In this document: in pieces, positions 1 to 64,000 of the stretch
Layout of the letters: each line of letters starts with the position of its first letter
Position numbering within the stretch: position 1 is the stretch's first letter
Source: Candidatus Omnitrophota bacterium
GTDB lineage: Bacteria; Omnitrophota; Gorgyraeia; Gygaellales; Profunditerraquicolaceae
Reading direction: 5' to 3'
DNA: 64,000 bases
Assembly: GCA_028716965.1 (NCBI GenBank)
Contig: JAQUOV010000003.1
Location: forward strand, 140,756-204,755
The notes under the pieces: generated by a model
Database searches by the model: none
Seen by the model: the letters and a program-made list of their open reading frames with translations, nothing else
Told to the model about the DNA's origin: nothing
Made by a program: the position numbers and the translations under genes

Positions 1-3000
1 TCTTAATTACCCTTCCTTCATTTGCCGCATCATAACTCTCATGGACTGAACTCTTTGCGTTCTTATATTCTAAACTCTCAAAAACTTTCTCCGCGGCCTT
101 ATAATTCAAGTTTTTCATATGTTTCAATGCTTCCGGAACTGATACTAAATCCTTGTTTTCTACAACTTCAAACCTGGTATCGCCATTCTTATCCTGGCTT
201 TCAAAACGGGAAATCTTAAGGAATGCGCCGTTATTATAGGCTATTACAAAACGTATTACATTATGGCTGTCCCTAATGAATATTTCCGTAACAGTGTTGC
301 CGTCCTTAAGCGCTGTGACCTTGCGCGTAGCCAAATCATCCGACCTGTAAGATGTTGTAACCGACCTTTCATTGTTCTTTATAACCTTATTAATACGCTG
401 TATCCGGTAGGAATCTTTATTGCCGCTGGCCTTAAACGTGGCAACCTCTCTTTTTCCGGAATAAGCTGCTACCGGAACCTCCTTGCCTAATGTTTTATCA
501 AACCTGTAAATAGTAGTTTCTTTTGTCTTAGGAGAGAAGGTTTTAACCATATAGCCTTCTACGTCAAAGAATGCCTCAAAACGTTCTCCTGTTATAGCAT
601 TGGCAAAAATCAATACTTTGTAGACTGCTTTACCGGCTCCTTCATTCCCGGTAAGGTTCATAACCGCGTATTTCTCGCTGATTATGGCATTCATGAAATC
701 AATATAAGGATAAGGCGAGCCGTTGCGTAAGTTACTAATACCCCTGGTTAAATTCTTTAAGGCGCGCTGCAGGTTTTCTTCCTGATGGGCAAGGCGCTCG
801 ATCTCCGACTGCTCTTCAGGATTAAATACGAACTTATAAGTATTGTTCTCGGCTTGAGAATAAACTACCCAATCAAATTTATAAGGCGCCTGATAAATAA
901 GCCACAGCAGTTTGGCGTTAAGCTCTGAAGTGTCGGGGTTCTGCAACATGTACTGCCTAAGTTCCTTGACATTCCTGTCTTCATCATACCTTCCTAATAT
1001 TCTTATTGCCTGCTCCCAGGTAACTTTTTCACCGGGTTTTGTAAACCTGTAGAATTTCAAATAACCGTTTATTGCATCCAGGCTGTCTTTTGCGTCTAAC
1101 AATTGGTTCCTAAGCTGCTTAAATTTGGCCAATTGGTTAACGTTAGCGGCAATCTCAAAACCCTTGGCTGTTTCGCCTAACGAATAGAATTTACCTTCTT
1201 CATAGGGTATCTTCAGGAACCCGCCGCGTTTAATTACATCTTTCATAAGCTTAGCATTATTAAATGCCTGGATTAAATTCCTTGCTACCTCAAAAGCCTC
1301 ATCCACGCCGGTCTCAATCACTACATAATGCACATTCCCTTCTTTATCGGTAAATTTAAACTGCCCCTGCTCAATTGCGGCCTTTGCCTTTACCGCAAGC
1401 TTCCAGGCATTATCGCGTTCCTGCCTGCCAAAACCTATCTCTATATGCAGCTTGCCGGTTTTCTTATCAATCCACCAGGCCCTTACTATAGTCTTATCAA
1501 TATTCTGGTAACTCCTGATGCTATGTTCATAATTGATCGCCGAAGCCTCAAGCCCTCTTACGGCAAGATATATACCCGGGATAAACATTCTGTTGCCGTT
1601 TGCGTCTTTATAATAGAATTTCTCTGTGCGGGTAGGATTGCCTGTCCCCAAGAATCCCGTGAAGAACTTAAGCGGGTTCACCACTATTTCATTCCATAGC
1701 CAGTTCAACCCTCCCCAAGGGTCTTTAGCAAGCTTTAAATGTTTCGGCAGGCTCAATCCTTCTGGCATAGCCTCCACATTATAACCTCTGTCCGTGGATA
1801 CTATTTTACCTTTGGCGTCTTGAGGCACCTTTGGCCCGGCAACCGTTGCCTTTGCCCAGTCAGCTATGTCAAATTTCCCTCTGCCATTGCCTTTTCCGGC
1901 TGCCTTAGCGGTAAGCCAATGAGGGAATAGATAACCAAACAGGTCATGAACGGGTTTAGGTATAAAGCTCAAATCAACGTCTGTACCGCCCCAGCCGCTT
2001 AATATTGAATAATACTTAATGGAGTTAAGCAAAATCTGGATATTAATCGGATTAATGCCTTCAGTAAGGAAAGTCCTGATCGCCAGATCCATTACTGCGC
2101 CGCGGGTGGCAGTCTTCTGGTTCTCAAGATTTGCCTCTACATTCTTTTTGGACTTCCTATACAGATATTCGGCGGTTGAAAGTGTATGGGGCCAGACCAG
2201 ATTACCCCTTGTATCCCTGATTTCCAAGACTGGAGCTGCTGGGTCAATAGAGAATCTGTTGTAATTCAACCACTCCGCCTTCTTTTCTATAAGGTTTAAT
2301 ACCCTGAATTTAAAGTTCTTGCTGTCTGCATAAAATTCATCTTCATCTTTATATACGCGTGAGACCTTCCACCTGCTGGTCCTGGTATCAAAAGCCAGGG
2401 CGTAAAATTTATTGGCAATGAAATTACTGTTTATGGCCTCTTCTGATCCGAACCTTACAGCCAAGTTCTCCTCTACAGAGGAGATATTAAGCATAATCTT
2501 TTGTTTGTTAAATTTAACTGCCCTGGCCCTGGCGTAATCAAGTTTCATTACCGTATCATCATCGCCTTTGGTTTCTACTCTTACAGGTACCAGGTATGCG
2601 CTTTCGCCGGCAGTAAGAGGAGCAAGGATCATATATCCTTCCGGAAGCAAAGAGGTCTTCTTGCCTGCGCCCTTAAGAACCTGCCCAATGAAGTGCAGGA
2701 TATTCTTATATTTAACCCAGAAGCTCTCTTTTAATTCTAAGAATCCTGCGCCATAAACAACAAAGGTATCCTGTTTCTCCAGCAGCCTGGAGAGCTTGCC
2801 GTTTATATAATCATTGTAAACTTCCTGGTAATTGGTGTAGACCTTAAGCGCCTCAAATACTCCTCTTTCATTCAGGCGGATAATGCTGGCAATACTGCCT
2901 ACAATTTTCAATTCCATGACAAAAGCCCTGTTCTGGGCAATCTCCATCCCCCAGTCTTTCTGTACTTGTGCGCTCTTTTCTAAAGCAAAAACCTTTAAAC

Positions 3001-6000
3001 AATCTTTTTCCACCTGCTTAACATTGCTGTAGTAAAGCGCCCTTTTCCCTTCAGGAATTATATACTGATCAAAGGTACCAAAGGCCCTGCCTGTAATCTG
3101 GAATTTATTGAGCAACTGCGCAGGTTTTACACTAACATCCACATATACTACCCTGTCTAATGCCTGCAAATGCCTGATATCTATGATTACTTTTCCTTTT
3201 CCATCAACAAAGACTGGCTGCCAATCAATATCACCCTGGAGATGCGGGCCGAATAAATCCTTTAACCTGCCGTTATAATATCCATCGCTGAATAAACCAT
3301 CATATTGCCTCCAGGGCAGCGTCTTTGAAACTACCATTCCGCCGGAGCGCATCGCTTTGTTATAATCGTTAGGATTACGCCTTAATATGCTGAAAAATCC
3401 TTCTCTCTTGCTTTCAGGCACAATTACCGTAAGCTCTTTGCCTTTTACATTAAACCTATGCAACTCAAACCCGCGTGCCTTCAGGAAATCCTCATTAAGC
3501 TGCTCTATCCTGGACAAATATACTTTTGCTGAAGCAGGGTCATATACGAATACGCGGCCTTCAGGAGCAGACAGGTTCCATTTACCGGAAGTAACTAACT
3601 GCTCCAATACTTCATTGGAAACCACTCCTACGTCCGGATACTTGCCTAATCTTAGGTAAACACGCTGGTTATCCTTATCCAATAAAACCCCTAATTCTGG
3701 AAGGCCAACCATCTTGCTTAATCTCTTCCCTTTCTTAACATCACGTTCTATATTCTCTTTATGTTCATGGATTAGAGGTAATTGCTCTCGGGCCTTTTGG
3801 TAGGTTCTACTTAACTGGCCGGCCGATGGCCTTGTTTTCTTAACTGACGATTGGATTTGTTTGATAGGTTTAGCGGCTTTAGTTTTAGGAGGAGCACGGC
3901 TCTGTACAGGTTGGATCTCTTTCTTTGGCGTAACTATCTTTTCAGGCTGCACAGGAGCAGGTTCTGCTTTGCTGGCAACCACCGTTTTCTTTTTTGAAGG
4001 CCCTGCTTTTGGCTCCGGCTGAACAGGATTCTTTCCCTTCTGTTCCACAGGCTCCGCTTTAGCCGGGGCTGGATTATCAGCTTCTTCTTGTGGCTGTGCT
4101 ATCACGCCTAAAGCACCCCATGTTTCTTTACCCACAATACCATCAACCTTCTTAAGCTCTTTTGCTTTCTGGAACAACATTACAACTGCCTTTGTTCTCC
4201 ATCCGAACATTTTGTCAATAAACTTTCCTGTCTTCAGCCTGGTTACGATATCTTCTAAGCGGGCCCCTATTGCCTTATCAGACTCGCCTGGAAACATCTT
4301 CTTAAGAATCTTACTGAGATCCTGTTTCTGTGTATCGGTAAACTCTCCGGAATTAAAGAAAACTCTCAATTCCCCCTGTACATATACAATTTCTTTATTA
4401 GCCATGCCTATTTTTAACAACATATGCGCTGCTGATTCTTTATACCCTATGACTTTAACAGGAAGTGCTGGTTTTGCCTGAGATAGAGGCTTTGTTTTTA
4501 CGGCTTCCGTCGGCTTTACTGCGGGAGCTTCTGGCTTAGTTGTTTCTCCGGGTTTTACCACAGGCGCTTCGGGGGCCGGCTGTACTGCAGGGGCTTTTAC
4601 CGCAGGCGCTTCGGGTTGAGTTGGAGCGGCTGGTTTCTGCAATGCCTTTTCTGCAGCGGCAATTTCTTCCCTGAGCGGCTTGGTTATCTCTGTAATTTGC
4701 TCTAAGCTAAATCCCTTTTGCTGGCCCAATGCTATCAGCTTAGTTAACTTCGTTTTTATCTGGGGTAATGTGTTTGAATCCTTCTTAAGTTCTGCGATAT
4801 ACATACCGGCCTGCTTTAGCAATTCCTGCTTTTCCATTTCTAAAGTAACTGCCGGTTCTCTTGGTTGTACCGCAGACTCAGGCTTTGACGCTTCCGGCTT
4901 TACTGCCTTAGCTTCCTGCCCCAAAGTAACTTCTCCAGTAATAATATTCAACATATTACCACCTGTCTTCTGCAAAGAACCCTCGAACACAGGATAAAAT
5001 GCAAGCATATTTTCTGTATCGACGGCTATCACCAGCCCGATTCCGTTATAATAAGCATCAACGGTACCTGCGGTTGCCCTGAACAATTTAGCTTTTTCTT
5101 TATTTTTAAGAGTTTTCACATAATATGTCTGTTCATCGCCGAATCCCCAATACGATGTGACACAGTCATAATTTTTATCTTTCGCATACGCTAGTAAGAG
5201 GCGGTTTATGGTGGACTGATTAATGGGATGAGCGCCATTTGCTATGATATAACCTTTTGTTTGTTGCAGGTTTTTCTGCCTTGATACCCATGTTTTTTGC
5301 TCAAGGCGCTCTGCCTGCTCCGCGGTAAGGAAAATAGCATCGCCATTTCCTGCGGTATATAATTTATTGCCATTGTCGTAAACAAAAACTAAATTATTAT
5401 AGAAATTATCTAAGCGAATTTTCCCACCGTATTGAATTGTATACGACGTAATTTGCTTTGCATTATATTTAACATCAACGTAAACGTAGCCCTTCCTGCC
5501 TTTCTTAGTATTTTCGGGCATCCCCGTAAAGACTACATTATAAAGTCCATCTTTTACTTCTTTAAACGACTTAACTTCTGAACCTTGCTTTATAATTTGA
5601 CTGATGTTTACTGTGTTGGTATCAAGGTCTATGGTCTTTTCCTGCGCAACGCCAGCTTCTACCTTAGGCGCGACAGGCGCTTCCGGGGCCGGCTGTACTG
5701 CAGGAGCTTTTACCGCAGGCGCTTCGGGTTGAGTTGGAGCGGCTGGTTTCTGCAATGCCTTTTCTGCAGCGGCAATTTCTTCCCTGAGCGGCTTGGTTAT
5801 CTCTGTAATTTGCTCTAAGCTAAATCCCTTTTGCTGGCCCAATCTTATTAATTCGGATAAACGAGTTTTCTTCTCAGTTAATTCGCCTGGATTATTTTTA
5901 AGTTCCTTAGTGTATGCTTCGACTGTTTTTATAAATTCTTGTTTTGTTGTTTCTGCAGTTACTGCCGGTTGCGGCTGAGCTACTTTAGCCGGCTCTTCAC

Positions 6001-9000
6001 TTAATAATCTTTCTATATCCGCTTTGTTATCCGGATAAACAGCCAAACCATGCTTAGCCATTATGTACTGCTTTACCTGTTTTAATAGTTCCGGGTTGAT
6101 GGTTTCATTCTTAGCCTTAAACTGAGCAGTAAGTTTATTAACGGCATCGTTTAATTCCTGCTTGACAATCAGGAGATTGCCTGGTTCGGCAGCATGGGCA
6201 ACCGATGGGCTGAATATCGCTGTTTTTATGGCGGCGTGATTATGTTCGTAGAATGTTGCGGGTTTAACTAAATAGGGCTCAAATAACGAACTGACTTGAA
6301 GGAACAAACCGAAGAATACACTGGCTATCTTAGGAGGAGATTTGTTAAAATGGTTGGTGCTGTGTCCGGGTTTCTCTATTAATTCCATTGAAGATATTTT
6401 TAACATCGCGTTAAGCGAACCGCCTAATTTCACATGCCAAGCCTTAGGCCCGATCTGGAAGGCTATGCGCCTGAATTTACCGGAAGTTGGCACTGTAACT
6501 ACAATATTATCCTTACCCATAACATCGGGTACCACTACTAAATTGGCCCCGGGGAAACTATTCTCATTTGCATTTTCACCGAGGAATTGCACCCCTATCT
6601 TCATATTCTCAGGCCCGGAAAGGTTATATTTAATGCGCAGCTTTTGTCCTTGTACCAAATTAATCGCCGGCTCAAAATCATACCAAACTGCTCTTGCTTG
6701 CCATTGCGGGCCGGTATATTCCCCATATTGGCCTTTTGTAAGGATATTTTCTCCCGTTACGACGCTCTCTTGTTTTGTTATTGGCTGTTTAGGCGTATGG
6801 ACAACAGGAGGCATTACTTCTTGAGGCGCTGGTACCTGAGGCTGAACCTTTGCTGGCTCTGCGTTGATTCCCTTTGTAACAGCTTTGTATAAGTCAGGAT
6901 ACTCTGCCCGCATAGAGTTCTTCATCTGCCACATCCAGCCTTTTGGATCCCAGCACTGCGCCCAGGAATAATTATTAACTATCTCCTTGGCATGCTCTAA
7001 TGCTTTCGCTTTATTACCTATATGGTAATAAGCAACCATCAACTGCCAGTGTGCCGTGCCTAAATGATATAATGCCCAATATTTCCCGAATATAGGAGTA
7101 AGCTCTGCTTCAGTGCTTGCCTGCGGGTACCTGCCTTCTTTAGCCGCTTCTTTCTGCTGTTTTTTGGCAATCTCTACCCAATCAGGATGCTGCTTAAACA
7201 TACCCTCAAGGATTTGTATTACCTCATTCCACTGCCCACCCTGATATCTATACCAGGCCTTGATCACATAATCCTCTGCCTCGGTCATAATCTTCTTGGG
7301 ATCTAATGCCTTTTCTATCTTATCTTTTTCCGTAAGCGGCTTGGCAAGTTGTCCAGCTTCAACTTTAAGCCTATAGGATAGAGGCCCAAAGCCGGCAATC
7401 ATCGGGTCTGCTGACAACTGTGTCATTATCCTATATGATGTGCCGATGCTGCTTAGATTAAATTCGCCATTCTCTGCTTTCCATGGGGTATTCCAGCCAT
7501 ATCCGACTGGCCGGTCATGCCCGTCTCCGCTTCTTGCTTTTATCTGCTTCTTTTCCGCAACAGGTAGACTCTTAAGCACCCCTTCTGATAATGCCTCTTG
7601 CAAACCTTTAACTCTATTTTGGCCTATGGCATAAGGATAAGCAAGGCCGCCTTGAGTCTTAATTTGCGCTTTATCAATCTCTTTCAATATATTGCCATGC
7701 TCGTTCTTATAATAAAGCGACTTTTCCAGGTCCATCTCCTGGAAGCTATCTACAAACAAGCGTAAAGCGGCATTGGCAACCTCATTAGACCATTCAGGGC
7801 TTCCTAACGGCTCCCGGCCTTTCCCTATAGTTGCTTTCTTATCCGGTTTAGTATGTACATAGTTTGTTAACTGCTTGCGGTCAGAATGAGTAACATAATC
7901 AAATAATGTCACACTTACGTTTCCGCCTTCCGGATGGCTGAATTCAATATCCACCTTGTAATTATCAACAATAAACTGGTAAGTTTTATCTGCAGCTCCC
8001 GGCTCAAAAGCATCCATCTTTTTCTTGCCGAATACCGAAATTCCCCAGGCATTTGCATCTAACGGATACCACGGGACTATTCCGGCTTCAACCGAGACCC
8101 CTCTGTCACCGTCAACAAAAGCAACCTCTGTCGTGCCCCATCTTAAAGCATGCGCTGATTTATCGTATACCTTTCCAAGCCATCCGAACACGAGCTCGGC
8201 AGCTAACCTGTACTTTTCTTCTTTAGTTACCTGGTAAAGCATATTGAATAAAGCGTAACTGTCTACGTTATGCTCGGCGCAATACAGTTCATAAAAACTT
8301 GGGGCTTTGGGATCAAAGCCTGCTCTTTGCTCAACAGGATTTCTCCCCTTTGGCCCCATACGCACGCCGCCATAATTAAAATCGCCCTTGTTCTTGTTCT
8401 GTAAAGAAATAATCCAATCTGCCCTTCCTTTAGCAAACTCCAGGAAATGCTCTTTACCGGTGTTTAAATATGCCTGAATTCCGGTTATGCCCCAGAAAGC
8501 GTTAGGGCCGACATGCACTACCCACTCAATGCCTTTGCCTGCCCCCCTTGCATCAGAGGCATCCACAATATTAATGATTCCACCGTATTTCCAGATACCT
8601 GTATGGCTGGTAAAATATTTAAAAGACCTGTTAACCAGCTCAAACTTCTTCAGCAGAATATTTGCCATGGTCTTCATCGCATCGTCATATACGACATCCC
8701 AACCTTTGAGCCGCGGGTCTCCGACATGGCTGTCAACCAGGCTTGTTTCCGTACGGGTATGCGCGTCTAACCACTGGCTGAGTTCCTTTATCGTCTTTTC
8801 ATCGGGTGCCGGCAATTCTTTCCTCAGAAAATCTCTCTGGTTATCAAGCAGGTCTTTTGCGTCAGCAGTAGAGATAGAAAAAAGATTGCTTATGCCGCGG
8901 GCGATACTATCTACAAAATTTGGCGTCTGTTTTAAAGAAATATCCTTAACGGTTGGATTATTCCTGTTTTTCATTAGGCGAAAAACAGAAATTACCTTTT

Positions 9001-12000
9001 TCACATAGTTGTCGGATTTTCTATTAGAGTAACTTATTGCTGCTTCTCTCCCCAGGCGCTTAGCGCGGTTAGGCCCGATATTATAGGCAGCAACCGCATA
9101 TTCAACATCATTGTCAAATCTTTTTAACATCTCTTTTAAATATTTCACTCCGCCTCTAATATTCTGAGCCGGATCCATACTATTTTTAACACCCATATCA
9201 TTGGCAGTGCCGGGCATAAGCTGTGTAAGACCTTCGGCGCCTTTTGGTGAAACTGCTTTCGGCTCGAAGTTTGACTCGCAGCGTATAACCGCCTGCACCA
9301 ATGGCAAAGGCACATTATGACACTTAGCCTCCCTTGCCATAATCTTATAGAATTTTCCTTTATGGAAATACTTAGGTTTACTGGGTATAATTTCATTTGT
9401 ATTATTTAATCCGATGGAAGGCGAAATCTTCTTTGTAGCTATAACTTTTTGGGTAGGACTTATTTTATCTAAAGCCTTTTGCGTCTCCTTCATCCAATGC
9501 CCCTTTATCATAAAACGTGCGCCTTCGGGCAAATTAGTATCTTTTAAAGCCTCATTAAATTTACCAAGGGCTTCCTGGAACATGTTTTTCCTAAAAGAAA
9601 CTACCCCGGCATTATAATGATCCTTACCTATAAAGCCTTTTGTTTGTGCTTTTGTCTCTGCGCCAGAGGCATGTTTTACAAAAGAAAGGCTATTACTGAT
9701 AAAATCAGCAACTTTTCCGGCTATATTGTTAATCTGTTTTACAAATGAAGGCGGGCCCTTGTTATGTTCAGGCGCTAATGCCAGTTGTTTGGCCATAGTA
9801 GATTGCTGGATTCCAATACCGCCTGTTAACCCGGGGTCAGAATAAGCATATTGCTGAGGAAAATCCCCTATAACTATCTGGTTACCGCCAAATCCATAGA
9901 TGCCGGCGCTATCTGCCGAGAAAGGAATTCCTGCGCCATGTGCCGGTGTAATAAACATTAAAACTCCTGCTATCGCAACCAACCCTAAGGCCGCAAACCC
10001 TAAATTAAGCATTCTCACATTAGGTAAGGGCAATGGCGGAACCATCTGGTCAAGTTTTCTTGACGCCCCCTGGTATGCTTGCATAGCCTCAACATACATA
10101 GCGTGTTCCTGTACATAGCTATCATAAATAGCCTCTCCGCGGTTATAGCGTTCTTTAATATCAAGCACTTTCTTGCCTGATATAATGAGTTTTATATAGG
10201 CCAAGGCCTTATCTTGAACTTCATTTGAATCCTTACCCAATGCTTCGATATCCAAAGTTAAGTTCTCAAGCAGTTCTTCTGCATCTACTTGTTTACCTTG
10301 TAATTCATTGTTCGCAATCCGGGCATAATAATCAACAACTATGTCTGCCAACATCCTCTGTTTTTCTTGTTCAACTGGGGATTTCTTGTTATTGGCTAAA
10401 TACGCCTTTAACCACTTGTAGTAAGTTTCAAATATATTATAGCCCATCCATTCCTCTGAAGAGATAGGCTCTAACTCTTCAATCTTATTTTCTAATTGAC
10501 TAACCCTTTGCCTTAAATAGGATATTTTGCGTTTTAATAAAGATAGCTCTTTAGTTAAAACTTGCATGAGCTCCTCTTTACTCTGGCAACCGTCTACCTC
10601 CATGCTTAACTCTCCTGCCTTTACTTCTCCGCAAACCCAATCTCGTAGATATCCAAACTTCTCCTCCTCTAAAGACTTGTTCACAATATCTAAAATACTC
10701 TTTAAAGACCTTGCTTCTTTATACAGAGAAACAATCCTCTCTTTTATTCTGGCAATCCTTGCCCTTAAAACAGACTCTTGGGCTAAATAGTTCTCTATCT
10801 TCTCCACTAACCCCTTAAAATTACGCTTAAAAGCCGACAACTCTCTCCTACCTTCTTTATTTATAACTAATTTTACAGGTTTTTGTATCCTGGCTTCCTT
10901 GAATTCTTTATTTGACTTAATCAAAAGGCGATTCAAGGTTATATGAGCGACGATATATAATCCGATAACTGCAGGTATAAGGCCAAACAGAATAATACTG
11001 CCTGTGATCGTTGCAATAATCGCTATTCTCTTTACCGTATCCATGGTTGAAGAATAAGTATTCACCATCGCTCCGGTATCAAGCGGGCTGGAGCAGCCTG
11101 CCAAATGATTTTTATCCTGCAACCTTGGCTCTGAAGATTCACCCTGCTGCACAGAATTCTCTATACGGTTATCAGCATGCGGATTGATTTTGTGCGCTCG
11201 CCCCATCACAATCAAGCCTGCCATCATATTAATAAACATTGTTACAAATGGTATGCCTAATACGGCTCCTGCCAACCCCACACAAAATACAATCATTGAG
11301 AATATCACCTTGGCTTCCTTGGATCCGGCATCAGCTACTTTACTTGCCATAGCGCCTAGAACAAAAGCCACCAATCCTACGAATACATGCGAAAGAGGCA
11401 CGCCCAGAATTATTGTCACAGCAATCGCTAATACGAAAGTATTCACCACCGCGCCGGTATCAATGGCGCTGGAAACAGAAGAGCCACGATTATTTATTGC
11501 TGGATTGCTTTTAGACAATAACAAATTGATGATCGGGGCCATATTTACGGCAAGCTTCATCGCCATCGGGTCCTGCCCACATACTACAGATAATAAATAC
11601 ACTATCGGTATTAAACTCTTGCCTCCCTGGGTAAACCAACCAAGCCCGGTAGGCACTCTCTCTGCAGGGCTGCCATCAGGATAATAGGCATAAGCCATGC
11701 TATTGTCATACTGGTTCCTATAGCTAAGCAGCTTCTCCAATAGATTATCGGCCTGCGTTTTATATAAAGGATTCTTCCTTGCTAAAGCATATTTTGCTGC
11801 TACCATATGCGTAAAGAATTCCGTAGAGATAAACTCCTTACGGTCGGCTAAGAAGTCATACCCGATGATCTCATCGCTCGCATTCCTTAAAGCAATCCTT
11901 GCATCGGCCATTTGTATAATCTCTTCAGCGGCATTCTCCTCAAACCTGTCCATTCCTTTAACTCCAAATGCCGAGATTGCCCATGCCTGCACATCAGTGG

Positions 12001-15000
12001 GTATACTTGTATCTATACCGTAACCTTCAACATAACCGGAGTAGAAAGCGTGTTGGTTATTATCATAAAGCTTCTTTAAGAATGCTTCGATTTTGTTCGC
12101 GGATTCAAGATATTTAGCATCCCTGGTCAGAGCATGCAGCCAGCTAAATAATAGGTAAGCGTCAATATTGTGTTCAGCGCAATAAATCTGCCAATATCCT
12201 AATGCATTTTCATCCCAATTGATCCTCTGATCTTTGGGATTGCCTGGTTCTCCATGCGGCCCCATTGGGACTGCGCCATAGGCAAAATGGTTTGTATCAT
12301 TATTCTGTAAAGAAATGGCCCAATCAGCTTTTTGGCGAGCTAAGGCTAAATTCTGCTGATCTCTTCTCTTGCTATAAAGCCGTAAAGCCGCAATACCCAA
12401 ATGCAGATTCGGGCCTGTATGCACAAACCATTCTACGCCGCTGGCATCCAAAGCTCTTGCTGCATTAATCTGTCCCCCTAGCCTGGATGGGATTTTTGCT
12501 GATGAGTCAAGGAGGTTTTGAGCGCCTATTGCATCCCCTGCTGCCAACAAGCCCTGCACGGCAATCCCCTGGTCATAAGTTATTGCCCACCCGTCAACAA
12601 CCGGATCCCCCAGGCTGCTGGCTATCAAACCTGTGGGGTATATCTGGCTTTTTGCCCAATTAAACAGCTTTTGTTTTGCATCCTCTTTGTTCAAGCTGGC
12701 AAATACCTTGGCTACTTTTGAATTGCTCAAAGCTAAAGCCATGCCGCCAAAGAATACCCTTCTTAAAAATTCCCTTCTATCTATAGGCGAAGAGGTGCGT
12801 GTATTGGAGATACCGGAGGAGCCACGATGAGAAACCTCTAAATATAAACGGTAAAGTTTAGGAGTGGCTAAAATAATTCCTGCCACCTTAAATTCCACTA
12901 TACGATAAACACGTTCTTTCTCTATACGCTCAGCATATCCTTTTGTTCCAAAGTGGCCCACTAAACCCTGGATCTTATTTTCAGCAGCCGCAGTTATACG
13001 TTCCTCGCTGACTCCAGGCTTAATCCCCAACAATTCAAACAAGTCTGTCTTAAGAAATTTCTTGAAATCTTTAAGTTTGATCTTTTGGAAAGCAGGAAGC
13101 TTACTGTTTATTCCGCGCCAAAGTAAATCAATTTTCTCGCCAGAGGTAAGAGTCTTTTGTTTAGCCTCTACACAAATAGTATTTATAAGTTCTTGGACCT
13201 TCTGGTTATCAATACGTTCTGCCCCACGCCCAACATAAGCCGGCCCTAAGTTTAAATCCTCAATAAAGTCTATTACTTCTAACTTATCAATATCAGTAAT
13301 TCTTTGTAATTCCTTGGTCAAATCAGTAACAAAATCATCATAATTCTTATATTCTCTAGCGATCACCTCAAAATATTCCGCTATAATGGAATATATATTC
13401 ATGACTTCCCATTTGGACCTTGAGCTAATGGGGCTGCTGGAGGAAACCACCGGCTCCTGCCATAATTCAAAGTCAAAACCGTAAAAAGCTTCTATGAGCA
13501 GCTTATTGTCTTCGCGCATCACGGTAAGGATATCTTTTTGCTTGCCGCTGATATACTTTCTTACCTGCCAGACATCTTCTCCTCCCTGATAAACACCCTC
13601 TCCGCTAACCTCAAAAGGATTACCCGAAATTAACATTACTTCATTGTTTTCTTTATCTCCCTTTATCACGAACCTGAACTGTCCATCAGGCAATTCCACA
13701 TCTACGATGTTCCCGCCTTGAATATATTTAATAAATTCTAAACCTGCATCAGGAACAGATAGGCCATAATCGCCTAAACGAATTTCATTTCTACGGACCG
13801 CCCAGTCACCAACCTGCTTGTTTTTCCAGTCCTGAAGATGCGTTTTACGCTCTTCGCTGCGCGCGCCGCTCCAGGCCAAAAGTACCTTCGTGCCGTTTAC
13901 ATCCTTATAAAATCTGTATATTATTATACGGTTACCCGGAATAACAACCTGCCTAAACGTGGACAGCTTCTTATCGCTATAATCTGAACCGGCTGTTTCA
14001 GGAGCGTCAACAATATTCTGAACGGCTCTCTTTAAATTATTATCTCTTCTTAAATCATTAACCGGGAATTGAGGAAGGGCATATACAGTCAAGTTGTTCA
14101 CAGGGCTTGAGCTTGTCTCTAATACCACAACCGCTCCAATTGGAGAACCTGCCCTTCTAACATCCAAACTATTTTTCTCTAAGATTAATAAAGAATTGCC
14201 GTTAACAGTATTCGTTTCTATATTGAAGCCGAGTTTCGCGATTGATTTTGGCTCCCTTTGACTTAAGCAATTCTCCGGCCAGAATATTTTGCTGACTAAG
14301 ACTCCACCATCCTTAAGAGCCCCATTGCTCATCTGTCTTAGCGCCCCCAGCAAAGTCGCCTTTTCATCTATTTCAGTAAATACACTCTTTCCTGTAGCAG
14401 TAATGTGCCCTAATTCAAATGCGCCGATAGAAATAATGGCGTCAAACCTTACGGGGTAAACCTTGAGGAAATCAAGCATATCGGCTTTAAATATAGGATA
14501 ACCGTCTTCGGCTAAGCGGGAATCTACGCCATAAACTATTGCCCCCAGTTTACGCAATGCATCCATCGAATCTGTTTTTACCCCAGGGCCTATTTCAAGT
14601 ATCCAGGCGCCTTCAAACTTCTTGCCTTGTTTTTCAAATATCCTTTTTAGCGCCTCTACTATAGGGTTGGCACAAGCAGCTTCCACTGTACCGCTATCAA
14701 GAGGACTACCGGAAGATGGTTTTTCTAACAGTTTTAGTAAAGCCCTACATTCATCCTTGAGTTTCTTGGAAGTATCCTCATTGCTAATTAACGCCTGAAG
14801 GTCAGGCACTATTTCTTCTAATGTTGTTTTGAATCTTAGGTATTTAGGTGAATTTTTACGTTGATGATCCTCAAGCTTTTTTCTGAGTTTCTGTAAAAGG
14901 TTAGATTTGTTTCCCACAAGAAAAGAGCTAAATAGTATATCGTGAAGCATTTTATCTTGAAACGTATACCCCATCTCGATAAATTCAACTATCGTTTTAA

Positions 15001-18000
15001 TGATTTGAGCTATAAACTCTTGCCTGCGCTTTTCCGCATCCTTCTCTTGGGCCTTCATCTTTCTGTCAGGGTTTATCCGTGCCTTTTTATCTTGAACAGG
15101 ACTGGAGACCTTACCTGCTTTCCTGCCTTCAGCGCTGATCTCTACTATATCAACCGGATTCTCAATAACCGCAGCTACGCCCCTGCCTCTTCCTGCTTGA
15201 GATTTCTCAGAATACCAGTTAAACCTCCGATTATTTTGCCACGCTACTCCAGATACAGGCTTTATCCGCTGGATGGGGCTGGAAGGCCTATGGCCATGAT
15301 AATTTATTGCCCTGTCAGTATTGTCAAAACTCCCTTTTGTCCCACTATTCTTATTTTGACTGTAAATACCAAGCTTATACGCCAATATGCCTCCAACAGC
15401 ATAGGCTAAAATATCGTATATATCAGTATTCACGCCATATATCTCAATGATTGTCAATATGGTAAACCCGGCAAGAGTCGCCCAGCGAGTAGCTTTTTTG
15501 TTCATAAATATTAAGTCAGCGGTGCCGTTAAAATCACACGGAAGGGCTCTTAAAATATCAGACACCCTTCCTGTGCCGGAAATCGTATTTGCAAATCCCT
15601 TCAATAATCTCAAGAAGAACAGGGTCATAAAAACAAGCAAGGGGACAGATAAGAAATCATTAATATGGTTGGTCAATACCCAGCCCCATGAGGAATGCTT
15701 TAAAGGTACGTAGAAAATCTTTGCGATCAGGAATGTTACGGCGGTAAATATCGAAGTGAAAGCTGCCGGTTTAAGATACCTGGAAACATTGCTAATGGAT
15801 TTATTCTTCAATCCTTCGTGAAGTTTAACCAGATAAAAAACAGACATTGAGAAGATTGCCGCAAACTCCAGTCCAAGCAAACCGGTCTTTGCTCCAAATA
15901 TGCCGCCTATAAGGGTCGTCCAGCCGGCGAAGTTGGCCAGGTCTAATCTCTTCCTCTCGGGGAAACCATGGCTTTGGTCAAATTTATCCAATAAGAAGTA
16001 CATCAACGGGTATAATACCCACGCCCACATAGCAATACTCAATGGCATAATGAATAACATCAATGTACGCATTATGCCATTAACCACCAAGCTTTGTGCC
16101 AAAGGCTCAACGTTGGCCGCCCAATAGGTAAATCCAAAACCTAATAATACTCCGGACAATAGGAAGAGGCGGATAGAGGTTTTCTGTAGCAGCTTTGCTC
16201 CTCCCAAAACCATAGCAATTGTAAACCTGCTTAAGAAAGACCTCTCTTTTGTTAAAGCCGAGGAGGCCTCAGATGAAACATTATTGAGGCCTCTGGCTTG
16301 TTCCGTTAATCCTGTAGACGGGAATGTTATTGCTGCGTGCAGCAGCAATGCAGCCAATGACAGCGCTGGTATTAGCGCCAGAGAGCTCTTCCCAGGAATC
16401 AGCGCGGCCATTGCGAGTATAGACATGGCCGTTAGCTTCATTAATAAGGAAGAGCCTGATATGCCCATCGCCATATTTTGCGGCTGCAAAAACCGTGTTG
16501 TCCTTCTTAAACTCGACGATGTGGTCAAACACCAATTCGTTAAATCTGATAGGGGACATGATGCACCTCCTTTTTCTTGTTGTATCGGGGGCAACAGGGG
16601 GATCATCGCCTGGAGGGGGCGCCCTGCGTCCCCCGATGACAACAAAACCACTATCTCACACCTGCCACGGTAGATGAGATTAGTGGTTGGTTTAAAATTT
16701 AAAATGTTTTCCGGAATGATTACGATATTTCTTGCCTGGGATTGTTTCTCTAAGGAAGGGACAAGAATACTTACGCCATCTTCATTAGGCGCATTAGCCT
16801 GCATAATGTTGCGCAGGATCAATAAGCTAAAGCTTATGATGAAACCTAAGGATATTAACCTTATCAGCTCATTACCATAAACATTGGCAACTAAACCCGT
16901 GGCAATAGATAAGAAGCCAGTGTTAATAAACTGATTTATTATGAACCCATAATCATTGCTTGTATGCCGCTCTGTCTGATCTCCTCTAGTCTTCTTAAAA
17001 GGTACTGAGTCTCTAAAGCCTTTAATTCCTCTATGAATTCCAGTATCTTCAATGTTTTGCTCTCTGTTAGGTTTACCATTTTCTCCTCCATTTTTAATTA
17101 CTTCTTCGTTCAAGGTTGATCCGAACCCGTTGTTGAAACTAATAGGAGGAGCCTGTGAATTAACTTCGCCGATAATTCTTTCTTCCGGATGGACTTTAAT
17201 TTGCTCACGCGCCCTGGAATAAATATGATATTTGTCAAGGAATCTTATTAACGCGTTTAAGAATGAAGCGGCCGGCTTGTTAACAGGAGAACTGGTGGCT
17301 ATTACAATTCCTACCGGCATGCTGCTTGCTGATGCAGGCACTTCACTAATTGGAGAGGAAGGAGCTGTTTGGGGATTTACTTGGTCCCTGATGTCTTCCG
17401 GAACCTGGTTAATGTATTCCGGAATCGCATGGAGAACATCTTTGAATATATTAATCGCTCCTTCTTTATCACCTTTATTATATTTAATCATGCCAATCCC
17501 AAACTTATCTTCATTAAACTGAGTAAGCTTGCTATTCCTCTCTTCGAACATTAAGCTTTCATATACTTCCCATACCTTAATGGCCTTATTATCTTTCCCC
17601 TGTTTAACATAAACTTTATAAAGGATAAGGTATGCCTCAGCGTAATCAGAACTTAGATTAGTGGCTTCTCTTACGGCCTTGACTGCCTCATCATATTCCC
17701 CTGATTCTAAGTGTTTTTTGGCTATCACAACATAATCCTCTGCCGTAAGTTGTTTCTCCGCCCCTGCTTCAGCCTCAACTGGCGCCTGCGGCACAACAGG
17801 CTGCTCTTCTAATTTTACAATAAAGTCATTCTGTCCTGCAATGGCAGATAAAGGATAAAAAACTTCATTGCCATTCACATTCAGAACTACTGAAAGGACA
17901 ACCTCGCTATCATTGTACACGCAATCTTCCACATCCAACACCACGCCTGTTACTGTTTCCTTACCAAGTATAAATCTTACTTCCTTCCCTCTAAGCTGCG

Positions 18001-21000
18001 TAAACTCTAAGTAGAATACCCTTTCCTTAATTGCCCCTCTTGCTGCCTTGGGAGCGCATTCCATAGCATCCTCAAAATTAACGCTAGCCTCTTCGTATTC
18101 ACCAAGAGCCCACAAAGCTTCTCCGTTTTCACGGAATATATGATAGGTATCCTTCTTAAAAAAGTTCAATTTCCTTATATACCTACTAAGCCTTATCGCT
18201 GCATAGAATGCTCCGGTTGCTTCCTTATAATTGCCATTACGCAGATATGCTGTTCCTAAGCGATATAAAGCTAACCTGCTATTGGGGTTCAATACAGTTA
18301 TCTTGCTATAAAGGGCTATGGCCTGCTCAACTTTTGTCTTCCTCTCCTCGTCGTTATCCGCCTTCTGCTCTTCTTCTTCGGTTTTACCCGCTATCCTCCA
18401 AGCTGCACCTTCCAAAGCCTTCCTTACTTTATCGAAAGCTCTTCTATCTAAATAACCGCCTAAGGAGAACGCGTTCAAAAATGTATATGGCCTGAGTTCT
18501 TTCCTTAGCGCTTCTATATCTGCTTCCGCTGCTCTCAACTCATCTAATGTCTTCGCCTCTTTTAAGCTGTTGATAACCCCATAGGCTTTTTGCCTGAAAG
18601 TTAGCGGTTTAGGCACCTCTGGAGATTTTTCCTCTGCCGCTTCTTCTGCAGGAGCCTTCAAATCGCCTTTATCCTCCTCTGTTTCTGCCTTTGTTTTCCT
18701 TGCTTTAATAATCCTGATTACTCCAAGAATACCTAACCCAATAACCGCCCCTGTAATTACAATAAGGCTGATTGTGACGGCTGTCTCGGAGAATCCGGTT
18801 AACTGGCTTATATAACGAATATTCTTAGTGGCCCAGGATACCTTCTGACCATCAGGAGATTTTACCTGTTCAGATTGCTTGATTTCCTTTTTGCTATCGG
18901 TTGGTTTCTTGGGTTGCTCTGCTTCTTTCTTCTCTATTTTAGGTACGGGTTTTTGCTCAACCGGCTTAGTTTTTTCTTCTGGCGCAGTCAGTTTTTGCTT
19001 ACCTGCATAAATCTTCTGTTGAGGATATATGAGGTCGGGATCCTTTATATTATTATCACTGGCCAGCTTTCCTACGCCTTCGGGATATAGGGCTTTGTAG
19101 TCGTATATGCCTAATGCCTTGGCATCAACTGCAATGCCGCTAAGCGTATTCTCGGCAGGCCTATCCGACCTCCAGTTCTTCGTGGCCACTACATAGTGCC
19201 CCTCTTCATTATGGAATTTATGCCCATATTTCGGCCCGACAAGGGAATCTTTATTTAACGGCCCTTGCTTTGCTGCTTCTTTGGCTGAATCTTTAGCAGG
19301 AAACTTTGCTTTTATTTCTTTAGGTGCGGGTAACTCTTTGGGTTGCTGCTTAAAGGCTGATTTATTGCTATCTGCATTCTTATCAGTTGCCGGATTTGGT
19401 TTAGTCTTATTACCGGCAGGCATGCCGACAGCTTTATATTTCTTGCCATCTGCTTTAAAATCCCAATGCAGCGCTTCAGGAGAAGGACGGCTATCACGAG
19501 CTTCTTTGCTTATCTTATCTAATTTACCTGTGGTATCTTGTTTAAAACTGGATTCTCCTACGTTCATCCCCCCATCTACCGCTGCTATTGCGGGGTTTAC
19601 GCCATAAGCAATAGCCGCTACTGAAACCCCTATTAATGCCGTAAGCACGGGATGGCGCCTAAACCAGCCAAATATACCTGAACCTTCACTTATTTCAATC
19701 TCTGAATTTACTCTATCTAAATATAACTCAGGGAATGCTTTTTCGTGGGCGTCTTCAAAACCTGTGGCTTCAACCGCTATTTCTTTTCCAGAAGGATCCT
19801 CAAGAATCCAAGTTTCGGTAGCTTTTGAATACTCTATGCTGCTTTCAGGCGGACCACGGCGATAATGTGCTTCCGTGTTTTGAATACCAAAATTAATCTC
19901 TCTACCCGCATCAATGGATACTGCTCTATCGGAATTCAATCCTGTGTTATTATATATAACTCCCAGAGGGCTTGACCCTCCGCAATTGCCGCCGTCTCCG
20001 GCGCCTGTTGCCCCGGTTGCGCCGCCGCCCTGTGAACCGCCGCCGGTTGAACCTGCGCCTGCTCCACCTTGCGCGCCACCGGTTGATCCGCCGCCTTGGG
20101 CCCCACCGCCAAGCTGACCAACCTCCATTCCCTCCATCTCTTCTTCACTTAGCTCAACTTCTGTATCAAAATACTTGTCCTTAATCACTTTTTCTGTAAC
20201 TATAGTTACTCTCCCCGATGCGTCAGTTATCTCTGAAATATGAACCTTAAGTAATCTCCTTTCACCATTATCGTTATCAGAATAGCCATACACATAATCT
20301 CCCTCAATTCTTTCAAATCTAAAGAGATGCCAAATCCCTCCTTTAGTTTTATATACGATAAATACCTTGTTAGAGATCAACTCGGCACGGTCCCTTAATG
20401 TGTCCGCGCTAATCCTGAATGCAGTCAAAATGACCCCTGTTACCTCTTTGACCACTTTTATAAAGTCGCTTAACCTCACCAGATAAGAACCGCTAAACTT
20501 TTTAAGCCATATTCTGAAATGATCGTTTACTTTTTCTTTTTGACCCTCATCTTCTAAAATAGTACCCACTGCACAGTTACCTATAGCCTTAAATTCACGA
20601 ACCAATTGCTTCATTGCTTCAATGCGATACGCCTCTCTCTCGGTATAGCTAATTGAATCCCAGTCCTCTCCGGCATCCCGGGACAACTGCCTACCTCTTT
20701 CTTCAATCATCTCCTTTGTAATATAATCGCCGCCTCTGGTAACAAACCATTGTAAGTGTTCAACTTTCCTGGCTTCTTGTCCTAACCTTGTCTTTAGTTC
20801 TCCTACTTCTCCTTTTAGTTCTCCTACTTCTCCTTTTAGTTCTCCTACTTCTCCTTTTAGTTCTCCTACTTCTCCTTTTAGTTCTCCTACTTCTCCTTTT
20901 AGTTCTCCTAATGTTTCACCTTGTTCTTCTATGGCTTCACCTTGCTCTTTTATGGCTTCTTTTATTTCTCCTATTGCCTGGCGTTGCGCCTCTACCTCTT

Positions 21001-24000
21001 CAACCAATTTTGTCATTGCTTCCTTTACGCCTTCTAACTCACCCCTTCTAATACTATCTATTAAGCTTTCTACTAATTTTCTCCTTTCACTCTCTTCTTC
21101 CTTTATTTCTTTAAAGGCGCTCTTCAGCTCCGACTGCACTTTTAAAAACAAGGTCAAAGCATCCAGCCCTCTCTTAATCTTATCTTCTATAATATCGTCA
21201 CTCATTGCCTCTAAGAATCCGTTAATCATATTATCTGCGGCAAATTCTTTCAGGAAATTCTCACTAAGAGCAATATTGTCTCTGCTTGTATCTAATTCTC
21301 TAAGGCCTCTCGTTGTTATCCCCAAAAGTACAAAAGCCCTCGCGGCAAAACCATCGGCATGTATCCAGGCATCATCTTCCAAGAATTCGCTTTCTTTCAA
21401 TAATCTATATGCTCCTTTATGATATTCCTTCAGCTCAAAGTCAGACTTTTCCCTCTTACGGTATAATTGCTGAGCTACTAAGCGCCACAAATTATTCCAT
21501 ATTCTTGGTAAATCATCTGCAGAAATTGGTGAGGATGAATTGACGGGGATCCCAGACACAAAACGTCCGCCATCTGTTTTTTCAAGCGGTTTTAAGGCAA
21601 CACTCATAGAACCACTGGTTTCTGTAGTTTCTTGACCAACAGCAGTCTCAATAGCCCTTATGGTCGCTACTACATCACCTAAATCTCTTCCGGCTTCTTC
21701 AAGCCTTGTACCTATATTACTGGACGCACCTGCTGCACCCTGCCCTTCTTCTCCATTTCTGGAGGTTGCACTCTGGGCACCTGCATTTAATACATTTCTT
21801 GATTCTATTACTACTAATGAACCTAATTTGCCTCTCGTATTTAGAGCATCAAACTCTGAGAGAGAGCTCGATGTGTAAGCAGTAGGCGGGCCGTGGGCAG
21901 AAATTGGACCAGCCACTATAGGAATTTGTGACGTTATATCACCTAATTTGATCTCTCTTGAACCAAGTACTGGCATAATTGCCAAATTTCCATGTATAAC
22001 TGCCTGTTGTATTCCTAAATTGCCAACTATAGAGCCAACAATAATCGGGTTAACCCCGCTTATAGGCGTTACAGGCGGAGCCATAGGCCCAGGCACGGGC
22101 AGGCTTTCGGTATCATTAACCGGTGAGCTAGACTGGACAGGCCCTATATTCTTCTCCCATAGGCCTTTCAGGAATTTACCAAATTCACTCTTCTCAATTT
22201 GTCTTAGGGAAACATTATCACTCCAAATGATCTTTGCCGTTGCCGGCCAATCATTTCCCTGCGACTTCAAGTATCTAAGCTGATCAGTATACGCTTCCTT
22301 TTCCAAAGGATCCGCAAAATAGCCTTGTAGATTATCCGGAGAAAGGGTTGAAACAATGAACCTGCCCTCTTTCCATTGTTTATAATGCCTTAAAACATGC
22401 ACAATAAACGAGCGATTAGAAGCATTATCCATGCGAAGCATATCTTCAGTGAACAATATGGCATAGCCTGTGCCTCCGAAGATCTTTTTCAGTATCTTCG
22501 CGGTCCAATCAGTAAGATATGCGCTGTCTAATCCGTTCTTCGCCGCCTCTTTCCCTATTATATTGGTATTATGGCTTTGTTTAGGAGGGACAGCGAATGA
22601 CTCAACAAGCTCAAAATCGCCCTCTCCCTTTCCAAGTAAATAAGCCCCTAAACCTTGCATCAACTCCAGCGGGAGCACTGCGATATTTACTTTATTTAAT
22701 TCTGAAACGGTAATACCCAGGTTGGTTTCAATGAATTTAACGAGAGCGGGATCATTACGCAGCTTTTCCTGTAAATTTACTTCTTTTATTTGAGTAAGCA
22801 GTTCATTAAGCGCCTTTTTCAAAGCAGCGCTTTCCGAAGAAGAAACTCCTGCTAAAATAGTATTCGGGAATAAAGCAATCCCCAGTGCAAAGAGGCCTAT
22901 TGTCTTAAGGAACTCTCTGCGAGGTAATTTGCGTTTGAGCGCGTCTATTATCTTATTCAGCGCCAGAACGCTTTGCGGAGGGCTTCTTTCGGCCTGCTCT
23001 CTGAGCATAGGCGAACTTACCGGCTTTGCCTCCTGCGGCTTAATCTTTTCCGGCTGCCTCATAGATTTAGGCAATTCAGTTTTTCCACCAACCCCATTAC
23101 CATACCCTGCGTCCTTACCTATATAAGCGCCACCCTGACCTTGGCCAATGCCTCCTTTGCCACTAATTAAATTAGGATTCAAATACAGCCTCTGGAGGTC
23201 CCTAATCTCACCCATAGTTGAAACTACCACATCGGTTCGGCCGGAATCTTTAATAATCTTGGCCACAGTATCCAAATATCCCTCTGTCGTTGCGACAATC
23301 ATCGGAGATATCTTTTCAACACCTACTTCACCGCGTATATCGCCCTTAATATATCTTTCTTGCTTAGGAATACTGCCTTCTCCTAAAATGACAATAGGTA
23401 TTTGTGCACGCTTCTCAATCTTAGCAAGCTCAACCCTGCCTTCTTCGGTTAACTGCAATTGATTAAATCTCTCTTTTAACTGCGTAAGATTCTTCAGGCG
23501 GCCCTCAATTGCTCTTATCGTTTGAGCCAATATTGATGTTTCTGTATAATCTTCTGCTTTAAGCCTCTTCAAAGCATCTTGCATTTTATGCATTGTTCCA
23601 TCTATATTAGAAGGAGTTATAGCATTCCCAACAGATTTATCCGCATAGTTGATGGCATTGCCGACGTATCCTTCATTCTCGCCTGTCAGGTAATTTAACC
23701 CAAAGCGGTTTAATCCTATTGAAGAAATAAGATCTTGGTTAAGCCCTGTTTCGCCTCCATTTTCGCCACTCAAAGGAATAATGCCTAATTCCGCAAGTGC
23801 CTTTCCAGGTAATACTCCAACATTTAAGATACTCTCCAGGCCTGCTCCATTAGTCCCATGGGCAACATAAGTTACGTTTTTATCTTCAGCCATAGAAGCT
23901 GCTGTTCTTTGAAGATCCAACTTCTGAATATTAGACGAGCTTACCTTTTTTATTTCTGTGCCCGGGATTAATGCCTTAATCGCATTCGCCACCACTTCAA

Positions 24001-27000
24001 GCTGTTTCTGTTCGTTAAATTGTGCCATCGCCGAACTGGCGGACGCTGGGCTACTACCTGTAAGCTTTTTGGCTAATTCACCAATCAACTCATTTGCTGC
24101 TACATTTTGACCTTTACCTATATATTCAGCTACCCTATTAATAACTCTGGGATTAATCGCTAAGTCGCCATTATTTCTTGCTATATCTTCAACAGCTTTA
24201 GTTAAAATTATCTGGCCTACGTCTTTAAAAGCTTCCTGAGGCAATCTTTCTAATAAACCTTGCAATTGATCAAGCTCTTCTTGACTGTTAGCTTGTTGCA
24301 CTGCGATCTTAAACCCATTTACTCGCACCATTGTAGGTGGCAACGGATATTCTTGTTCTTGAGGCTGAAGGCGTTCGTGTACTATATTTATTGCTGACTG
24401 TATCTCTGGCTTCTTTTCATCCGGCGCATATTCAAGCGACTTCTCAAGGGCGGCTAAAGCAGAAATGTGGTCTCCTGCATCATAATAACCACAACCAAGA
24501 TTGTAATATGTAATATATGTAGACCTCCCTATACGATTGGCTTCTTCTATTACCCCTATCGCCTTTCTATATGCTTGTATACTTCCTTCTTCATCCCCAT
24601 CCTGCAGTCTTGCAAAACCGAGTTGGTGCCAAGCTAACTCGTTCTCTGGCTGCAGATTTACGACATTCAAATAAATATTCCTGGCAGCTTTATAATCTTT
24701 CTTGGTTATTGCAGCCTTACCTTTGGAAATAAGCTTCTCAACTTGCCTTTGCTGCAGGCTCATTGTTACTTTATCGCGAAGACGCCCTAAAAAGCCTTTA
24801 TTGGCTTTTTCTTTTAACATTCCTTGAGCTATTTCGACTACCGCTTCCTCTTCAGAGCTAGCTTGCGGCCTCTCCACTCCTATTGCCACTTCTGCTTCAG
24901 GACCGGCTTGAGGCTTATCCGCTTCTATTACCACTTCAGCTTCAGGGCCGGCTTGCAGCTGGATATCTTCGTTCACGGTTGGCTGACCTGCCGCTGCTAA
25001 ATACACATTCTGTAACTGCTCGGGATCGATATCTTCTGCTAGCGTTCTAAAATCAAGAAAGCTCTTGCGCGCGAACGGAGTCATAGAACCAAGATTGTCT
25101 TTTGCCACAACTGAATCTATTACGTCTTCGTTATCGGCATTACCGATTTTTAAACGCTCTATGCCTGCGAGATAACCAAAATAATCGCAGAAGGTATGTG
25201 TAATTTCGTGGAAAAGCGTAGTCCCCTTTACGTCTTCTCTCCACTGATGCGGTTCCAGCAGCACACCGTTAGTAGCCGGGTCAAAGAACAGCTTCAGATT
25301 CATCCTTATCAACCAGTTAGGTTTAACATCGCCTCTTCCAAAATCATCGCTCCTGCCGTTAATTTCCACTTTTTCCTGGTCTTCATAAGGAAGCACTTCT
25401 ATCTTTACCCTATCTGCCATCTTCGGGTCCAAGGTGCTATAGAAATCTCTCAAGGTAACGGAGTCTTTATCCTTTAAAACTTCCAATCTCGCGACAGCTT
25501 CCCAGCTTCTCGCCAACTGTTCTTGCTTTGCCTTGCGGTCATCGGCTTTCCTCATTCCCTTGGCTATCTGCTCTTCTTCCTTTAAGATTTCTTTAAGTCT
25601 TATTATCAAAACAGGAACAATCTTTTTGACATAATTACCGCCTATCGAGCCGAAATATATCTCTTTTTCCAGTTTATTTTTTAACTCTCCTGACGCATTA
25701 AAAAGCTCTTGCGGATAATCAATCAATCCCTGCATATACCTCTGCATCATCTCCGCCCTAAAATGCGGCGCATACCAATCATCCATTTTACCCTGGAGGC
25801 CGACATGATAATTTAACCATTCATATGTCTTTAGCGTCCTTATAGCCACCTGATGCTTTTCTCTTAAAGACGGGTCGGCTTCTAAAATATTCCTTAATGC
25901 CTGCATCGACAGGCCAAAATCGAAGTTCTCTTCATTGTAATCCACTCCTAAGATGTCAAACAGCCCTGTCAAATTGCCCTTAGATTTGTTGACCAGCCCG
26001 GCCATTACCTTGTAGCTTCTGAAATACCTATCTCTTAGCGTATTTGCCAGGATGTACCTTTCTACCCCTTTGTAACCGCTGATATCGGCAACGTTATTCA
26101 GGAAAACCCCATACCTTTCCTGGTTTTTCTCCAATTCCTTATCGCTTTCCAAAGCTGCCTGCGCATCCGCCAGATATTTTTTGATGGACTTCGCCTTTTC
26201 CTTATCCAAACCCGCCAAGAAACGGTATCTAAGCTTTAATTGATCAGCTTCTTCTTCAACATTGGTCTGGAGGTATTTCGTCAAAATAATCTCCAGTTCT
26301 GTTGAGGATAACGCCTTCAGGCTGGACTGGCTAAACGATGAATAATATATAGGTAAGATTACCTCTTTTTCAAAGTTTGTCTGGTCGCGGCTATCTTTAA
26401 GCGTGACCTCTTCAAAATAATCTCTGATCTTGCGGTCTTCGCGCAGGACTTTCGAAAATAATAATCCGTAAGCGGCGGAATAATAAGGTAAAGCGAAATG
26501 CGCTTCCTCTTCGGCAATGTTAAATTTACCGAAAGCTTCCAATGACTGCGACAGGAGGCTGCGTATATTACGGCTGGTGGAAAGCTTGTATTTATCGAGT
26601 TCCAGGGAATTCTTATTGTTAATCAAATCCGTAATCATGGCGGAGAAATTATTCACAGCATGGGTGATCTGCGCTGCCCGGCTTTCCGGCAATAGATTTT
26701 CTTTGGTAATGACCGATTTAAAGGTATCAATGGCATACACATATTTTTCGGGGCTGCTTAGGTAATCCAGGACATATTCCGGTTGAGATAAGAATATGCT
26801 GACTACACCCTGGCCTCCTCTAGGGTCATTCATAGCCTGGTTCAAGGCGCTTTGCGCTTCTGGAGAAAGCGTATTATAGACGCCTACGGCATTTTCTATT
26901 GTAGAAAAATTATAATTGGGGTTGATTAATGAAACCAGGGCGTCCGCAACAGTATATCTGCTGACTGGAGCGCCATCAAGGAAAGGAATGCTGAGGAATG

Positions 27001-30000
27001 CTTCTGCGTCTTCTTGAGGATTTATTATTTCATTTATAGTAGTGAGCAAACCGTGGTAATCGTAGACGATTGTTTCAAAATCAATGTTGCCGGTAAATTG
27101 CTCTATAATGTTTCTTAAGCCGAGCGAATGGTGTTCTGCGGTGGTTACTGAATTAGGTAGGTATTTCAATACAGCATTAACAAGATGCTGCCTTGCCTCA
27201 GGCGCGCCCCTTGAGCCATTAGGAATGTTTCTTAAATATTCTATTTTACCTAATATTTCCTGTCTGGTTTTCAAAGGCAATCTTGCAGCTTGTCCCCCCT
27301 GCGCATTGCCGGCTGTATTGGCTATGGCGTGCTCTATCAATTGAAGTAAGGGCATATGGACATTAGCGCTAGAGTTCTTAATTTCTTCGGTATAGATATT
27401 ACGCAGAAAATCCAGCCTCTTGGCTACCTGCGCTACTCCCATCAGACTAACTGCATGTTGTAATGACCAGCCATAATTGGCGTCTATGGCATCATAGCTG
27501 GCATCAGCCTTTACCTTAGCTGCTTCTCCCAGAATATGCTGAGCATATCCTTTAAGAAAAGAGGACATCTGTGGGTCATCGATTATCTCTCTCATTGTGG
27601 TTTCTATCTTGGAGGCTGACTGCCTTAAAGCTTCTTTTACCCTTACCTCGGGTGACTGTCCGATATCAGCCAACTCCAGATGATAATTTTCTTTATATTC
27701 TATGGCTTTCTTAAGCAAGTCCTCTATCTTTGCGACTTGCTCTGAGGTCTTGGCCTGTTGAAGCATATTTTTTAACTGCTCTATCAGCCCGCGGGAAATA
27801 GCCGCTTCCCCAATCTGGAACACTAAGGCATCGGAGATATCCAAGCCGTCTTTCATGAGCGCACTGCGCTCCAATTCTCGGGCGTTGGCATTAGTCAGCT
27901 TAAATGCTTCCATACGCTGATTCAATTCAGTCTTTGTAAGGCCAAAGACATTCTGTTCCGTCAACTTGCTCTTATCATACAATACTATTCTTTCACCTTC
28001 AGTCACGCCGCTTCTTCTGTTCCTGTTTATCGCCTGCACCAGGTCGGAATGTCCCCAATTATGCGCATCATATACGATAACGTCAAATTCGCCTTTATAA
28101 TCAATGCCGGTTGCCGCCCTTTCGTTAGAGATAACTATCCAGTCTTTATTCTGGCCGATGCAATTTTGAATCTTATCATTAATTTCGCCGGCTGAGGTGC
28201 TTTCATTAATAGGGATAATTTCTTTGCCTTTGAGTCGAGGCTCATCCGTTATCCTAGCTTTTAAAGCATTCATGGCTTCGCGGTCTTTTATGAAAATCAG
28301 CGTTGCCCGGTCCTTTATTAAGGTAGGCATGATCTCAGCATAAGCTGTTTCGCCGGACTTAGGCTCAACTCTCGCCGTCTCTAATCCTTTTGTATCTCCG
28401 GCATTAACAAAGCCTTTGCCTAAGTTAAAAAGAAGCATTGTCTCAACCGCATTCAAGGTACCTGAAGCGCCTAAGACATCCGCACCCTCTTTAAATCTTA
28501 AGACTTCCGATAAAGTAGCCTGGGAAGAAGAAGCAGAAGTCTTCAAATTACTCCTAATTGCCTCCATATCCAGGCCTGAATAGCCTAATTTCTTTTGTAC
28601 TTCAGGATCCGATAGCCTGGTAAAAGCCGCAGCCAGGAAATACCTGTCGCTGAATATCTTGCTTACTTCGGCATTGCCTTTTTCCCGCGGGACAATTTGA
28701 TCTTTTATATCTTTTTCGCCTGCAACTGTCCACCTGTTTGTGTTCCTTGCCTCAAAGAACCCGCCGATTTCATGCGTACTTAATCCTTCCTGCTTTAAAA
28801 GATCTATTGCTGCGCGCGTCAACCCCCATTTCCCATCACTATCCTGATAAAATAAAGATTTTGTTTCGTGATTGTCTCTGGCATATTCTAATGCATCTTT
28901 TGCGCTTGTTTTATCATCCTTTTCCCACGCCTCAGATGCTGGTTCTAATTCACCCTTATTCATAAGCTCCGTAATCTTTTTGTAAGCCTTTTCAGCGCCT
29001 ATGATAAACTCGGTCTGCAATTTAATTGGATTTCCTGCGGAAAGTATATAGGTTATTTTATCAGAGAAGGGAATATGGAACTCGTCAAACCTGACGAAGT
29101 CCTGGTTGATAATCCTGTCTATCAATGTCGACTCCTGGTTCCTGTTGCGCAGATGCCCAAACTGCTCCATGCTGAATACCGTAATCGTATTGCCTTCACC
29201 TAACTTGTTCTCTAACCCACCATTGTTTGCGTTAGATAGGGATAGGTCATCACCGTTTGCCAGTTCCACCCCGAACATTTTTAAGAATTCCACCATATTA
29301 GCGCTGCCTTTATTGCCATTTACAGTAGACTCCAATTCTACTCCATCTTTTACAACTAAAGTCTGATTAGGTATGTTACCCATCTTCCTTCCATACAAAT
29401 AATTAACCAACATTTCCACCAGGTAGGCATCGCTCTTGCCGCCTCCGGCAGTAAGATGAACGTTAAATCCTTCCTTTAAACCGAGGATCATCTTTAGCTG
29501 ACCGGTTACTGTTTCTTCTTTATACGCTTTAGATGGATCTTTCGCCGCCTTTTCTATATTGTATTTAGCAAAAGCAATATAAGTAGCAAATACCAAAGGC
29601 ATGATTTCTTCTTTTGTTATCTTTACGCTATTTTTATCTTCGCCTTTAGCAATGAACCGGCCGATGAATTCTTCCAACCTGGAAACATCGGCATTCTTTC
29701 CTAATAAATTCTCCTGTTTTAACTGCTTAAGATAAGCATTCAAGTTATCAACGAAATCATTAATTTCCTTTTGCTTCTCCTTAGCTATCGGTTTAGTTAA
29801 TTTGCTTTCATTGAATTCTGCCATTACATCCCCGCTATCTTTGCCAACTTTCATACTTAATACACCTGATTCAAAGTAACCCCTATATCCCTCACCCTCA
29901 CCTTTGATCATACGCTCAGCATAGCGGCTTCCAATCTGAGGAGAGAGACGCGCCAGTACAGGGATCAAAAGATCAACCTTCTCCCCCTTAATGTTTAATG

Positions 30001-33000
30001 TGATCACCCTGTTTTCTTTCTTTCCCCCTATAACTTTCTCAATTTCTGCTCTTCTATCATTTACAAATGTGGCGAGGTCATCGAATTTCTCCCCTGATTG
30101 CCTAAGCTCATTCTTAAAGTCTTGCAACTTTCCTTCCATTGCTTCAATTTGTTCCTTAATCAGCTTTTTCCTGCTGCTGTCAATTTCTTTAGATAGATTT
30201 TCATTTAACAATTTTATATCCTTAAATAAACCATTAATCCTGTTTAATTTGGCGGATTCACCAGCTACTTTCAGAAGAGAATGTTCCTCTAAAGCCGCCT
30301 CTAATTTTTTTACGGATAATTTCTCCAATTTCTCCAGGTGGCTTGCCGACAGCATATCCAGAATGTCCTCTACACGCTCTATAGGCTTGGAGGCGCCGTT
30401 TCTTTCTACGTAATCTAACAGATGCCGATCTTTAAATGATTCTAACGCATCTTTCTCTCCCTCAGAAAGCTCCACGCCAAACCGCCGGTTATAAGCTTCA
30501 ATAAGCTCATCGGTTTTCCCTTCTCTTATCCCTTGTAAAGCGGCTTTCTTCAGGAAATCTTTTTCTTCTTTTCTTAACTCACCAAGTTTTTCATAAGGCT
30601 TCCCTTCAAGATAGGCCTTTTGCCAAGCCTCGTTTGCCTTCCAATAATCCTTGTTATAATCTTTTACGCCTTCACGGCTGGCATTCTCCCTGGCTGTCTT
30701 TATTCCCTCAACCAACAGCATCAAGTGCTCGACTCTTTGATCGCGTAATTTTTCATTGGGTATTACGCCTTTTAAATTATCTTGGAACTGCCCTTTGATT
30801 GTCTTCAGGTGCTCTTGTTTCTGTTCAGTAGTAGCGGTAACCGAAACATCAAGATTTACTCCATTCAGCAGCCTTCCCTCTGAACGCTCTTTATCAGCAA
30901 CTATTCTTGATGCTTCAGTAAGAAACCTGCTGTTAACAGGCAGTTCTAATTTTACCGTTTCCTTGCCAAAGGCAAATTCGATCTGACGACTCTTCCCCAT
31001 AACATCCTCTAATGACTTATCGCTGTCTTTCATTAATCCTTCGGCTGAGCTACCGGACATAAGCAGTCTCTGAAGCTCAATACCTCTTTCTACGCCCTCC
31101 CTTACCCTGCTTAAGTCATTATATGTTTCTTTAGACAAGACTTGAAAATCACCTAAGGTATCCTTACCAAGGATTTCCCGCGCATTGTCTGTAGCAGGAT
31201 TAAAATCCGGCTTGAGTTCCTGGGCCGCTATTCCTAATGCCTGATCAATGACTTTCCCTACTTCCGCGATGTTAGCCTGGCTGTTTTCTGATTTACCATA
31301 AATTCCTTCTGCTTCGGAAATTTTATCCAAGAACTTCTGCGCGGCATCGAATCTTTCCAGATAAGTCTGCTTTAACATGGAAGTAGTGCTTTCAGGGCGA
31401 ACACCTTCCGAGGCGATTTTCGCGTGCTCTGCGCTAAAACCAAAAACATTCTGCAATACATTTTCTGTCAGGCCCCTATTGGTCTGTTCAAAAGAGGTAT
31501 AAATATAGCCCTGTTTTACCGCTTCCGCAAAACTGCCGGCTTCCCTAGTTGCGTTCATCCAACTATGGAAATTGTCTTTTTCCTTGCACAACTGCGCTCC
31601 CAGCCGCTCACCTAAGGAAGCCTCGTAAGTCGGCACCATAAAGAAAGGAAGCCAGTTGGCGTAAGATTTGACGCCTTCTGATATATAACCTGCGCGCTGA
31701 TAATTGACAATTTCTCCGTGATCATTATAAACCGGATTAGTCTTTGATTCAAAACCAACCCAATCACCGACTTTTTTATCTACAATATCAACCACAGCGC
31801 TAACGCCGGTCACAAACCCGGGCATCCAGAGTACCGAAGAATCCACCCAGCGCCCGGCCGCCATCAGGGTATTCGACAGGTTTATCTGTCCCAGCCTGAT
31901 ACCGTCGGCAAATTCAACTCTATCTTTCGCAAAAACTGACCTTACGATATTAACAGCCCTTTCCACTAAGCCTCCGGAGGTATAAATAGGGCTGGTAGCC
32001 CAGGACTCAAGCGAAGGCTTGGCCTGGAACAGCTCGATCATCGGCTTCATCCACATACCTGACTTCGGGCCTTCTATTGCCGAAAACGCAAGATCACCGG
32101 CTATCATGGTCTTAAAATTAATGTTCCCATTCTCAGCATACCCTGTTTTCATCAGCCAGGTACCAGGATTAAAAACTGAGAAATTATTGATCATGCCCTG
32201 CATTGCAGGAGAAACCTCTCCATTATAAAGACCAAAATACTTTGCTTTTACGCCTTCCCAAAAAGCTCCGCCAAACGTAAATGCCGGCGATACTACTGTC
32301 CACTCAGCCGCTCCTGCCAAGGCGCGGTAAAATAACAGGTTAGGGCCGCTGAAAGTCCCCAATTCCAATCCGAATAAGGTTCTCACGGGTTGCGCCGCTG
32401 TTGCTTCTGTGGCTACCCCTGAGTATCCTTTTAAAACATTGCCTATCTGGCTACCCTGCATACCTAAATATATTCCAGTTGCTCCACCCATAAGACCATA
32501 ACCTAAGGTGTCAGAGAAAACTCTCTTACCCCAATTATCGCTCATCGCATAATTAAATGCCTTTGGATCTCTAATTCCAGCCAAATAATAATTAACGCCA
32601 TCCTGCGCAATATTTACGCCTGTTCCTGCAAAGACGCCAGTAATTCCGCCATATACAAATCTGCCAAGCATTGCTGAATCGCCATAACGCGTCAATATTC
32701 CCCTACCTACTCCTTGAGCAAAATTAGGTATGAGAGCACCTTTTGGCGTAAGATTGCCGACAGGCGTGCTAAAACCCCATCCCAAAGCAGCACCAATGAT
32801 TCCACCTCGCACATAATTCCAGGGATTAGAATATGCGTCAGCAACGCTTTTCCCGCCCAGAAGCACTGCTGCCAGCGGAAAAGCCGACATCCCTGCGCCT
32901 GTATAGGTGGCCATAGAACGGCCTAGTCCCTGCATTCCAAATCCTGTTAGCCCGCCGCCTAAAATTGATAATCCATATGAAGACAGTTTTGCCGCATCCA

Positions 33001-36000
33001 AAGAACCATCTTGTCTGAATAAAAGATTCTGTCCGGAGATGATATTTGAGCCAACGTTCATACCTAAATTAAATCCTGACACAATGCCTGCTCTTACCAA
33101 GGAAGATTGTGTCAAAAGGCCTGCGCTGCCAAAAAGCGCGCCTGCCGCTGCACCGGCACCAAAACCTTGGCCATATAGTTTGGCCACGCTCAAATAGCTC
33201 ATATCAGAGCCTTGTCCTTGGAACGCCGCCGCAGTAGTTCCGCTCAAAGCGTATATCTGACCACCGGCAAGCGCTTGAGAAGTAATACTCGTCAAGAGCC
33301 CACTCCCAAGTAGGGTTTCTCCGGCTGCCACTTTGCTGGCAATGGGAATACTTGCTCCCGCGACAACCAAAGCGGCATTCACATCCCAAGGCAACACCCC
33401 TGCCCAAATTGATTCCAAGCTTAAACCGTTATTATAAACAGATGCCCCAATACTGACTGCGTTGGGGATACCCACCGTGGCTATCTCATTAAATACAAAT
33501 GAACCGGCTGCTCTTTTGGCAGCTTCGCCTACTGTCCCCCGGGTAATACCTCCCGCGACTCCGAGCGTACCAACCGTAATAACAAGCTGAGCGCCGGCAA
33601 GCCCCAACTCTAAATTTGCATTTTGAATCTTATTTTCCAGCTTTTCTTGGTCCGGGAGCGTAATCCCGCGTATCTCTGCATCATATAGCTTAAGCTGATC
33701 GTCCACAATCGTTCTGGCAAGATTAGAATGCGGGTCATCTTGAATAGACATTGTAATAGGATTAAAATATTTATTGTTACCTAAATCAACAGGGTCCCTG
33801 CCAGATATTTGCGCGAAACTATCAACGAAATACCTAAAACTCTCCACTCCCCATTCCTTATTGTCAGCAGTAATAGCCACAATAGATTCACCGCCGTTAT
33901 AAACTGCTCTAGCAAAACCAACCACCGTGTTAACTAAAGACGCCGGTATACCAAAAGATATAGGCCTATCTTCTGCAAGTTTCTGAGTTAAAAGCACTCG
34001 TGTAAAGTTTAAAGCTGGATCGCCGCCTATATCATCTTCTGACGAAAGTCTAAAGTCGTAAAAAACATCTTTCATCTCTGCGATAACATCCTGATTATAA
34101 CCCATTGCTGTCAATCCATTCTCCAATAAAGGAGCCCAATCATGTTTAATTTTTGAACCTTCAAAATACAAATTATTTTGTAACATTTCACCCGTACCAT
34201 AAAGATTAGAAATCTCTGTACCTTTTTCAGTTAATAACTTTATCTCCGGAGACTGTAAATATCTGTTATCAAGGCGGCCATATTCATCTATTGGTACACC
34301 AGCAAAATTTATGCCGGTAATATTAGCGCCCGAGAGCCGCGCAAAAGTCATCCCCTTATCTACAATTGTCTTATCTGTTGAATCTCTCTCTCCAACCTCC
34401 ACTGGGTCAGTCCAAATCTTTCCTCTTAATACAACCCTAGCCTCAGCCGTATCTGCTCCTGGCATCAAAGTAAATCTAAACTTCAAGGCGCCTTCTGTGC
34501 CTTTAGAATCTGCGGGAAGTTGCGAATTTATCAACCACATGCCTGTTTCAGTATCCTGTCCGATTGCTTTGTAATAACTTTGAGGCCCATCCATCCCGGC
34601 ATTCTGCGCCACCTGATCAGGATTAAGCCTTAGACCGCTATCAGATGGTTTTGCAAATCGCACAGGCAAAGGAGTAGAATCATTTTTCATGACATAAGGA
34701 TCCTTTAAATCGTGCCATTTGCCATCTGAAGTAACTGAATATTCTCCTTTTTCTAAGGTATCCATGATTTTCATATTAAAACCATCCACAGGATGCTTGT
34801 AATATGCTGTAATGTCTTTGGTTGCGATGAAATCGCTGTTTTCTTTGGTAGCGCGTATCTGTAAACCCTGATTATTTTCCTGGTTGATGAGCTCTGTACC
34901 CCCGCTTATCAAAATACGATCATGCAAAGGAGTAGAAGTATAAGAGCCGTCTTCAGAGATATACCTAGTATAAGCACTGGTAGTATTGAGTTGCAGAGGC
35001 TGCTCTTTACCTCCGGCGATAATGGAACCAAACATAAGCTGGCCGTTTGCCTGAGGAGTCATTCTCCAAGTATTGAGGCCTCCGGTAACTGCGGCTGCGG
35101 TTGCTAAATCCTGGCCTACACGATTACCAAAAATATCATAACAGGCGGGCTTACCTTCTTTAGGGGTAGTATAAATTACACTCTGTGCATTCTCGGGGGT
35201 ATTGGTTACTTTATCTACCCTTGCGAACGCTACGTTTGGATCTTCCCAATTTCCAGTTTTTGCAAACGTTACCGGAGTTATTCCTAATTCCGCTGTTAAG
35301 TTGGTCCCTTCATAATTTATCGGACCACTTAAGCCAAGCGAATGAAAATGTTTCTGTTCGAAATTGAACGTAGATAATCCTTCGGGATCAGAAAATACTA
35401 CGCCTTCGAGTTTATTGGACTCATAGTATTCTGCAACTTCTACTTCCCTGCCAAGGACTGTTTTATCAGAAAAATCAATATTAATCTTACCGGAGTCTGA
35501 TTGCGCTCCGGCTATTCCCCCATCTACGCCAGGAACCGCATTAAACGAGTCCAGATAACGCGGGCTAAAAACTTTTACTTCATCCTTTTCGTTAAGAAAA
35601 ACTGAATGGCCAGCTATTTGGGATACGACGCTGTTACCATCTATAGTTTCTATGGAATAAGACTGCTTTAAGGAAGGATAGAGATTTAACCCTAATTTGA
35701 TATCTTTTGTGCCCTCATCACCTTTCTCTAAAGAACTTACATGCGCGATAACCTCAGAGCCTGGCTCAATAGACATATCAGTAAGCAAATTCCCATACCA
35801 GCTTGTTCCATTAACTAAATTGTCAACCACTAAGTCTTTTCCCAGCGCCTGCTCTAACTTCCCCCTTGCCCATGTAGAGACATACTCTAAAGTGGAAACA
35901 TCTCGAAGAGACCCTAGGCTTGACCATAATGAACCTTCTCTATCAGTCTGCCAAGTTACATAATTATTGTCTCCGATATCTACTGTTTTAGTATCGCTTC

Positions 36001-39000
36001 CACCTTCAACCTTACCACTCGGATTATTAATAGCAACAAAACTTGTATCGTTTATTTTACCGGTCTTAGGGGCCCTATTATCGCCTTTATACGTATTGTT
36101 TGCATCCGGAGTAAAAATTAAAGAAGACTTGTTGGAACCTGCGCTATCAGAGTTACCAGGTAATACCCCGATAGCCTCTCCTAATAATGCTGCCTGCGGC
36201 CAGTCAACTTCTTGAGTATTTATTTTTCCGATTTGTGAGGAAACTTGCGCCAACAAATTAGACGCTCCTCGATAATCTCCATTACCCATGCGATCATACA
36301 TCTCATTTAAGGAACCTTGTATTTCTGGGTTTTGCTGATAAATAGGATTGTTGGCGACTTTATCTGTCAAGATACCTGCCTGAGTCTCAAGCGACTTTTG
36401 TGAAGAGAGGAGAACCTTGTTGGCCTGAATCTGAGTATCGATTTGGCCCAATGTTACTTGAGCATCCTTTAACTTGCCATTATTTAATTGGTCTTTGGCA
36501 ATATTAATTAATTGCTCATACTTAGCATAATTTTCAGAGTCTTTCTGCTTTAAATCCTGCGCATAATTATTAAGATTAATCAGAGCGTCCTTTTTAATCT
36601 TATTATTATTAGCAGCAATCTCGGCATTGCGGGCCTTGATCTCAGAATTACGGACATTAATCGCTCTCCTTAATTCGCTAAATCCGTTTTCCGCATCGCT
36701 TAAAGCATCGTAATTATTTAGTTTCATCTTTCTGGCTGTCTCTTGATTACGACTCAATACAGAAGTAAGCACGAATGTGTCTCCTACGCTTGTATAATGC
36801 CTGCCAGTAGGATTACCTATAAACTTGACCCCTGTGGGCCTGCTTATCTCACCGTCTTCAACTGTAGCCGTGTAATCCTCAAGCGGCTTAAGTTTTCTAC
36901 CATCGTTCAGGTATACATTTGAACCTTGATATTCATAGCTTAAGCCTTTTGCACGATTGATTATATTGAAGCTGGCGATGTTTCCGGATTGATCAGTATT
37001 GATAATGGCGGGCATTAAACCTTGCGCGGTCAGAATTCCTTTGTCATTCTCAAAAGCCTTGGCTTGGCCTCTATGGTCCAAGGTATAACCCAAAGCATAA
37101 GAAGCTACTGAAGGTGCCCCACCTATTTCTTTCCCGGGTTCCACCAAAAATGGATTTTGGACCAGGTAATGTAGAATCGGAGTGGATTCTCCCTGGGTAA
37201 GCCTGGTATCCTGGGCAACTATCCGTTTTACCTGTTCACCTTCCCCATTTTTATTCTGACGAATATTAAAGTCCATGCTTTCGGCAAAATTAATTCTTCC
37301 CTGGGGCGCCTGCCAGCCTGTTTTATCATTGTATTCCTTGTATACTACCAGCCTATCCACAGATGTTTTAAGAACACCGTCTTCTTTTGTTAACACTGAA
37401 AATACGCGTGCCTGACTAAGCTGGGTATCAGTAAGCATGCCTGCGCTTTGCTTGGAAGAACCCAGGACGCTTTCAATCTTGCCGTTATTACCGAAAACCA
37501 GTTCAGCTCCGTGAATAGTATTACCCACAAAATTTGCGGTGCTCACCTGATTACTTGCGGTGATCTGAGTTACCAGCAGATTTGTAGTCCCGATATTGCC
37601 CTGCCAGGTTACATTATTATCAACTGTGTCGCCTTTTCTTATATCGCCTACCCCGCTCCATCTTGCGCCGGGACCAAAGGCAAGAGCGGAAGAAACAGCC
37701 ACATCTACCGCATAATTACCGGCTTTATCCCTGCTAAGAAGGATTGGGAAGGTACCCTGCCCTAAAGCGACAGCCTCTTTGTAAAGCTTGCCTTCCCTTA
37801 CAATTGTAGTCCCTGTCAAGTTCATATTTGTGGGATTGAATTTTATTCCTCCAGCAATAGCTTCCCTTTTTCCCGCCATCATCTTGCCATCGCTGACTAC
37901 GGCGGGAACAAATGCTTCGCCTTTTCCCACAAAACCAAAATCGCTGCCTCTTCCCAATACTGACTCGGTATTCAATGCCCCGGTGCGGGAAGTCATGCCT
38001 GTAATAACACCTTCCTTAATTATTCCAGTCCCAAGATTCTGCGAAGAATAAGTACCGGTGGCTGTACTGCTGCTGTATCCAATAATTCCTCCGTTAGCTC
38101 CGGAGAAATTTATCTGTCCCGAGGCGTCTTTAATGGAATCCTTGACGCCATTAGCGCTCCCTACAGCATTAATATGCTCCAATCCGATATTAACATTGGT
38201 GACGCCTGTGTTTAATGAATAAAGGCTGAGTGATGTTCCGTGGGTTTCAAATCCTGCGTTCTGCCCGGAAATCTTTGCTATACCACCATAAGCAATTGAG
38301 CTGGTAGGGGTTGCGGTAGGAAAAGTCATCCTGCCCTGGTTAAGCAACATCTCTCCGCCGCGGCTTAAGACTACTTTATAAGCATCATTAAAACTTCCGG
38401 TATCTACATGCCGCGATTGAAACTCCGGCGTAGCCCCGATTCCATAAAGCTGTTGTCCCCCATATCCGTACACAGTATCACCAGGCATCATCTTGGCGCC
38501 GGTAGATAAATCCCAGGCAATATTATCATTACCGCTCAAGCTTACGCGTATAATATTATCCGTAACATTAAAAGCGTTATATTGGCCATGTGGGCCTTCA
38601 GAAGCCCCTCCTGATTTATTACCCTCAACACTAAAGGATTTGTTGTTCTGCGCCGCATTAACATAGCTATCGCCTGTAACATTAGCCCCCAATGCCTGTT
38701 TTGCAGCAACCGGAGAAAGGCTTATCATCATATTAGCATTTTCCGTAGTAAATGCCCTGCCGGCATTAGCTTTACCACCCATAAAGCTTACCAGGACGCT
38801 TTTCTCTGACAGCCCATCTTCTTTGGCATAGCCTATAGCTACAGGGTTAACAATCTGCCGGGTACCCAAATCAACCAGGTTTCCATTTGCCGTAAGGCCA
38901 AAATCTTGAGAAGCAACTATTGATCTCGAGGATACATCGCCAGTGGGACTAAAACGAGTCCCGGCAGGTATGGTTCGCACGACTTGGCTGTTATCGGTGC

Positions 39001-40798: not shown

Positions 40799-41081
40799 TA
40801 CCTAATGGTATAGAAAACAAAAAAAGTCTTCCCCTTACCCCAGCAGATACTTTCATAATCTTGGCTTTATTTAAGGACATTGTTTTTATTTATTAAAAAG
40901 TTTCTAAAACTTCTTAATAAGATATTAAATAAAAATCCGAGTTGTCAAATATCCTTATTTCCCTTCGACATTCGGCAGCCCGGCTATCCTTTACTTCTGC
41001 TTTTTTAATTTTGGATCCGTGGCTTTGCGCCCCCCGATTACTCGGAGTTTACCTTTTCGTTACTTAACTCTTTACGTTCAA

Positions 41082-41110
41082 AGTATATATATATTTATTA
41101 TACTTGTCAA
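41082..41110 (-). promoter_or_regulatory. Candidate sigma70-like promoter for the giant gene (TTGACA, 17 nt, TATACT)
   Basis: Minus-strand -35 at 41110..41105 and -10 at 41087..41082; this implies a leader of about 275 nt. Confidence 0.3.
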
Positions 41111-41314
41111 GTAAAAATTGCCCTAAAAAAGGTAGCGCTTTCTTATGATAAGATTCTATAACCCATATACAATTGAAGTACTTTCTAGCCTACAAGAAAT
41201 AGAACTTGTTTGCTAGGTAATAAACAAAAAATTAGAGTCTAGGATAAAAGCTTTAAGTTGATATCAAACCAAAAATGTCAATTTTATTAATTATTTGATG
41301 AGGATTAAATAAGC

Positions 41315-41372
41315 GGGGACAGTTCTCCGATTGGCTCAAGAAACGTCCTTGCTTTAGGGTCAGAAACGTCCC
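41315..41372 (+). repeat. REP-like element copy A
   Basis: About 85% identical to 53541..53598 and to the reverse complement of 52933..52990. Internal GGGAC/GTCCC and AGAAACGTCC sub-repeats. Confidence 0.8.
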
Positions 41373-41445
41373 TTTTTTAGGCTAGATTGGACATTAATTT
41401 GTAGGTTATCTGATAAATTTAACAGATTGGACATTAATTCTATGA

Positions 41446-42519
41446 TTATTGCTTCAAATTATTCTTGTAGCTATCTTTGAAAGTCTGGTCATAATTCTTA
41501 GCCGCAGGATAGGATGGTAAACTCCGGAACTGTGATTGCAAATTACTGATATCTTGATTATTTGTCTGTTGATTAGCAAACATTGAAGACATAGCCTTAT
41601 CTACCGCGTAATTCGTAGGAGTATTTACAACATAGTAGAGCCCCGAAAAAGCATTCTTTATAATATAAGCGTCCTGCTTATCCACCATATTCTTCGTGAT
41701 ACTTAGCACCCCATAATTAATCAAAGCTGAAGGGACACTTCTTAAAGTAGTTATCGCGGCTCCTTGCAGCCCTTGGGTCACCCTACTAAGGTCAAAGCTG
41801 CCAATATTGGAAAAACTAAATCCGTCTGAAGAGCTACTAAGCCCTCCTACCAAACCACCTGTAACAAGACTTCCTGTTAAATTTGCTAAGCTTCTCGTTA
41901 AGGGGTCGACATTTCCTTCTTTATCCGCGCCGCTCATAAGTATAGCACCTTCAACGCTCCCTTCAAGAAGCCCTATGCCCATACCTTCAAAAGCGCTTAT
42001 TGTGCCGGCAATTGATCCGTTAAGAGTTTGAGCTACCCCTAAACCACTGCCAAAAGAACTACCATAATGTCCTGGGCTCAACCCACCACCGACAACTCCG
42101 CCTGCTATCGAGCTTATAAGAAGAGTTGACCTCGGGTCCCAACCATAATAGCTGCCTGCGACCCCTATAGCATTCTGCACCTGTCCCACAGCCGTGCTAT
42201 TTATAAAGTTAGTTCCCCAGCTATTAATGGTACTTAGGCTAGAAATCGAGTTCATAAAACCAGTTCCAAAGGTGGAATTTGGAGAAAGCGCGCCTCCAAT
42301 ACCTTGAGCGATAGCTCCACCGATTGCGGAAGAAACCAGCCCTATTGCTGTGCCTGCTGCCCATTTCCCAAAGTCAAACTCTACAAGATCCCCTCCGCCA
42401 TCCCTGCTCCTGTAAGCCAGTGAATCTCTTGGGAAAACAAATGACAAGGCAAAGGAAAATATAACGCAAACTGCGAAGACCTTAAATGCCTTTCCTTTTT
42501 TATTGCCTGAATTATACAT
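41446..42519 (-). CDS. Exported glycine/serine-rich protein (signal peptide), unknown function
   Basis: ATG 42519 with GGAGAG Shine-Dalgarno. N-terminal signal sequence, then a long G/S/A/N-rich sequence like the Gly-rich segments of the giant protein. Confidence 0.65.
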   Translation of the reverse strand: MYNSGNKKGKAFKVFAVCVIFSFALSFVFPRDSLAYRSRDGGGDLVEFDFGKWAAGTAIGLVSSAIGGAIAQGIGGALSPNSTFGTGFMNSISSLSTINSWGTNFINSTAVGQVQNAIGVAGSYYGWDPRSTLLISSIAGGVVGGGLSPGHYGSSFGSGLGVAQTLNGSIAGTISAFEGMGIGLLEGSVEGAILMSGADKEGNVDPLTRSLANLTGSLVTGGLVGGLSSSSDGFSFSNIGSFDLSRVTQGLQGAAITTLRSVPSALINYGVLSITKNMVDKQDAYIIKNAFSGLYYVVNTPTNYAVDKAMSSMFANQQTNNQDISNLQSQFRSLPSYPAAKNYDQTFKDSYKNNLKQ

Positions 42520-42554
42520 TTATTTCTCTCCTATACGCATAACCCTAAGAACTT

Positions 42555-43796
42555 TTAGGGAAAACATTTAGGGTAATCTATTTTAAACTGGTCTATCTGC
42601 TCCTGCTTCTTTTCAGCCGCGCTTCTGGCTTCAGCCGCTTTTTCTTGAAAATCTTTAGCCTGATCCTCCAAGCTTGGGATCTGTGTTTCTTCTAAATCAT
42701 CAGCTGATTGGTCTGCCTTATCCGCGGATGCATATAAAGAAGCTGCCTTATCGTGTAATTCCTGCGCTTCATCCTCCAATAACGCCGCCGCCGCATTAGC
42801 TAAAGCTGCCTTACTGCGTAGGTCCGCTATATCAAACTCCAGTTGCGCTGCTTCTTCAAGCACACAACAACAACTGCCTTCCCCATCCTCTTCACAACTA
42901 ATCATACAACCACTGCCGCTATAACAGCCCGGGATAGTTGCTTTCTTGATATTGGCTTCATTGCCTTTGTTAGCCGCTTGTGTGTTTAATTCAGCCCCGT
43001 CACTGCGCAGAAGGCCTATCTCTCCTTCCAGTTTAGCTACAATCTCCATCATATAAGGGCAAGACTGGGCCCCTGAGAAACAACCCGGGAAGTTGGTTTT
43101 GTAGAAATCAATATCCGCTTGCTTAGCATTCGCTTGCGCTTCTTTTTCCGCTGCCTGACTGTACAAAGAATCCCTTTCTTTCTCTAATACCGCTATTTCA
43201 TTCATTGTCTGGCAAGCTGGCTCGCTTCCTGATACACAACCACAACCGCTATAACAACTTGGGTTGGCTCTTTTTAAAGCATCCAACTCATTCTTTTTAA
43301 TATCTGCTTGGTCATTAAAACTCTTTGCCTCATTCCTTTTAGCCAGGGCTTGGCTGTCTTTTTGATTAGCCTTGCTTTCATAATCAGCTGCCCGAGTCCT
43401 CAACTGTTCGGCCTGTTCTCTTAATATGGCAATCTGTTTATCTAAATCCGTTGCCGCAGTATTTAAATCAAGCGCAGATTGCTCAAATGATTCCGCGCGC
43501 TCATTTAACTCCTTTATTTCGCCTTCTAATACCTCTATCTTACTTAACAGCCCGGGGCATATATCTTTAGGAGGGATAATCGGTATCGGAGGAGTACCCG
43601 GGGTATCATTATAACTAACCTCCGTAACACCTTTTGCATATTGCTCTCCTTCTCCAAATACATCCGCGCTTTCCCGAAACTTTTGCTGCATTGCCCTTAC
43701 AATATATATCCTCATCCCTATCAGCACTGCCGCTACTATGGCAATCAGGATAACGTACTCTGTAAAAACCTGCGATTTATTTACCTGCTTTTTCAT
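42555..43796 (-). CDS. Flp-family N-terminal module fused to a 360-aa coiled-coil region with repeated Cys motifs (candidate pilus-associated adhesin or tip protein)
   Basis: N-terminus SQVFTEYVILIAIVAAVLIGMRIYIVRAMQQKFRESADVFG is the same family as the small pilins. Repeated ANPSCYSGCGC, FPGCFSGAQSCPYM, IPGCYSGSGC, YPKCFP motifs between coiled-coil blocks. Confidence 0.65.
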   Translation of the reverse strand: MKKQVNKSQVFTEYVILIAIVAAVLIGMRIYIVRAMQQKFRESADVFGEGEQYAKGVTEVSYNDTPGTPPIPIIPPKDICPGLLSKIEVLEGEIKELNERAESFEQSALDLNTAATDLDKQIAILREQAEQLRTRAADYESKANQKDSQALAKRNEAKSFNDQADIKKNELDALKRANPSCYSGCGCVSGSEPACQTMNEIAVLEKERDSLYSQAAEKEAQANAKQADIDFYKTNFPGCFSGAQSCPYMMEIVAKLEGEIGLLRSDGAELNTQAANKGNEANIKKATIPGCYSGSGCMISCEEDGEGSCCCVLEEAAQLEFDIADLRSKAALANAAAALLEDEAQELHDKAASLYASADKADQSADDLEETQIPSLEDQAKDFQEKAAEARSAAEKKQEQIDQFKIDYPKCFP

Positions 43797-44682
43797 ATTG
43801 CACCATCACGGTAGTCGTATTCTTTAATATGCCTACGGATGCCTCTTTCGGTCCGGAATCTGCCAGGACTACAATACAAAGGTCGCCATGTTGATTGGAA
43901 AAATTAAGCTCTGACACAACCAAGCTCGCAGGCTTAATTGCCTGCTGCACCTTATCATTCTTCGGGTAATCATGTAACATCCCGGTTAGGTCAATCTCTC
44001 CTGAAGCCAGCTCCTTAAGAGGTTTTTCCTCTGCAAGAGACCAGCCATAATCAAGCATTTTATCCTTATAGAACTCCTTTACTTTATCAATATTATCTTT
44101 GACAAAATAGGTTGCCTGCATAAACCCCGGATTCTCCGATAGCGCGATTAAAGCAGCATCCGGATAAACCGGGGCAACATCAATTTTAGGTTTCCCCGAT
44201 AGTTTAGGAATAAAATCATCTTCAGACCGGGGCTTTTTCGTTATCCCCTTCTTTCCTCGCGCGATAGTAAATCTTGTCTTGCCATCCTGAATTGCCCCTT
44301 GCGGAAGAAAATCTATCATAAGGATCTCCCCATCTTTTTCAAAAATAGAATTCAATGTCATTATATCCTTTAAGGATTCCGGTATCTTTAAATTAGGTAT
44401 TTTTTCCATCTCTTTTAATAATTCTTTTTCCTCCCAGTCCAAAGCAGGAAGCTTTAAACGGAAAAAATCGCTTATGGCTTTGGCATCCTGGCTGCTGGCA
44501 TAATGTTTTAATACAAACTCTGTGCCGGCAATATTCCTTGTTTCCTGAAAAACTTCCTCGGCCCCCCAAGGAAGAGGGATAGAATTCCTATCCCACCATG
44601 CAGAATACAAAGGATGCGTTGATAAAAACATTATTAAAAGAAAAAAGCCGGTTAACCACGCAACTTTAAGCCTAAAAAACAT
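43777..44682 (-). CDS. Hypothetical exported protein
   Basis: ATG 44682 with AAGGAGG Shine-Dalgarno; N-terminal hydrophobic signal sequence; 20-nt overlap with the downstream gene. Confidence 0.6.
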   Translation of the reverse strand: MFFRLKVAWLTGFFLLIMFLSTHPLYSAWWDRNSIPLPWGAEEVFQETRNIAGTEFVLKHYASSQDAKAISDFFRLKLPALDWEEKELLKEMEKIPNLKIPESLKDIMTLNSIFEKDGEILMIDFLPQGAIQDGKTRFTIARGKKGITKKPRSEDDFIPKLSGKPKIDVAPVYPDAALIALSENPGFMQATYFVKDNIDKVKEFYKDKMLDYGWSLAEEKPLKELASGEIDLTGMLHDYPKNDKVQQAIKPASLVVSELNFSNQHGDLCIVVLADSGPKEASVGILKNTTTVMVQYEKAGK

Positions 44683-44691
44683 TTAACCTCC

Positions 44692-46074
44692 TTAGTACTT
44701 ATCAACATCTACTATATCGGAACCATACCTTGGATTAGGCGGATCTATGCTTCCTCTTCCTGAAAAATCAGCAACAGCATAACTGGCAGTATCGGGATAA
44801 CGGGTCTTCCATAACCCGAGGTCTGCTCCCTCATGGCTCTGTTTTGTATCAACCCGCGCGAAATGGTCATGGTCAATATCATTTATCCAGCAATCAAAAA
44901 GAAGCAAGGTATCCGCTTCACTACTGCTGCTGAATGTAAGGCCGGGCAATAATCCTGCCAAAGCTAAAACTAACAAAGCAAATGCTGCTGTTCCTGAAAC
45001 AATCGCCGCAGAGTTGCCAGCTATACCGGCAGGCAGCTCAAGCTGTGCCATCGCAGCCAAATCTATACAAGCAGCGCAACAAACAGCCGTTGGGGGCGTA
45101 GGAGGACAGCATGGAGTCTGAGGACAAGCACCAGCTAACTGATCACTAGCGAAACTGTATACTCCTGAAGCTTCAGCTAATTCTAAAGCCGCAGAATCAA
45201 TCAATAACCTGCTCGGAAGAAGTAAAAGAGTTGATATTGCCAAGGGTGGCAAGACCGTAATAGTTAACTCAAACGTATTGACATTTTTAGTAAACACATT
45301 GGAATCCACTGAATGGGACCTTCCCGGAACATCTTTCTGTCCGTCTTTCCAGGAATAATTATAGTGCCCGTTATCTCCTATGCCATCCATAAAATCAACG
45401 TAGGAATCCCTATAGCCGTTCTTTTTTAAGGTATCTGTGACATCTTCGGGAGAGCTTCCTGCCTTTAATTTAGAGCTAATACCGCTGTTAGAGAAAACAA
45501 ACCCATGCCCATTCTTGATAGCCGAACTCCTGCCTTTTATTGCCATGCGCCTGATACGAAGATAAAGATAATACTGGGCAATGCTGGCAGCGGTAATCGC
45601 AAGCCCAATAGCAATAATAGCAGTGCTGGCATCTTCTAATATTCCTGCTGCCGTCAGAGAAAGTCCGGTTGCAACATAAGCGTCGGACGCTGCAGCGCAA
45701 GAAGTAGTGCAAAAGGATGTTGCTTCAGCTGTTATTCCAAGAGATAATGCAGTTGATGCGTACGAATAAGCCATTACCAAGTTATAGAAAACAAACATGA
45801 AGGAAAGGGCTATGGACATATAAGCTGACCAATATGTAGTTATCATAAGGCTGTTTTGCACAGCCACGCTGTTAAACACATTTGCCATTATCGCCCCTGT
45901 TGCCAGGGCTCCGGCATCAGCAGCGTTGGAAGTATCTGTCTTGGTCATCGCCACCTTAGATAAGTTAACAGTAACCAGAGCCATAATTATCACGATCACC
46001 AGGACCAGTATGTATACAGGGGCAAGCTGGCCTTTGTTGTATTTATTTTTGTGATCATGGAAATACGTAAACAT
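44692..46074 (-). CDS. Membrane protein, possibly TadG-like pilus assembly protein; Cys/Pro-rich segment
   Basis: ATG 46074 with GGAGAG Shine-Dalgarno. N-terminus NKGQLAPVYILVLVIVII resembles the Tad_N/TadG N-term; CPQTPCCPPTPPTAVCCAAC. Confidence 0.45.
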   Translation of the reverse strand: MFTYFHDHKNKYNKGQLAPVYILVLVIVIIMALVTVNLSKVAMTKTDTSNAADAGALATGAIMANVFNSVAVQNSLMITTYWSAYMSIALSFMFVFYNLVMAYSYASTALSLGITAEATSFCTTSCAAASDAYVATGLSLTAAGILEDASTAIIAIGLAITAASIAQYYLYLRIRRMAIKGRSSAIKNGHGFVFSNSGISSKLKAGSSPEDVTDTLKKNGYRDSYVDFMDGIGDNGHYNYSWKDGQKDVPGRSHSVDSNVFTKNVNTFELTITVLPPLAISTLLLLPSRLLIDSAALELAEASGVYSFASDQLAGACPQTPCCPPTPPTAVCCAACIDLAAMAQLELPAGIAGNSAAIVSGTAAFALLVLALAGLLPGLTFSSSSEADTLLLFDCWINDIDHDHFARVDTKQSHEGADLGLWKTRYPDTASYAVADFSGRGSIDPPNPRYGSDIVDVDKY

Positions 46075-46076
46075 AA

Positions 46077-46349
46077 CTACTCTCCTCTTAAAACCTTATC
46101 TTCCGTCAGCTCCTCCGGTTTATGAACCGGCCACTGCAGGGTATAAGTATCAGAGGATGTCCCCGCGATTACCCTGCCGGCATTATAACTCTGCTGGCGC
46201 TGCACAATCTGCTTATTTGCCCAGAACCATATCTGCATTATCGCAGCAAACAAGAGCACTATCCCGGCAAAAACAAATGCTATTTCAATCATGCTTTGCG
46301 CAATTTCATCGCGCTTTAACTTTTTTAACCCTAAAACGGAGTAACCCAT
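46077..46349 (-). CDS. TadE-like pseudopilin
   Basis: RDEIAQSMIEIAFVFAGIVLLF matches the TadE_N consensus. Confidence 0.6.
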   Translation of the reverse strand: MGYSVLGLKKLKRDEIAQSMIEIAFVFAGIVLLFAAIMQIWFWANKQIVQRQQSYNAGRVIAGTSSDTYTLQWPVHKPEELTEDKVLRGE

Positions 46350-47113
46350 GTCTTCTCCCTGACTACCTCATTACCTGAATTACTCTGGCTATATTTATAC
46401 TGCCCGTCTGGATCAAGGTACACACCCTGCTTCACCTCATACAATATTCCCTCTTCTATTGGGGGGCTTTCATAATCGTTATCACCGGACTTCTTCTCTA
46501 CTATCTTGTACGGCACGGCAGTAACAATATCATCTTTAAGCCTAGAGGTCCTTTTATTGGTAATAGCATAGGTATCCTCGCTCTTCACATTCGTCTCGTT
46601 AAAAAGAGTATCGGACTCGGTATTCATATTTTCAGTTTGCAATACCCAATACGTCGCTCTTTCCTCGCCTGTTTCCGGATCTATCCTTTCGTGCCCTTTA
46701 ATATAATCATTATACTTAAATACTCCTTCGTCTTCATTGACCCTGAATACAAGCAAGCTGTCCGCAGATGAGCCTTTTGCCGATTTAGGTATAGCCCAAT
46801 ATACACTGGCAGAACCTGTTTGCGTAACATTACTGCCCTGCCTATAACCACCTGCCAGGTTTATCTGGTGCCTGTTCTGTAGAAGGGTATACTGCACAGA
46901 TGCCCCTGCGCCGTCTTCAGCGTATCCAGTATAGGAGTTAGCCTTCTCTAACGCCCTGCGAAAAGCCTCCATCTGCACATATTGCCTGTCATTAAGTTGC
47001 TGTATAAAAGAAAGCAGCGCCCCAAATACAAGCAATATCAAGGTGCCGAATATTGCCATCTCCGCTACTGCCTGGCCTTTCTTATTCGCGCATATCACTT
47101 TAATCACCGCCAT
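46331..47113 (-). CDS. TadE/TadG-like pseudopilin (start trimmed to ATG 47113; track ORF extended to 47227)
   Basis: KKGQAVAEMAIFGTLILLVFG, a TadE-like motif right after the chosen start. Confidence 0.55.
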   Translation of the reverse strand: MAVIKVICANKKGQAVAEMAIFGTLILLVFGALLSFIQQLNDRQYVQMEAFRRALEKANSYTGYAEDGAGASVQYTLLQNRHQINLAGGYRQGSNVTQTGSASVYWAIPKSAKGSSADSLLVFRVNEDEGVFKYNDYIKGHERIDPETGEERATYWVLQTENMNTESDTLFNETNVKSEDTYAITNKRTSRLKDDIVTAVPYKIVEKKSGDNDYESPPIEEGILYEVKQGVYLDPDGQYKYSQSNSGNEVVREKTWVTPF

Positions 47114-47540
47114 CCTCTTCAATCTCTTCGCCTGTTTCAGGGTCGTATTCAATCTCCGGGCCAGGAGCAACATATCCTTCTGAAGCAGGGACAAGATTTC
47201 CCGGCGTATCAGGAACATCTGTATCAACTATTCTACTTGTTACCTTATAGCTCACTTCCTCCAAACCTGAAACGCGCAAACCTCCACCCGTGAATAATTG
47301 GGTATCGGTAGTTAAATCATATTTACTTTCAGCATTACTTTCAGTTCTAGCAGTAGGGGAGATATCCGTCTCCTGTCCCTTTCCTATAAATACATCTGTT
47401 AAATCTTTGACCTTCCCCTGTATGCCGCGCTTAACATAAATATTCATTCCCCACAGCACCGCGGAGATTATTCCTAAAACTATCATATACTCCGCAAAAG
47501 AAGCAGAGGCCCTGCTTAGAATAACCTTCCCCTTTTTCAT
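47100..47540 (-). CDS. Flp-family pilin paralog with C-terminal acidic extension (start ATG 47540)
   Basis: MKKGKVILSRASASFAEYMIVLGIISAVLWGMNIYVKRGIQGK; starts 2 nt after the stop of the upstream gene. Confidence 0.6.
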   Translation of the reverse strand: MKKGKVILSRASASFAEYMIVLGIISAVLWGMNIYVKRGIQGKVKDLTDVFIGKGQETDISPTARTESNAESKYDLTTDTQLFTGGGLRVSGLEEVSYKVTSRIVDTDVPDTPGNLVPASEGYVAPGPEIEYDPETGEEIEEDGGD

Positions 47541-47541
47541 C

Positions 47542-47886
47542 TTACCACCTCGCCGGCTCCGCGCTAAAAGGCAAAACCTCTTCTTCGCGGCTGGTTGCGC
47601 GGCCACTTTCTATCTTGGTATCCATAATACTTTTCTTGTAATCAGTGCTATCCTCCAAATCAGTAACATAAGAATTACTTTGTATACTGACTGTGGTATC
47701 AATCGTAGTAGTAGAATCCTGCATTGCCCCGGGAGAATAAAAATAACCTCCTCCTACCTCATCAGCTGAACTCCGCATCCTGCCTGCAAGGCCACGTTTA
47801 AGATAGACCTGCATAGCGAAAAGCGCGGCCACGATTAAACTGACCATAACCACATATTCTATCGTAGATTGGGCAATATTCTTCAT
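47542..47886 (-). CDS. Flp-family pilin paralog (start ATG 47886)
   Basis: MKNIAQSTIEYVVMVSLIVAALFAMQVYLKRGLAGRMRSSADEVGG. Confidence 0.65.
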   Translation of the reverse strand: MKNIAQSTIEYVVMVSLIVAALFAMQVYLKRGLAGRMRSSADEVGGGYFYSPGAMQDSTTTIDTTVSIQSNSYVTDLEDSTDYKKSIMDTKIESGRATSREEEVLPFSAEPARW

Positions 47887-47896
47887 TTTCGCCCCT

Positions 47897-48061
47897 TTAT
47901 CTCTTGGATTCATTTAATTCCACCTGAATCTGTTTTAAGCGCGCGTTTATGGAGCGTTGTATATACTGGCGCATCGCCAATAAGGCCGTGACAATAACCA
48001 TAATCAGCATAGTATATTCCAGAAAATTCTGTGCGCGCCTGTTGTAAAAGGTATTTAACAT
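47897..48061 (-). CDS. Small Flp-family pilin, 54 aa (below the ORF-track length cutoff)
   Basis: Hand translation: MLNTFYNRRAQNFLEYTMLIMVIVTALLAMRQYIQRSINARLKQIQVELNESKR; GGGGAG/AAGGGA Shine-Dalgarno. Confidence 0.6.
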   Translation of the reverse strand: MLNTFYNRRAQNFLEYTMLIMVIVTALLAMRQYIQRSINARLKQIQVELNESKR

Positions 48062-48078
48062 TCCCTTACTCCCCTTCT

Positions 48079-48228
48079 TTATTTTAGATACGCCACACCC
48101 TTGTTGAAGTAATTATAAAAGGCGTCGCGTACGGTATCTATAAAGCCAGTAGATACTGCCAATGCCATCAGCAATGCAAGGACCACGAAATATTCAATTA
48201 CACTTTGCCCCTTAATCTTTCTTTTCAT
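48079..48228 (-). CDS. Small Flp pilin, 49 aa, canonical G/QSVIEY motif (below the ORF-track cutoff)
   Basis: Hand translation: MKRKIKGQSVIEYFVVLALLMALAVSTGFIDTVRDAFYNYFNKGVAYLK; starts 2 nt after the TadC stop. Confidence 0.65.
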   Translation of the reverse strand: MKRKIKGQSVIEYFVVLALLMALAVSTGFIDTVRDAFYNYFNKGVAYLK

Positions 48229-48230
48229 CT

Positions 48231-49139
48231 TTAAAACCCAAAGTTAATCCCGCCGCGGGCAAACTGCAGGATGATCGGGCCTCCCACAATAATCATTACT
48301 ACCGGCAAAATAAAGGCAAACAAAGGAAAGAGCAGTTTAATCGGCGCTTTTAATGCCATTGATTCGCCGTGCTGGAACCTCCTTACCCTCATCTCCTCTG
48401 CCTGTACATTTAAAGCCTCGGACATAGGCGTACCCATGCGGTCAGCCTGTATAAGCGTACGCACAAAAGAATGCACTTCAGGGATATCCACGCGCCAACC
48501 GAAATTCTTTAAGGCCTCCCGCCTGCTTTTGCCGACCTGCGTCTCGCGGTAAACCTCCCCTAATTCCCTGGTCAGGTCGCATGGTTTCAAATCTTTAACC
48601 ACGCGGTTTACCGCCAACATGAAATCCATACCACCGCTGACACAAAGGGTCAATAGGTCAATGATATTGGGCAGGTCACGCCGTATATTGTGCACTCTTT
48701 TGGATATCTTTTGATTAAGCCACATCTCCGGGATAAAGAAACCTATGGCCAAAGAAATAATCAAAATCATATTCGTCGGCATGTTGCTGCTAAAGAAGGT
48801 AAACGCAATAACCGGAACAAAGATTATCGCCAACACCTTAAATGCCAAGAACTCCAGCACCCCCATCGGCAACCCGGCTTTAATCAGCCTCCTCCTTATC
48901 GCCTCTATTGAAAAAGGGATACGCCTTTCAAAATCCTTAAACCTGGCGGTAAGAGGCAGCCAAGCATTCTCCGGCTTTACCGTGTATTTGTCCTGGCTTA
49001 ACTCCATCTCTACCTTATCATTATCAAATATCTGAGCAGGCAGGCGCATCTTTTCCAGGCCGAATATCTTAGAACCGAACTGCAACAGCACAAGATAGAT
49101 GCTGGCAGTTAAAAGTAAAACCACTAAAGCTAATGTCAT
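48231..49139 (-). CDS. TadC-like inner-membrane platform protein (T2SS-F domain)
   Basis: T2SSF-like LPNIIDLLTLCVSGGMDFMLAV ... TPMSEAL plus TM helices. Confidence 0.75.
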   Translation of the reverse strand: MTLALVVLLLTASIYLVLLQFGSKIFGLEKMRLPAQIFDNDKVEMELSQDKYTVKPENAWLPLTARFKDFERRIPFSIEAIRRRLIKAGLPMGVLEFLAFKVLAIIFVPVIAFTFFSSNMPTNMILIISLAIGFFIPEMWLNQKISKRVHNIRRDLPNIIDLLTLCVSGGMDFMLAVNRVVKDLKPCDLTRELGEVYRETQVGKSRREALKNFGWRVDIPEVHSFVRTLIQADRMGTPMSEALNVQAEEMRVRRFQHGESMALKAPIKLLFPLFAFILPVVMIIVGGPIILQFARGGINFGF

Positions 49140-49151
49140 CCAGATTCTCCT

Positions 49152-50003
49152 TTATATATCCACCCTGCTTAATTTACGTATAAAAATAATACCAAGTATT
49201 TCAGAAACAATCGCGTAACCCATAAGGCCTCTTCCGAAGTTATCTTTAATGAACACGTCAAAAAAACCTGGATTCACCTTATACACAAATATCCCGAATA
49301 AGATAGGCAATATCGACATAATTATCCCCTGCATGTTTGCCTGCACGCAGAGGGCCTGGACCCTTCCAATAAGCTTATTCCTCTCCTGGATAGTATAGAT
49401 TACCCTGGAAAATGTCTGGGTAAGGTCTCCTCCGGTCTCCCTGGCTACCAGCATCGCGGTTACAACCATATCCAGTTCATCCAGGCGCATACGCTTCTTA
49501 AGCTTAGTCATCGCCTCCTCAAGAGAAACACCCATCTGCATCTGGCGTATGACAAGGCCAAACTCCTGGCTGATGGGGTTAGGCATCTCCTGCGCCAACT
49601 CCTCAAATGACTGCAAGAGGCTTAACCCCGCCTTAAGAGAGCTGGATAGAATCATTAACCCGTCAACAAGCTGCGAGGCGAATTTTTGCCTGCGTAAAGC
49701 TTCAAGCCGCTTGACGACAAAAATAGGAATAGCCAACCCCGCTGCTGCCGCCGCCGCGGCAACCCATATATTATAGGTAATGAAAAAACCCAATAACCCA
49801 CTTATTATAGGTGAAAGCACATCGATCAGCAGCAGCTTGTTTAACGTGATATCCAGAAACATGCTGTTTAACTTCGGGGTTATTTTATCCAACCTTTTCC
49901 TTTGCCAGCGATCCATTAAGGTTTCAAGAAAAGGATAAGACAGATTAATAAGATAAAAAACCCCAAAGAAGACCACTGCGAACAACAGTATCTTTGTCAG
50001 CAT
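49152..50003 (-). CDS. TadB-like inner-membrane platform protein (T2SS-F domain); alternative GTG start at 50009
   Basis: ILSSSLKAGLSLLQSFEELAQ ... VARETGGDLTQTFSRV; GGAG Shine-Dalgarno before ATG 50003. Confidence 0.75.
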   Translation of the reverse strand: MLTKILLFAVVFFGVFYLINLSYPFLETLMDRWQRKRLDKITPKLNSMFLDITLNKLLLIDVLSPIISGLLGFFITYNIWVAAAAAAAGLAIPIFVVKRLEALRRQKFASQLVDGLMILSSSLKAGLSLLQSFEELAQEMPNPISQEFGLVIRQMQMGVSLEEAMTKLKKRMRLDELDMVVTAMLVARETGGDLTQTFSRVIYTIQERNKLIGRVQALCVQANMQGIIMSILPILFGIFVYKVNPGFFDVFIKDNFGRGLMGYAIVSEILGIIFIRKLSRVDI

Positions 50004-50033
50004 TTGCACAACTCCATATTTGTACTTATCGCA

Positions 50034-50360
50034 TTACTTCCACCAGAACTCCTGGTCAGAAGTAGCAACTGATTCGCTTGTAGTTTTATCACTCGTTTGG
50101 CCATCAGTCGGGATCGTAGATACAGTTTGCTTATCTTTAAGTACCTCGCTAGATTCGGTACTGCTGGTAGTTGTATAATGCCCCGTGGTGTAACCCGGTG
50201 AAAACTGTTGGCCCATACTATCGGCACTTTCTCTTAATTTACCCTGGTATCCTCTCTTAAGATAAACCTGCATTGCGATAAGTCCGGCGACGATCACCCC
50301 GATCAAAATAGCATACTCCAATGTTGTCTGCGCCTTATTCCGCTTAAATTTGTTAAACAT
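50034..50360 (-). CDS. Flp-family pilin paralog with S/T-rich C-terminal extension (start ATG 50360)
   Basis: MFNKFKRNKAQTTLEYAILIGVIVAGLIAMQVYLKRGYQGKLRESADSMG; AAGGAGGTGA Shine-Dalgarno. Confidence 0.7.
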   Translation of the reverse strand: MFNKFKRNKAQTTLEYAILIGVIVAGLIAMQVYLKRGYQGKLRESADSMGQQFSPGYTTGHYTTTSSTESSEVLKDKQTVSTIPTDGQTSDKTTSESVATSDQEFWWK

Positions 50361-50388
50361 AAAACTCACCTCCTTAATCATTATATTT

Positions 50389-50727
50389 TTATTCTTCCTT
50401 AGGTACCAATATCGTCTGAGAACCACCTCTCCTGCTAGCATCGGTAGAACTCCTGGTGACCGCACCTCCAGTTAGCAAATCTTCATCTTCACTTGAGTTG
50501 CGCTTGCTGCTAAAATCTGATTCTAAATAATAGGGCTCATATTGCTTAGTTGTAAAGGTCACCGAATCTCCTGATGCGCCTCCGTAGTCAACATAATTCA
50601 CCGCGTCCTTGATCCTGCCCTGGAAACCCCTCTTAACATAAGTCTGCATACCTATTACTGCAGCAACTATTAACCCCAGCACGATAACATACTCTGCCGT
50701 GCTCTGCGCTCTTATATTCCTTAACAT
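50389..50727 (-). CDS. Flp-family pilin paralog (start ATG 50727)
   Basis: MLRNIRAQSTAEYVIVLGLIVAAVIGMQTYVKRGFQGRIKD; GGAGGTGA Shine-Dalgarno. Confidence 0.7.
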   Translation of the reverse strand: MLRNIRAQSTAEYVIVLGLIVAAVIGMQTYVKRGFQGRIKDAVNYVDYGGASGDSVTFTTKQYEPYYLESDFSSKRNSSEDEDLLTGGAVTRSSTDASRRGGSQTILVPKEE

Positions 50728-50753
50728 TTTCAATCACCTCCTTAAGAATTGCC

Positions 50754-50927
50754 TTATTCGAAATTAACATGGTTGACCGCGGTCTCCGCCTGCGTCGCCA
50801 CATGATCAAGCATATTATTCATTTTCGGCTTGATAATCGAGTTTGCGGCCAAGATTACTGCCCCTATAATCGCCGTGAAGATAATAATGTATTCAAGAGT
50901 ACTCTGCGCCTTTTTCTGCTTTAACAT
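50754..50927 (-). CDS. Flp-family pilin, 57 aa (start ATG 50927); candidate major pilin
   Basis: MLKQKKAQSTLEYIIIFTAIIGAVILAANS...; GGGGGTGA Shine-Dalgarno. Confidence 0.7.
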   Translation of the reverse strand: MLKQKKAQSTLEYIIIFTAIIGAVILAANSIIKPKMNNMLDHVATQAETAVNHVNFE

Positions 50928-50961
50928 TTTTCTCACCCCCTCTCTAAGATTTTCTGAAACT

Positions 50962-51021
50962 TTACCAGTATAAAAAATAAAAAAACCGAAGTTTCAATCT
51001 CCGTTACAAGAATCTTCGGTT
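50962..51021 (-). terminator. Rho-independent terminator (minus strand) downstream of the transposase gene
   Basis: Stem AACCGAAG (50984-50991) / CTTCGGTT (51014-51021) with a 22-nt loop, then on the minus strand a U-tract of 7 T, A, 6 T. Confidence 0.6.
50967..50997 (-). promoter_or_regulatory. Possible promoter for the pilin genes, overlapping the terminator (TTGAAA, 19 nt, TATACT)
   Basis: -35 at 50997..50992 and -10 at 50972..50967 on the minus strand; spacer longer than optimal. Confidence 0.25.
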
Positions 51022-51230
51022 CTCGCTAAGCCGGCTAATATTCTGGCCTGACCTAATATAAGATAATCAAAGAAAACAAATTTTGGCGTATATAGTCCCG
51101 TGGCCTTGCGCATCCACTTTCCTCCGATAGCGGAATTGCTTTTTTCTTATTACTTTTAAAATGCACCTAAAATATAACACCTATTAGTAAGCATGTCAAT
51201 AATACTTAACCTCCTTTAAGAAAGCGTTTT

Positions 51231-52844
51231 CTAAAGCAGGCACCAAAGGCGGCTGCTGTCCGCGAAGATGATTTCCCTCTCGTTTATCCTATGACAGGCA
51301 TATTCCAGTTCTTTTAGGAAAGGATACCCCGCAGGAGGGTAGAATTTCACTATGGAGCAGCCATCCCCTCTCTTTAGAATTGTATTAAGGCTATAAAAAT
51401 GTTGTTTTGCCTCCGGAAAACACTTGTCTTTAAAGACCTCGGGCAGAAAATACCAACGCACATACAAATCCAGGATCTGCAGATAATTCTCAAAAATTGC
51501 CTTTGTTTGAGGGGGGTTTTGAAGCTGCTCTGCACATTCCGCTGATAAAAAACGTTGGGAGTTGCCTGTATAAGTAAAGAACTCTATCTTCCTGCTGTAA
51601 TCCTTGAATGTTTCCCCTAAATTCGGCCAACGGCTAAGATATATATTTGCCAGCTTTTCAGGCTGGCTACTATCAAAAACAAGGTTACTTAAAATAACCA
51701 TCCTGGTTTTTTCTGAAAGTGTGTTTCTTATTGCGCAGCCCTTTAATGTAACTGACTGTCCTGCATCTGGTTGAGATATTTCAATCTCTATTTCAGAGAG
51801 GAAAAATTTTAGCCCCACCGGCTCGAAAACGAATGGTTTGAATTCTCCTATATTTAAGATCTTACGATAATCTACAAATTGCCAGGGCCACATTGCAAAG
51901 ACAAAAAAACGCTTTTTGCCGGAATTTAACTGGATTGAGTTTAACTCTTCAAGCTTGTTCCCATAAATCTTTAAACCGGCAACATCTCTACCTTTTAACT
52001 CCAGCCCTAAGATAAAATTAAAAAATTCCTTAGTAGGGACATTGTGCCCTGGGGCGGTAAATAAAACTAAAGGGGCATTATCTTTGAAGTGCCTATTTAT
52101 GTAACGACTTGTATTGCATATAGTTGTAGAAAAAGAATATGGCGTATGGGGGGTGGACCAAACAGTATACATATTGCCATCTACATATGAACTTTCATTG
52201 TTTGAAAAATCAATTCTCATACAACGGGCCTCTTTAAACACATTCCTGGTTGCCTGGGATATAACCTTATCTAATGACGTAACTGATTGTAAATCATTAT
52301 GATACGACATTATATCTTCAAAAGAGAGATTCTTGCCAATTAGCGCCTGTAAACCACTGATCTGGTTTTCTTGAGATTTCTCAAATAAAGGGAGATAAAT
52401 TAAGCCTTCTGTCTTTGCCATAATATCGTCTATGCCAATCTTCAGGCTATTCTTAACCGATTCTATGATACTTAGGCTGCCACCGATTAAGCTATCTGCA
52501 GCTTTCAGAAGGATTGCTCCTGTACACTGTATTTCCGGCTGTGGCTGAGCCTGAAGGCTGACTTTTGGCAGTTCTTCAGCCAGCTTTTCGGGCTCAGGCA
52601 CTAATCTCAAAACCTCCTGTATGGACTCTTTTATCGAATCCTTTTTCCTAAGCCTGGACCTTCCTACAGGCATGCTCAAGCCAGCCTCCTTAAACACTGA
52701 ATTAATGCTGGATTTGGATACCTCTATCTGAAATTTCTGTAAAATTAGATGAGATAGGCTCCTACAGCTTAGCGCGGGATTGGCTCTTTTCTGATCAAGG
52801 ATAAATTGCCTTGTTTCTGGCTTTAGTTTATGAATTACACCCAT
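51231..52844 (-). CDS. Putative DDE transposase (IS4/IS1634-like) with N-terminal HTH; start at ATG 52844 (track used TTG 52874)
   Basis: N-terminal HTH-like KPETRQFILDQKRANPALSCRSLSHLIL; C-terminal YLSRWPNLGETFKDYSRKIE resembles the IS4-family YxxRxxxExxxxxxK region. Confidence 0.5.
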   Translation of the reverse strand: MGVIHKLKPETRQFILDQKRANPALSCRSLSHLILQKFQIEVSKSSINSVFKEAGLSMPVGRSRLRKKDSIKESIQEVLRLVPEPEKLAEELPKVSLQAQPQPEIQCTGAILLKAADSLIGGSLSIIESVKNSLKIGIDDIMAKTEGLIYLPLFEKSQENQISGLQALIGKNLSFEDIMSYHNDLQSVTSLDKVISQATRNVFKEARCMRIDFSNNESSYVDGNMYTVWSTPHTPYSFSTTICNTSRYINRHFKDNAPLVLFTAPGHNVPTKEFFNFILGLELKGRDVAGLKIYGNKLEELNSIQLNSGKKRFFVFAMWPWQFVDYRKILNIGEFKPFVFEPVGLKFFLSEIEIEISQPDAGQSVTLKGCAIRNTLSEKTRMVILSNLVFDSSQPEKLANIYLSRWPNLGETFKDYSRKIEFFTYTGNSQRFLSAECAEQLQNPPQTKAIFENYLQILDLYVRWYFLPEVFKDKCFPEAKQHFYSLNTILKRGDGCSIVKFYPPAGYPFLKELEYACHRINEREIIFADSSRLWCLL

Positions 52845-52932
52845 ATTTTCTCCAGATTGGACATTATTAGCCAATATTAATGTACAATAAAATAGTCAAT
52901 ATGTCAACAATAATTCAGTTTGGACATTATTA

Positions 52933-52990
52933 GGGACGCTTTTGCACCTAAAGCAGGGACGTTTCTTAGCCTAATCGGAAAACTGTCCCC
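52933..52990 (-). repeat. REP-like element copy B (inverted relative to A and C)
   Basis: Reverse complement GGGGACAGTTTTCCGATTAGGCTAAGAAACGTCCCTGCTTTAGGTGCAAAAGCGTCCC matches copies A and C. Confidence 0.8.
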
Positions 52991-53057
52991 CCCCCTCCAG
53001 GAATATTTTGTTAGATTTTATTATATTGCAGCGTCTATTATAGCGGAGGTGATAAAT

Positions 53058-53540
53058 ATGCCAAGAAGTGCAAGATTAATTCTAGATAACGCATGCTATC
53101 ATTTGATGGCACGAGGGAATCAAAGACAATATACTTTTATTGAAGATGAAGATTTCAATAAATACCTTGAGCTATTAAAACATTATAAAAACAAGTATTA
53201 TTTTAAACTGTATGGTTATTGCTTAATGCCAAACCATGTGCATTTAATAGTAGAGCTTAATAAATCATCTATACTGGGAAAGATTATGCAAGGACTGAAC
53301 TTAGCATATACAATCTGGTTCAACAAAAAATATAATAAAGTGGGCCATCTCTGGCAGGGAAGATATAAGAGTAAGCTGATTCAAAAGAATAAATACTTGT
53401 TAGATTGCATAGAATATGTGGAGTTTAATCCAATAAGATCAAATATGTGGAAATCTCCTTTTGACCATCCTTGGAGCAGCTGGAAAGAACGCATGGGATA
53501 TAAAGAAAACAGCCTCGTAGATACTCCTAACTTAAGCTAA
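53058..53540 (+). CDS. REP-associated tyrosine transposase (RAYT, IS200-like Y1 HuH transposase)
   Basis: HuH motif LMPNHVHLIVE; catalytic Tyr region WQGRYKSKLI; GGAGGTGA Shine-Dalgarno 6 nt before ATG 53058 (track start 52920 is an over-extension); flanked by inverted REP copies B and C. Confidence 0.85.
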   Translation: MPRSARLILDNACYHLMARGNQRQYTFIEDEDFNKYLELLKHYKNKYYFKLYGYCLMPNHVHLIVELNKSSILGKIMQGLNLAYTIWFNKKYNKVGHLWQGRYKSKLIQKNKYLLDCIEYVEFNPIRSNMWKSPFDHPWSSWKERMGYKENSLVDTPNLS

Positions 53541-53598
53541 GGGGACACTTCTCCGATTGGGTAGGGAAGCGTCCCTGCTTTGGGTTCAGAAACGTCCC
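53541..53598 (+). repeat. REP-like element copy C
   Basis: GGGGACACTTCTCCGATTGGGTAGGGAAGCGTCCCTGCTTTGGGTTCAGAAACGTCCC, immediately after the RAYT stop codon. Confidence 0.8.
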
Positions 53599-53942
53599 TA
53601 ATCTATTAAGGTGATGTGGTCGCCTGTTTGGGTAGAGGTTCTTTCCAGGGTTCCTGCGGGAAGTTCAATACTAAATAGCGCGTTTAAATAAATACCGCTT
53701 ATCCTAAACGGCCGCATACTGCGGATCTCCCTTGTAATTCTGTTATTGGAATCAACAAAGATTACGTCTATGGCAAATTGCATAAAGAAAGTGTGGATTG
53801 AATTACAGGGTTTGATTATTAAAGCTTGTCCTTGTTTAAGCTCCCTGCGGTTTAACAAGCCAACCATCCTTCTTAACGGAGTTTTGGCAATAGCCGCATC
53901 CTCTGCTAAGCTTGTACCGCGGTCTTTGTTGATTATTTTCAT
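53598..53942 (-). CDS. DUF192-family protein
   Basis: HTFFMQFAIDVIFVD matches the DUF192 core; the ATG overlaps the TGA of the upstream ATPase gene (ATGA). Confidence 0.65.
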   Translation of the reverse strand: MKIINKDRGTSLAEDAAIAKTPLRRMVGLLNRRELKQGQALIIKPCNSIHTFFMQFAIDVIFVDSNNRITREIRSMRPFRISGIYLNALFSIELPAGTLERTSTQTGDHITLID

Positions 53943-56101
53943 AAAGAAGGGTTAAAAATATCGTCGGAGATCGAGATGCCCTGCACCCTGAGCTGTTCCA
54001 CAAAAGAGGGGATGTAACCTGTAGGTTTGAATTCACCAAGGACTTTGCCGTCCTTGTCCACTCCTGTCTGTTTGAATATAAAAATATCCTTTAAACCAAC
54101 ATGCACCTCATCAATCATGCCGATCATCTCTGAAACCTGCGTTACCTTTCTTGAACCATCGGATAACCTGGCAGTATGGATAATAATATTGATTGCCGAG
54201 GCGATCATCTCCCTGATTGCACGCACAGGAAGTTCTGCCCCCGACATAAGGATCATAGAATCCATCCTGGAGATAACGTCCCGGGTTGAATTCGCATGTA
54301 TCGTAGTCATAGATCCGTCGTGGCCTGTATTCATTGCCTGAAGCATATCCAGAGTCTCCGCCCCACGGCACTCGCCGATTATAATCCTATCGGGGCGCAT
54401 ACGCAGAGAATTGCGGAAAAGGTCCCTGGAGGTAATCGCGCCTTTCCCTTCAACGTTAGGAGGCCGTGATTCAAGGCGCACCCAATGTTCCTGTTTTAAT
54501 TTCAATTCCGCAGCATCTTCAATAGTGATAATACGCTCAGTAGGCGGGATAAATACTGACAGCACATTCAATACGGTTGTTTTACCCGAGCCCGTCCCAC
54601 CGGAAACAATTGTATTCTTTCTGGATAAGATACATGCCTGCATAAAATCAGCCATGGGTTTGGTTAAAGTATTTAAACGTAATAAGTCGTCCGTAACCAG
54701 CCGCTCGCGTCCAAATTTTCTTATAGTCAGCGTAGGGCCGGTTAAAGAAAGCGGAGGGATGATCGCGTTAACGCGTGAGCCGTCGGAAAGCCGGGCGTCC
54801 ACCATGGGGGCGCTTTCATCAATGCGCCTGCCTAAAGGAGCGATTATACGTTCAATAACCTGGCGTACCTGTTCATTGGAAAGGAACCTCTTGGGGGATA
54901 ACTCTATTCTGCCGTGGCGCTCAATGTATATCTGGTTTTTATTATTGACCATGATATCGGAAATATCCGAATCATTGACTAAATCCTCCAGTGGCCCAAG
55001 CCCCAATGCCTCATCAATTATCTCTTTGACCAGCCTTTTCCTTACATCGGAAGGAGAAAGGAACACCCCGGTTTCTTCCGCCAGGGCATTGGTAATTACC
55101 TTCTCGGTTTTTTCTTTTACGGCCTGAGCCTTGGCCGGGTCACTCATATCAATCTCTAAATGCTTAAGGTCAAGTTTTTCAATCAACCTTTGATGTATGC
55201 GCTTCTTTAATTCAATGATCTCATCCGGCTCCCTATCTTCACCTTCCGGGGTAAAAGCCTCATGGCCTAATTTAAATTTCTTCCAGAAATCCCCCTCTTT
55301 TGCAAAAAAACCCTCGCCTGCTGCAGAAGGCAAGGCAATCTCCTGTCGCTTAAGAAATAAACTCTCATCCTCGCTAAGCAGTGTGGCTAATTTCTTAATA
55401 CTTTGGCTGGCTCTACAATTAAGGTTGTCTATGACAAGTGGTATCCGCCTGTTTAATGCTAAACCCGCAGCCTTGCCTTCTGAAGATATACGGCTGATTA
55501 TCTCGCATGGCACAGCAGCACGCACCTCCTGCCAGATAACCCCGCCTAAGCTCTGGGCGCGGTTTAAAATGATCTTAATCATGCCCAAGGGGATATAGAG
55601 CGACTGCAAAATATCCAAAGACCACTTTGTTTGATAGACGGATAATATATCCGGTGTTACTACCAAAAGTACAAGGTTGGCGTGGTTGAAGACGGAAAAC
55701 AGGCTTTCGGTAAAAGCGCGTCCGGCGTCTATGATTATATAGTCATACTCCTTTTCCAACGCATCCAGAACAAGCTTGATCTTTTCGCTGTCTACACGAA
55801 ATATCTGGTTGGGTTTTAATACTGCGGGAAGGAAATCAATACTGTATTTCTCAATATAAATCAGGTCTCCTTTTACGGAGGCCTTTGTGGGGTCCTTTTT
55901 CAATGCCTCTGCCAAATCAAGCAGCGATTTGTCAGCCGTAATATCAAGCCAGCGGGGCATGTCTCCTGCGCCCTGTAAATCTAAATCAATAAGCGCTACT
56001 TTTTTACGCAGGTAATAACCCAGGCTGACAGCCAAATTCGTCGCAAGCAAGGTTTTGCCTACCCCGCCCTTTGTGCTGAATATGACTATTGTTTTTGACA
56101 T
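53939..56101 (-). CDS. Fusion protein: N-terminal TadZ/CpaE-like ParA/MinD ATPase domain plus C-terminal TadA/CpaF secretion ATPase
   Basis: N-term IVIFSTKGGVGKT (deviant Walker A). C-term VSGGTGSGKTT, RMRPDRIIIGECRG, AMNTGHDGSMTTIHANS (VirB11/CpaF family). Confidence 0.85.
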   Translation of the reverse strand: MSKTIVIFSTKGGVGKTLLATNLAVSLGYYLRKKVALIDLDLQGAGDMPRWLDITADKSLLDLAEALKKDPTKASVKGDLIYIEKYSIDFLPAVLKPNQIFRVDSEKIKLVLDALEKEYDYIIIDAGRAFTESLFSVFNHANLVLLVVTPDILSVYQTKWSLDILQSLYIPLGMIKIILNRAQSLGGVIWQEVRAAVPCEIISRISSEGKAAGLALNRRIPLVIDNLNCRASQSIKKLATLLSEDESLFLKRQEIALPSAAGEGFFAKEGDFWKKFKLGHEAFTPEGEDREPDEIIELKKRIHQRLIEKLDLKHLEIDMSDPAKAQAVKEKTEKVITNALAEETGVFLSPSDVRKRLVKEIIDEALGLGPLEDLVNDSDISDIMVNNKNQIYIERHGRIELSPKRFLSNEQVRQVIERIIAPLGRRIDESAPMVDARLSDGSRVNAIIPPLSLTGPTLTIRKFGRERLVTDDLLRLNTLTKPMADFMQACILSRKNTIVSGGTGSGKTTVLNVLSVFIPPTERIITIEDAAELKLKQEHWVRLESRPPNVEGKGAITSRDLFRNSLRMRPDRIIIGECRGAETLDMLQAMNTGHDGSMTTIHANSTRDVISRMDSMILMSGAELPVRAIREMIASAINIIIHTARLSDGSRKVTQVSEMIGMIDEVHVGLKDIFIFKQTGVDKDGKVLGEFKPTGYIPSFVEQLRVQGISISDDIFNPSL

Positions 56102-56110
56102 GGCAAACGA

Positions 56111-57718
56111 TTAATTATTTCTAAAGTCTATCGGTACATCAACCCAAAGTTCCTGAGATTCTATCTGGGGAGGGAAAGGAGGATAAGGCGCCTGTTTTTT
56201 GGCTATATCATAAGCAGCGTCATCTAAAACCTTATAGCCCGAAGATTGCACTAATTTGATGCCTTTTAAAGCCCCGCTTGCGGTAATATTAAGGTTCAGC
56301 CGTACATTACCTTCCCAACCCGCGTTCTTGGCTTGTTGGGGATAATAAGCTGATTTAACTATCTTTGATTTAACTATCCGTACATAATTTCCGAGACTTC
56401 CCGGTAACTCCGGCTCGTTAAAAGATTCTTGTTTTTTCTCCGCGACAGAATCGGAAGAAGGTTTCTTCCCTTTAGGCTCATCCCGAGCGACTATAGTAGG
56501 TACGAGTGTAACGAATAATTCCGTATCATCTCTTGCCCCTTGCCCTTTCCCTATTTTAGTTACTCTTTGCCTGAAGAATAAGCCTAAAACCGGGATATCC
56601 GCAAGCCAAGGGAATTTACGCAGGTCTTCTTCTGTCTTTTGCTTAATCAAGCCGCCTATTGCCATGATCTGGCCGTTATTAAGGTAAAGTTCGCTGGAGA
56701 CGGAACGCTTGCTCAAAGGATATGCCTTAGCAGTAGGCGCGTCTTCTGATCCCAGGATCTCAGCTTCCCCTACGTCACTGACCTCTACATACAAATTTAA
56801 TTTTATTCGGTCATCTTCGGTTACAGAAGGCTTTATCTTTAACTTAATGCCGTATTCTTTATATTCCACGTTTGTGGAGGAGCTGCCTCCTGTTGACACG
56901 GCTGTAGTGAAAACAGGTTTTTCACCTCCCACAAGCAATTGTGCTTCTTTATTAGTTTGACAAGATAGCCGAGGACGAGAGAGAATACGCGCCTTGCCTT
57001 CCTGTATTAAAGCATCCAGCTTTAAAGTAAATGCGGCGCGGGTTATATTGGCAACATGAAATAACTTTCCCCAGGTTGTCCCTGCCGCTTGAATACCTGA
57101 AGAACCCACTTCAGTTAAGGTCATTGAACCCGGCCATGAAAACCCAAGGGTCTTGGTAGCATCTTTATTAAGCTCCAGTATCTGCACATCAATTTCTATT
57201 ACTGTTTCCTCTTCTTTGACCTCGACAAGATCAGATATCTTATCTTTAAGGTCGTTTAAGGCCAAGGCGATCCTTTCTTTATCCTTGGAAGTCTTTACCC
57301 TGCCCAAAATAATGACTTTTCCTTCGTCCTCTTCTGCCTTGGTATAAACCTCCGGCAAATCCAATTGGCCTAATAAATTATCCACCCGCTGCTTGATCAA
57401 GGTCATATCTTCCCTTATTACTTTTATATTTTCGGACTGCTCGCCAAAAGTATCCCAGTATACCAATGAAGTCTGTCCTGGTGATTTTGCGGAAAGAGCG
57501 ATCTCTGTTTCAGTGACATTAGAAATATCCGCTACCAGGGGATTACCGATAATGACCCTGGTGGGCATTTGCGTAGGGATTATTTTGGTCTCCCCCACAA
57601 GTAATTTTAATGTTTCCTGCGGGGCGTCGCCGGCTAATATGGGACCCACCAATACCAGCATCAAGACCGGAATCAAGCTTACCATGATAAAAGCGTTTAT
57701 TTTCTTACACATATTCAT
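56111..57718 (-). CDS. Secretin (CpaC/RcpA-like) with C-terminal TonB_C domain
   Basis: Secretin core LLVGGEKPV ... FPWLADIPVLGLFFRQR ... ELFVTLVPTIV. C-terminus YYPQQAKNAGWEGNVRLNLNITASGALKGIKLVQSSGYKVLDDAAYDIAKKQAPYPPFP matches the TonB C-terminal consensus. Confidence 0.85.
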   Translation of the reverse strand: MNMCKKINAFIMVSLIPVLMLVLVGPILAGDAPQETLKLLVGETKIIPTQMPTRVIIGNPLVADISNVTETEIALSAKSPGQTSLVYWDTFGEQSENIKVIREDMTLIKQRVDNLLGQLDLPEVYTKAEEDEGKVIILGRVKTSKDKERIALALNDLKDKISDLVEVKEEETVIEIDVQILELNKDATKTLGFSWPGSMTLTEVGSSGIQAAGTTWGKLFHVANITRAAFTLKLDALIQEGKARILSRPRLSCQTNKEAQLLVGGEKPVFTTAVSTGGSSSTNVEYKEYGIKLKIKPSVTEDDRIKLNLYVEVSDVGEAEILGSEDAPTAKAYPLSKRSVSSELYLNNGQIMAIGGLIKQKTEEDLRKFPWLADIPVLGLFFRQRVTKIGKGQGARDDTELFVTLVPTIVARDEPKGKKPSSDSVAEKKQESFNEPELPGSLGNYVRIVKSKIVKSAYYPQQAKNAGWEGNVRLNLNITASGALKGIKLVQSSGYKVLDDAAYDIAKKQAPYPPFPPQIESQELWVDVPIDFRNN

Positions 57719-57726
57719 CCTTAATT

Positions 57727-58599
57727 TTATTCCAGAACCTTGATTTCCTTGTTTAAGCCACGGTAAATCTCAACGGTTTTCTTGGGTTTAGGAGGCACAA
57801 CTACAGGTTTTTCCTGCTGCTGAAAAGCCTGCGGCATCACGGTTCTGAACAAAGTATCCCAGCTTGCCGGAGTTACCTGTTGCAACTGCGTATCCCCGGG
57901 AGAACGCAGGATCAGCCGGATTTTACCCTGCTCTTGCACAAAAACAATAAGGTTCGCCTCCTGAGGCGATAAAGCAAAGGTTATGGCCGGAGCTATTGCT
58001 GCCGCTTTTTCTTCTTTTTTCCCACCCTGCATAAACTCCTGGCCGACAGCTAAAACTAAGACATCCTGGAATAAAGGCATAGTAGCCAATTGATTTACTT
58101 GTTTTCCTTCAGCATTCATTGCCGGAATAGGCACCATACCTACGATATCAACATGATCCCCAGGCCTGATCATACCTCCGACTGAAGAGATGTTATCTAC
58201 GGGAACAGTTACCGCTCTTTTGCCTGCAGGTACCTTCATGGATAAAGACCCTATCTCGCCGGAGATTGTAACCTTGTTCAAAAGCACCTGTTCACCTTTG
58301 TCTATAGGAGCAATGGTAATCTTATCCACAACCCTGTCTATGGATGCCGCCGAGCGGGGCTGAACCATATTCCTATTAACCGTTATCTCTGCAAGCATGG
58401 ATTCTTTTATTGCGGTGCCGGCCGGTATACTCTGCTTAGCCACTACTACGGTAGTGAGATTCTTCTGGCTTTGCGCTACCATCCTTTTTGCTTCTTCGGT
58501 CTGATGCTGGATATAATTATTGATCAGCACTACCGCAATTAAACCGCAAACTCCGCTAATCAGCAACGGCAGGTATTTCTTAAAGGCTTGAATTTGCAT
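57727..58599 (-). CDS. CpaB/RcpC-like Flp pilus assembly protein (SAF domain)
   Basis: N-terminal TM; VVVAKQSIPAGTAI; RAVTVPVD...GGMIRPGDHVDIV. Confidence 0.75.
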   Translation of the reverse strand: MQIQAFKKYLPLLISGVCGLIAVVLINNYIQHQTEEAKRMVAQSQKNLTTVVVAKQSIPAGTAIKESMLAEITVNRNMVQPRSAASIDRVVDKITIAPIDKGEQVLLNKVTISGEIGSLSMKVPAGKRAVTVPVDNISSVGGMIRPGDHVDIVGMVPIPAMNAEGKQVNQLATMPLFQDVLVLAVGQEFMQGGKKEEKAAAIAPAITFALSPQEANLIVFVQEQGKIRLILRSPGDTQLQQVTPASWDTLFRTVMPQAFQQQEKPVVVPPKPKKTVEIYRGLNKEIKVLE

Positions 58600-58602
58600 A
58601 TT

Positions 58603-59529
58603 CTATCGTACCTTTTCTTCGTAAATTTCTATTTTCGTCTCGCCGGATAGTTTATTGGCAAGCTCGACTATTGCCTTCTGCTGCTTTTCAAATAACAACC
58701 ATGATTTTATGTTATCCCGTAACTCAGCCAGGGATTTAGGCTCAGATTTCTTTATACTATCAAGTTTTATTATGTAAAATCCGTCCGGCCCCTTGAATAT
58801 ACTGCTAACTCCGCCAACCTCCAGCGAGGGAGAAAAAGCTACTTCATAAAATTTTTCAGGCCTTATCCGTTTTTCGGGACTTACCTCGTAAGTCATCAAG
58901 CCTACATCGCCGCCGCGGGATGCGGTATTAGCTTTCGAATATTGCCTGGCTAAAGAAGAAAAATCCATGCCTTTAAGCAATTCAATATAAACCTGCTTGG
59001 CCTCCTCTTCGGTAGGAGTCATAATCTCCAGAATCTTCCTCTGCTCAGGATCTCTAAGCATGTCTTTATTTTGTTCATAAAAATCTTCTATCTCTTTACT
59101 GCTTACATCAATTTTCTCAATTTCCCTGCGTAATAATTCCGCGATCAAAAGGTTCATCTTGGCAGCCTCAAGCTCTTTTGCGATCTCGGGCTTTTTATCC
59201 AAACCTCTATCCAAGGCTTCCTGATATAGGATATATTTACGCACAAGCTCATCTCTCAAATATTTCACTTTCTTTTCGCTGGTATCAATCTTGTTCTTGT
59301 CCATCTTTTGCGCGGAGGCCAAAGAATTAAAATTATCAACTTCCTTGTTCAAGTCTGAAGCCGTGATATAAAAATCCCCTACCTTGGCAACTATAGTCTC
59401 GCCTACAGGAGGGAGATTTTGCTTGATTTGCTTCACAGGTTTAGCTGTGTCCATAAAAGGTATCTTGTCGCAACCCGAGAATAAAAATACGGTAAACAGG
59501 ATTACTAATAAATTTTCTAGCTTGCGCAT
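58603..59529 (-). CDS. Lipoprotein, parvulin-type peptidyl-prolyl isomerase (SurA/PrsA-like)
   Basis: Lipobox LFSGC; PPIC-type motifs RGGDVGLM ... GPDGFYIIKL; AGGAGG Shine-Dalgarno. Confidence 0.65.
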   Translation of the reverse strand: MRKLENLLVILFTVFLFSGCDKIPFMDTAKPVKQIKQNLPPVGETIVAKVGDFYITASDLNKEVDNFNSLASAQKMDKNKIDTSEKKVKYLRDELVRKYILYQEALDRGLDKKPEIAKELEAAKMNLLIAELLRREIEKIDVSSKEIEDFYEQNKDMLRDPEQRKILEIMTPTEEEAKQVYIELLKGMDFSSLARQYSKANTASRGGDVGLMTYEVSPEKRIRPEKFYEVAFSPSLEVGGVSSIFKGPDGFYIIKLDSIKKSEPKSLAELRDNIKSWLLFEKQQKAIVELANKLSGETKIEIYEEKVR

Positions 59530-59798
59530 TTATCCTCCTTGTCCGTTCCATTATTTTTTATATTGTGGACCTCGGTGATTATCTTGGTCAAAAGGTCGGC
59601 GATTTTAGCGATGAGGTATAAAAAGAAAAACAGGAATGCGTATATTGCCAAAACTACAAATCCCATCCAGCGAGGATTGGATGGGACCAAACCCATTAAT
59701 AAGGAAGCTCCTCCGGTAATGCCTAAACATAAAAAAATCCAAGCAGCAACTTTTACCGCTGTGCTGGATATACGCAAGAACCCTAAATGTTCGCGCAT
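59517..59798 (-). CDS. Small two-TM membrane protein, hypothetical (ATG 59798; track used TTG 59801)
   Basis: AAGGAGGG Shine-Dalgarno; hydrophobic helices WIFLCLGITGG and FVVLAIYAFLFFFLYLIA. Confidence 0.5.
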   Translation of the reverse strand: MREHLGFLRISSTAVKVAAWIFLCLGITGGASLLMGLVPSNPRWMGFVVLAIYAFLFFFLYLIAKIADLLTKIITEVHNIKNNGTDKEDKCAS

Positions 59799-59924
59799 CA
59801 ACCCTCCTTATTGTTTTACTTGTATCATAAAGTAATTAAAAAAGCAAGAAAAATAATTACGGGTATCTTTATTATCATCAGTACCTTCATACTGAAGGAT
59901 TAATTACGAATCTTATTGCCCCCT

Positions 59925-60108
59925 CCAACCGGCCCTCCTGCGGAGGACTCGGTTGAAAACTTTAATAGCCCCAACCGGCCCTCCTGCGGAGGACTCGGTT
60001 GAAAACTTTAATAGCCCCAACCGGCCCTCCTGCGGAGGACTCGGTTGAAAACTTTAATAGCCCCAACCGGCCCTCCTGCGGAGGACTCGGTTGAAAACTT
60101 TAATAGCC
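59925..60108. repeat. Four perfect tandem 46-bp repeats (ccaaccggccctcctgcggaggactcggttgaaaactttaatagcc) abutting the tRNA 3' end
   Basis: Copies at 59925, 59971, 60017 and 60063. Each starts with ccaaccgg (the tRNA 3' acceptor/T-arm bases) and carries the palindrome CCTCCtgcGGAGG. Confidence 0.9.
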
Positions 60109-60178
60109 CCAACCGGATTTGAACCGGTGTTTACAGGCTGAGAACCTGACGTCCTGGACCAGGCTAGACGATGGGGCC
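60104..60178 (-). tRNA. tRNA-Glu (anticodon CUC)
   Basis: Minus-strand GGCCCCATCGTCTAGCCTGGTCCAGGACGTCAGGTTCTCAGCCTGTAAACACCGGTTCAAATCCGGTTGGGGCTA. D-arm and T-arm (TTCAAAT) very similar to bacterial tRNA-Glu; anticodon loop TTCTCAG. G1-U72 wobble and a 27:43 mismatch lower the score. Confidence 0.75.
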
Positions 60179-60286
60179 GTGAAATTAAACAAAGTTATAC
60201 ATTCGCTGCCAATGGCGCTCTCCGGTTTTTAAGCCGGGGAACCGTAGTTGATTTTACTATATCCGCGCCTTTAGTCAACAATTTTA

Positions 60287-60315
60287 TTGACCACCCCATA
60301 TTTACATTATATACT
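60287..60315 (+). promoter_or_regulatory. Sigma70-like promoter TTGACC, 17 nt, TATACT for the FIST operon; predicted near-leaderless start
   Basis: -35 at 60287-60292 and -10 at 60310-60315; ATG at 60323, so about 7 nt from the -10 to the start codon. Confidence 0.4.
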
Positions 60316-60322
60316 GTCTGCC

Positions 60323-61510
60323 ATGAATGTAAGTTTTGGTTTTAGCCAGACCAAAGACCATATCCGGGCAACCAATGAAGCGGTCGGGCAGGCGATAATC
60401 GGCCTTAGGGGTATGCACGCGGACCTGGCAATTATCTTCACTACAATAGAATTTACACATCCTCTTGTATTAAAAACCGTCAACAACCTGCTTGGCGAAA
60501 TTCCCATATTAGGCTGCAGCAGCCTGGGAATTATAACTAACAAAGGGATATTTAAGCATGGGTTTGCCATACTGCTTATCGGATTAAGCCAGCAGATGTT
60601 CTTTAATGTCGCCTCGGTCAGGGATATCAATAAGAAAACCGCTCTCCTGGCCGGAAGAGAACTGGGAGAGAAACTGCTTTATGGATATAAAACTGTGCGC
60701 AGGAATTTAAGCATAATCTTTTCGGATGGTCTGATCTCCGAAGGAACCAGCCTGATCAACGGACTACAGGAAAATTTGGGCAGGAGCTTTCCTCTTATCG
60801 GAGCACTTGCCTCGGATAACTTTACCTTCCAGAAAACATTTCAATATTTCAATAAAGAACTGCTTAGCGAATCCTGCTGCGGGGTACTTTTCGGCGGCGG
60901 GATAAATTTCAGCCTGGGCATCAAACATGGTTGGAAACCCTTGGGGAAAGTACGCTGCGTTAATAAATCGGAGGGAAATGTAGTTAAAGAGATCGACGGC
61001 CGGCCGGCGGTAAAACTTTATGAAGATTACCTGGCTAAAGATACGCTTGAATTATCCGAAGAGCTGCGGCGCATATCCATCTTTTACCCTCTGGGGATTT
61101 ACTTGCCGGGAGAAAAAGAATACTTGCTGCGCAACATCATCTCCATAAAAGATGACGGTTCGCTGGTCACCCAAGGGGACATACCGCAGGATAGCAAAAT
61201 CAGATTAATGATCGGCACCAAAGATTCCTGCCTTGAAGCCGCAGCTGAATCCTGCGAAGACGCAGAAAGAAACCTTATGGGCCAAAAAGCAAAATTTGTG
61301 ATGGTCTTTGATTCCGCGTCAAGGTTTTCGCTTTTAGGCAGGCAATGCGTAAAAGAACTTGAGATAATAAAGGAAACGTTCGGCGAAGAAACCCCCTTAG
61401 TAGGCATTTATACTTATGGGGAACTTGCCCCCCTTCAATCCATAAGTTATCTAGGGCACAGCCATTTCCATAACCAGAGCATAGGCGTTCTGGCTGTAGG
61501 AGGTCAATAA
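60323..61510 (+). CDS. FIST domain sensor protein (start ATG 60323; track TTG 60287)
   Basis: FIST_C-like VGIYTYGELAP...SHFHNQSIGVLAV, and a FIST_N-like N-terminal half. Confidence 0.7.
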   Translation: MNVSFGFSQTKDHIRATNEAVGQAIIGLRGMHADLAIIFTTIEFTHPLVLKTVNNLLGEIPILGCSSLGIITNKGIFKHGFAILLIGLSQQMFFNVASVRDINKKTALLAGRELGEKLLYGYKTVRRNLSIIFSDGLISEGTSLINGLQENLGRSFPLIGALASDNFTFQKTFQYFNKELLSESCCGVLFGGGINFSLGIKHGWKPLGKVRCVNKSEGNVVKEIDGRPAVKLYEDYLAKDTLELSEELRRISIFYPLGIYLPGEKEYLLRNIISIKDDGSLVTQGDIPQDSKIRLMIGTKDSCLEAAAESCEDAERNLMGQKAKFVMVFDSASRFSLLGRQCVKELEIIKETFGEETPLVGIYTYGELAPLQSISYLGHSHFHNQSIGVLAVGGQ

Positions 61511-61511
61511 A

Positions 61512-62990
61512 ATGTTAAACCTGATGTTCATTGCCATTTGTATGGTTATTGCCAGCATGGGTATATCGCTGCTGTTTAAGATGCAACGCTTAAAGGAACT
61601 GGAAAAACGCGCGGATGCCTTAAACGCCTCGCTTGAAGAGATGGACGAACAAGCCAAATTGATTATTCGAACGGACATAGAATTAAATAAAACCCAGGAG
61701 GAGCTGGACAAAAAGATCACTGGACTTTCCACCTTGCAGCAATTATCCCGGGAGATAAGCACTACTCTGGAAGAAAAACAGATCTTCAAGAAGATAGGCA
61801 AGTTCTATCTGGAAGAGCTTGGTTTTGAGAAATCATCTGCTTTATTATGGGATAACCTGACAAGGGAATTCCACTTATACCTAAGCATTGGCTATAGCGA
61901 AAGCGAGTCGCTAAGAATAAAAGATGCGGTTAATACAGACAAGGATTACTACCTGGATTTGATGCACGGGGGCAAAACCGCATCCTCTGTTTTTATCCCC
62001 GAAGGCTTCCTGGACAAGGATAAAATTTGCCAGTTATTCCAGGCGAATGAATTTATTATCTGCCCGATCACCCCCAAGGAAGGCAATCAAGGGTTTATCT
62101 TTGTGGGCACGCAAAATATAGAAACCCGCATAACTGAAGGCGAACGTGAAATCATCACCATACTAGCCAATCAAATCGGCCAAAGCTTGGATAATGCCAG
62201 GCTATTTGAAAAAACCTGGAGGTCACAGCAGGAGCTTGAGATAAAAGTTGAAGAAAGGACGCGCCAGCTTACTGAAACCATGGAGGAATTAAAAAAGATC
62301 AGCAAGCGTAAAAGCGATTTCATCTCCAGTGTTTCCCATGAGTTAAGAACCCCCCTTACCTCTATTAAGGGATATGCGGCGATATTGCTGGCAGGCAAAT
62401 TAGGGGCTATCCCTGATGAGATCAAAGAACGCCTTGCCAAGATTAACCGCCACAGCGATGAATTAGTGCATATGGTAAATGACCTCCTTGATATTTCACG
62501 CATTGAATCCGGAAAAGTAAACATGCACGTAGAAACCCTGGAACTTGCCCCGATAGTTGAAAAAGTAGCCGATCTGCTTTCCGAACAGTTCAAAGCAAAG
62601 AATATCACCTTTAATATGCTTATTCCTGAGGATTGCAAGAAAATAATGGTTGACCGCAGCCAGATAGAAAGGGTTTTTATTAACCTGATAGGCAATGCCT
62701 TAAAGTTTACCCCTGAAAATGGCTCTATCAGCGTGGGCGTGCATTGCTCAAATAAAACAATTCAAGTCGATGTCAAAGATACCGGCTTTGGTATCCCCCA
62801 AGAGGCCCAGGAAAAGATATTTGAAGAATTTTACCGCGTGGACAACACTATCAACCAGGGGGTAAAAGGTACCGGCCTTGGGCTTACGCTGGTTAAGCAC
62901 ATCATTGAGGCACACCGGGGGAATATATGGGTAACCAGCAAACTGGGAGAAGGTGCAACTTTTAGCTTTACCCTCAACTGCACCGAATAA
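61512..62990 (+). CDS. Sensor histidine kinase (TM, coiled coil, GAF, HisKA, HATPase_c)
   Basis: H-box SVSHELRTPLTSIKGYAAIL; N/G boxes NLIGNALKFTP, DTGFGIP, GTGLGLTLVK; AGGAGG Shine-Dalgarno. Confidence 0.85.
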   Translation: MLNLMFIAICMVIASMGISLLFKMQRLKELEKRADALNASLEEMDEQAKLIIRTDIELNKTQEELDKKITGLSTLQQLSREISTTLEEKQIFKKIGKFYLEELGFEKSSALLWDNLTREFHLYLSIGYSESESLRIKDAVNTDKDYYLDLMHGGKTASSVFIPEGFLDKDKICQLFQANEFIICPITPKEGNQGFIFVGTQNIETRITEGEREIITILANQIGQSLDNARLFEKTWRSQQELEIKVEERTRQLTETMEELKKISKRKSDFISSVSHELRTPLTSIKGYAAILLAGKLGAIPDEIKERLAKINRHSDELVHMVNDLLDISRIESGKVNMHVETLELAPIVEKVADLLSEQFKAKNITFNMLIPEDCKKIMVDRSQIERVFINLIGNALKFTPENGSISVGVHCSNKTIQVDVKDTGFGIPQEAQEKIFEEFYRVDNTINQGVKGTGLGLTLVKHIIEAHRGNIWVTSKLGEGATFSFTLNCTE

Positions 62991-62994
62991 AACT

Positions 62995-63930
62995 ATGGGA
63001 ATCAAGATACTTATTGCTGATGACGACCCGGATATACGAGACATACTTAAGCTTACCCTTTCCGAAGAGAATTATGAAACCATTGAAGCCGGTAACGGCG
63101 AAGAGGCACTCAAGATAATCCGTGCCAAGCCCCTTGACCTGGTCCTTCTGGATTACAAGATGCCTAAGATGGACGGACGGCAATTGTGCAATTTAATCAA
63201 AAAAGACTTGTTGCTGCAGCACCTTCCGATAATCATGGTAACGGGGAAAGGCGAGGTAAGTGATAAAATCGATGGGATCGACTCCGGAGCGGATGATTAT
63301 ATCGTTAAGCCGTTTGAGCCTAAGGAGCTTTTGGCCAGGATACGCATGGTCTTAAGGCGCACAAAAAGAGACCTGGAGGCAAACCCGCTTACCCGCCTTC
63401 CGGGAAACGTAGCTATCCTTAATGAACTTTCCGACCGTATAGAAAATAAGAAAACTTACGCGGTTTGTTATGTAGACCTGGATAAATTCAAGGCTTATAA
63501 TGATAAATACGGATTTGAGCACGGAGACACCGTTATCCGGGAAACTGCGCGCATACTGCTTGGGGCTGCAAAAGAATACGGTAGCCTTCTTGATTTTGTC
63601 GGGCATATCGGGGGAGATGACTTTGTGGTAGTAACTACGCCTGAGATGTCGGATAAGATCTGCGAGAAGATAATCCACGATTTTGATAAAATATCCCCCT
63701 CCTTCTACAACCAAGAAGACAGACAAAACGGTTATATTATCGGCAGGGACCGTCAGGGAGAGATCCAGAAAATCCCCCTCCTTTCAGTCTCCATAGGCGT
63801 GGTGTCCAATGAAACGCGCAATATCACGCATGTAGCCCAAATCGGCGAGATCGGAGCAGAGTTAAAAAAGATCGCCAAGAGTGTTGAGAAAAGTAATTAC
63901 GTTAAAGACAAACGGCAAAACAAAGTTTAA
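62995..63930 (+). CDS. Response regulator with REC domain plus GGDEF-like domain (motif GGDDF)
   Basis: REC: ILIADDDPDIRD, LDLVLLDYKMPKMDG, VTGKG. GGDEF-like: YAVCYVDLDKFKAYNDKYGFEHGD ... HIGGDDFVVV. Confidence 0.8.
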   Translation: MGIKILIADDDPDIRDILKLTLSEENYETIEAGNGEEALKIIRAKPLDLVLLDYKMPKMDGRQLCNLIKKDLLLQHLPIIMVTGKGEVSDKIDGIDSGADDYIVKPFEPKELLARIRMVLRRTKRDLEANPLTRLPGNVAILNELSDRIENKKTYAVCYVDLDKFKAYNDKYGFEHGDTVIRETARILLGAAKEYGSLLDFVGHIGGDDFVVVTTPEMSDKICEKIIHDFDKISPSFYNQEDRQNGYIIGRDRQGEIQKIPLLSVSIGVVSNETRNITHVAQIGEIGAELKKIAKSVEKSNYVKDKRQNKV

Positions 63931-63935
63931 AATAA

Positions 63936-64000
63936 TGCGCGAGGGGGGAGTTGAACCCCCAAGCCTTTCGGCACAAGCCCCTCATGCTTGCGTGTCTGCC
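63936..64000 (-). tRNA. Partial tRNA-Leu (anticodon GAG), type II with long variable arm; 5' part beyond window end
   Basis: Minus-strand anticodon stem-loop CAAGC-ATGAGGG-GCTTG, variable arm GCCGAAAGGC, T-arm GGGGG-TTCAACT-CCCCC, acceptor 3' strand CTCGCGC then A. Confidence 0.55.

What the first reader, a model, noticed from the sequence alone, without database searches (positions are those of the whole stretch)
47100..50927. Eight Flp-family pilin paralogs sharing an extended N-terminal module, mostly with Ala where the Flp cleavage Gly is expected
The canonical Flp prepilin site is G/xxxxEY. Here only one pilin (48079..48228) has KGQSVIEY; the others read KAQSTLEY, RAQSTAEY, KAQTTLEY, IAQSTIEY, RAQNFLEY, ASFAEY and SQVFTEY. 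All share a downstream signature A..(I/L)..MQ.Y(L/V)KRG.QG..(R/K)(E/D)SAD and carry C-terminal extensions from 0 to about 360 aa. No prepilin peptidase gene is present in the window. This may be an atypical processing specificity or an unprocessed pilin class.
Basis: seen in the sequence. Interest (0 to 1): 0.7.

Follow-up and report, generated by a model that had tools for sequence, protein, structure and literature searches.

The report
Omnitrophota Tad pilins with Ala/Gly cleavage site
The eight small genes are real pilin-type subunits of a tight-adherence (Tad) pilus machine in an uncultured Omnitrophota bacterium. Alanine in place of glycine at the predicted cutting site is a common, freely interchangeable variant across this phylum and is a known acceptable substitute, so it is not evidence of a new processing mechanism.

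Summary
Eight ORFs with a basic leader, a small residue, xxxxEY and a hydrophobic helix lie on the minus strand. Shuffled sequence gives 0.08. Seven are inside 47100-50927. The eighth (SQVFTEY) is at 42555-43796. Ala is at -1 in five, Gly in one and Ser in one. One is ambiguous between Ser and Ala.

The window is a Candidatus Omnitrophica contig. It carries the conserved Tad-like locus (PPIase, RcpC, secretin, TadZ-TadA, TadB, TadC, TadE/F/G-like) upstream of a giant gene of more than 13,600 aa. This locus has already been described, including its small class III signal peptide genes.

In 80 species-representative genomes, 609 pilin-like ORFs have Gly (56%), Ala (41%) or Ser (1%) at -1, and Gln at +1 in 90%. 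Genomes range from all-Gly to all-Ala, and orthologues flip between G, A and S. Reviews state that prepilin peptidases accept Ala.

The pilins match the archaeal-type Class_IIIsignal model better than Flp. No A24 peptidase lies in the window or within 10 kb of any related locus. The rest of the genome could not be searched.

Verdict: an ordinary member of a known kind, with low interest.

The parts
50754..50936 (-). P1. A 60-aa pilin-like protein with predicted site MRKMLKQKKA|QSTLEY. It is Flp-sized, lacks the MQxYxKRG signature, and is the first gene after a near-consensus promoter.
   Evidence: ORF. Pfam Class_IIIsignal 26.1 bits against a cutoff of 23.7. Ala at -1 in every orthologue found in L001-L006.
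50389..50733 (-). P2. A 114-aa pilin-like protein, ...RNIRA|QSTAEY, with the MQTYVKRGFQGRIKD signature and a Ser/Thr/Asp-rich tail.
50034..50360 (-). P3. A 108-aa pilin-like protein, MFNKFKRNKA|QTTLEY, with the MQVYLKRGYQGKLRESAD signature and a Ser/Thr-rich tail. It is 100% identical to NCBI PHT50_02520.
   Evidence: The AlphaFold2 model has a helix at residues 13-49 followed by low-confidence strands (mean pLDDT 63).
49152..50009 (-). TadB-like platform protein.
   Evidence: Pfam T2SSF, E = 1.2e-18.
48231..49139 (-). TadC-like platform protein.
   Evidence: Pfam T2SSF, E = 2.4e-13.
48079..48228 (-). P4. A 49-aa pilin, MKRKIKG|QSVIEY. It is the only one of the eight with Gly at -1. It is Flp-sized and lacks the MQxYxKRG signature.
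   Evidence: Gly is conserved in the orthologues in L001-L005. The gene is not called in several relatives' annotations.
47897..48061 (-). P5. A 54-aa pilin, MLNTFYNRRA|QNFLEY, with a degenerate signature (MRQYIQRS).
47542..47886 (-). P6. A 114-aa pilin-like protein, MKNIA|QSTIEY, with the MQVYLKRGLAGRMRSSAD signature.
   Evidence: The orthologue in L002 has Gly (KGQGTIEY).
47100..47540 (-). P7. A 146-aa pilin-like protein, ...LSRAS|ASFAEY, with Ser or Ala at -1 and no Gln at +1. It has the MNIYVKRGIQGKVKD signature.
46331..47113 (-). TadE-like minor pilin, 260 aa, ...NKKG|QAVAEM.
   Evidence: Pfam TadE at E = 0.088, below the cutoff. Motif and synteny.
46077..46349 (-). TadF-like small pilin-like protein, 90 aa, ...DEIA|QSMIEI.
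   Evidence: No Pfam family matched. The TadF label is inferred from position and N-terminus.
44692..46074 (-). TadG-like protein, 460 aa.
   Evidence: Pfam Tad (TadE/G-like) 29.1 bits against a cutoff of 22.3.
42555..43796 (-). P8. A 413-aa protein with the same pilin N-terminal module (MKKQVNKS|QVFTEY ... MRIYIVRAMQQKFRESAD) and a coiled-coil extension of about 365 aa with repeated Cys motifs. It lies outside the finding's interval.
   Evidence: Orthologues have Ala at -1.
53939..56101 (-). TadZ-like ParA domain fused to a TadA/CpaF-type ATPase, 720 aa.
   Evidence: Pfam T2SSE at 1.1e-60 plus AAA_31, ParA and CbiA. NCBIfam TadA-family ATPase at 1.6e-98.
56111..57718 (-). RcpA/CpaC-type secretin with a C-terminal TonB_C domain.
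   Evidence: Pfam Secretin, T2SS-T3SS_pil_N and TonB_C.
57727..58599 (-). RcpC/CpaB.
   Evidence: Pfam RcpC at 4e-26 and SAF.
58603..59529 (-). SurA/PrsA-like peptidyl-prolyl isomerase, the first gene of the conserved locus.
   Evidence: Pfam Rotamase_2. Synteny.
51171..51199 (-). Near-consensus sigma-70-type promoter match (TTGACA, 17 nt, TATATT, with TG) upstream of P1.
   Evidence: This is a consensus match only.
2..40801 (-). Giant ORF of more than 13,600 aa that runs off the window. It has an N-terminal membrane anchor and a C39-like peptidase domain, and lies directly downstream of the tad locus.
   Evidence: Genes of 16,184 to 20,329 aa sit at the same place in relatives.

Best explanation
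The eight genes encode prepilins with class III (type IV prepilin-like) signal peptides. They belong to a Tad-type (type IVc) pilus machine that is conserved in Omnitrophota immediately upstream of giant surface-protein genes.

Anatomy of each protein:
- a short basic leader of about 5-13 residues
- a small residue at -1 (Ala, Gly or Ser)
- nearly always Gln at +1, Glu at +5 and Tyr at +6
- an alpha-1 helix of about 37 residues

The hydrophobic first half of the helix anchors the subunit in the membrane and later forms the filament core. In most paralogues the amphipathic second half carries the conserved M-Q-x-Y-x-K-R-G-x-Q-G...SAD motif.

Inferred mechanism:
1. The prepilins insert into the inner membrane.
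2. An aspartic prepilin peptidase of family A24, encoded elsewhere in the genome, cleaves between [A/G/S] and Gln at the cytoplasmic face. Ala is simply a tolerated alternative to Gly.
3. The TadB/TadC platform, driven by the TadZ-TadA fusion ATPase, assembles the mature subunits.
4. The fibre is extruded through the RcpC/secretin channel.

The short paralogues P1, P4 and P5 are Flp-sized fibre or adapter subunits. P1 follows the strongest promoter match. P2, P3, P6, P7 and P8 are the same Flp-like core carrying variable C-terminal decorations, and most likely act as minor or surface-decorating subunits. They would work together with the TadE/F/G-like tip proteins, as in the multi-pilin Kil Tad pilus of Myxococcus.

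Shown here: gene content, motifs, the conservation pattern, and the absence of a linked peptidase. Inferred: cleavage, the cleaving enzyme, the filament roles and the link to predation.
For: Machine components were identified by Pfam and NCBIfam.

Evidence on the pilin N-termini:
- P1 passes Class_IIIsignal and P3 is sub-threshold.
- 31 of 149 family representatives match Class_IIIsignal and 14 match Flp_Fap.
- The N-terminal module finds 4,716 cluster representatives at E <= 1e-3 and 883 at E <= 1e-10. In the top 149, -1 is A 84, G 63 and S 2, and +1 is Gln in 147.
- 609 pilin-like ORFs in 80 species loci have -1 as G 340, A 247, S 6 and other 16, and +1 as Gln in 551.
- The per-genome Ala fraction runs from 0 to 1. 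V. archaeovorus LiM reads GGAGGGGG.
- Orthologues swap G, A and S.
- A-type and G-type genes share the same -2 K/R and the same leader length.

A constraint to a small residue at -1, a basic residue at -2 and Glu at +5, across paralogues that are otherwise only 17-56% identical over the module, is the signature of a recognised cleavage site.

Literature:
- Cleavage occurs 'at a glycine or alanine' (PMC3244431).
- Ala is 'an acceptable substitute' (PMC2913515).
- Tad loci without tadV exist in predators: all Bdellovibrio genomes lack tadV (PMC5430801).
- A multi-pilin Tad pilus has a major Flp, adapters and TadEFG tips, and some of its pilins are probably processed by an unlinked peptidase (PMC12075869).
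- Tad complexes in Omnitrophota are described in PMC10066038.

The AlphaFold2 model of P3 has a long N-terminal helix at residues 13-49.
Against: - No A24 peptidase gene was found in the window or within +/-10 kb of the pilin genes in 90 related loci. These include V. archaeovorus LiM.
- I could not search the rest of any of these genomes, so the cleaving enzyme is unidentified.
- None of the eight proteins matches Pfam Flp_Fap.
- The model outside the helix has low confidence.
- No experimental N-terminus is available for any member.
- The assignment of major versus minor roles rests only on size, gene order and one promoter match.
Confidence: 0.75

Rival explanations
1. The pilins are processed by a dedicated peptidase with an archaeal EppA-like recognition code ([K/R][A/G]|Q...E5). 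This would still be an A24 enzyme, but with a specificity unlike TadV or PilD, and it would be encoded away from the locus. The near-invariant +1 Gln would be the real determinant, and -1 would only need to be small.
For: - +1 Gln occurs in 147 of 149 representatives and in 551 of 609 ORFs.
- The best Pfam match is the archaeal-type Class_IIIsignal model, and IMG labels many members 'UPF0333 family'.
- In Methanococcus, EppA needs +1 Gln and its substrates have an acidic +5 (PMC4390842, PMC4187195, PMC2913515).
- No tadV is linked in any of the 80 species loci.
Against: - No such peptidase was identified.
- Gln at +1 may equally reflect filament packing or N-terminal chemistry rather than peptidase specificity.
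- 14 of 149 relatives also match Flp_Fap, so the family sits between the two models.
Confidence: 0.15
2. The Ala-type proteins are an unprocessed pilin-like class. They would stay membrane-anchored with their leader, or be assembled uncleaved.
For: There is no peptidase gene in the window or near any related locus. Bdellovibrio carries a trimmed Flp2 that starts directly at MxxEY and needs no cleavage (PMC5430801).
Against: - If the site were not recognised, nothing would hold -1 to G/A/S (97%) and -2 to K/R.
- Ala-type and Gly-type are orthologous and interchange, so they cannot be separate functional classes.
- Leaders are present, 3-24 residues in the top representatives, and are not trimmed.
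Confidence: 0.04
3. A protease outside the A24 family removes the leaders. Candidates would be a conserved uncharacterised gene of the locus, or the C39-like domain of the downstream giant protein.
For: - Several conserved genes of unknown function sit in the locus. These are the 547-aa protein, DUF192, the AF_1845-like 301-aa protein and the 357-aa protein.
- The giant protein has a C39-like peptidase domain next to its membrane anchor.
- The leader faces the cytoplasm, so a non-intramembrane enzyme is conceivable (inference).
Against: - The 547-aa protein has only an IS630-like HTH and no membrane segment.
- C39 peptidases cut after double-glycine-type leaders (general knowledge), whereas -2 here is Lys or Arg.
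- No protease signature was found in the other unknowns.
- Every characterised class III signal peptide is cut by an A24 enzyme (PMC2913515).
Confidence: 0.05

Closest known systems
Flp pilins of Tad (type IVc) pili, such as Aggregatibacter Flp1 and Caulobacter PilA, processed by TadV/CpaA
   Same: - Encoded in a locus with TadA, TadB, TadC, RcpA, RcpC and TadE/F/G-like genes.
- Short basic leader, Glu at +5, Tyr at +6 and a hydrophobic helix.
- P1, P4 and P5 are Flp-sized.
   Different: - None of the eight matches Pfam Flp_Fap.
- -1 is mostly Ala and +1 is almost always Gln.
- Five paralogues carry a conserved MQxYxKRGxQG...SAD motif and tails of 50-365 aa.
- No tadV is in the locus.
Archaeal class III signal peptide proteins / EppA-dependent (Epd) pilins of Methanococcus maripaludis (Pfam PF04021)
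   Same: - [K/R][G/A]|Q with an acidic +5.
- P1 passes the PF04021 gathering score, and 31 of 149 relatives match it.
- Multiple pilin paralogues per system.
   Different: - The host is a bacterium with an outer-membrane secretin and RcpC.
- Tyr at +6 is Flp-like.
- No EppA homologue has been identified.
Kil Tad pilus of Myxococcus xanthus (PMC12075869)
   Same: - A Tad machine in a predatory bacterium with one major Flp, small Flp 'adapter' pilins and several TadE/F/G-like tip sets.
- Part of its pilin set is probably processed by an unlinked peptidase.
   Different: - Kil pilins have the canonical G/XXXXE site.
- The Kil gene sets are dispersed, whereas here all paralogues lie in one operon-like locus beside a giant gene.
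Bdellovibrio Tad locus (PMC5430801)
   Same: A predator Tad locus with several flp genes and no tadV in the locus or the genome. Omnitrophota TadB/C group with Bdellovibrionales (PMC10066038).
   Different: Bdellovibrio Flp proteins keep GXXXXEY, apart from the trimmed Flp2.
Conserved 'type II secretion-like' locus upstream of Omnitrophota giant genes (bioRxiv 10.1101/2023.11.21.568195; also 10.64898/2026.06.07.730766)
   Same: [quoted passage not shown]
   Different: In the passages I read, those papers do not analyse the cleavage-site residues or the shared N-terminal module.

Membership tests
Flp/Fap pilin family (Pfam PF04964) | Match to the Flp_Fap profile | tested here: not met
   No Flp_Fap hit for any of the eight at E <= 1. 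14 of 149 family representatives match at E <= 0.01.
Flp/Fap pilin family (Pfam PF04964) | G/XXXXEY processing motif followed by a hydrophobic stretch | tested here: inconclusive
   E5, Y6 and the hydrophobic stretch are present in 8 of 8. Gly at -1 is present only in P4, and the others have Ala or Ser.
Flp/Fap pilin family (Pfam PF04964) | Encoded within a tad locus (TadA, TadB, TadC, RcpA, RcpC, TadE/F/G) | tested here: met
Flp/Fap pilin family (Pfam PF04964) | Small (about 50-80 aa), fully alpha-helical | tested here: inconclusive
   The size criterion is met by P1 (60 aa), P4 (49 aa) and P5 (54 aa). It is not met by P2, P3, P6, P7 (108-146 aa) or P8 (413 aa). The P3 model is a helix plus low-confidence strands. 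The short paralogues were not modelled.
Flp/Fap pilin family (Pfam PF04964) | Leader removed by a TadV/CpaA-type A24 peptidase | not testable with these tools
   No A24 gene is in the window or in 90 related loci.
Class III signal peptide proteins (Pfam PF04021) | Match to the Class_IIIsignal profile at or above the gathering score | tested here: inconclusive
   P1 scores 26.1 bits against a cutoff of 23.7, so it is met. P3 scores 18.7 bits, below the cutoff. The other six have no hit. 31 of 149 relatives hit at E <= 0.01.
Class III signal peptide proteins (Pfam PF04021) | [K/R][G/A] then Gln at +1 and an acidic +5 (EppA-substrate pattern) | tested here: met
   Six of the eight window proteins have Gln at +1 with Gly or Ala at -1. 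P8 has Gln at +1 but Ser at -1, and P7 lacks Gln at +1. P6 has Ile rather than Lys/Arg at -2. All eight have Glu at +5. Family-wide, Gln is at +1 in 90-99%.
Class III signal peptide proteins (Pfam PF04021) | Processing by an archaeal-type peptidase (EppA, FlaK or PibD) | not testable with these tools
   No peptidase was identified.
TadE/TadF pseudopilins (Pfam PF07811) | Match to the TadE profile (for 46331-47113 and 46077-46349) | tested here: inconclusive
   46331-47113 scores E = 0.088 and 13.4 bits against a cutoff of 22.9. 46077-46349 has no hit. A related small gene in L009 has a weak TadE hit.
Type IVa / T2SS (pseudo)pilins with an N-methylation motif | G|F(T/S)LxE N-terminal motif or the N_methyl profile | tested here: not met
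   No such Pfam or NCBIfam hit. +1 is Gln, not Phe or Met.

The most novel reading that the evidence does not exclude
Omnitrophota Tad-like machines may use an archaeal-type recognition code ([K/R][A/G]|Q...E5-Y6) whose peptidase is never linked to the locus. It was absent within +/-10 kb in all 80 species examined. In lineages that also lack type IVa pili, the enzyme could be a divergent or non-A24 protease. Alternatively the pilins could function as a pseudopilus dedicated to exporting or presenting the adjacent giant protein rather than as an adhesive fibre.
Probability: 0.12. Interest if true: 0.55.

Novelty: new member of a known kind. Interest (0 to 1): 0.2.

Why it matters
It matters little for pilin-processing biology. 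Ala at -1 is inside the known tolerance of prepilin peptidases, and in this phylum it alternates freely with Gly.

The practical value is for annotation:
- About 70% of this large pilin family matches no Pfam model. The family has 4,716 representatives at 50% identity.
- Some members, such as P4, are missed by gene callers.
- Motif scanners that insist on Gly would miss about 40% of the subunits of the pilus machine that accompanies Omnitrophota giant genes.

The unresolved identity of the peptidase is the only real open point.

Tried and rejected
1. Walking along the window's own contig to look for an A24 gene failed. Exact-protein look-ups of two window proteins and of P0001 were 'not on record', so this MAG is absent from the gene-position index.
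2. KO tables in the supplement of PMC10066038. The stored file is truncated. It shows pilD (K02654) in two Omnitrophota genomes (ids 58 and 231; 231 also has cpaF). The one Tad-bearing genome listed (221) is cut off before that KO, so no conclusion is possible.
3. I scanned 1.46 Mb of loci for an A24 peptidase. I used phmmer with P. aeruginosa PilD written from memory, GxGD-type motif searches, and an inventory of all multi-TM ORFs. Only TadB, TadC, TadG-like proteins, transporters and wrong-frame artefacts turned up. Sensitivity with a single remembered PilD query is limited.
4. A PDB sequence search with the N-terminal profile gave only insignificant hits to the Geobacter PilA-N leader region (E about 0.7).
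5. The AlphaFold2 model of P3 is confident only for the helix, so no fold search was run.
6. Primary papers on PibD, FlaFind and V. archaeovorus are not held in the library. Reviews were used instead.
7. I considered that the 547-aa gene and the Y1 transposase gene mark an IS insertion splitting the operon. I rejected this because both are conserved in place across relatives.
8. I considered that the giant protein might itself start with a pilin-like signal. It does not.
9. I ran no further search on A24 peptidases. Only the top 120 hits are listed, and they would not be from this phylum.

Full report
**What is in the sequence**

The minus strand between 59529 and 41446 carries one co-oriented gene array. 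In order, it contains:
- a SurA/PrsA-like PPIase (58603-59529)
- RcpC/CpaB (57727-58599)
- an RcpA-type secretin with a C-terminal TonB_C domain (56111-57718)
- a TadZ-like ParA domain fused to a TadA-type ATPase (53939-56101)
- a DUF192 gene (about 53601-53942)
- a RAYT-like Y1 transposase gene on the opposite strand (52920-53540)
- a 547-aa protein with an IS630-like HTH (51231-52874)
- three pilin-like genes, P1-P3 (50936 down to 50034)
- TadB (49152-50009) and TadC (48231-49139)
- four more pilin-like genes, P4-P7 (48228 down to 47100)
- a TadE-like gene (46331-47113), a small TadF-like gene (46077-46349) and a TadG-like gene (44692-46074)
- a 301-aa secreted protein (43777-44682)
- an eighth pilin-like gene, P8, with a long coiled-coil tail (42555-43796)
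- a 357-aa Gly/Ser-rich protein (41446-42519)
- one stop-free frame of more than 13,600 codons (40801 down to 2) that runs off the window

**Checking the observation**

All eight quoted motifs exist. Seven lie inside 47100-50927. The SQVFTEY protein is P8 at 42555-43796. A six-frame scan for [GAS]xxxxE[YF] plus ten hydrophobic residues finds 8 matches in the window. One hundred shuffles give 0.08 +/- 0.31. A slightly stricter form of the pattern placed every window match in this locus on the minus strand.

With Glu as +5, the -1 residue is:
- Ala in P1, P2, P3, P5 and P6
- Gly in P4
- Ser in P8
- Ser in P7, or Ala if P7 has a one-residue register shift; its orthologues read RRA|SSFMEY

The TadE-like and TadF-like genes carry KG|QAVAEM and IA|QSMIEI. 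The shared downstream signature (M-Q/R/N-x-Y-x-K/V-R-G/A ... R/K-x-S-A-D) is clear in P2, P3, P6, P7 and P8. It is degenerate in P5 and absent from P1 and P4. Extensions range from none (P4, 49 aa) to about 365 aa (P8).

No Peptidase_A24 gene is in the window. This rests on Pfam scans of the tad-locus and flanking ORFs of at least 120 aa, and on a PilD phmmer search and a GxGD motif scan over all stop-free stretches of at least 100 aa. None of the locus's unknown proteins is polytopic.

**Where the window comes from**

P3 is 100% identical to NCBI protein PHT50_02520 of a 'Candidatus Omnitrophica bacterium' MAG, on a 222,180-bp contig. The 120 listed homologues carry Omnitrophica/Omnitrophota names wherever a name exists. 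Some are annotated 'class III signal peptide-containing protein', 'Flp pilus assembly pilin Flp' or 'UPF0333 family'.

**What the proteins are**

None of the eight matches Pfam Flp_Fap. P1 passes the gathering score of PF04021 Class_IIIsignal (26.1 against 23.7 bits) and P3 is sub-threshold at 18.7 bits. A profile of the eight N-terminal modules finds 4,716 cluster representatives (50% identity level) at E <= 1e-3 and 883 at E <= 1e-10.

Of the top 149 representatives:
- 31 match Class_IIIsignal
- 14 match Flp_Fap
- 11 match DUF4244
- about 100 match nothing at E <= 0.01

The family therefore lies between the archaeal-type class III model and Flp, and is largely unmodelled. AlphaFold2 on P3 with 120 homologues gives one long helix (residues 13-49) followed by low-confidence strands (mean pLDDT 63). 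The 'extended N-terminal module' is therefore the whole alpha-1 helix: a hydrophobic half plus a conserved amphipathic half. That amounts to a Flp-like core to which variable tails are attached. This last step is inference.

**Is Ala at -1 unusual?**

It is not unusual in this family. Four lines of evidence support that.

1. Among 120 P3 homologues, -1 is Ala in 104 and Gly in 16.
2. In six syntenic loci from related MAGs, single paralogues flip. P6 is Ala in the window, L001 and L004 but Gly in L002. P8 is Ser in the window and Ala elsewhere. P4 and the TadE-like gene are always Gly.
3. In the top 149 representatives, -1 is A 84, G 63 and S 2. +1 is Gln in 147, and -2 is Lys or Arg in 131.
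4. A scan of GTDB species representatives returned 80 loci. They include the V. archaeovorus LiM chromosome.
   - These loci hold 609 pilin-like ORFs, with a median of about 8 per locus.
   - -1 is G 340, A 247, S 6 and other 16. The 'other' cases are mostly register shifts or unrelated membrane proteins.
   - +1 is Gln in 551.

Per genome, the Ala fraction runs continuously from 0 to 1. Examples are L040 (GGGGGGGG), V. archaeovorus (GGAGGGGG) and L064 (AAAAAA). The window sits at 0.71. The spread is wider than binomial (SD 0.28 against 0.18), which fits lineage-level drift.

Ala-type and Gly-type genes have the same -2 residue usage, leader length (median 9 against 10) and +2 to +4 preferences in broad terms. 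Nothing marks the Ala-type as a separate class.

The literature agrees on four points:
- Prepilin peptidases cleave 'at a glycine or alanine' (PMC3244431).
- The near-invariant +1 Gln recalls substrates of the Methanococcus pilin peptidase EppA. EppA needs +1 Gln, and its substrates have an acidic +5 (PMC4390842, PMC4187195).
- The unlinked peptidase also has precedent. All Bdellovibrio genomes lack tadV (PMC5430801), and in Myxococcus KilP and Tip1 are probably processed by another peptidase (PMC12075869).

**The peptidase question**

None of the syntenic loci with precomputed Pfam annotation has a Peptidase_A24 gene within +/-10 kb. Across 91 sequences (1.46 Mb) three checks were run: a PilD phmmer search, motif scans, and an inventory of every ORF with four or more hydrophobic segments. 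They found only TadB, TadC, TadG-like proteins, transporters and frame artefacts.

The locus therefore never carries its peptidase. I could not search whole genomes. The window's MAG is not in the gene-position index. The only KO tables available are truncated. They show pilD in two other Omnitrophota genomes and nothing usable for the one listed genome with a full set of Tad genes. Whether this genome encodes an A24 enzyme remains untested.

**Context already in the literature**

The locus and its link to the giant gene are conserved. Relatives have genes of 16,184 to 20,329 aa at the same position. tblastn finds the following among the 80 species loci:
- the 547-aa protein in 67
- TadB in 63 and TadC in 62
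- the ATPase in 56
- the secretin in 49
- the giant protein's N-terminus in 28 (within the limited flanks)

West-Roberts et al. (bioRxiv 10.1101/2023.11.21.568195) describe this arrangement. They report a secretion system of more than ten subunits with gspD/E/F-like genes, rcpC and a Rotamase_2 PPIase. [quoted passage not shown] Seymour et al. (PMC10066038) describe Tad complexes in Omnitrophota and link them to predation. A 2026 preprint (10.64898/2026.06.07.730766) again finds secretion or pilus genes flanking 13 of 14 giants. In the passages I read, none of them analyses the cleavage-site residues.

**Most likely mechanism**

The eight proteins are class III signal peptide prepilins of a Tad-type machine. 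An unlinked A24 peptidase removes the basic leader between the small -1 residue and Gln +1. TadB/TadC and the TadZ-TadA ATPase assemble the subunits through Glu5-dependent packing, and the RcpC/secretin channel lets the fibre out.

P1 is the first gene after a near-consensus promoter match at 51199 to 51171. P1 and the always-Gly P4 are the best candidates for fibre or adapter subunits. The tailed paralogues and the TadE/F/G-like proteins most likely form minor or tip complexes, by analogy with the Kil pilus (PMC12075869).

Gene content, motifs and conservation are shown. Cleavage, the enzyme and the subunit roles are inferred. Confidence is about 0.75.

The rivals are an EppA-like specificity (0.15), a non-A24 protease (0.05) and no processing (0.04). 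The last of these is contradicted by the strict small-residue and basic-residue constraint around the site, and by the G/A interchange between orthologues.

**Verdict**

The feature is a common, interchangeable variant within a known and previously noted gene family, and it lies inside the documented tolerance of prepilin peptidases. It is a new member of a known kind, and interest is low (0.2). The one open point worth a follow-up is which peptidase serves these loci.

Noticed in passing
window 2-40801 (-): A single stop-free frame of more than 13,600 codons runs off the window, directly downstream of the tad locus. Its N-terminus has a membrane anchor and a C39-like peptidase domain. Relatives have genes of 16,184 to 20,329 aa at the same place. 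This is known from the Omnitrophota giant-gene papers.
   Followed up: partly
window 51231-52874 (-) and 52920-53540 (+): A 547-aa protein with an IS630-like HTH and a RAYT-like Y1 tyrosine transposase gene sit between the ATPase and the pilin genes. They are not a recent insertion. Both are at the same place in related MAGs, and the 547-aa protein is found in 67 of 80 species loci. They may be domesticated regulators of the pilin genes.
   Followed up: partly
window 56111-57718 (-): The RcpA-type secretin carries a TonB_C domain at its C-terminus, in this window and in every relative inspected. This is an unusual fusion for a Tad secretin.
   Followed up: no
window 53939-56101 (-): A TadZ-like ParA/MinD domain is fused to the TadA ATPase in one 720-aa protein. 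The fusion is conserved in all relatives inspected.
   Followed up: no
window about 53601-53942 (-): A DUF192 gene overlaps the ATPase stop codon. It is conserved at this position in the relatives inspected, and its function is unknown.
   Followed up: no
window 48079-48228 (-); L001 12147, L002 12145, L004 12132: The 49-aa Gly-type pilin P4 is conserved, but it is not called as a gene in the annotations of several related MAGs.
   Followed up: partly
window 42555-43796 (-): The tail of P8 consists of coiled-coil segments separated by repeated P-(G/S)-C-(Y/F)-S-G...C cysteine motifs. Its length varies from about 56 to 407 residues among relatives.
   Followed up: no
L086 (JAIWAR010000014.1), L043, L065, L090 and many 'uncultured Planctomycetia' loci: Contigs labelled Methanosarcinales archaeon, Deltaproteobacteria, Eubacteriales or Planctomycetia carry pilin genes of this Omnitrophota family. 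On L086, L065 and L025 tblastn also found other genes of the tad locus. These labels are probably binning or naming errors. The Methanosarcinales case is notable because V. archaeovorus preys on Methanosaeta.
   Followed up: partly
80 species loci (L011-L090): The fraction of Ala at -1 per genome is over-dispersed (SD 0.28 against 0.18 expected). It correlates negatively with locus G+C content (r = -0.48), although the Gly and Ala codons do not differ in G+C at their first two positions. Phylogenetic structure is the probable cause, but this is untested.
   Followed up: no
window 60287-63930 (+): A FIST-domain protein, a histidine kinase and a response regulator with a GGDEF domain are divergently placed upstream of the tad locus. 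This could be a c-di-GMP control module.
   Followed up: no

Follow-up and report, generated by a model that had tools for sequence, protein, structure and literature searches.

The 2.66 kb that separate the DUF192 stop codon from the first pilin start codon (50937..53597) in a 64-kb stretch of a Candidatus Omnitrophota genome (hereafter, the window) probably constitute a junction at which two operons of the Omnitrophota Tad locus are joined. Within this junction, the joint reading that we favor on balance recognizes three separate things: an optional REP-RAYT-REP unit, a fixed transposase-like gene, and a leader of the pilin operon carrying a riboswitch. For the most part, the supposed stretch of mobile genes, which a first-pass annotation had measured at 2.7 kb, appears to be a fixed part of the Tad cluster across the phylum Omnitrophota, with the REP-RAYT-REP unit as the only optional extra. 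Domain matches agree with that annotation on the neighboring genes (DUF192, ATPase and secretin on one side, pilin and platform genes on the other), placing DUF192, a CpaE/CpaF fusion and the secretin upstream of the junction, and Flp-like pilins, TadB and TadC downstream of it. The first Flp-like pilin gene, with a class III signal peptide, was located on the minus strand at 50754..50936 from the open reading frame list and domain matches, and the last Tad-cluster gene occupies 41446..42519.

The minus-strand gene that had been labeled a DDE transposase is indeed present as a 547-codon open reading frame (51231..52874), with a conserved ATG start at 52844 preceded by GGAGA, giving a gene of 51231..52844 that encodes a 537-aa transposase-like protein, which we denote HTH547. 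The DDE label itself does not stand, as no DDE domain model matches the family, either by Pfam in 43 members or by NCBIfam; these models pick up only a weak transposase-type HTH at the N-terminus. In relatives at 71%, 62% and 47% identity, homologs of HTH547 fill the same slot between DUF192 and the Flp pilins. It had been fixed beforehand that intervening genes shared by relatives would count against an insertion and, because the relatives carry this gene, the idea that a DDE transposase inserted here and split the Tad cluster is refuted for the large gene. The canonical arrangement was found in 52 of 80 Omnitrophota species loci; elsewhere, the gene is inverted (7 loci), lies ahead of PpiC (4) or is accompanied by TadB/C only (7), and in some genomes, such as those of loci L015 and L023, an HTH547-led module is present without the upstream operon. 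The loci lacking any Tad gene are all on stretches of 8.7 kb or less, and all loci that are long enough are Tad-linked.

The HTH547 family is compact, with 856 clusters at 50% identity in a profile search of 1.84 billion proteins, and these protein clusters are mostly represented on one contig each, a few on two or three. Within single MAGs, the copy number of HTH547 follows the number of Tad loci. Thus, the multiple copies at variable locations expected of an insertion sequence were not seen among these clusters and adequately long loci, nor did an inverted-repeat search of the window reveal any inverted pair bracketing 51231..52874. The dN/dS of the gene, 0.11–0.17, is similar to that of the neighboring genes and indicates purifying selection. 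As far as such sequence comparisons go, the HTH547 protein has ceased to belong to a mobile element; throughout the phylum, its gene is a fixed component of the Tad locus, present in single copy.

The pilin side of the junction is organized as a conserved leader (50970..51199, minus strand), from which the pilin and platform genes would be transcribed by their own promoter through a c-di-GMP-I riboswitch. The promoter, TTGACA-17-TATATT with an extended TG (51171..51199, minus strand), was identified by the promoter scan and by an alignment of the leaders of 11 loci. It is followed on the same strand by a diverged aptamer of the c-di-GMP-I (GEMM-I) type (51022..51150). This copy, in which 49 nt are inserted into the second arm, matches RF01051 over the full length of the model at 17 bits (E-value of 0.46 in a 306-nt search), below the gathering score of 35. 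The orthologous leaders of L012, L028 and L019 score 43.6, 41.1 and 37.1 bits, respectively, and the riboswitch core GCGCAAAGCCACGG, with the pattern [AG]CGCAA[AG]GCC[AT]CGG, follows the HTH547 gene in 30 loci. The P1 stem, the only helix counted, covaries, with 22 distinct arm sequences among 25 leaders. The strong terminator described earlier is present as a long hairpin with a T-run on the minus strand (51021..50970; inverted repeat and leader alignment), and its predicted role is that of the riboswitch expression platform. Judging by homology, the leader would be a c-di-GMP-I riboswitch that controls this downstream terminator, for which we infer both the response to the ligand and its direction. 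A second c-di-GMP riboswitch was observed on the giant gene adjacent to the Tad locus.

The promoter that had been proposed at 50967..50997, supposedly recruited beside the terminator to drive the pilin genes, was absent from the output of the promoter scan; by eye, it reads TTGAAA-19 nt-TATACT, with a -10 element that is not conserved in relatives, and we rejected it in favor of the promoter at 51199..51171. The original scenario, in which a DDE-transposase insertion sequence and the REP-RAYT-REP unit recently split a continuous Tad operon and left the pilins to a chance promoter, accordingly appears extremely improbable. It could draw on the transposase-type HTH and weak Tn5-like fold of the large protein, on the presence of other cargo at the junction in some lineages, and on the comparison of orthologous loci, which does look insertion-like for the RAYT unit: among 62 informative species loci, the unit is present at the junction in 23 and absent from 32, where the gap is 0–426 bp. 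However, the same comparison finds the large gene common to relatives, in this position or in another linkage to Tad genes in every sufficiently long locus of the 80 species, under purifying selection and without inverted ends; its promoter and the associated DNA boxes are conserved phylum-wide; and the pilin promoter, riboswitch and terminator are kept in relatives with and without the RAYT, whereas the proposed chance promoter is not conserved.

What, then, is the fixed protein? HTH547 consists of an N-terminal IS630-type HTH, a disordered linker (residues 57–101) and a 440-aa core with a weak Tn5-transposase-like fold. Among the 43 family members, Pfam matches to HTH_33, HTH_32 and HTH_Tnp_Tc3_2 were found in 37, 22 and 14, respectively; the NCBIfam IS630 model covers only the HTH of the window protein, with 21.6 bits where the cutoff is 100. 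Conservation is highest in the HTH region, and 12 of the 36 invariant residues fall within the first 62. A profile search against PDB sequences gave no match, hhalign of HTH547 against the Tn5 sequence (verified against PDB) returned a probability of 0.1%, and no bridge to IS families appeared among the matches listed from the 1.84-billion-protein search, which comprised strong family members only. The evidence for a Tn5-like core is structural: with two AlphaFold2 models (pLDDT 81.6 and 89.2), Tn5 transposase and its inhibitor form accounted for every one of the top five and top six PDB matches, the best with an E-value of 6e-4 and a probability of 0.98, followed by a gap before unrelated matches, at a TM-score of only ~0.2 and an rmsd of 13–19 Å; the core-only model gave a best E-value of 1.8e-3. 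D222, E411 and D415 are invariant in the family, with E411 located in a helix of the form Y-x2-(R/H)-W...E...F...RK. The expected position of the second catalytic Asp is an invariant A264 in A264-P265-G266, and close by, at position 268, 28 of the 43 members have D, 12 have N and 3 have E (N in the window protein). Catalytic activity has probably been lost, and we read HTH547 as a putative exapted, sequence-specific DNA-binding protein that is probably autoregulated.

The candidate binding sites are near-invariant AATGTCCAATCT boxes that bracket the HTH547 promoter and recur past the last Tad gene. In the window, a distal AATAATGTCCAAACT box (52917..52931, minus strand) lies just upstream of the -35 of a sigma-70-like promoter, TTGACA-17-TACATT (52879..52907, minus strand; promoter scan), and a proximal AATAATGTCCAATCT box (52854..52868, minus strand) immediately precedes the GGAGA ribosome-binding site. 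Two tandem TTAATGTCCAATCT boxes, 40 nt apart, lie directly after the last Tad-cluster gene (41384..41438, minus strand). Across 75 species, a TTGAC[AT] hexamer occupies the equivalent promoter place in 72, and the proximal box is found in 71, in 47 of them at a constant -19 relative to the ATG, with core positions 86–100% conserved; a second, distal box occurs between -150 and -60 in 47 of the 75, most often 61–65 nt from the proximal one. The boxes upstream of HTH547 are direct repeats. The box pattern has 169 matches compared with 20 in shuffled sequence; 110 of them lie within 200 nt upstream of the HTH547 gene, and most of the 43 other intergenic matches are paired clusters past the last Tad gene. 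Such tandem boxes after the last Tad gene were found in about a dozen other species loci, including L009, L010, L016, L018, L021, L024, L027, L031, L037 and L045. In lineages with an inverted gene, the boxes sit between HTH547 and the divergent riboswitch-pilin operon. By this arrangement, the HTH547 protein would bind the boxes around its own promoter and regulate its own expression; possibly, the boxes are instead bound by another regulator, and the proximal box, in the 5' UTR, could act at the RNA level.

Two further interpretations of these motifs were rejected. The TTGGACATTA motif does not belong to the REP: the two window sites differ in how it is oriented with respect to the REP, species without any RAYT also have it upstream of HTH547, and it is absent beside dispersed REP copies. 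The boxes at 41384/41424 are not operators of the giant gene, the promoter of which lies ~300 nt further, at 41110..41082.

We consider it unlikely that HTH547 instead serves the Tad system as an accessory or assembly factor that does not bind DNA, with an incidental likeness to transposases and with boxes that serve another regulator or the mRNA. The weak similarity to the Tn5 fold combined with the lack of a DDE sequence signal would fit such a factor, as would the fact that the proximal box adjoins the ribosome-binding site within the predicted 5' UTR, and the link between HTH547 and the boxes is itself a proposed one. However, HTH matches recur in most family members and mark the best-conserved region, and inspection of the sequence revealed no signal peptide or membrane segment. 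Moreover, the distal box precedes the -35 and is therefore outside the HTH547 transcript, and the boxes accompany the gene where it is inverted.

At the other extreme, HTH547 could still be an active recombinase with the TGTCCAATCT boxes as its recognition ends, which would make the pilin-platform module mobilizable, invertible or excisable; we regard this as very unlikely. Boxes are indeed found at the head and tail of the module, the gene is inverted in 7 lineages and has moved ahead of PpiC in 4, the HTH547-led module stands without the upstream operon in genomes such as those of L015 and L023, and D222, E411 and D415 are invariant. Yet the boxes at the two ends are mostly direct rather than inverted, the site expected for the second catalytic residue has no invariant acidic side chain, and 52 of the 80 species keep a stable gene order around the module. 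In addition, no duplicated target sites were seen, and the divergence of HTH547 tracks that of the neighboring genes. With the same small degree of credence, HTH547 may recognize, and possibly cut or synapse, the boxes around the ~11.5-kb pilin-platform module (41384..52931) as a programmed invertible, excisable or transferable cassette; if so, an exapted Tn5-like enzyme would control the Tad module, through pilus phase variation or module mobility of an undescribed kind. We retain the interpretation of HTH547 as an exapted, probably inactive DNA-binding protein.

The optional component of the junction is the REP-RAYT-REP unit, for which the earlier description of a plus-strand RAYT (HUH/Y1 transposase) between inverted REP copies was borne out. 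The open reading frame spans 52920..53540 on the plus strand, with the real start at an ATG at 53058 behind GGAGG, so that the gene (53058..53540) encodes 160 aa and points away from HTH547. The protein matches Pfam Y1_Tnp (PF01797) at 5e-18 and scores 18.8 bits with the IS200 model and 73.2 bits with the NCBIfam REP_Tyr_transpos model (NF047646), under its cutoff of 80; the orthologs, also of 160 aa, score 59.8–78.2 bits on the latter. The HxH (H60, H62), GHLWQGR(Y/F) and Y-x-E-x-NP (Y120) motifs are invariant in 19 orthologs, and dN/dS is 0.10–0.16. The gene therefore has the HUH/Y1 domain, the catalytic motifs and the inverted REP flanks of a RAYT, at a score below the curated threshold of 80 bits.

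The left REP arm (52929..52990), which contains two direct AGGGACG(Y)TT(Y) boxes and an inverted GTCCCC box, abuts the distal TGTCCAA box, and the right arm (53541..53602) overlaps at its outer end the TAG stop codon of DUF192 (53598–53600); the two 62-nt arms are inverted and 81% complementary. Inverted REP arms also flank the RAYT in L001, L003 and L005, as they do in many further loci, where the REP cores are specific to the lineage. A 30-nt REP pattern has 3 matches in the window compared with 0 in 100 shuffles, the third being a solo copy after the last Tad-cluster gene (41313..41376), and it was found on 21 metagenome stretches, 15 of which carry neither Tad genes nor a RAYT and four of which contain inverted doublets; the expectation that REP copies exist beyond the junction was thus confirmed. 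The hairpins are of unremarkable stability (z between -0.7 and -1.9), with a modest -9.9 kcal/mol (z = -1.8) for the right arm; we infer from its position over the DUF192 stop codon that the 3' end of the upstream operon probably lies at this hairpin. There is one RAYT copy within the 64 kb of this genome and, by analogy with known systems, it most likely maintains a REP/REPIN population.

The unit appears to have a layered history. The 23 species that carry it are spread over the CpaEF tree, with position and orientation relative to DUF192 exactly alike, and the RAYT dS equals that of the flanking genes within the window's clade. The RAYT tree follows REP type rather than the CpaEF tree (Mantel r = 0.02, p = 0.43), whereas the secretin, DUF192 and the HTH547 gene are all congruent with the latter (0.57, 0.53 and 0.33, respectively, all p <= 0.004); this test compared simple neighbor-joining and identity matrices on short proteins. 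The L007 junction carries a different, unrelated RAYT and REP, and L075 has a decaying RAYT copy split into two open reading frames. Close RAYT homologs (61–71% identity) occupy a second conserved site on other contigs, between ECF-sigma and H+-PPase genes, which rules out confinement of the RAYT to Tad loci. Read from these gene comparisons, the unit is a genuine optional accessory element that has been resident since the common ancestor of the window's clade, and at greater depth different RAYT/REP lineages would have occupied the same junction.

A phylum-wide ancestral presence of the unit at this junction followed by many losses, with the incongruence being noise from a short, saturated protein, is the less plausible history and, in our judgment, a doubtful one. 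The identical placement relative to DUF192 in 23 species across the tree, the match in dS with the neighbors within the window's clade and the decay in L075 all accord with it; the grouping of RAYTs by REP type, which cuts across the CpaEF tree while three neighbor genes are congruent, the unrelated RAYT/REP pair at the L007 junction and the homologs at the ECF-sigma/H+-PPase site do not.

Omnitrophota are uncultured ultra-small bacteria, supposed to be predators or parasites, with Tad pili and giant surface proteins as the main candidates for host interaction (PMC10066038). Among the papers checked, the literature on Omnitrophota Tad loci describes classical components only. Our analysis adds testable control elements to this locus, namely, a transposase-like HTH protein, previously unannotated and present phylum-wide, that is accompanied by near-invariant DNA boxes, and c-di-GMP riboswitches on the pilin operon and on the adjacent giant gene. 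If confirmed as the box binder, HTH547 would clearly exemplify, in bacteria, the exaptation of a DDE-type transposase as a regulator of a surface appendage. The RAYT findings extend REP/RAYT systems to another phylum, and the apparent repeated colonization of one junction by different RAYT lineages bears on how such elements choose and keep a home site. For annotation, the labels 'transposase' or 'hypothetical' at this locus are not evidence for a disrupted pilus locus.

The Tn5/IS50 transposase (IS4 family; PDB 1MUH, 1MM8, 4DM0) is the best and only consistent structural match to the HTH547 protein, with which it shares the order of a strand-helix core, a beta-rich insertion and a long helix bearing a Y-x2-R-W...E...K-like signature with an invariant Glu. 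Unlike Tn5, HTH547 has no detectable sequence or profile similarity to it (TM ~0.2), its N-terminal DNA-binding domain is IS630-like, the position of the second catalytic Asp is Ala, and the gene is single-copy and syntenic, without inverted ends. Exapted transposases that act as DNA-binding regulators include plant FHY3/FAR1 and the bacterial TnpB-derived TldR repressors of flagellin genes. Like these, HTH547 is fixed at one locus under purifying selection, with conserved short DNA sites beside a surface-appendage operon; unlike FHY3/FAR1 and TldR, its ancestry would combine an IS630 HTH with a Tn5-like core, it involves no guide RNA, and its regulatory role is one that we propose here. A literature search found no published example of an exapted transposase linked to Tad pili.

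The pilin leader shares with the c-di-GMP-I riboswitches of RF01051 the GCGCAAAGCCACGG core, the two-arm architecture, the covarying P1, and the succession of aptamer and intrinsic terminator ahead of pilus genes, and orthologous leaders pass the gathering score. It differs in that the window copy reaches only 17 bits, with its 49-nt insertion, and in that these leaders have a conserved GGAGG in place of a GNRA tetraloop as the P1 loop.

For the RAYT unit, the closest system is the RAYT/REP-REPIN of Pseudomonas and Enterobacteria (Nunvar 2010; Bertels and Rainey 2011, PMC3116915; Bertels et al. 2017, PMC5581495). As in those bacteria, a single HUH/Y1 gene lies between inverted REPs, the REP recurs at extragenic positions elsewhere, in some cases as inverted doublets, and the catalytic motifs of the RAYT are intact and under purifying selection. 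The differences lie in the Omnitrophota host, in a 62-nt REP with two direct boxes and one inverted box, in a RAYT just below the NCBIfam cutoff (73 vs 80 bits), and in the repeated occupation of one Tad-locus junction, even by unrelated RAYT lineages, by a system the REPs of which are known from 64 kb and metagenome stretches. Among close relatives, RAYTs keep their place, but over long periods they are not congruent with host genes (PMC5581495), and the Omnitrophota RAYT likewise is positionally stable in close relatives and incongruent at depth.

The Tad/Flp pilus cluster, delineated by ORF calls and domain matches, spans 59529 to 41446 on the minus strand. Its upstream part encodes, in order, a PpiC-type rotamase, CpaB/RcpC, the secretin, a CpaE-CpaF fusion and a DUF192 protein; after an interval come three Flp-like pilins with class III signal peptides, TadB and TadC, along with small pilin-like genes and a TadG-like protein. 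The interval holds two ORFs, at 51231..52874 on the minus strand and 52920..53540 on the plus strand, and G+C falls to 0.30–0.35 over the latter only. The first-pass annotation had read this arrangement as a cluster split by a DDE transposase and a REP-RAYT-REP unit. We also observed that the CpaE (TadZ)-like ParA domain and the CpaF (TadA) ATPase form a single 720-aa protein (53939..56101, minus strand) and that the secretin (56111..57718, minus strand) bears a C-terminal TonB_C domain, both features being kept in relatives. No prepilin peptidase was seen within the cluster in the window. In 5 of 8 relatives scanned, the rotamase gene with which the cluster begins is preceded, a few hundred bases upstream, by a tRNA gene (L001 816..890, L010 926..1000, L019 3439..3513, L024 3457..3531, L032 3179..3253).

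The minus-strand ORF, hereafter the large gene (51231..52844, 537 aa), is a shared component of the locus. It matched no DDE model in Pfam or NCBIfam; its only domain matches are weak and confined to an N-terminal, transposase-type helix-turn-helix (HTH; HTH_33, HTH_32 and the HTH part of an IS630 model). Across 43 family members, HTH_33 was recovered in 37, HTH_32 in 22 and HTH_Tnp_Tc3_2 in 14, and no catalytic-domain family was found in any of them. All homologues are unnamed or "hypothetical" proteins of Candidatus Omnitrophota, with identity graded from 71% to 40% and most of their clusters present on one contig each. Clustered at 50% identity, the family recovered by an exhaustive profile search is compact, comprising 856 clusters. 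Relatives at 71%, 62% and 47% identity have the rotamase, CpaB, secretin, CpaE/F and DUF192 genes ahead of the junction, followed by a Y1 transposase on the opposite strand, the large gene, the Flp pilins, TadB and TadC. Scanning one genome per GTDB species yielded 80 loci, nearly all labelled Omnitrophota, of which 52 have the canonical order around the large gene; it is inverted in place in 7, lies ahead of the rotamase-CpaB-secretin-CpaE/F operon in 4, and heads only the TadB/C part in another 7, while the 7 loci devoid of any Tad gene are all stretches of at most 8.7 kb. No inverted repeat brackets the large gene in the window. Its dN/dS of 0.11–0.17 lies between those of the secretin and DUF192, and its pairwise divergence tracks that of CpaE/F (Mantel r = 0.33, p = 0.004). 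Because relatives carry the same intervening gene at the same place, the large gene is not an insertion that split the cluster.

Structural modeling nonetheless indicates where such a protein might have come from. In an AF2 model built from the 43-sequence alignment (pLDDT 81.6), a three-helix HTH is joined by a disordered linker (residues 57–101) to a helical bundle, beyond which come strand-helix-strand elements, an insertion rich in beta structure and, at the C-terminus, long helices. In a Foldseek search of the PDB, the five best matches (E 6e-4 to 2e-2, probability up to 0.98) are all to Tn5 transposase or its inhibitor form, and unrelated proteins with E > 0.3 come next; a model of the core only (residues 196–537; pLDDT 89.2, pTM 0.89) gave six Tn5 chains as its top six matches (best E 1.8e-3). 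The similarity is distant, since TM-scores to Tn5 are only about 0.2 and profile-to-sequence comparison of the family with Tn5 found nothing. An invariant helix, Y402-x2-(R/H)-W-P-N-x2-E411-x-F-x-D415-x2-R-K, recalls the Y-R-E-K signature of IS4-type enzymes, and an invariant strand, Y-(L/I)-D222-G-Q, is also present. In place of the hhh-D-R-G-Y of IS4-type enzymes, the family has an invariant A264-P265-G266-Y, and residue 268, the nearest acidic candidate thereafter, varies among D, N and E across the family and is N in the window. Strict conservation extends to two of the three carboxylates at most. The large protein is probably transposase-derived, and the state of its active site is something we infer. 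In some lineages, the linker between HTH and core is expanded to several hundred K/E-rich, low-complexity residues (homologues P0129, P0137 and P0210, of about 830 aa, and those of loci L071 and L082).

A short DNA motif accompanies the large gene. These boxes, AATGTCCAATCT / AGATTGGACATTATT, were first spotted beside the left REP arm and occur in the window at 52854, 52917, 41384 and 41424; they proved to be independent of REP. In 71 of 75 species, the start codon is directly preceded, on the large-gene strand, by AA-TGTCCAA-(T/A)CT-GGAGG, with the box at offset -19 in 47 of them and its core positions 86–100% conserved, in contrast to the rest of the region. A TTGAC[AT] -35 hexamer lies upstream in 72 of the 75 species, a second box just upstream of this hexamer in 47, and a third, inverted box between -35 and -10 in several lineages. 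The window promoter, at 52907..52879, puts one box at about +3..+17 and the second just past the -35. Counted across all loci, the box 10-mer occurred 169 times, compared with 20 in shuffled sequence; 110 hits lie within 200 nt upstream of the large gene, 16 fall inside long ORFs, about the chance level, and most of the remaining 43 form groups of two or three directly after the last Tad gene, the window pair at 41384/41424 being one such group. In lineages with an inverted large gene (L014, L020, L021), the riboswitch-pilin operon described below is divergent from it, and the boxes occupy the shared intergenic region. The HTH is the best-conserved part of the protein, with 12 of the 36 invariant residues within the first 62. 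On the simplest reading, the large protein would itself bind the boxes, repressing or tuning its own promoter, with another site where the cluster ends, although another factor could possibly be the one that binds them. The transposase-like HTH protein and its phylum-wide boxes represent a previously unannotated family with a putative function, as an exapted transposase and regulator; no description of it was found in the papers searched.

The promoter that relatives have in common lies 3' of the large-gene stop, in the window at 51199..51171 (TTGACA-17-TATATT, extended TG), and is followed by a shared leader and a hairpin with a U-run. This leader is a full-length match to the c-di-GMP-I riboswitch model, at only 17 bits in the window, where the second arm carries a 49-nt insertion, and above the Rfam gathering score of 35 in orthologous leaders (L012, 43.6; L028, 41.1; L019, 37.1 bits). 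The riboswitch core GCGCAAAGCCACGG is present 3' of the large gene in 30 loci, and the P1 stem is kept through 22 distinct arm sequences in 25 leaders, around a conserved GGAGG loop. By sequence, the leader is a diverged member of this known family. In many loci, a GGTAACCCGG farther downstream, followed by Ts, complements the aptamer 3' strand, CCGGGTTACC, so that c-di-GMP would act as an anti-terminator, the direction being presumptive. The first riboswitch hairpin has GGAGG as its P1 loop (about 51118..51127 in the window, and in 24 orthologous leaders) in place of the usual GNRA tetraloop; as this loop has the sequence of a ribosome-binding site, it might pair with an anti-Shine-Dalgarno element. 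A promoter at 50967..50997, which the first-pass annotation suggested may have been recruited to drive the pilin genes, overlaps the terminator, requires a 19-nt spacer and has an unconserved -10. What that annotation observed is confirmed in part: the strong terminator does exist, as a part of the conserved pilin leader. To read the junction as a cluster split by a recent double insertion is incorrect for both the large gene and the promoter.

Directly downstream of the cluster, on the same strand, an ORF of at least 13,600 codons (2..40801) runs off the start of the window; giant ORFs adjoining Tad/T2SS genes have been reported from Omnitrophota (PMC10066038; bioRxiv 10.64898/2026.06.07.730766). 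Between a strong promoter (41110..41082) and this ORF lies a c-di-GMP-I-GGC riboswitch (RF03167, 40970..41062, minus strand) that scores 62.7 bits, with the gathering score at 59 (E 4e-13), and another follows the Tad cluster in L010 (20959..21053). No mention of riboswitches was found in the Omnitrophota papers searched.

The plus-strand ORF, by comparison, does belong to a REP-RAYT-REP unit (52929..53602), a call borne out by domain, repeat, motif and dispersed-REP evidence. It matches Pfam Y1_Tnp (5e-18), scores 73.2 bits with the NCBIfam REP-associated tyrosine transposase model, under the cutoff of 80, and only 18.8 bits with the IS200 model. The true start is ATG 53058, after GGAGG, giving 160 aa as in orthologues; the HxH, GHLWQGR(Y/F) and Y-x-E-x-NP motifs are invariant among 19 orthologues, and dN/dS is 0.10–0.16. 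A 62-nt inverted repeat, 81% complementary, brackets the gene (52929–52990 and 53541–53602), its right arm overlapping the DUF192 TAG stop codon at the outer end. Each arm follows the pattern AGGGACG(Y)TT(Y)-N7-AAAGCAGGGACG...CCAATCGGAGAAGTGTCCCC, that is, two direct boxes and one inverted box; an imperfect hairpin (-8 to -10 kcal/mol), unremarkable by z-score, can arise from the last two of these. REP copies exist elsewhere, too: a third lies in the window at 41313..41376 (three matches to the 30-nt pattern, against none in shuffles), and the pattern was found on 21 stretches of JGI metagenome contigs, 4 of them RAYT-flanking, 2 terminal to a Tad cluster, as is the solo copy in the window, and 15 without a nearby Tad gene or RAYT, including 4 with a second, inverted copy nearby that resemble REPIN doublets. 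At either end of the module, REP copies directly adjoin clusters of the TGTCCAA box (window 52929/52917 and 41313–41376/41384; distal sites of L009, L010 and L027), and the inverted REP box GTGTCCCC has TGTCC in common with the operator-like box, which could reflect either targeting or coincidence.

What the RAYT unit retains of the double insertion first proposed is its accessory nature. Among 62 species loci showing both DUF192 and the large gene, the junction carries a RAYT of the window family in 23 (gap typically 650–900 bp), is empty in 32 (gap 0–426 bp) and has other content in 7. Without a RAYT, the distal box follows within tens of bases of the DUF192 stop, so that the unit sits exactly between the upstream operon and the large-gene promoter. 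Within the window clade, the RAYT is a long-time resident whose synonymous divergence equals that of its neighbours: between the window and the related locus L001, RAYT dS is 1.14, compared with 0.90–0.98 for the neighbours. Phylum-wide, RAYTs sort by similarity according to the core type of their REP (GGGACGT, GGGACAC, GGGTCAG), and RAYT divergence is uncorrelated with that of CpaE/F (Mantel r = 0.02, p = 0.43), the corresponding r being 0.57 for the secretin and 0.53 for DUF192. L007, the closest relative without a window-type RAYT (CpaE/F 92% identical), has at the same junction, 2906..3700, a different, unrelated RAYT-like gene (178 aa; 59.8 bits with the RAYT model). Perfect palindromes, GTAGGGAGCAGGCATGCCTGCTCCCTAC, lie on its promoter side, one copy falls within the ORF, and a run of TTCCCTACGTA repeats is present there too. 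Other lineages carry unrelated cargo at the junction, and one has a split RAYT. In one lineage (L005 6523..7584 = L010), a DEDD/IS110-family transposase gene is inserted inside the REP-RAYT-REP unit, between RAYT and the left REP arm, shifting that arm 2 kb away.

Three other sampled RAYT clusters map to the Tad junction, and a second conserved site, found on other contigs from many samples, lies between genes for an ECF-type sigma factor and an H+-pyrophosphatase, where RAYTs are 61–71% identical to that of the window (L108–L115, L125, L126; the sigma-factor gene adjoins a CHAT/TPR protein). In species without a RAYT at the DUF192 junction, more distant RAYT-like genes (35–50% identity) follow TadC immediately, close to the distal box cluster (L041 20707..21384, L059 20954..21679, L060 21733..22047, L061 18985..19164), two of them flanked by short inverted repeats. 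RAYTs described in the literature are stable among close relatives and incongruent over long times (PMC5581495). The RAYT/REP system of the Omnitrophota Tad locus belongs to this already known kind and behaves in the same way, stable at short range and incongruent in the long term, adding to the reported cases a junction that has been colonised again and again.

Follow-up and report, generated by a model that had tools for sequence, protein, structure and literature searches.

A probable natural fusion of tadZ and tadA in a Tad pilus operon of Omnitrophota

The tad locus and the tadZA reading frame

We have analysed a 64-kb stretch of Omnitrophota DNA (the window) that contains a locus for a tight-adherence pilus. 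At its centre is a reading frame, tadZA (53939..56101, minus strand), which runs from an ATG to a stop codon included at 53939-53941. In the ORF listing of the window this frame is single and uninterrupted over 720 amino acids. Its product is laid out in three successive parts, a ParA/MinD-fold ATPase domain (aa 1-250), a linker (aa ~251-295) and a TadA/CpaF motor (aa 296-720).

The other genes of the locus lie on the minus strand as well. Upstream is a secretin gene of the RcpA/CpaC type with a C-terminal TonB_C domain (56111..57718; Pfam Secretin, T2SS-T3SS_pil_N and TonB_C), the stop codon of which is 9 nt ahead of the tadZA start, and before it rcpC/cpaB (57727..58599; Pfam RcpC and SAF). 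Downstream, a DUF192 gene (53598..53942; ORF listing and Pfam) shares 4 nt with the end of tadZA. Next come three small pilin-like genes of the Flp type (50034..50936), recognised from pilin-like N-termini and a weak Class_IIIsignal match, and then two platform genes: one tadB-like (49152-50009; Pfam T2SSF, with T2SSF also in the syntenic locus L081), the other tadC-like (48231-49139; from the T2SSF annotation in L081). The frame is placed between the secretin gene and the DUF192, tadB and tadC genes. The order secretin-tadZA is repeated in three further loci (L001, L002, L081), and the downstream DUF192 gene is kept in four (L002, L081, L028, L021). No second ParA-like or TadA-like ORF that could be a separate tadZ or tadA was found in the 64-kb window.

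Two ATPase modules joined by a flexible linker

The N-terminal domain (aa 1-250; 55352..56101, minus strand) was identified as a TadZ-like ATPase of the ParA/MinD fold from Pfam, AlphaFold, structural matches and alignment. It is matched by the ParA, AAA_31 and CbiA families of Pfam over aa 2-172 and is predicted with a pLDDT of ~80-90. Its deviant Walker A motif, KGGVGKT (aa 11-17; 56051..56071, minus strand), is invariant in an alignment of 40 sequences; K11 is its signature lysine and K16 that of the P-loop. The invariant positions of the domain in this alignment are K11, G12, G13, G15, K16, D39, D125 and G127, and the nucleotide-binding residues K11, K16, D39 and D125 are all intact. The Walker A quoted in the literature for TadZ is an "atypical" K/RGGxGxS/T; the window protein has the classical KGGVGKT. 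The top structural match in Foldseek (TM 0.87) is 3ea0, recorded as "ParA family ATPase, Chlorobium tepidum", which we take to be a TadZ-type protein; MinD comes next (TM 0.81).

In the preliminary description of this DNA the domain was labelled TadZ (CpaE). This is right for the ATPase domain of TadZ/CpaE and too broad for the whole of TadZ, the receiver domain being missing. Neither Pfam nor the search for relatives revealed a receiver domain (ARD) ahead of the ATPase in the window protein, where the ATPase domain begins at residue 3 and so leaves no room for one; it begins within ~25 residues of the N-terminus in 58 of 60 fused proteins checked. Among the best 150 matches out of 1.84 billion representatives, the nearest stand-alone relatives (E 1e-30 to 1e-24) are ~400 aa long; their ATPase domain occupies residues ~145-385, the architecture being receiver plus ParA as in CpaE/TadZ. 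Ten of these were tested with Pfam: eight carry Response_reg together with AAA_31/ParA (six of them over the Response_reg cut-off), and the remaining two matched ATPase families only. Between the TadZ part of the window protein and the ~400-aa stand-alone proteins listed, which have an N-terminal extension of ~140 aa, identity is 31-39%.

Another reading would be that the domain is a MinD/FlhG-type ATPase, recruited onto TadA independently and serving as an ATP-switched membrane anchor and not as a TadZ-style assembly hub. The domain passes no curated family model, and its best matches are two MinD models of NCBIfam (aa 4-244). Many of these proteins are named "MinD" by JGI, the deviant Walker A is canonical with both lysines, and there is no ARD. 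Furthermore, a textbook MinD-like motif directly follows the domain in several fused lineages (KKGFGFLGFGKK in L059, KKKGFSLFGRKK in P0241). We nevertheless regard such an origin as improbable. Every MinD score is far under its cut-off (68.1 against 212.9 bits for TIGR01968, 87.4 against 201.75 bits for TIGR01969), and neither minC nor minE is present nearby, none of ten locus proteins being MinC- or MinE-like by Pfam. The closest stand-alone relatives, among the best 150, have the architecture of CpaE, and in genomes with split genes the homologous gene occupies the tadZ position. The MinD-like tail does not discriminate between the two origins because stand-alone TadZ proteins have the same tail. 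There is also much common ground between the two readings, as reviews describe TadZ itself as a MinD-like ATPase. A neighbour-joining tree of TadZ domains has no supported deep nodes (100 bootstraps).

The remainder of the protein (aa 296-720; 53942..55216, minus strand) is by its sequence a complete TadA/CpaF motor, with a three-helix bundle, an N-terminal domain and a RecA-like C-terminal domain. From the Caulobacter CpaF structures 8rjf, 8rkd and 9e24, TadA/CpaF is known as a hexameric ATPase by which the pilus is extended and retracted. The assignment comes from Pfam (T2SSE at aa 366-646, E 1e-60, 205.6 bits against a cut-off of 24.9), from NCBIfam (TadA-family TIGR03819 at aa 325-657) and from comparison with Caulobacter CpaF, whose chains were found by sequence search at E about 1e-119 (9e24/8rkd/8rjf) and are 44-46% identical in Foldseek alignments; residues 112-489 of 9e24 align to aa 329-708 (E 8e-120). 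AlphaFold predicts helices at aa 294-309, 322-347 and 351-365, and the start of the motor, LKKRIHxRLIE, is conserved in the alignment. The motifs of secretion ATPases follow in order on the minus strand: the Walker A GGTGSGKTT (aa 501-509; 54575..54601), invariant in the alignment; the Asp box EDAAE (aa 528-532), invariant in the 40 sequences; the Walker B region GECRG (aa 576-580; 54362..54376), with G576, E577, C578 and R579 invariant; and the His box HDGSMTTIHANS (aa 594-605; 54287..54322), with H594 and H602 invariant. The four motifs on which the preliminary description was built (KGGVGKT, GGTGSGKTT, GECRG and the His box) can all be read in the ORF.

Between the two modules lies a flexible linker (aa 251-295; 55217..55351, minus strand), delimited by pLDDT, by its length and charge across the family and by the stops mapped in split loci. 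Its pLDDT stays under 50 over aa 258-292 and its net charge is -4; family-wide, linkers are 41-49 aa long with a net charge of -2 to -10. An acidic linker of about 120 aa had been proposed: it is mildly acidic, but its disordered part is only ~45 aa, the larger figure having arisen because the gap between Pfam-level domains was counted. In fact aa 296-365 form the N-terminal helical bundle of TadA itself. The full-length AlphaFold model is confident in the N-terminal domain alone; its TadA half is poor (mean pLDDT 62.6), so that it gives no information on inter-domain geometry or contacts.

Within the linker is the motif EGDFWKKFKLG (aa 269-279; 55265..55297, minus strand), which stands out by alignment, predicted helix and hydrophobic moment. 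F272 is invariant and W273 nearly invariant in the 40 sequences, a short low-confidence helix is predicted at aa 271-275, and the hydrophobic moment is moderate (~0.4-0.5), with its peak in windows starting at aa 265-266. The motif sits where stand-alone TadZ proteins have a MinD-like basic amphipathic tail, and basic/hydrophobic motifs occur in 52 of 91 stand-alone TadZ tails, against 15.2 +/- 3.6 in controls. We put the Phe-Trp motif forward, as a hypothesis, as a candidate for what remains of this TadZ tail. We rejected it as a membrane-targeting sequence of the strict MinD type: it departs from the basic, acid-free pattern (the form in the window clade, G[DE]FW[KQ][KR]x[GK]L, contains acidic residues) and its moment is only moderate.

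The linker is also where a fused gene might yield an unfused product, through internal initiation or through proteolysis, in which case separate TadZ-like and TadA proteins would be made and the fusion would affect only their co-expression. A TTG codon at aa 257 has an AGGAG ahead of it at a suitable distance, and the linker, being disordered, would be open to proteases. We consider this very unlikely. The alignment shows variation at residue 257, and in Bdellovibrio a functional full-length TadZA-msfGFP accumulates (bioRxiv 10.64898/2026.07.08.737194). In L081, L001, L002, L003, L011, L028 and L045 we found no conserved start codon with a Shine-Dalgarno-like sequence at a consistent position. 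An internal start as a conserved feature was accordingly set aside, the TTG with its AGGAG being present in the window alone and absent from these seven other fused genes.

Occurrence of fused and split genes

The exact 720-aa protein of the window has no record in the contig index searched; its homologues are abundant. Full-length proteins collinear across the junction fall into more than 120 clusters at the 90% identity level (715-726 aa, 61-92% identical, labelled Candidatus Omnitrophota), drawn from independent assemblies of NCBI, JGI, ENA and Logan. At 50% identity, at least 41 clusters have the fusion architecture, and the best 150 of 1.84 billion representatives include 41 full-length and 30 truncated fusions. 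The search for CpaE-CpaF fusions that had been suggested earlier therefore returned them across Omnitrophota and in several other phyla: they also occur in Bdellovibrionota, Elusimicrobiales, WOR-3 and others, in every case with the secretin gene on one side and tadB on the other, and the gene order rcpC-secretin-tadZA-tadB (or DUF192) recurs in Omnitrophota, Bdellovibrionota, Elusimicrobiales and others. One fused representative (P0147) is from Pseudobdellovibrionaceae. The view of the fusion as unusual does not hold: much of Omnitrophota has it as the standard arrangement, and a Bdellovibrio case is already on record (bioRxiv 10.64898/2026.07.08.737194).

That the two genes are normally separate is borne out, tadZ and tadA being adjoining separate genes, with tadZ upstream, in 50 of 80 GTDB loci. 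Where both genes fall in one alignment (32 loci), the tadZ stop of the split locus maps to query positions 243-284. In 12 of the 80 loci one uninterrupted frame covers both domains; L021 is among them, with uncertain gene ends. Matches spanning query residues 1-716 in ~60 genomes of many phyla were discarded as fusions, as ORF and stop checks showed that most are adjoining separate genes over which tblastn had bridged 1-3 stops.

These split loci bear on the possibility that the window frame is an artefact, in which tadZ and tadA are really separate and an indel or base error has erased the stop between them. Two homopolymers, T7 and G5, lie at the junction, and such runs are common indel sites; elsewhere, in many phyla, the two genes adjoin, often in the same frame, with 1-3 stops between them. 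We consider the chance of such an error negligible. The junction DNA reads in frame and free of stops, and the protein on both sides of it is in register with 39 homologues, which excludes a hidden frameshift; the linker itself contains a conserved motif. The same single protein is found in all of the more than 120 clusters from independent assemblies, and stop-free fused ORFs are present in independent genomes of other phyla. The check for a stop or frameshift at the junction thus turned up neither, and the ORF is real. Within the tad locus, the single-ORF fusion described earlier, of a ParA/MinD-type ATPase with a Tad motor of the VirB11 family, is genuine by its reading frame, its domains and its homologues.

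As to a single or multiple origin of the fusion, the neighbour-joining tree of TadA domains, like that of TadZ domains, has no supported deep nodes (100 bootstraps), and in both the grouping with the Bdellovibrionota fusions has a bootstrap below 50. By identity of the TadA domain, the Bdellovibrionota fusions (52-57%) are no closer than unfused TadA of Chloroflexota (55-57%).

A proposed positioning ATPase tethered to the motor, and its known counterparts

Based on our results, we propose that tadZA is a natural in-frame fusion of tadZ (cpaE) and tadA (cpaF) in a tight-adherence (Tad / type IVc) pilus operon of Omnitrophota, a reading to which we give a probability of about three in four. The fusion as such is known from the Bdellovibrio preprint, and the Omnitrophota protein is a further example. 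Its most likely origin would be the loss of the tadZ stop, and the linker would then consist of the old C-terminal tail of TadZ and the old disordered N-terminus of TadA. The stoichiometric coupling proposed earlier stands, as a 1:1 ratio of the TadZ and TadA parts is a direct consequence of their covalent link. If TadA is hexameric like Caulobacter CpaF, each motor would carry six tethered TadZ domains, which could pair, as ParA/MinD proteins do, into as many as three ATP-dependent sandwich dimers next to the motor or encircling it (the stoichiometry of hexamer and dimer being taken from CpaF and MinD). In this way the TadB/TadC platform would be certain to receive a positioning or recruiting module along with the motor. 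That the N-terminal domain localises the platform is suggested by analogy with TadZ/CpaE of other bacteria and, as the receiver domain is missing, the spatial cue would have to come from a separate partner or from membrane contact of the Phe-Trp motif.

A bolder reading, which we consider unlikely as a whole, would be that TadZA marks a distinct and old subtype of Tad machine with an ATP-switched membrane clutch. This subtype would be common to Omnitrophota, Bdellovibrionota, Elusimicrobiota, WOR-3 and others, would have lost the receiver domain and would have tethered the positioning ATPase covalently to every motor subunit. An amphipathic tail retained inside the linker (here the Phe-Trp motif) could act as the clutch, dimerisation of the TadZ domains pulling the TadA hexamer onto the TadB/TadC platform or freeing it. 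Omnitrophota and Bdellovibrionota both include predatory or host-dependent members. Under the same reading, the "outer cytoplasmic ring" around CpaF in Caulobacter tomograms, to which no protein is assigned (PMC12637624), could be TadZ.

Whatever its mechanism, a phylum-wide and recurrent fusion is strong comparative evidence that the TadZ ATPase domain works beside TadA, one copy per motor subunit, and equally that the receiver domain is a separable add-on. TadZA proteins represent ready-made constructs for structural work on the TadZ-TadA complex. They also add one more feature of the Tad system common to Omnitrophota and Bdellovibrionota, whose TadB/TadC proteins are reported to cluster together (PMC10066038). 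Annotation pipelines name TadZA "TadA" or "MinD", and for this reason the Tad systems of these lineages can score as TadZ-less.

The closest described counterpart is TadZA of Bdellovibrio bacteriovorus HD100, reported by Tesseur, Denise, Santin & Laloux (July 2026 preprint, bioRxiv 10.64898/2026.07.08.737194) as an "atypical TadZA fusion ATPase" with no ARD. In both, one ORF encodes a ParA/MinD-like TadZ region that lacks the ARD and is connected by a flexible linker to TadA; both genes lie in the main tad locus, with rcpC and a secretin gene before them and tadB after. Five Bdellovibrionota fusions (L003, L004, L006, L008, L011) are collinear with window residues 17-719 at 39-43% identity. 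There are also clear differences. The linkers are unrelated, those of Bdellovibrionota being Ala/Lys/Pro-rich with an LLxxLxxLKKPS-type start, in place of the Phe-Trp motif of the window clade, and the Walker A is KGGVGKS in the Bdellovibrio type and KGGVGKT here. The tadC gene is outside the Bdellovibrionota locus, in our loci as in the preprint (bioRxiv 10.64898/2026.07.08.737194), whereas the window has both tadB and tadC. Finally, the TadZ-plus-linker region of Bdellovibrio binds the polar hub RomR, which has a degenerate receiver domain (bioRxiv 10.64898/2026.07.08.737194), a partner shown for Bdellovibrio alone.

[quoted passage not shown] In the window protein the modules are covalently joined, the receiver domain is absent, the C-terminal tail of TadZ has become internal and the disordered N-terminus of TadA is part of the tether. 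In A. actinomycetemcomitans and Caulobacter, TadZ and CpaE are polarly localised and needed for secretin and machine assembly.

MinD binds the membrane via a C-terminal amphipathic helix. It shares with the window N-terminal domain the fold and the deviant Walker A with its signature lysine, and many stand-alone TadZ proteins and some fusions have a MinD-like short basic/hydrophobic motif after the domain. Unlike MinD, the window protein scores far under the family cut-offs and belongs to a pilus operon with no minC or minE nearby; its linker motif also differs from the MinD tail in having acidic residues and in being internal rather than terminal. A different solution to the same arrangement may be seen in FHA-TadA fusions, of which five or six (L036, L040, L054, L057, L068 and possibly L047) adjoin the TadZA group in the TadA neighbour-joining tree. 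In these, a regulatory or positioning module is likewise attached to the N-terminus of TadA via a low-complexity linker, but the module is a phosphopeptide-binding FHA-like domain, judged by eye, whereas that of TadZA is an ATPase.

A conserved single-chain ATPase

The tadZA gene lies on the minus strand at window positions 53939..56101, as a single ATG-to-stop frame of 720 aa. All the motifs on which the preliminary description based its TadZ(CpaE)-TadA(CpaF) fusion are present in the translation: Walker A of the TadZ part, KGGVGKT (aa 11-17), then GGTGSGKTT (aa 501-509), GECRG (aa 576-580) and HDGSMTTIHANS (aa 594-605). In Pfam, ParA/AAA_31/CbiA match aa 2-172 and T2SSE aa 366-646 (E 1e-60); in NCBIfam, MinD-type models match aa 4-244 and the TadA-family model aa 325-657. 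AlphaFold gives aa 1-250 a confident ParA/MinD fold (pLDDT about 80-90). The motor half aligns over aa 329-708 with residues 112-489 of Caulobacter CpaF (E 8e-120), and the top Foldseek matches are the CpaF structures 8rjf, 9e24 and 8rkd. In an alignment of 40 homologues, K11, G12, G13, G15, K16, D39, D125 and G127 are invariant; since these form the deviant Walker A with its signature lysine, switch I and Walker B, nucleotide binding by the N-terminal domain is probably intact.

Two homopolymer runs at the junction, T7 and G5, are plausible places for indel errors, so a sequencing or assembly artefact had to be weighed. The DNA is nevertheless in frame, and on either side of the junction the protein keeps register with its homologues. 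Among 5.8 billion clustered proteins, at least 120 homologous clusters were found, nearly all of them 715-726 aa long and 61-92% identical, with 99-100% query coverage and both Pfam matches. The clusters stem from NCBI, JGI, ENA and Logan assemblies, and the named ones are Candidatus Omnitrophota/Omnitrophica proteins annotated as 'ATPase, T2SS/T4P/T4SS family', 'TadA' or 'MinD'. The junction is unbroken in the alignment of 40 of these listed clusters, and a relative with an 80%-identical TadZA (L081, GCA_041643025.1) has a locus that matches that of the window gene for gene. The collinear homologues and the unbroken junction rule out an artefact: tadZA is a conserved natural fusion. A start-codon check in seven other fused genes gave no support for a conserved internal start that would yield a separate TadA. 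The preliminary description was right in outline, but it misjudged the size of the linker and how unusual the fusion is, and it overlooked the missing receiver domain.

Ancestry of the N-terminal domain and of the tether

Four lines of evidence indicate that the N-terminal domain probably derives from TadZ. The first is its relatives: when aa 1-420 were searched against 1.84 billion representatives and the best 150 classified with local profiles, the closest stand-alone proteins after the fusions were about 45, each ~400 aa long and with its ATPase domain at residues ~145-385. Eight of the ten tested matched Response_reg together with AAA_31/ParA in Pfam (six above the Response_reg cut-off), which is the CpaE/TadZ architecture; the other two matched ATPase families only. 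The second is gene position. GTDB matches to residues 1-716 could be taken for many fusions, a reading rejected by ORF/stop analysis, in which tadZ and then tadA are adjacent separate genes in 50 of the 80 loci listed, with hosts that include Bacillota, Actinomycetota, Chloroflexota, Acidobacteriota, Planctomycetota, Nitrospirales and Rugamonas. Where one alignment bridges both genes (32 loci), the stop or stops fall at query positions 243-284, that is, inside the tadZA linker. Thirdly, the best structural neighbour is 3ea0, a ParA-family ATPase of Chlorobium tepidum (TM 0.87; MinD, 0.81), and fourthly the 64-kb window holds no second ParA-like or TadA-like ORF. Because the domain lacks the receiver (atypical receiver domain, ARD) and passes no curated family model (the best, MinD models, score far below their cut-offs), we describe it not as a TadZ but as a TadZ-derived ATPase domain without ARD.

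The acidic linker had been put at about 120 aa. The true tether, defined here as aa 251-295, has only about 45 (45 aa, net charge -4; 41-49 aa and -2 to -10 across the family), with pLDDT below 50 at aa 258-292. The longer figure is the gap between the Pfam-level domains; TadA's own helical bundle begins at aa ~296 with LKKRIHxRLIE. Within this otherwise variable segment, F272 is invariant and W273 nearly so (alignment of 40; consensus G[DE]FW[KQ][KR]x[GK]L), and the AlphaFold model has a short, low-confidence helix there.

Short basic/hydrophobic C-terminal tails are very common in stand-alone TadZ (for example KKKGFFGFFGGK, KKGGFLKGLLG and RGGLFGRIF), and in sequence they resemble the membrane-targeting sequence of MinD, a likeness of which we found no mention in the literature searched. 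An acid-free 10-mer with at least two K/R and at least three F/L/I/W/M occurs in the tails of 52 of 91 stand-alone TadZ/CpaE (P0185-P0268 plus the genes upstream of tadA in the GTDB loci), against 15.2 +/- 3.6 in internal control segments (200 draws, maximum 25). The motif is kept in 24 of 60 fused linkers, such as KKGFGFLGFGKK in the WOR-3 locus L059. The Phe-Trp motif follows the ATPase domain at a distance corresponding to that of the tail motif; it contains acidic residues and falls outside the strict definition, and its hydrophobic moment is only moderate (about 0.4-0.5). With low to moderate confidence, we infer that the linker joins the old TadZ tail to the old disordered N-terminus of TadA, and that the Phe-Trp motif is a putative, modified matrix- or partner-binding element.

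Distribution of the fusion and its operon

Database searches for such fusions found them in Omnitrophota and in several other lineages. The best 150 of the 1.84 billion representatives, clustered at 50% identity, include 41 full-length fusions and 30 truncated at contig ends. One uninterrupted frame spans both domains in 12 of the 80 GTDB loci listed, counts that serve as examples among the matches listed and not as frequencies: Omnitrophota (L001, L002); Pseudobdellovibrionaceae, a groundwater 'Deltaproteobacteria' MAG, Oligoflexia, Bdellovibrionales and Bdellovibrio sp. HCB288 (L003, L004, L006, L008, L011); Elusimicrobiales (L045); WOR-3 (L059); two unclassified loci (L028, and L007 with a degenerate Walker A); and Eremiobacterota (L021, of high GC and uncertain gene ends). 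In the last, a MAG, no stop interrupts the frame from the end of rcpC through tadZA and tadB (9071-12916); a coincidence of high GC, a faulty assembly or an even larger fusion could each account for this. Ten of the 12 have rcpC and/or a secretin gene upstream and tadB (or DUF192) downstream; in L008 and L059 a single flank is visible.

In a neighbour-joining tree of 124 TadA domains (100 bootstraps), a region of 63 leaves gathers 56 of the 59 fused sequences; its other seven leaves are L007, itself a fusion, and six that include FHA-like-TadA fusions. In the TadZ-domain tree (152 sequences), a single block holds 94 of the 97 stand-alone sequences. The TadA half of TadZA in the window is 52-57% identical to Bdellovibrionota fusions versus 55-57% to unfused Chloroflexota TadA, and the linkers of its Omnitrophota group and of the Bdellovibrionota fusions are unrelated. 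With deep-node bootstraps <50 in both trees, either one or several origins of the fusion could underlie these sequences.

Other TadA proteins carry additions as well. An N-terminal FHA-like domain (judged by eye) with a low-complexity linker is found in L036, L040, L054, L057, L068 and possibly L047; as these proteins adjoin the TadZA group in the neighbour-joining tree, this suggests a TadA subfamily prone to N-terminal add-ons. P0011 (1158 aa; TadA profile matches at about 53-445, 452-798 and 805-1150) and P0025 (1148 aa) contain three tandem TadA modules, so that two such chains would make a hexamer.

The tad operon of the window has further peculiarities. Its secretin (56111-57718, minus strand; Pilus_N and Secretin) is a second fusion, with a C-terminal TonB_C; this 535-aa architecture recurs in L081, with the match in L001 and L002 also running through the C-terminal region. 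The last 4 nt of tadZA (53939-53942) overlap the start of the DUF192 gene, an arrangement often linked to translational coupling, and DUF192 accompanies the tad locus in L001, L002, L028, L021 and L081. Between the DUF192 and pilin genes lie an IS200-like Y1 transposase gene (52920-53540, plus strand) and a 547-aa ORF (51231-52874, minus strand) in which profile hits are limited to weak HTH matches. Because L081 has the same pair (160 aa, 555 aa) in that position (12567-14926), this is not a recent insertion; the pair may have been domesticated or be a module specific to the locus. The minus strand encodes at least five small Flp/class-III-signal pilin-like paralogues (47100-47913 and 50034-50936), with a similar expansion in L001. 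A 413-aa ORF (42555-43796, minus strand), with a pilin-like hydrophobic N-terminus and a long coiled-coil region bearing repeated Cys motifs (e.g. PSCYSGCGC, PGCFSGAQSC, PGCYSGSGC), may be a minor pilin of large size or a tip protein. Divergent from the operon, genes for a FIST-domain protein, a histidine kinase and a response regulator-GGDEF (60287-63930, plus strand; synteny kept in L081, 445-4086) are a candidate c-di-GMP control module for the pilus.

A proposed mechanism and comparison with known systems

Two intact ATPase modules share one chain in a tad operon, with a conserved tether and no separate tadZ nearby. CpaF forms hexamers, and ParA/MinD proteins form ATP-sandwich dimers. By analogy, each motor hexamer would carry six TadZ domains able to pair in an ATP-dependent manner, so that the positioning or recruiting module would arrive with the motor at a fixed 1:1 ratio. 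As the receiver domain is absent, the spatial cue would have to come from a separate partner (RomR in Bdellovibrio) or from the linker motif. The fusion is comparative evidence for direct TadZ-TadA cooperation, and tadZA is a good structural target.

As a type of system, it is not new. An 'atypical TadZA fusion ATPase' was described in B. bacteriovorus HD100 in a preprint of 8 July 2026 (bioRxiv 10.64898/2026.07.08.737194), so this kind of fusion is already known, if very recently. That protein combines an ARD-less, ParA/MinD-like TadZ region with a flexible linker and TadA; RomR, a polar hub, binds to its TadZ-plus-linker region, the tagged protein is dynamic and travels between the poles, and the fusion is treated as a peculiarity of Bdellovibrio (bioRxiv 10.64898/2026.07.08.737194). 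A genomic study of Omnitrophota reported Tad complexes whose TadB/TadC group with Bdellovibrionales (PMC10066038); neither it nor a 2026 complete-genome preprint mentions the fusion. In the literature searched, the family in Omnitrophota and its spread beyond them appear to have gone undescribed, and the tadZA homologues constitute a large family of the fusion kind recently described in Bdellovibrio.

Follow-up and report, generated by a model that had tools for sequence, protein, structure and literature searches.

A TonB-type domain at the C-terminus of an Omnitrophota Tad-like secretin and its possible role in docking or anchoring

Introduction

For their placement and assembly, secretins usually rely on other proteins, either pilotins or partners that bind the cell wall, and a folded docking domain joined covalently behind the secretin core is unusual. 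A gene in the window analyzed here, a stretch of 64,000 nucleotides from an Omnitrophota genome, raises the question of what such a domain is, whether the fusion is real, and what it might do for the channel that carries it. The fusion marks an envelope machine of the Omnitrophota, ultra-small bacteria that probably live as predators or parasites and whose giant genes are, to our knowledge, the largest known. No description of the fusion was found in the literature on secretins with TonB or TonB_C, on Omnitrophota Tad systems or on V. archaeovorus, and the works likeliest to treat it, including 10.1101/2023.11.21.568195 and PMC12204202, do not mention a secretin-TonB_C protein.

Results

Architecture of the secretin

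The gene is an open reading frame of 535 amino acids with an ATG start, and its parts are as follows.

56111..57718, minus strand: whole gene, CpaC/RcpA-type secretin with C-terminal TonB_C (ORF list, Pfam, NCBIfam)
57629..57718, minus strand: predicted signal peptide, aa 1-30, with basic n-region, hydrophobic helix and ...ILA/GD, the cleavage site being judged by eye (sequence; AlphaFold helix 4-28)
57419..57619, minus strand: T2SS-T3SS_pil_N beta-domain, aa 34-100 (Pfam E 7e-13; pLDDT above 90)
57164..57406, minus strand: putative alpha/beta N1-like ring-building domain, aa 105-185 (AlphaFold H105-119, E124-141, H144-160, E161-184)
56489..57013, minus strand: secretin core PF00263, aa 236-410, last residues ...TELFVTLVPTIV (Pfam E 3.7e-38)
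56402..56488, minus strand: predicted disordered linker, aa 411-439, E/K/A/P/S-rich (pLDDT below 50)
56114..56401, minus strand: TonB/TolA-type C-terminal globular domain, aa 440-535 (Pfam, TIGR01352, PDB sequence match, Foldseek)
56111-56113, minus strand: stop codon

The N-terminal beta-domain scores 48.5 bits against PF13629 (cut-off 23) and the secretin core 131.2 bits against PF00263 at aa 236-410 (cut-off 27.5). The segment between them is modeled with a pLDDT of about 85 and is assigned as N1-like on its predicted topology. By sequence and by fold the best matches are secretins, the PDB chains nearest to the core being 8jvb and RcpA (8odn). In canonical Tad systems the secretin N-domain binds RcpC/CpaB, a contact described for RcpC and the RcpA N-domain in PMC12307814.

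The first-pass annotation had proposed that a TonB_C fold follows this core after a Lys/Ser-rich linker, and the gene bears this out in each part. Every motif that it quoted is found in the translation, and an unconserved segment at aa 417-432, modeled with a pLDDT below 50, corresponds to the linker. The Pfam search returned a significant TonB_C match (PF03544, aa 457-533, E 1.7e-18; 67.3 bits, gathering cut-off 24.6), joined by TIGR01352 (tonB_Cterm; 63.9 bits, cut-off 27.1). Two models bearing on an assignment to TolA stayed below their thresholds, TonB_2 (PF13103) just so at 21.8 bits for a cut-off of 22, and TIGR02794 by a wide margin at 23.2 bits for a cut-off of 59.45. Landmarks of the domain are a YP motif at aa 459-460, SSG...LDD, PYPPFPP at aa 511-517 and a final strand, ELWVDVPIDF.

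Structure prediction agrees. In the full-length AlphaFold2 model the TonB_C part has a pLDDT of 86-93, and the model of the domain by itself reaches at least 90 over 82 residues, with the predicted topology helix-helix-strand-strand-helix-strand. Among PDB structures this domain resembles TonB/TolA C-terminal domains only: the 26 top Foldseek matches of the domain-only model are all TonB, HasB, FusB or TolA-III C-terminal domains, with H. pylori TonB 6sly (E 2e-6, TM 0.73) and Neisseria TonB 9dc4_T (TM 0.79, rmsd 1.7 A) among the best, complexes of TonB with TbpA, FoxA, BtuB and FhuA among the top matches, and TolA structures ranked below those of TonB. A PDB sequence search with the TonB_C part also finds H. 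pylori TonB.

Distribution and conservation

The fusion is genuine, the match being far beyond chance, and it is a conserved trait throughout the phylum Omnitrophota. Of 80 species-level genome loci from Omnitrophota, 79 encode a secretin with TonB_C; at 50% identity the domain is present in 143 of the 149 cluster representatives, and the best 120 homologues of the query combine PF03544, PF13629 and PF00263 in all but one fragment. All TonB_C-bearing members with a named source come from Omnitrophota; an archaeal label on one of ten divergent members is certainly a binning error, since this is an outer-membrane protein. The nearest CpaC secretins outside the phylum, from Burkholderia and others, are without TonB_C. 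That adjacent secretin and TonB genes were merged by the loss of a stop codon or in a chimeric contig is a general possibility of negligible weight, which is refuted by the conservation of one and the same single ORF across hundreds of independent assemblies (NCBI, JGI, ENA, Logan) at 28-100% identity, and the short homologue P0130, although an artefact, is one in the opposite direction.

P0130 was rejected as a TonB_C-free close homologue, being cut off by an adapter-like artefact (...VSYTHLTLPTKRIV), and P0239, in which TonB_C is absent, stems from a contig of 2.6 kb and is probably cut inside a long linker. In one Omnitrophota lineage, the same locus encodes a 420-aa secretin without linker or TonB_C (P0405, locus L081), so the module is not indispensable to the machine.

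Homologue alignments suggest that TonB_C is held by purifying selection much like the folded domains of the secretin itself and unlike the linker. Mean pairwise identity is 35-51% for TonB_C and 9-15% for the linker; as paired values, TonB_C shows 51%/35%, the secretin's folded domains 56-66%/28-38% and the linker 15%/9%. The linker, with a median of about 38 aa, measures 27-48 aa among close homologues and 13-354 aa over the whole family; proline makes up about 10% of short linkers and 6.5% of long ones. Ten lineages carry tandem TonB_C domains. Such variation in length together with tandem domains fits a flexible binding module and does not fit a fixed structural ring. Within the domain, Y445 and Y512-P513-(P514)-F515-P516, all lying beside the last strand, are invariant in the family and the last strand is conserved too; the PYPPFPP motif is specific to this family.

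Genomic context

The secretin gene lies within a Tad-like cluster upstream of a giant gene.

58603..59529, minus strand: parvulin PPIase of the SurA/PrsA kind, bearing a lipoprotein signal (...FSGC) and lying upstream of CpaB (Pfam Rotamase_2 E 5e-17)
57727..58599, minus strand: alignment-complex protein CpaB/RcpC, separated by 8 bp from the secretin gene downstream of it (Pfam RcpC E 4e-26 and SAF)
53939..56101, minus strand: CpaE(TadZ)-CpaF(TadA) fusion ATPase, following the secretin gene after 9 bp (Pfam T2SSE E 1e-60, ParA/AAA_31)
41446..53942, minus strand: remaining Tad-like cluster (Pfam; synteny in 80 loci)
52920-53540, strand opposite to the cluster: Y1 transposase-like (IS200-like) gene (Pfam)
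2..40798, minus strand: giant gene that follows the cluster immediately downstream, encoding at least 13,600 aa and running past the window edge (stop-free frame)

The order lipoprotein PPIase, CpaB, secretin, CpaE/F fusion, DUF192, Flp-type pilins, TadB/C is the same in 80 related loci, of which 76 keep CpaB/RcpC, 74 the CpaE-CpaF fusion and 71 the PPIase with its GC lipobox conserved; West-Roberts 2023 (10.1101/2023.11.21.568195) also reports the PPIase as conserved. The part between 41446 and 53942 holds DUF192, a conserved HTH protein of 547 aa, Flp-type pilins bearing class III signal peptides, TadB and TadC, as well as minor pilins, TadG-like genes and others that are unknown. A recent insertion of the IS200-like gene splitting the cluster is disfavored, since at least 19 loci carry a homologue in the same place. 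The giant protein begins with a transmembrane helix and carries Peptidase_C39 and TPRs. Our own comparison used loci with 10 kb flanks, which end short of the giant genes of the other loci; the conserved pairing of secretion locus and giant gene is reported in 10.1101/2023.11.21.568195, and the cluster lies upstream of 13 of the 14 giants in 10.64898/2026.06.07.730766. Taken together, the gene product is best read as the outer-membrane secretin of an Omnitrophota Tad-like (type IVc pilus or 'T2SS-like') machine encoded upstream of a giant gene.

Pfam searches found no TadD- or CpaD-like (TPR or OmpA-like) gene among the cluster ORFs scanned, and the window ORFs that were scanned gave no ExbB/ExbD or TonB-dependent transporter gene. 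A second TonB_C gene is absent within 10 kb in all 80 loci, so that a ligand is not obviously encoded nearby. In alignments of up to 60 orthologues per neighbor, no convincing TonB box emerged in the conserved neighbors (PPIase, CpaB, DUF192, a 94-aa membrane protein, o298, o90 and the 547-aa protein). The one string resembling a TonB box, 'GETIVAKV' (consensus vkGtvvAkVNN) after the PPIase lipobox, was rejected as evidence, since N-domains of the SurA/PrsA type ordinarily begin with such a strand.

Discussion

Comparison with known secretins and TonB-type proteins

The N-terminal pilus beta-domain and secretin core are like those of RcpA (P. aeruginosa, 8odn) and CpaC (C. crescentus), as is the neighborhood of CpaB/RcpC, CpaE/TadZ, CpaF/TadA, TadB/C, Flp-type pilins and TadG-like genes. 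The differences lie in how the channel is equipped. In P. aeruginosa, the TPR pilotin TadD is bound by the final four residues of a short, unstructured C-terminal tail of RcpA (PMC10499894), whereas the Omnitrophota secretin has a linker and a folded TonB_C domain in the place of that tail; the short TadD-binding tail, which marks the RcpA-TadD subtype only and not secretins generally, is not found in it. In Caulobacter, the OmpA-like lipoprotein CpaD belts CpaC (PMC13170226), whereas the Omnitrophota cluster has no CpaD-like gene. The first reading of the locus had remarked that the add-on departs from the usual equipment of secretins, and for canonical Tad systems, with their tail or belt, this view is upheld. 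Another comparison is with the PilQ-type secretins of type IVa pili, which likewise carry accessory domains on flexible linkers in lineage-variable copy number; the AMIN domains of PilQ are, however, N-terminal and of a different, peptidoglycan-binding fold, whereas the add-on described here is C-terminal and of the TonB type.

The domain itself shares its fold with those of TonB and TolA (6sly, N. meningitidis 9dc4_T, E. coli 2gsk_B, TolA-III 3qdp), together with their core motifs: YP, G-x-EG-x-V, SSG...LD and a terminal strand of the kind that pairs with TonB boxes. Unlike TonB, the secretin lacks an N-terminal transmembrane anchor, an SHLS motif and a Pro-rich spanning domain (domain II), and unlike TolA it has no TolQR neighbors or tol-pal context in the window. 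In contrast to both, its TonB_C domain appears to be tethered from the outer-membrane side and carries its own invariant PYPPFP motif. Functional links of TonB-like proteins to secretin-based machines are known from PocAB-TonB3 and GspB/ExeB, but these act in trans, as free-standing proteins of the inner membrane associated with a motor, whereas in Omnitrophota the globular domain only is present and is covalently fused. Reuse of TonB_C as a docking head is likewise seen in GltG/GltJ of M. xanthus and in Bacteroides fusions (Peptidase_M56, CarboxypepD_reg, tandem TonB_C), which are inner-membrane anchored, none being joined to an outer-membrane channel.

A built-in docking or anchoring module

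Our preferred reading, to which we give a probability of roughly 45%, is that the secretin-borne TonB_C serves the channel as a built-in periplasmic module for docking or anchoring, which is multivalent and catches a beta-strand of a partner protein. The pilotin-recruiting short tail of RcpA is replaced by the disordered linker and the TonB/TolA-type globular domain, and the C-terminus of the secretin would come out on the periplasmic side of the barrel. Secretins form rings of about 13-14 subunits. Given such a ring and a periplasmic C-terminus, each channel may dangle about 13-14 TonB_C heads below the outer membrane, or about 26-28 where two tandem domains are present. An edge strand that the TonB fold leaves exposed could then capture a short TonB-box-like beta-strand of an envelope partner and thereby fix, localize or stabilize the channel, in which case the module would do the work that falls to TadD (pilotin) or CpaD (belt) as separate proteins in other Tad systems. 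Binding by beta-augmentation is suggested by the C-terminal domains of TonB and TolA, which bind their targets via beta-strand addition (PMC12204202), and the requirement of P. aeruginosa type IV pili for PocAB-TonB3 (PMC5285504) offers an in-trans precedent for linking TonB to a pilus machine. A strand of a partner protein seems the most likely ligand, with peptidoglycan the less likely one. Both possibilities, a TonB-box partner and a peptidoglycan tether, had been raised in the first-pass annotation, and they stay ahead of the other readings.

A bolder form of this proposal treats the fusion as a 'Rosetta stone': TonB-type heads would dock directly on components of secretin machines, and in Omnitrophota they would catch a TonB-box-like strand of a specific partner and couple its export, anchoring or positioning to the channel, the candidate partners being the giant surface protein encoded next to the cluster, a complex of the tip or of minor pilins, and an outer-membrane barrel. 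We hold this to be unlikely; if true, the same logic could explain why type IV pili of other bacteria need stand-alone TonB paralogues (PocAB-TonB3).

Alternative readings

The 13-14 heads might instead bind the cell wall itself and fix the channel in the manner of the PilQ AMIN domains or the role proposed for the CpaD belt. We consider this peptidoglycan tether doubtful, though it retains appreciable weight. Pfam detects no CpaD-, OmpA-, AMIN-, LysM- or SPOR-type gene or domain in the cluster, which leaves the anchoring function unfilled, and around the Caulobacter Tad secretin that place is taken by a peptidoglycan-binding lipoprotein (PMC13170226). Multivalency, a very variable flexible linker and tandem duplication are typical of wall-anchoring modules, and a median linker of about 38 aa could reach a wall a few nanometers below the outer membrane. 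The C-terminal domain of E. coli TonB reportedly binds peptidoglycan. Nonetheless, TonB_C is not an established peptidoglycan-binding fold, and the functions of the TonB fold documented in the literature consulted are protein-protein strand additions (PMC12204202; PDB complexes). At E<=0.01, moreover, Pfam finds no match to a peptidoglycan-binding family (AMIN, SPOR, LysM, OmpA-like) in the secretin-TonB_C polypeptide, its C-terminal part included. The AMIN domains of PilQ are themselves a multivalent anchor on flexible linkers, with copy number varying between lineages. Multivalent tethers of variable copy number are also a hallmark of peptidoglycan anchors, and these features cannot separate a protein ligand from the cell wall.

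TonB C-terminal domains can dimerize, and the heads might accordingly bind a strand of the neighboring subunit, or one another, stapling the ring together so that assembly becomes independent of a pilotin. The position of TonB_C is exactly that of S-domains and pilotin-binding tails (PMC10499894), the scanned cluster ORFs include no pilotin-like gene, and the conservation of TonB_C is comparable to that of the secretin domains. An inter-subunit staple nonetheless predicts a constrained linker, and the one observed is unconserved and 13-354 aa long; tandem domains in some lineages suit a staple poorly, and the full-length AlphaFold model (pTM 0.40) shows no confident interdomain packing. Considering also that a TonB_C-free secretin occurs in the same locus type, and that the conserved upstream lipoprotein PPIase could be the assembly factor instead, we regard self-assembly by TonB_C as distinctly unlikely.

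It is quite improbable that the heads serve as receptors for cargo, catching a TonB-box-like strand of the giant protein, of a minor pilin or tip complex, or of another secreted factor. The conserved position of the cluster upstream of giant genes (10.1101/2023.11.21.568195; 13/14 giants in 10.64898/2026.06.07.730766) speaks for such a role, as does the giant ORF that follows the cluster in the window. The N-terminal transmembrane or signal-anchor helix of the giant protein implies that part of it is periplasmic or exported. One cargo, however, needs no 13-28 receptors per channel, no conserved TonB-box-like strand was found in the neighbors or the giant protein, and the case for this role is one of gene context throughout.

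Least compatible with the gene is a TonB-like coupling to energy, in which TonB_C would tie the secretin to a proton-motive-force motor (ExbBD-, TolQR- or PocAB-like) that gates or powers the channel. In P. aeruginosa, TonB3 is needed for pilus assembly together with PocAB, and a contact of TonB3 with the N0 domain of PilQ has been proposed (PMC5285504). The Omnitrophota protein, however, begins with a cleavable-type signal peptide instead of a transmembrane anchor with the SHLS motif (described in PMC12204202); its aa 1-35 contain neither SHLS nor any histidine, and a histidine occurs in the first 35 aa of 6 of 70 homologues. The linker is not a proline-rich spacer, TonB_C is anchored at the outer-membrane end, and the ORFs scanned in the window include no ExbB/ExbD-type gene. 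Since it lacks an inner-membrane anchor, the SHLS motif and ExbBD neighbors, the secretin is not an energy transducer, and we judge this reading very improbable.

Significance and annotation

The ligand of the TonB_C heads would reveal how this machine is anchored or loaded, and could also clarify why some pilus systems depend on TonB paralogues. The fusion matters for annotation as well. NCBI names these secretins 'TonB family protein', as with a 100% identical protein of 533 aa entered as 'MAG: TonB family protein [Candidatus Omnitrophica bacterium]', a label that hides the secretin and can pass for nutrient-import capacity, and an Omnitrophota preprint (10.64898/2026.06.07.730766) counts such neighbors of giant genes as 'TonB-domain content'.

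Domain architecture of the secretin

The reading frame at exactly 56111..57718 (minus strand) in the ORF list of the window encodes 535 aa, and its translation contains every string quoted in the first-pass annotation, which had claimed from the sequence a secretin ending in a TonB_C domain. Pfam detects that domain with high significance, behind a secretin core:

aa 34-100, T2SS-T3SS_pil_N (E 7e-13, above the curated cut-off)
aa 236-410, Secretin (E 3.7e-38, above the curated cut-off)
aa 457-533, TonB_C (E 1.7e-18; 67.3 bits against a cut-off of 24.6)

Structure prediction agrees. The AlphaFold2 model of the full protein, computed from an alignment of 70 homologues, has pLDDT values of 86-93 for the N-domains and aa 440-535, with low confidence at aa 417-432. 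Modeled by itself (aa 411-535), the tail comprises 26 disordered residues followed by a helix-helix-strand-strand-helix-strand fold, with 82 residues at pLDDT >=90. The 26 top PDB matches found by Foldseek are all C-terminal domains of TonB, HasB, FusB or TolA-III, led by H. pylori TonB (E 2e-6), which is also the nearest solved chain by sequence; Neisseria TonB from a receptor complex matches with a TM score of 0.79 and an rmsd of 1.7 A. The protein is thus confirmed as a secretin with a C-terminal TonB_C domain.

Conservation and distribution of the fusion

The combination of PF03544, PF13629 and PF00263 is present in all but one fragment among the 120 top homologues (51-100% identity). HMMER, run exhaustively against 1.84 billion cluster representatives, returned 272 clusters at E<=1e-30, and a local HMM identified a TonB_C-like domain in 143 of the 149 top representatives, ten of which carry two such domains in tandem. 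The six exceptions are five short or fragmentary sequences (244-417 aa) and one further protein, P0239, that is probably truncated. P0130, one of the five, was considered as a genuine short secretin and rejected as a truncation artefact: it terminates with ...VSYTHLTLPTKRIV at 36 bp from the end of its contig (L082 1664-2917), an assembly artefact of the adapter or chimera type. In a species-level genome collection, relatives are encoded at 294 loci. The best 80 all lie in Omnitrophota MAGs, a few of which bear the wrong label 'uncultured Planctomycetales'; their alignments extend to residue ~533, and TonB_C shares an ORF with the secretin in 79. The architecture is not peculiar to a single sequence.

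When two divergent members of the clade served as queries, the named TonB_C-bearing matches were all Omnitrophica/Omnitrophota, and in one of these searches the TonB_C-bearing proteins (E<=1e-60) gave way sharply to ordinary CpaC secretins without TonB_C, from Burkholderia and other Proteobacteria. The fusion therefore seems to be characteristic of the CpaC-type secretins on the Omnitrophota branch.

Mean pairwise identity within the TonB_C head is 51% among close and 35% among distant homologues, on par with the folded domains of the secretin; the corresponding values for the spacer that joins head and core are 15% and 9%. Spacer lengths run from 13 to 354 aa, with a median of 38, and all spacers are low-complexity and E/A/K/S-rich. 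Selection acts on the head, which retains the canonical motifs YP, G-x-EG and SSG..LD and adds two family-specific invariants: Y445, and a P-Y-P-P-F-P motif immediately ahead of the last strand, which is conserved. In complexes of TonB with its receptors, TonB boxes pair with this edge.

One Omnitrophota MAG (L081) carries a PPIase-CpaB-secretin-CpaE/F-DUF192 locus in which the 420-aa secretin (P0405, 5513-6775) has neither linker nor TonB_C. It terminates in a 24-residue tail, the following gene begins 70 bp on, and no separate TonB_C gene was found near it in L081. Its occurrence in the same type of locus shows that the module is accessory, not essential, and provides a natural 'deletion' variant of use for comparisons.

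Proposed role of the TonB_C head

RcpA of P. aeruginosa has an unstructured C-terminal tail, the last four residues of which recruit the TPR pilotin TadD, a step essential to secretin assembly (PMC10499894); in Caulobacter, the OmpA-like lipoprotein CpaD forms a belt round CpaC and is thought to be a wall anchor (PMC13170226). No TadD- or CpaD-type gene was found among the ORFs scanned in the Omnitrophota cluster. The position of the module matches that of the RcpA tail, but here it is occupied by a folded binding domain. Other machines reuse TonB_C heads, which also occur in tandem, and a TonB paralogue has been functionally linked to a secretin machine in trans: PocAB-TonB3 to type IV pili, with a contact between TonB3 and the PilQ N0 domain proposed (PMC5285504).

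Since TonB/TolA heads bind their targets through beta-strand addition (PMC12204202), and given the oligomeric state of the channel, the simplest reading, which we tentatively place at about 0.45, is that the heads would give the channel a multivalent module of its own for docking or anchoring. By gripping a strand of an envelope partner, they could position or stabilise the channel. The multivalency would follow the oligomer, secretins being 13-14-mers. The main rival, rather unlikely in our estimate, is that the heads bind peptidoglycan directly; multivalency, variable spacer and tandem duplication fit this equally well, but the TonB_C fold is not an established wall binder. Self-stapling, or a self-pilotin role, is improbable and fits poorly with a spacer whose length is unconstrained, and we give still less credence to a receptor for cargo, either the giant protein encoded nearby or pilus components, an idea drawn purely from gene context.

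Energy coupling is essentially excluded. TonB/TolA transducers consist of an N-terminal TM helix with SHLS in the ExbBD/TolQR motor, a domain II spanning the periplasm and a globular head (PMC12204202), and the protein has the head only. Its signal peptide contains no His, the spacer in its family is not proline-rich, the tether of the head is at the outer-membrane end, and no ExbB/ExbD genes were found within the 64-kb window. The head clearly belongs to the TonB_C fold family; functional membership in the TonB family fails because the motor features and partners are missing. The protein is a secretin of the CpaC/RcpA branch, neither a TonB nor an RcpA-TadD-type secretin. That the fusion is an artefact is excluded more firmly still.

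Naming and earlier descriptions

At NCBI, the identical protein carries the name 'MAG: TonB family protein [Candidatus Omnitrophica bacterium]', since TIGR01352, the model for the TonB C-terminus, is the only one to exceed its threshold (63.9 against 27.1), all full-length NCBIfam secretin models falling far under theirs. P0001, P0005, P0032 and other homologues are likewise 'TonB family protein' at NCBI and CpaC at JGI. The name conceals a secretin and could be misread as nutrient-uptake capacity.

A study of the Omnitrophota locus lists gspD/E/F, rcpC, a Rotamase_2 PPIase and class III signal peptides with no mention of TonB or a secretin add-on (10.1101/2023.11.21.568195). The discussion of Tad/RcpA in Omnitrophota by Seymour et al. 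makes no mention of a TonB_C add-on, a 2026 preprint notes 'TonB-domain content' beside two giants without recognising the secretin (10.64898/2026.06.07.730766), and a 2025 study of TonB/TolA evolution does not mention secretins (PMC12204202). No paper found with the terms 'TonB_C' and 'secretin' describes the fusion, which the literature, so far as it was searchable, does not discuss, though it is already visible in databases under the wrong name. It stands out as a clear and testable peculiarity, conserved within an uncultured phylum, of a machine that is itself poorly understood; the case for it is purely one of domain architecture.

The Tad-like gene cluster

The secretin gene belongs to a compact cluster on one strand (intergenic gaps of 3, 8, 9 and -4 bp) that encodes, in order, a 94-aa membrane protein, a SurA/PrsA-like lipoprotein parvulin, CpaB/RcpC, the secretin, a CpaE-CpaF fusion ATPase, DUF192, a 547-aa protein, Flp-type pilins with class III signal peptides, TadB, TadC, minor pilins and a TadG-like protein, then further genes without family assignment. 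This order is common to the best 80 of the 294 related loci. Features discussed here are:

58603-59529, minus: SurA/PrsA-like parvulin PPIase with conserved lipoprotein signal, always directly 5' of CpaB (71/80 loci)
53939-56101, minus: CpaE/TadZ (ParA-like) and CpaF/TadA (T2SSE ATPase) as a single 720-aa fusion (74/80 loci)
52920-53540, plus: Y1/IS200-like transposase gene within the cluster, on the opposite strand
51231-52874, minus: 547-aa protein with a weak N-terminal HTH match, directly after DUF192 (56/80 loci)
2-40801, minus: stop-free giant ORF of at least 13,600 aa, start about 40798, running off the window, directly 3' of the cluster

The parvulin may be a dedicated chaperone, or a factor akin to a pilotin, that serves the secretin or the pilins; the resemblance of its first strand (GETIVAKV) to a TonB box is superficial. 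The 547-aa protein, which has no family match beyond the weak HTH and whose conserved motifs include WPWQF, is an uncharacterised core component. At least 19 of the 80 Omnitrophota loci have a homologue of the Y1/IS200-like gene (51-79% identity) at the same position, which argues against a recent insertion and suggests a conserved, possibly domesticated (RAYT-like) gene.

The giant protein begins with a TM helix and a Peptidase_C39-like domain (aa 182-266) and has TPR stretches at about aa 5,400-7,700; its placement is the arrangement on record for giant genes of Omnitrophota. The minus strand carries, at 50034-50936 and 47100-48061, no fewer than six small Flp-like or pseudopilin genes with class III-type N-termini; some calls overlap (50034-50465 with 50389-50733), so their true starts are probably internal. 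Divergent from the cluster, 60287-63930 (plus strand) encodes a FIST-domain protein, a HisKA histidine kinase and a response-regulator-GGDEF protein, and L081 has comparable kinase/GGDEF and receiver genes upstream of its own cluster, a hint of c-di-GMP control of the Tad-like machine.

Follow-up and report, generated by a model that had tools for sequence, protein, structure and literature searches.

The tRNA-Glu(CUC) gene in the window, the whole 64,000-nt stretch of Omnitrophota DNA analysed here, is followed by four perfect 46-nt repeats. These are probably copies of a conserved trailer hairpin of this tRNA, amplified by slippage or unequal recombination, rather than the scar of a mobile element. 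The feature is real but modest. Its parts and the other features of the window are listed in Table 1.

Table 1. Coordinates of the tRNA-Glu(CUC) repeat array and of other features in the window.
Feature	Coordinates	Strand	Basis
tRNA-Glu(CUC) gene	60104–60178	minus	ARAGORN; Rfam RF00005, 54.2 bits
Whole tandem array, four complete 46-nt units and a terminal 8-nt partial	59925–60116	minus	TRF, exact matches
Unit 1: first 13 nt (60104–60116) are the tRNA 3′ end, next 33 nt the native trailer with hairpin	60071–60116	minus	
Unit 2: copy of the tRNA 3′ end (60058–60070) and hairpin trailer	60025–60070	minus	exact matches
Unit 3	59979–60024	minus	exact matches
Unit 4	59933–59978	minus	exact matches
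Terminal partial copy CCGGTTGG, the 3′ arm of the last hairpin	59925–59932	minus	
Four hairpins (overall 59926–60093)	60064–60093, 60018–60047, 59972–60001, 59926–59955	minus	folding, pattern search
Promoter-like TTGACT-16-TAAAAT upstream of tRNA-Glu	60251–60278	minus	
Leader insert (~45–55 nt) between conserved promoter and tRNA, with a hairpin at 60223–60244	60179–60245		
Unique spacer from array to first Tad-pilus operon gene (94-aa ORF, start ~59801)	59801–59924	minus	
RAYT-like Y1 transposase gene	52920–53540	plus	PF01797, E 5e-18; NCBIfam REP_Tyr_transpos 73 bits, cut-off 80
Inverted REP pair in the RAYT flanks	52930–52965 and 53560–53601		motif GGGACG(C/T)TT
Second REP doublet	41313–41375		GGGACG motif at 41340–41375
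c-di-GMP-I-GGC riboswitch	40970–41062	minus	62.7 bits, above Rfam gathering score
Giant stop-free frame, running off the window start	2–40801	minus	
Perfect 21-nt tandem repeat inside the giant ORF	20793–20959		5.6 copies, 100% identity
Response-regulator/GGDEF ORF, 325 aa	62953–63930	plus	

The tRNA-Glu(CUC) gene is the sole tRNA gene that ARAGORN and Rfam find within the 64-kb window. It does not encode CCA, its position 1-72 is a G-U pair and its discriminator is A. On the tRNA strand, its 3′ end reads ...CCGGTTCAAATCCGGTTGGGGCTA, continues into TTAAAGTTTTCAACCGAGTCCTCCGCAGGAGGG and is followed by CCGGTTGGGGCTA again. The array as a whole is CCGGTTGGGGCTA plus TTAAAGTTTTCAACCGAGTCCTCCGCAGGAGGG four times over and then the partial CCGGTTGG, beyond which the sequence diverges to the unique AGGGGGCAATAAG.... 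Each 46-nt unit comprises the last 13 nt of tRNA-Glu, that is, the T-stem 3′ strand, the acceptor 3′ strand and the discriminator, and 33 nt of trailer; unit 1 overlaps the tRNA gene, whose own 3′ end supplies its 13-mer. The repeats sit 3′ of tRNA-Glu in its own orientation, towards lower window coordinates. TRF reports a period of 46 and 4.2 copies (4.17) with 100% matches and a score of 384. ARAGORN, Rfam, TRF and exact matching thus agree on the four perfect 46-bp repeats, each restarting with the tRNA-Glu 3′ end, that the initial annotation had described. In an exact search of the window, the 13-mer and the 33-mer each occur four times, with no other credible copy in the 64 kb, and the 33-mer is found in none of 100 shuffles. 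The array does not have the organization of a CRISPR array, as the whole 46-nt period is identical and spacers are absent, and no ORF of at least 40 aa in the window ORF list overlaps it.

Upstream of the tRNA, the block TTGTTGACTAAAGG...TATAGTAAAAT in the promoter region is conserved in all relatives. The genes downstream on the same strand encode a small membrane ORF, a PPIase, CpaB/RcpC, a secretin, a CpaE/F-type ATPase, and TadB/C-like and TadE/G-like proteins, which together form a Tad pilus operon, and the spacer block TTTCTCTTGCTTTTTTAATT.CTTTATGATA.AAGTAAAACAA between array and operon is kept in pilus-linked relatives. A divergent cluster of FIST, histidine kinase and response-regulator/GGDEF genes lies upstream. 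Starting at a GTG, the response-regulator/GGDEF ORF shares 38 nt with the end of the histidine kinase gene. In the relatives, the corresponding genes encode 311 aa and begin a few nt beyond the kinase gene; judged from these sequences, the window gene probably starts further downstream than at this GTG. Near 60 kb, gene orientation and GC skew are both reversed. A replication origin at this position was considered and rejected, the DnaA-box-like 9-mers not being clustered in the tRNA intergenic region.

Each unit carries a hairpin, CAACCG(A)GUCCUCC-GCA-GGAGGGCCGGUUG, with a stem of 13 bp and one bulged A. The palindrome CCTCC-tgc-GGAGG noted earlier is present, though it is merely the tip of this longer stem. 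Within the window, the hairpin pattern has no match outside the array. The folding energy of a single unit is -23.9 kcal/mol (z -3.9) for the sense strand vs -17.1 kcal/mol for the antisense strand. The 5′ arm, CAACCG(G), is complementary to the T-stem/acceptor junction of tRNA-Glu (CCGGTTG), and the 3′ arm (CCGGTTG...) therefore repeats this junction, so that a quasi-palindrome is flanked by two short direct repeats, the tRNA end and the hairpin end, which lie ~46 nt from each other. Two other readings of the unit were discarded: as a decayed copy of the T-arm, since MAFFT aligns it convincingly with the tRNA over no more than the terminal 13–17 nt, and as an anti-SD/SD resemblance of CCUCC and GGAGG in the window unit, which other module types do not have.

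Loci of Omnitrophota relatives were gathered through homologues of the FIST protein (up to 92% identical), which also place the organism of the window in Candidatus Omnitrophota. Every relative with a native trailer carries a hairpin module directly 3′ of tRNA-Glu, and pattern searches find the module nowhere else in each of these loci. A single module is found in L011 (FIST identity 92%), where it reads CAACCGAGTCCTGCAGC-GCA-GCTGCGGGGCCGGTTG and then GGGCTA, in L015, L016 and L017 (84%), where it reads CAACCGGTACCC-GCA-GGGGACGAGGTTG and then GGGCTA, and in L027 (80%), which has a different downstream gene. L014 and L018 (84%) have two and a half diverged modules. The single module of L028 and L029 (78%) has a covarying outer stem, CTAACCG...CGGTTAG, and that of L023 and L024 (71%) has a 3′ arm repeating only GGTTGG. 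In these two most distant lineages, the hairpin is kept and the GGGGCUA tail is lost, the tail reading CCGGTTAGTGTT in L028 and GGTTGGATTAG in L023. The Tad pilus operon is syntenic downstream of the tRNA in L011, L014 and L015, and the module stays with tRNA-Glu where the downstream gene is instead STT3-like (L028 and L029) or radical-SAM (L023 and L024). Two loci differ: L013 (88%) diverges after ...CTATTAA and its contig then ends, and in L019 (77%) the module is absent and an Xre-HTH/Fic pair abuts the tRNA end. The tRNA-Leu(GAG) genes of L011 and L013 have no comparable reiteration, which is thus not general to tRNAs in these loci. Rfam covariance models, even at E ≤ 1, matched only the tRNA in the window and eight relative loci.

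Several further observations concern the edges of the tRNA in these loci. The Xre-HTH and Fic/DOC genes of L019 (1100–1603) start directly at the tRNA 3′ end, after ...GGGGCTA, and the HTH ORF as called extends over the end of the tRNA. Among the contig ends of L020, L021, L022, L012, L025 and L026, three, in assemblies of different samples, fall exactly at ...GGTTGGGGCTA and others inside the tRNA; such breaks could reflect either strain-variable DNA or branching of the de Bruijn graph at the identical tRNA of co-occurring relatives. The 5′ side of tRNA-Glu is also rearranged in several lineages. In L013 (97–230, minus strand), a duplicated TTTTTTGGCCCCATCGTCT flanks ~105 nt that include a D-arm fragment, in L028 to L030 TTTTTTGGCCCCATC and a ~55-nt insert precede the intact tRNA, and the window has the leader insert given in Table 1. 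The 5′ insertions of L013 and L028, with their TGATGAG...GAA strings, match no ribozyme or other Rfam family.

The modules appear to be constrained at the level of RNA. The sense strand folds better in all nine module variants, by 2.4–16 kcal/mol, and these variants contain two to five G·U pairs on the sense strand vs none or one on the antisense strand. In a structural alignment of seven distinct modules, standard pairs occupy 98 of 100 cells on the sense strand vs 81 on the antisense strand. Changes on both sides of a pair are seen in four of 17 pairs (e.g. CAACCG/CGGTTG to CTAACCG/CGGTTAG in L028), and one-sided changes in four more, a count that comprises only seven sequences in an alignment built by hand to fit the structure, because MAFFT placed the two bulge geometries out of register. 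Going by these sequences, sense-strand pairing and compensatory changes would not be expected of a decaying recombination scar.

The number of modules is one, one, one and 2.5 in the relatives and four (4.17 copies) in the window. Within a lineage it is constant across samples (L015, L016 and L017 being equal, as are L014 and L018), which shows that the array is not hypervariable. Two classes of module can be told apart. The class with a 5′ bulged A (CAACCGAG...GGCCGGTTG) occurs in the window, L011, L028 and the second module of L014, and the class with a 3′ bulge (CAACCGG...NNGGTTG) in L015, L027, L023 and the first module of L014. Both are scattered over the neighbour-joining tree of the FIST proteins, ((((L014,L015),(L013,(L011,window))),L027),(L028,L019)),L023, and they coexist in L014, which suggests an old array that has gained and lost modules. 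On the simplest reading of these sequences, an old array of at least two modules would have undergone loss and expansion via the repeated tRNA-end segment. Alternatively, modules may have been exchanged between co-occurring relatives, anchored on the conserved tRNA. The four perfect copies in the window indicate a recent amplification event and are a recent expansion of one module class.

The mechanism of this amplification would be slippage or unequal crossing-over. As short direct repeats on either side of a quasi-palindrome, the tRNA end and the hairpin 3′ arm would provide a classic substrate for slipped-strand mispairing or unequal recombination, by which the 46-nt interval would have been amplified to four perfect copies in the window genome, while the same process would have added, removed or kept modules in the relatives. 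Such a process predicts a number of full units followed by a terminal partial copy at the short repeat, which matches the observed array; the terminal CCGGTTGG would be the distal short direct repeat foreseen by the slippage model. The suggestion that the repeats are a minisatellite has held up: perfect units follow one another head-to-tail, the last copy is partial, and relatives carry different numbers of modules. These properties are shared with VNTRs that arise through slipped-strand mispairing, including hairpin units and a terminal partial copy at a short repeat. The array differs from them in that its unit, rather than being anonymous, is a conserved part of the tRNA trailer, seeded by the 3′ end of the tRNA, and in that its copy number is stable across samples of one lineage.

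For the hairpin itself, a role in forming the 3′ end of the tRNA transcript is presumed, as a stop, a pause or a block to exonucleases, which would insulate the co-directional pilus operon; the extra copies would then be a near-neutral by-product. The proposal that the units are a tandem terminator array is borne out only in part. Each unit does have a strong hairpin on the sense strand (-23.9 kcal/mol), but the stem is followed by GGGCUAUUAAAG, or by GAGGGGGCAAUAAG after the last unit, with no U-tract, and a consensus terminator scan does not call it. A U-tract is likewise absent after the hairpin in all lineages compared, and the hairpin is therefore not a canonical intrinsic terminator. With intrinsic terminators it shares a GC-rich stem on the transcribed strand right after a tRNA gene and, being repeated, it is comparable to the tandem terminators found after stable-RNA genes; it differs from them in lacking both the U-tract and the consensus call.

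Slippage alone does not regenerate the most distal copy of the repeat, so the conservation of GGTTGGGGCTA is not fully explained by it. This segment is perfect (11–16 nt) in the distal copy of five lineages despite the diverged interior of the hairpin, which hints at selection or gene conversion acting on a mimic of the tRNA end. It is possible, if unlikely, that the modules are a selected functional RNA array, in which the hairpin and its GGGGCUA tail mimic the tRNA 3′ end. RNase Z or an RNase E/Y-like enzyme would then cut the reiterated A|UUAA junctions of the tRNA-Glu primary transcript and release stable 46-nt hairpin RNAs, or the modules would provide graded termination or attenuation before the pilus operon, with copy number as the dose. 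Consistent with this, the perfect copy of the tRNA end in the five lineages includes the UUAA after the discriminator while the stem interior has diverged, a covarying structure forms specifically on the sense strand, and the module array seems older than the split of the lineages. The trailer repeat of E. coli tyrT/tyrV, moreover, overlaps the annotated small RNA rttR, and the window unit can be extended to an 18-bp helix that leaves a single, discriminator-like 3′ A. This extended helix is, however, not conserved in the relatives, and L023 and L028 keep the hairpin without the GGGGCUA tail, which makes the mimic dispensable for the role of the hairpin. One module also suffices in most lineages, and no Rfam family is matched. 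The fuller version of this proposal is quite improbable: that the hairpin together with GGGGCUA|UUAA is a selected mimic of the tRNA 3′ end, from which maturation enzymes would release stable hairpin RNAs of ~46 nt, or which would set graded read-through into the Tad pilus genes. The array would then constitute a family of small RNAs from the trailer, long-lived in Omnitrophota and tunable in dose.

It is very unlikely that, in an array that is itself real, the copy number or the perfection was created by a short-read de Bruijn graph looping with a 46-nt period. At 192 nt, the perfect array exceeds usual k-mers and is comparable to the read length, so that its copy number depends on the assembly method of the source, and several related contigs break at or near tRNA-Glu. 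Independent assemblies of relatives nevertheless resolve between one and 2.5 modules, and do so reproducibly among L015, L016 and L017 and between L014 and L018. In the window, unique sequence flanks the array on both sides within one contig, and the unit boundaries fit a biologically sensible repeat.

The 3′ ends of tRNA genes are classic att sites, and the repeats had been interpreted as a reiterated att core left by integrase activity. This interpretation, in which repeated integrations or tiny CIME-like remnants left the reiterated tRNA 3′ ends as att scars and the hairpin arms are core-binding sites of a recombinase, is highly improbable. In its favour, the direct repeat reaches just past the tRNA (GGTTGGGGCTATTAA) in L015, L027 and L014, L019 and L013 change sequence at about that point, and three assemblies stop exactly at the tRNA 3′ end. 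As in tRNA att sites and CIME accretion arrays, there are direct repeats of the tRNA 3′ end downstream of the gene, where the neighbourhood of some relatives changes. No integrase or phage gene, however, was found with Pfam and PHROGs among the ORFs from 41.4 to 64 kb, nor any in two 3,000-aa samples of the giant ORF of at least 13,600 codons, and none of the fetched relative loci contains a tyrosine or serine recombinase. A distant attR is also missing: with up to two mismatches, there is no second correctly oriented 13-mer in the 60 kb downstream, and the two extra matches, at chance level, are either in the wrong orientation or upstream of the tRNA. The base composition of the window is free of anomalies and of any compositional island.

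The search for an attP partner gave a similar result. Viral contigs contained no match to the hairpin pattern or to the tRNA 3′-end pattern. BLAST against phages and plasmids, collections that may lack Omnitrophota elements, matched only whole tRNA-Glu genes and never the repeat part. A scan of genomes and metagenomes with CCTCCNNNGGAGGGCCGGTTGG returned only 10 chance matches, in contigs of 57–75% GC without similarity in their flanks. The supposed element between the repeats would measure merely 29–39 nt and carry no cargo, and the interval is a covarying hairpin of RNA type, with compensatory changes and sense-strand G·U pairs that a decaying scar would lack. The HTH gene of L019 abuts the tRNA end and, as called, overlaps it, which resembles a rearrangement rather than a clean att junction, and the contig breaks are equally explained by the identical tRNA of co-occurring relatives. 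Together with the syntenic downstream operon, these results lend no support, within the limits of the window, to the tRNA-end reiteration as an integration scar or the mark of a genomic island. With neither an integrase nor an attR found within those limits, the att interpretation is refuted there by the condition that the initial annotation had set for it.

The only transposase-like gene found in the window is the RAYT-like gene, which lies 6.5 kb from the array, on the opposite strand, inside the pilus gene region and in a low-GC patch. The second REP doublet is located between the end of the pilus operon and the riboswitch. RAYTs act on DNA hairpins, and the trailer hairpins share with REP/RAYT systems a short palindromic unit and a RAYT-like gene in the window, but there is next to no chance that they are REP-like elements spread by such a Y1 transposase, given that the REP motif in the flanks of the RAYT gene, GGGACG(C/T)TT, has nothing in common with CAACCG...CGGTTG, a disparity that rules out the link, that the trailer hairpin is not dispersed but found only at the tRNA in the window and in every relative locus, that in relatives the module accompanies the tRNA through several different gene neighbourhoods, and that no RAYT was called in the fetched relative loci, which reach only ~5 kb from the tRNA.

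The remainder of the window is largely occupied by the giant stop-free frame of at least 13,600 codons, with a domain resembling peptidase C39 close to its N-terminus and TPR repeats in the middle of the protein. The c-di-GMP-I-GGC riboswitch lies immediately upstream, and judging by its sequence the frame seems to be a giant gene of Omnitrophota controlled by a c-di-GMP riboswitch. Frame and riboswitch adjoin the Tad pilus operon and the FIST, histidine kinase and GGDEF cluster. The 21-nt tandem repeat inside the frame is followed by diverged copies and, its period being a multiple of three and in frame, would encode a 7-residue peptide repeat.

A trailer hairpin of tRNA-Glu(CUC) amplified from the tRNA end has a counterpart in E. 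coli, where a trailer repeat of tyrT/tyrV is said to have been described by Egan and Landy in 1978. As re-verified in the K-12 record, the tyrV trailer contains 3.1 copies (3.14) of a 178-bp unit with 95% identity. Its units restart with the last 19 nt of tRNA-Tyr, the array ends in a partial copy, and the tyrT/tyrV trailer overlaps the annotated rttR small RNA and tpr. The design is the same in both, a tandem repeat that starts inside a tRNA gene, whose units restart with the terminal nucleotides of the tRNA (19 in E. coli, 13 here) and which closes with a partial copy made of the tRNA-end segment. The two differ in tRNA, phylum and sequence, and the Omnitrophota unit is 46 nt long, 100% identical and made up of a single hairpin, against 178 nt and 95% identity in E. 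coli. A side-by-side reading of the units reveals no sequence in common beyond the shared principle, and the likeness is an analogy of design, not homology or membership of one family. A literature search returned nothing pertinent.

The reiteration of the tRNA-Glu end does not mark a genomic island, and a false lead is thereby removed. The tyrT-type architecture is rarely noted, and the array adds to it a second, independent case, here with the seeding repeat directly visible. The trailer hairpin is a conserved and previously uncatalogued element, specific to tRNA-Glu(CUC) in an uncultivated phylum, that can be modelled and searched for. It bears on how the transcripts of tRNAs without an encoded CCA end in bacteria without obvious hairpin-plus-U terminators. 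Should selection act on the mimic of the tRNA end, the modules would represent a new kind of trailer-derived RNA.
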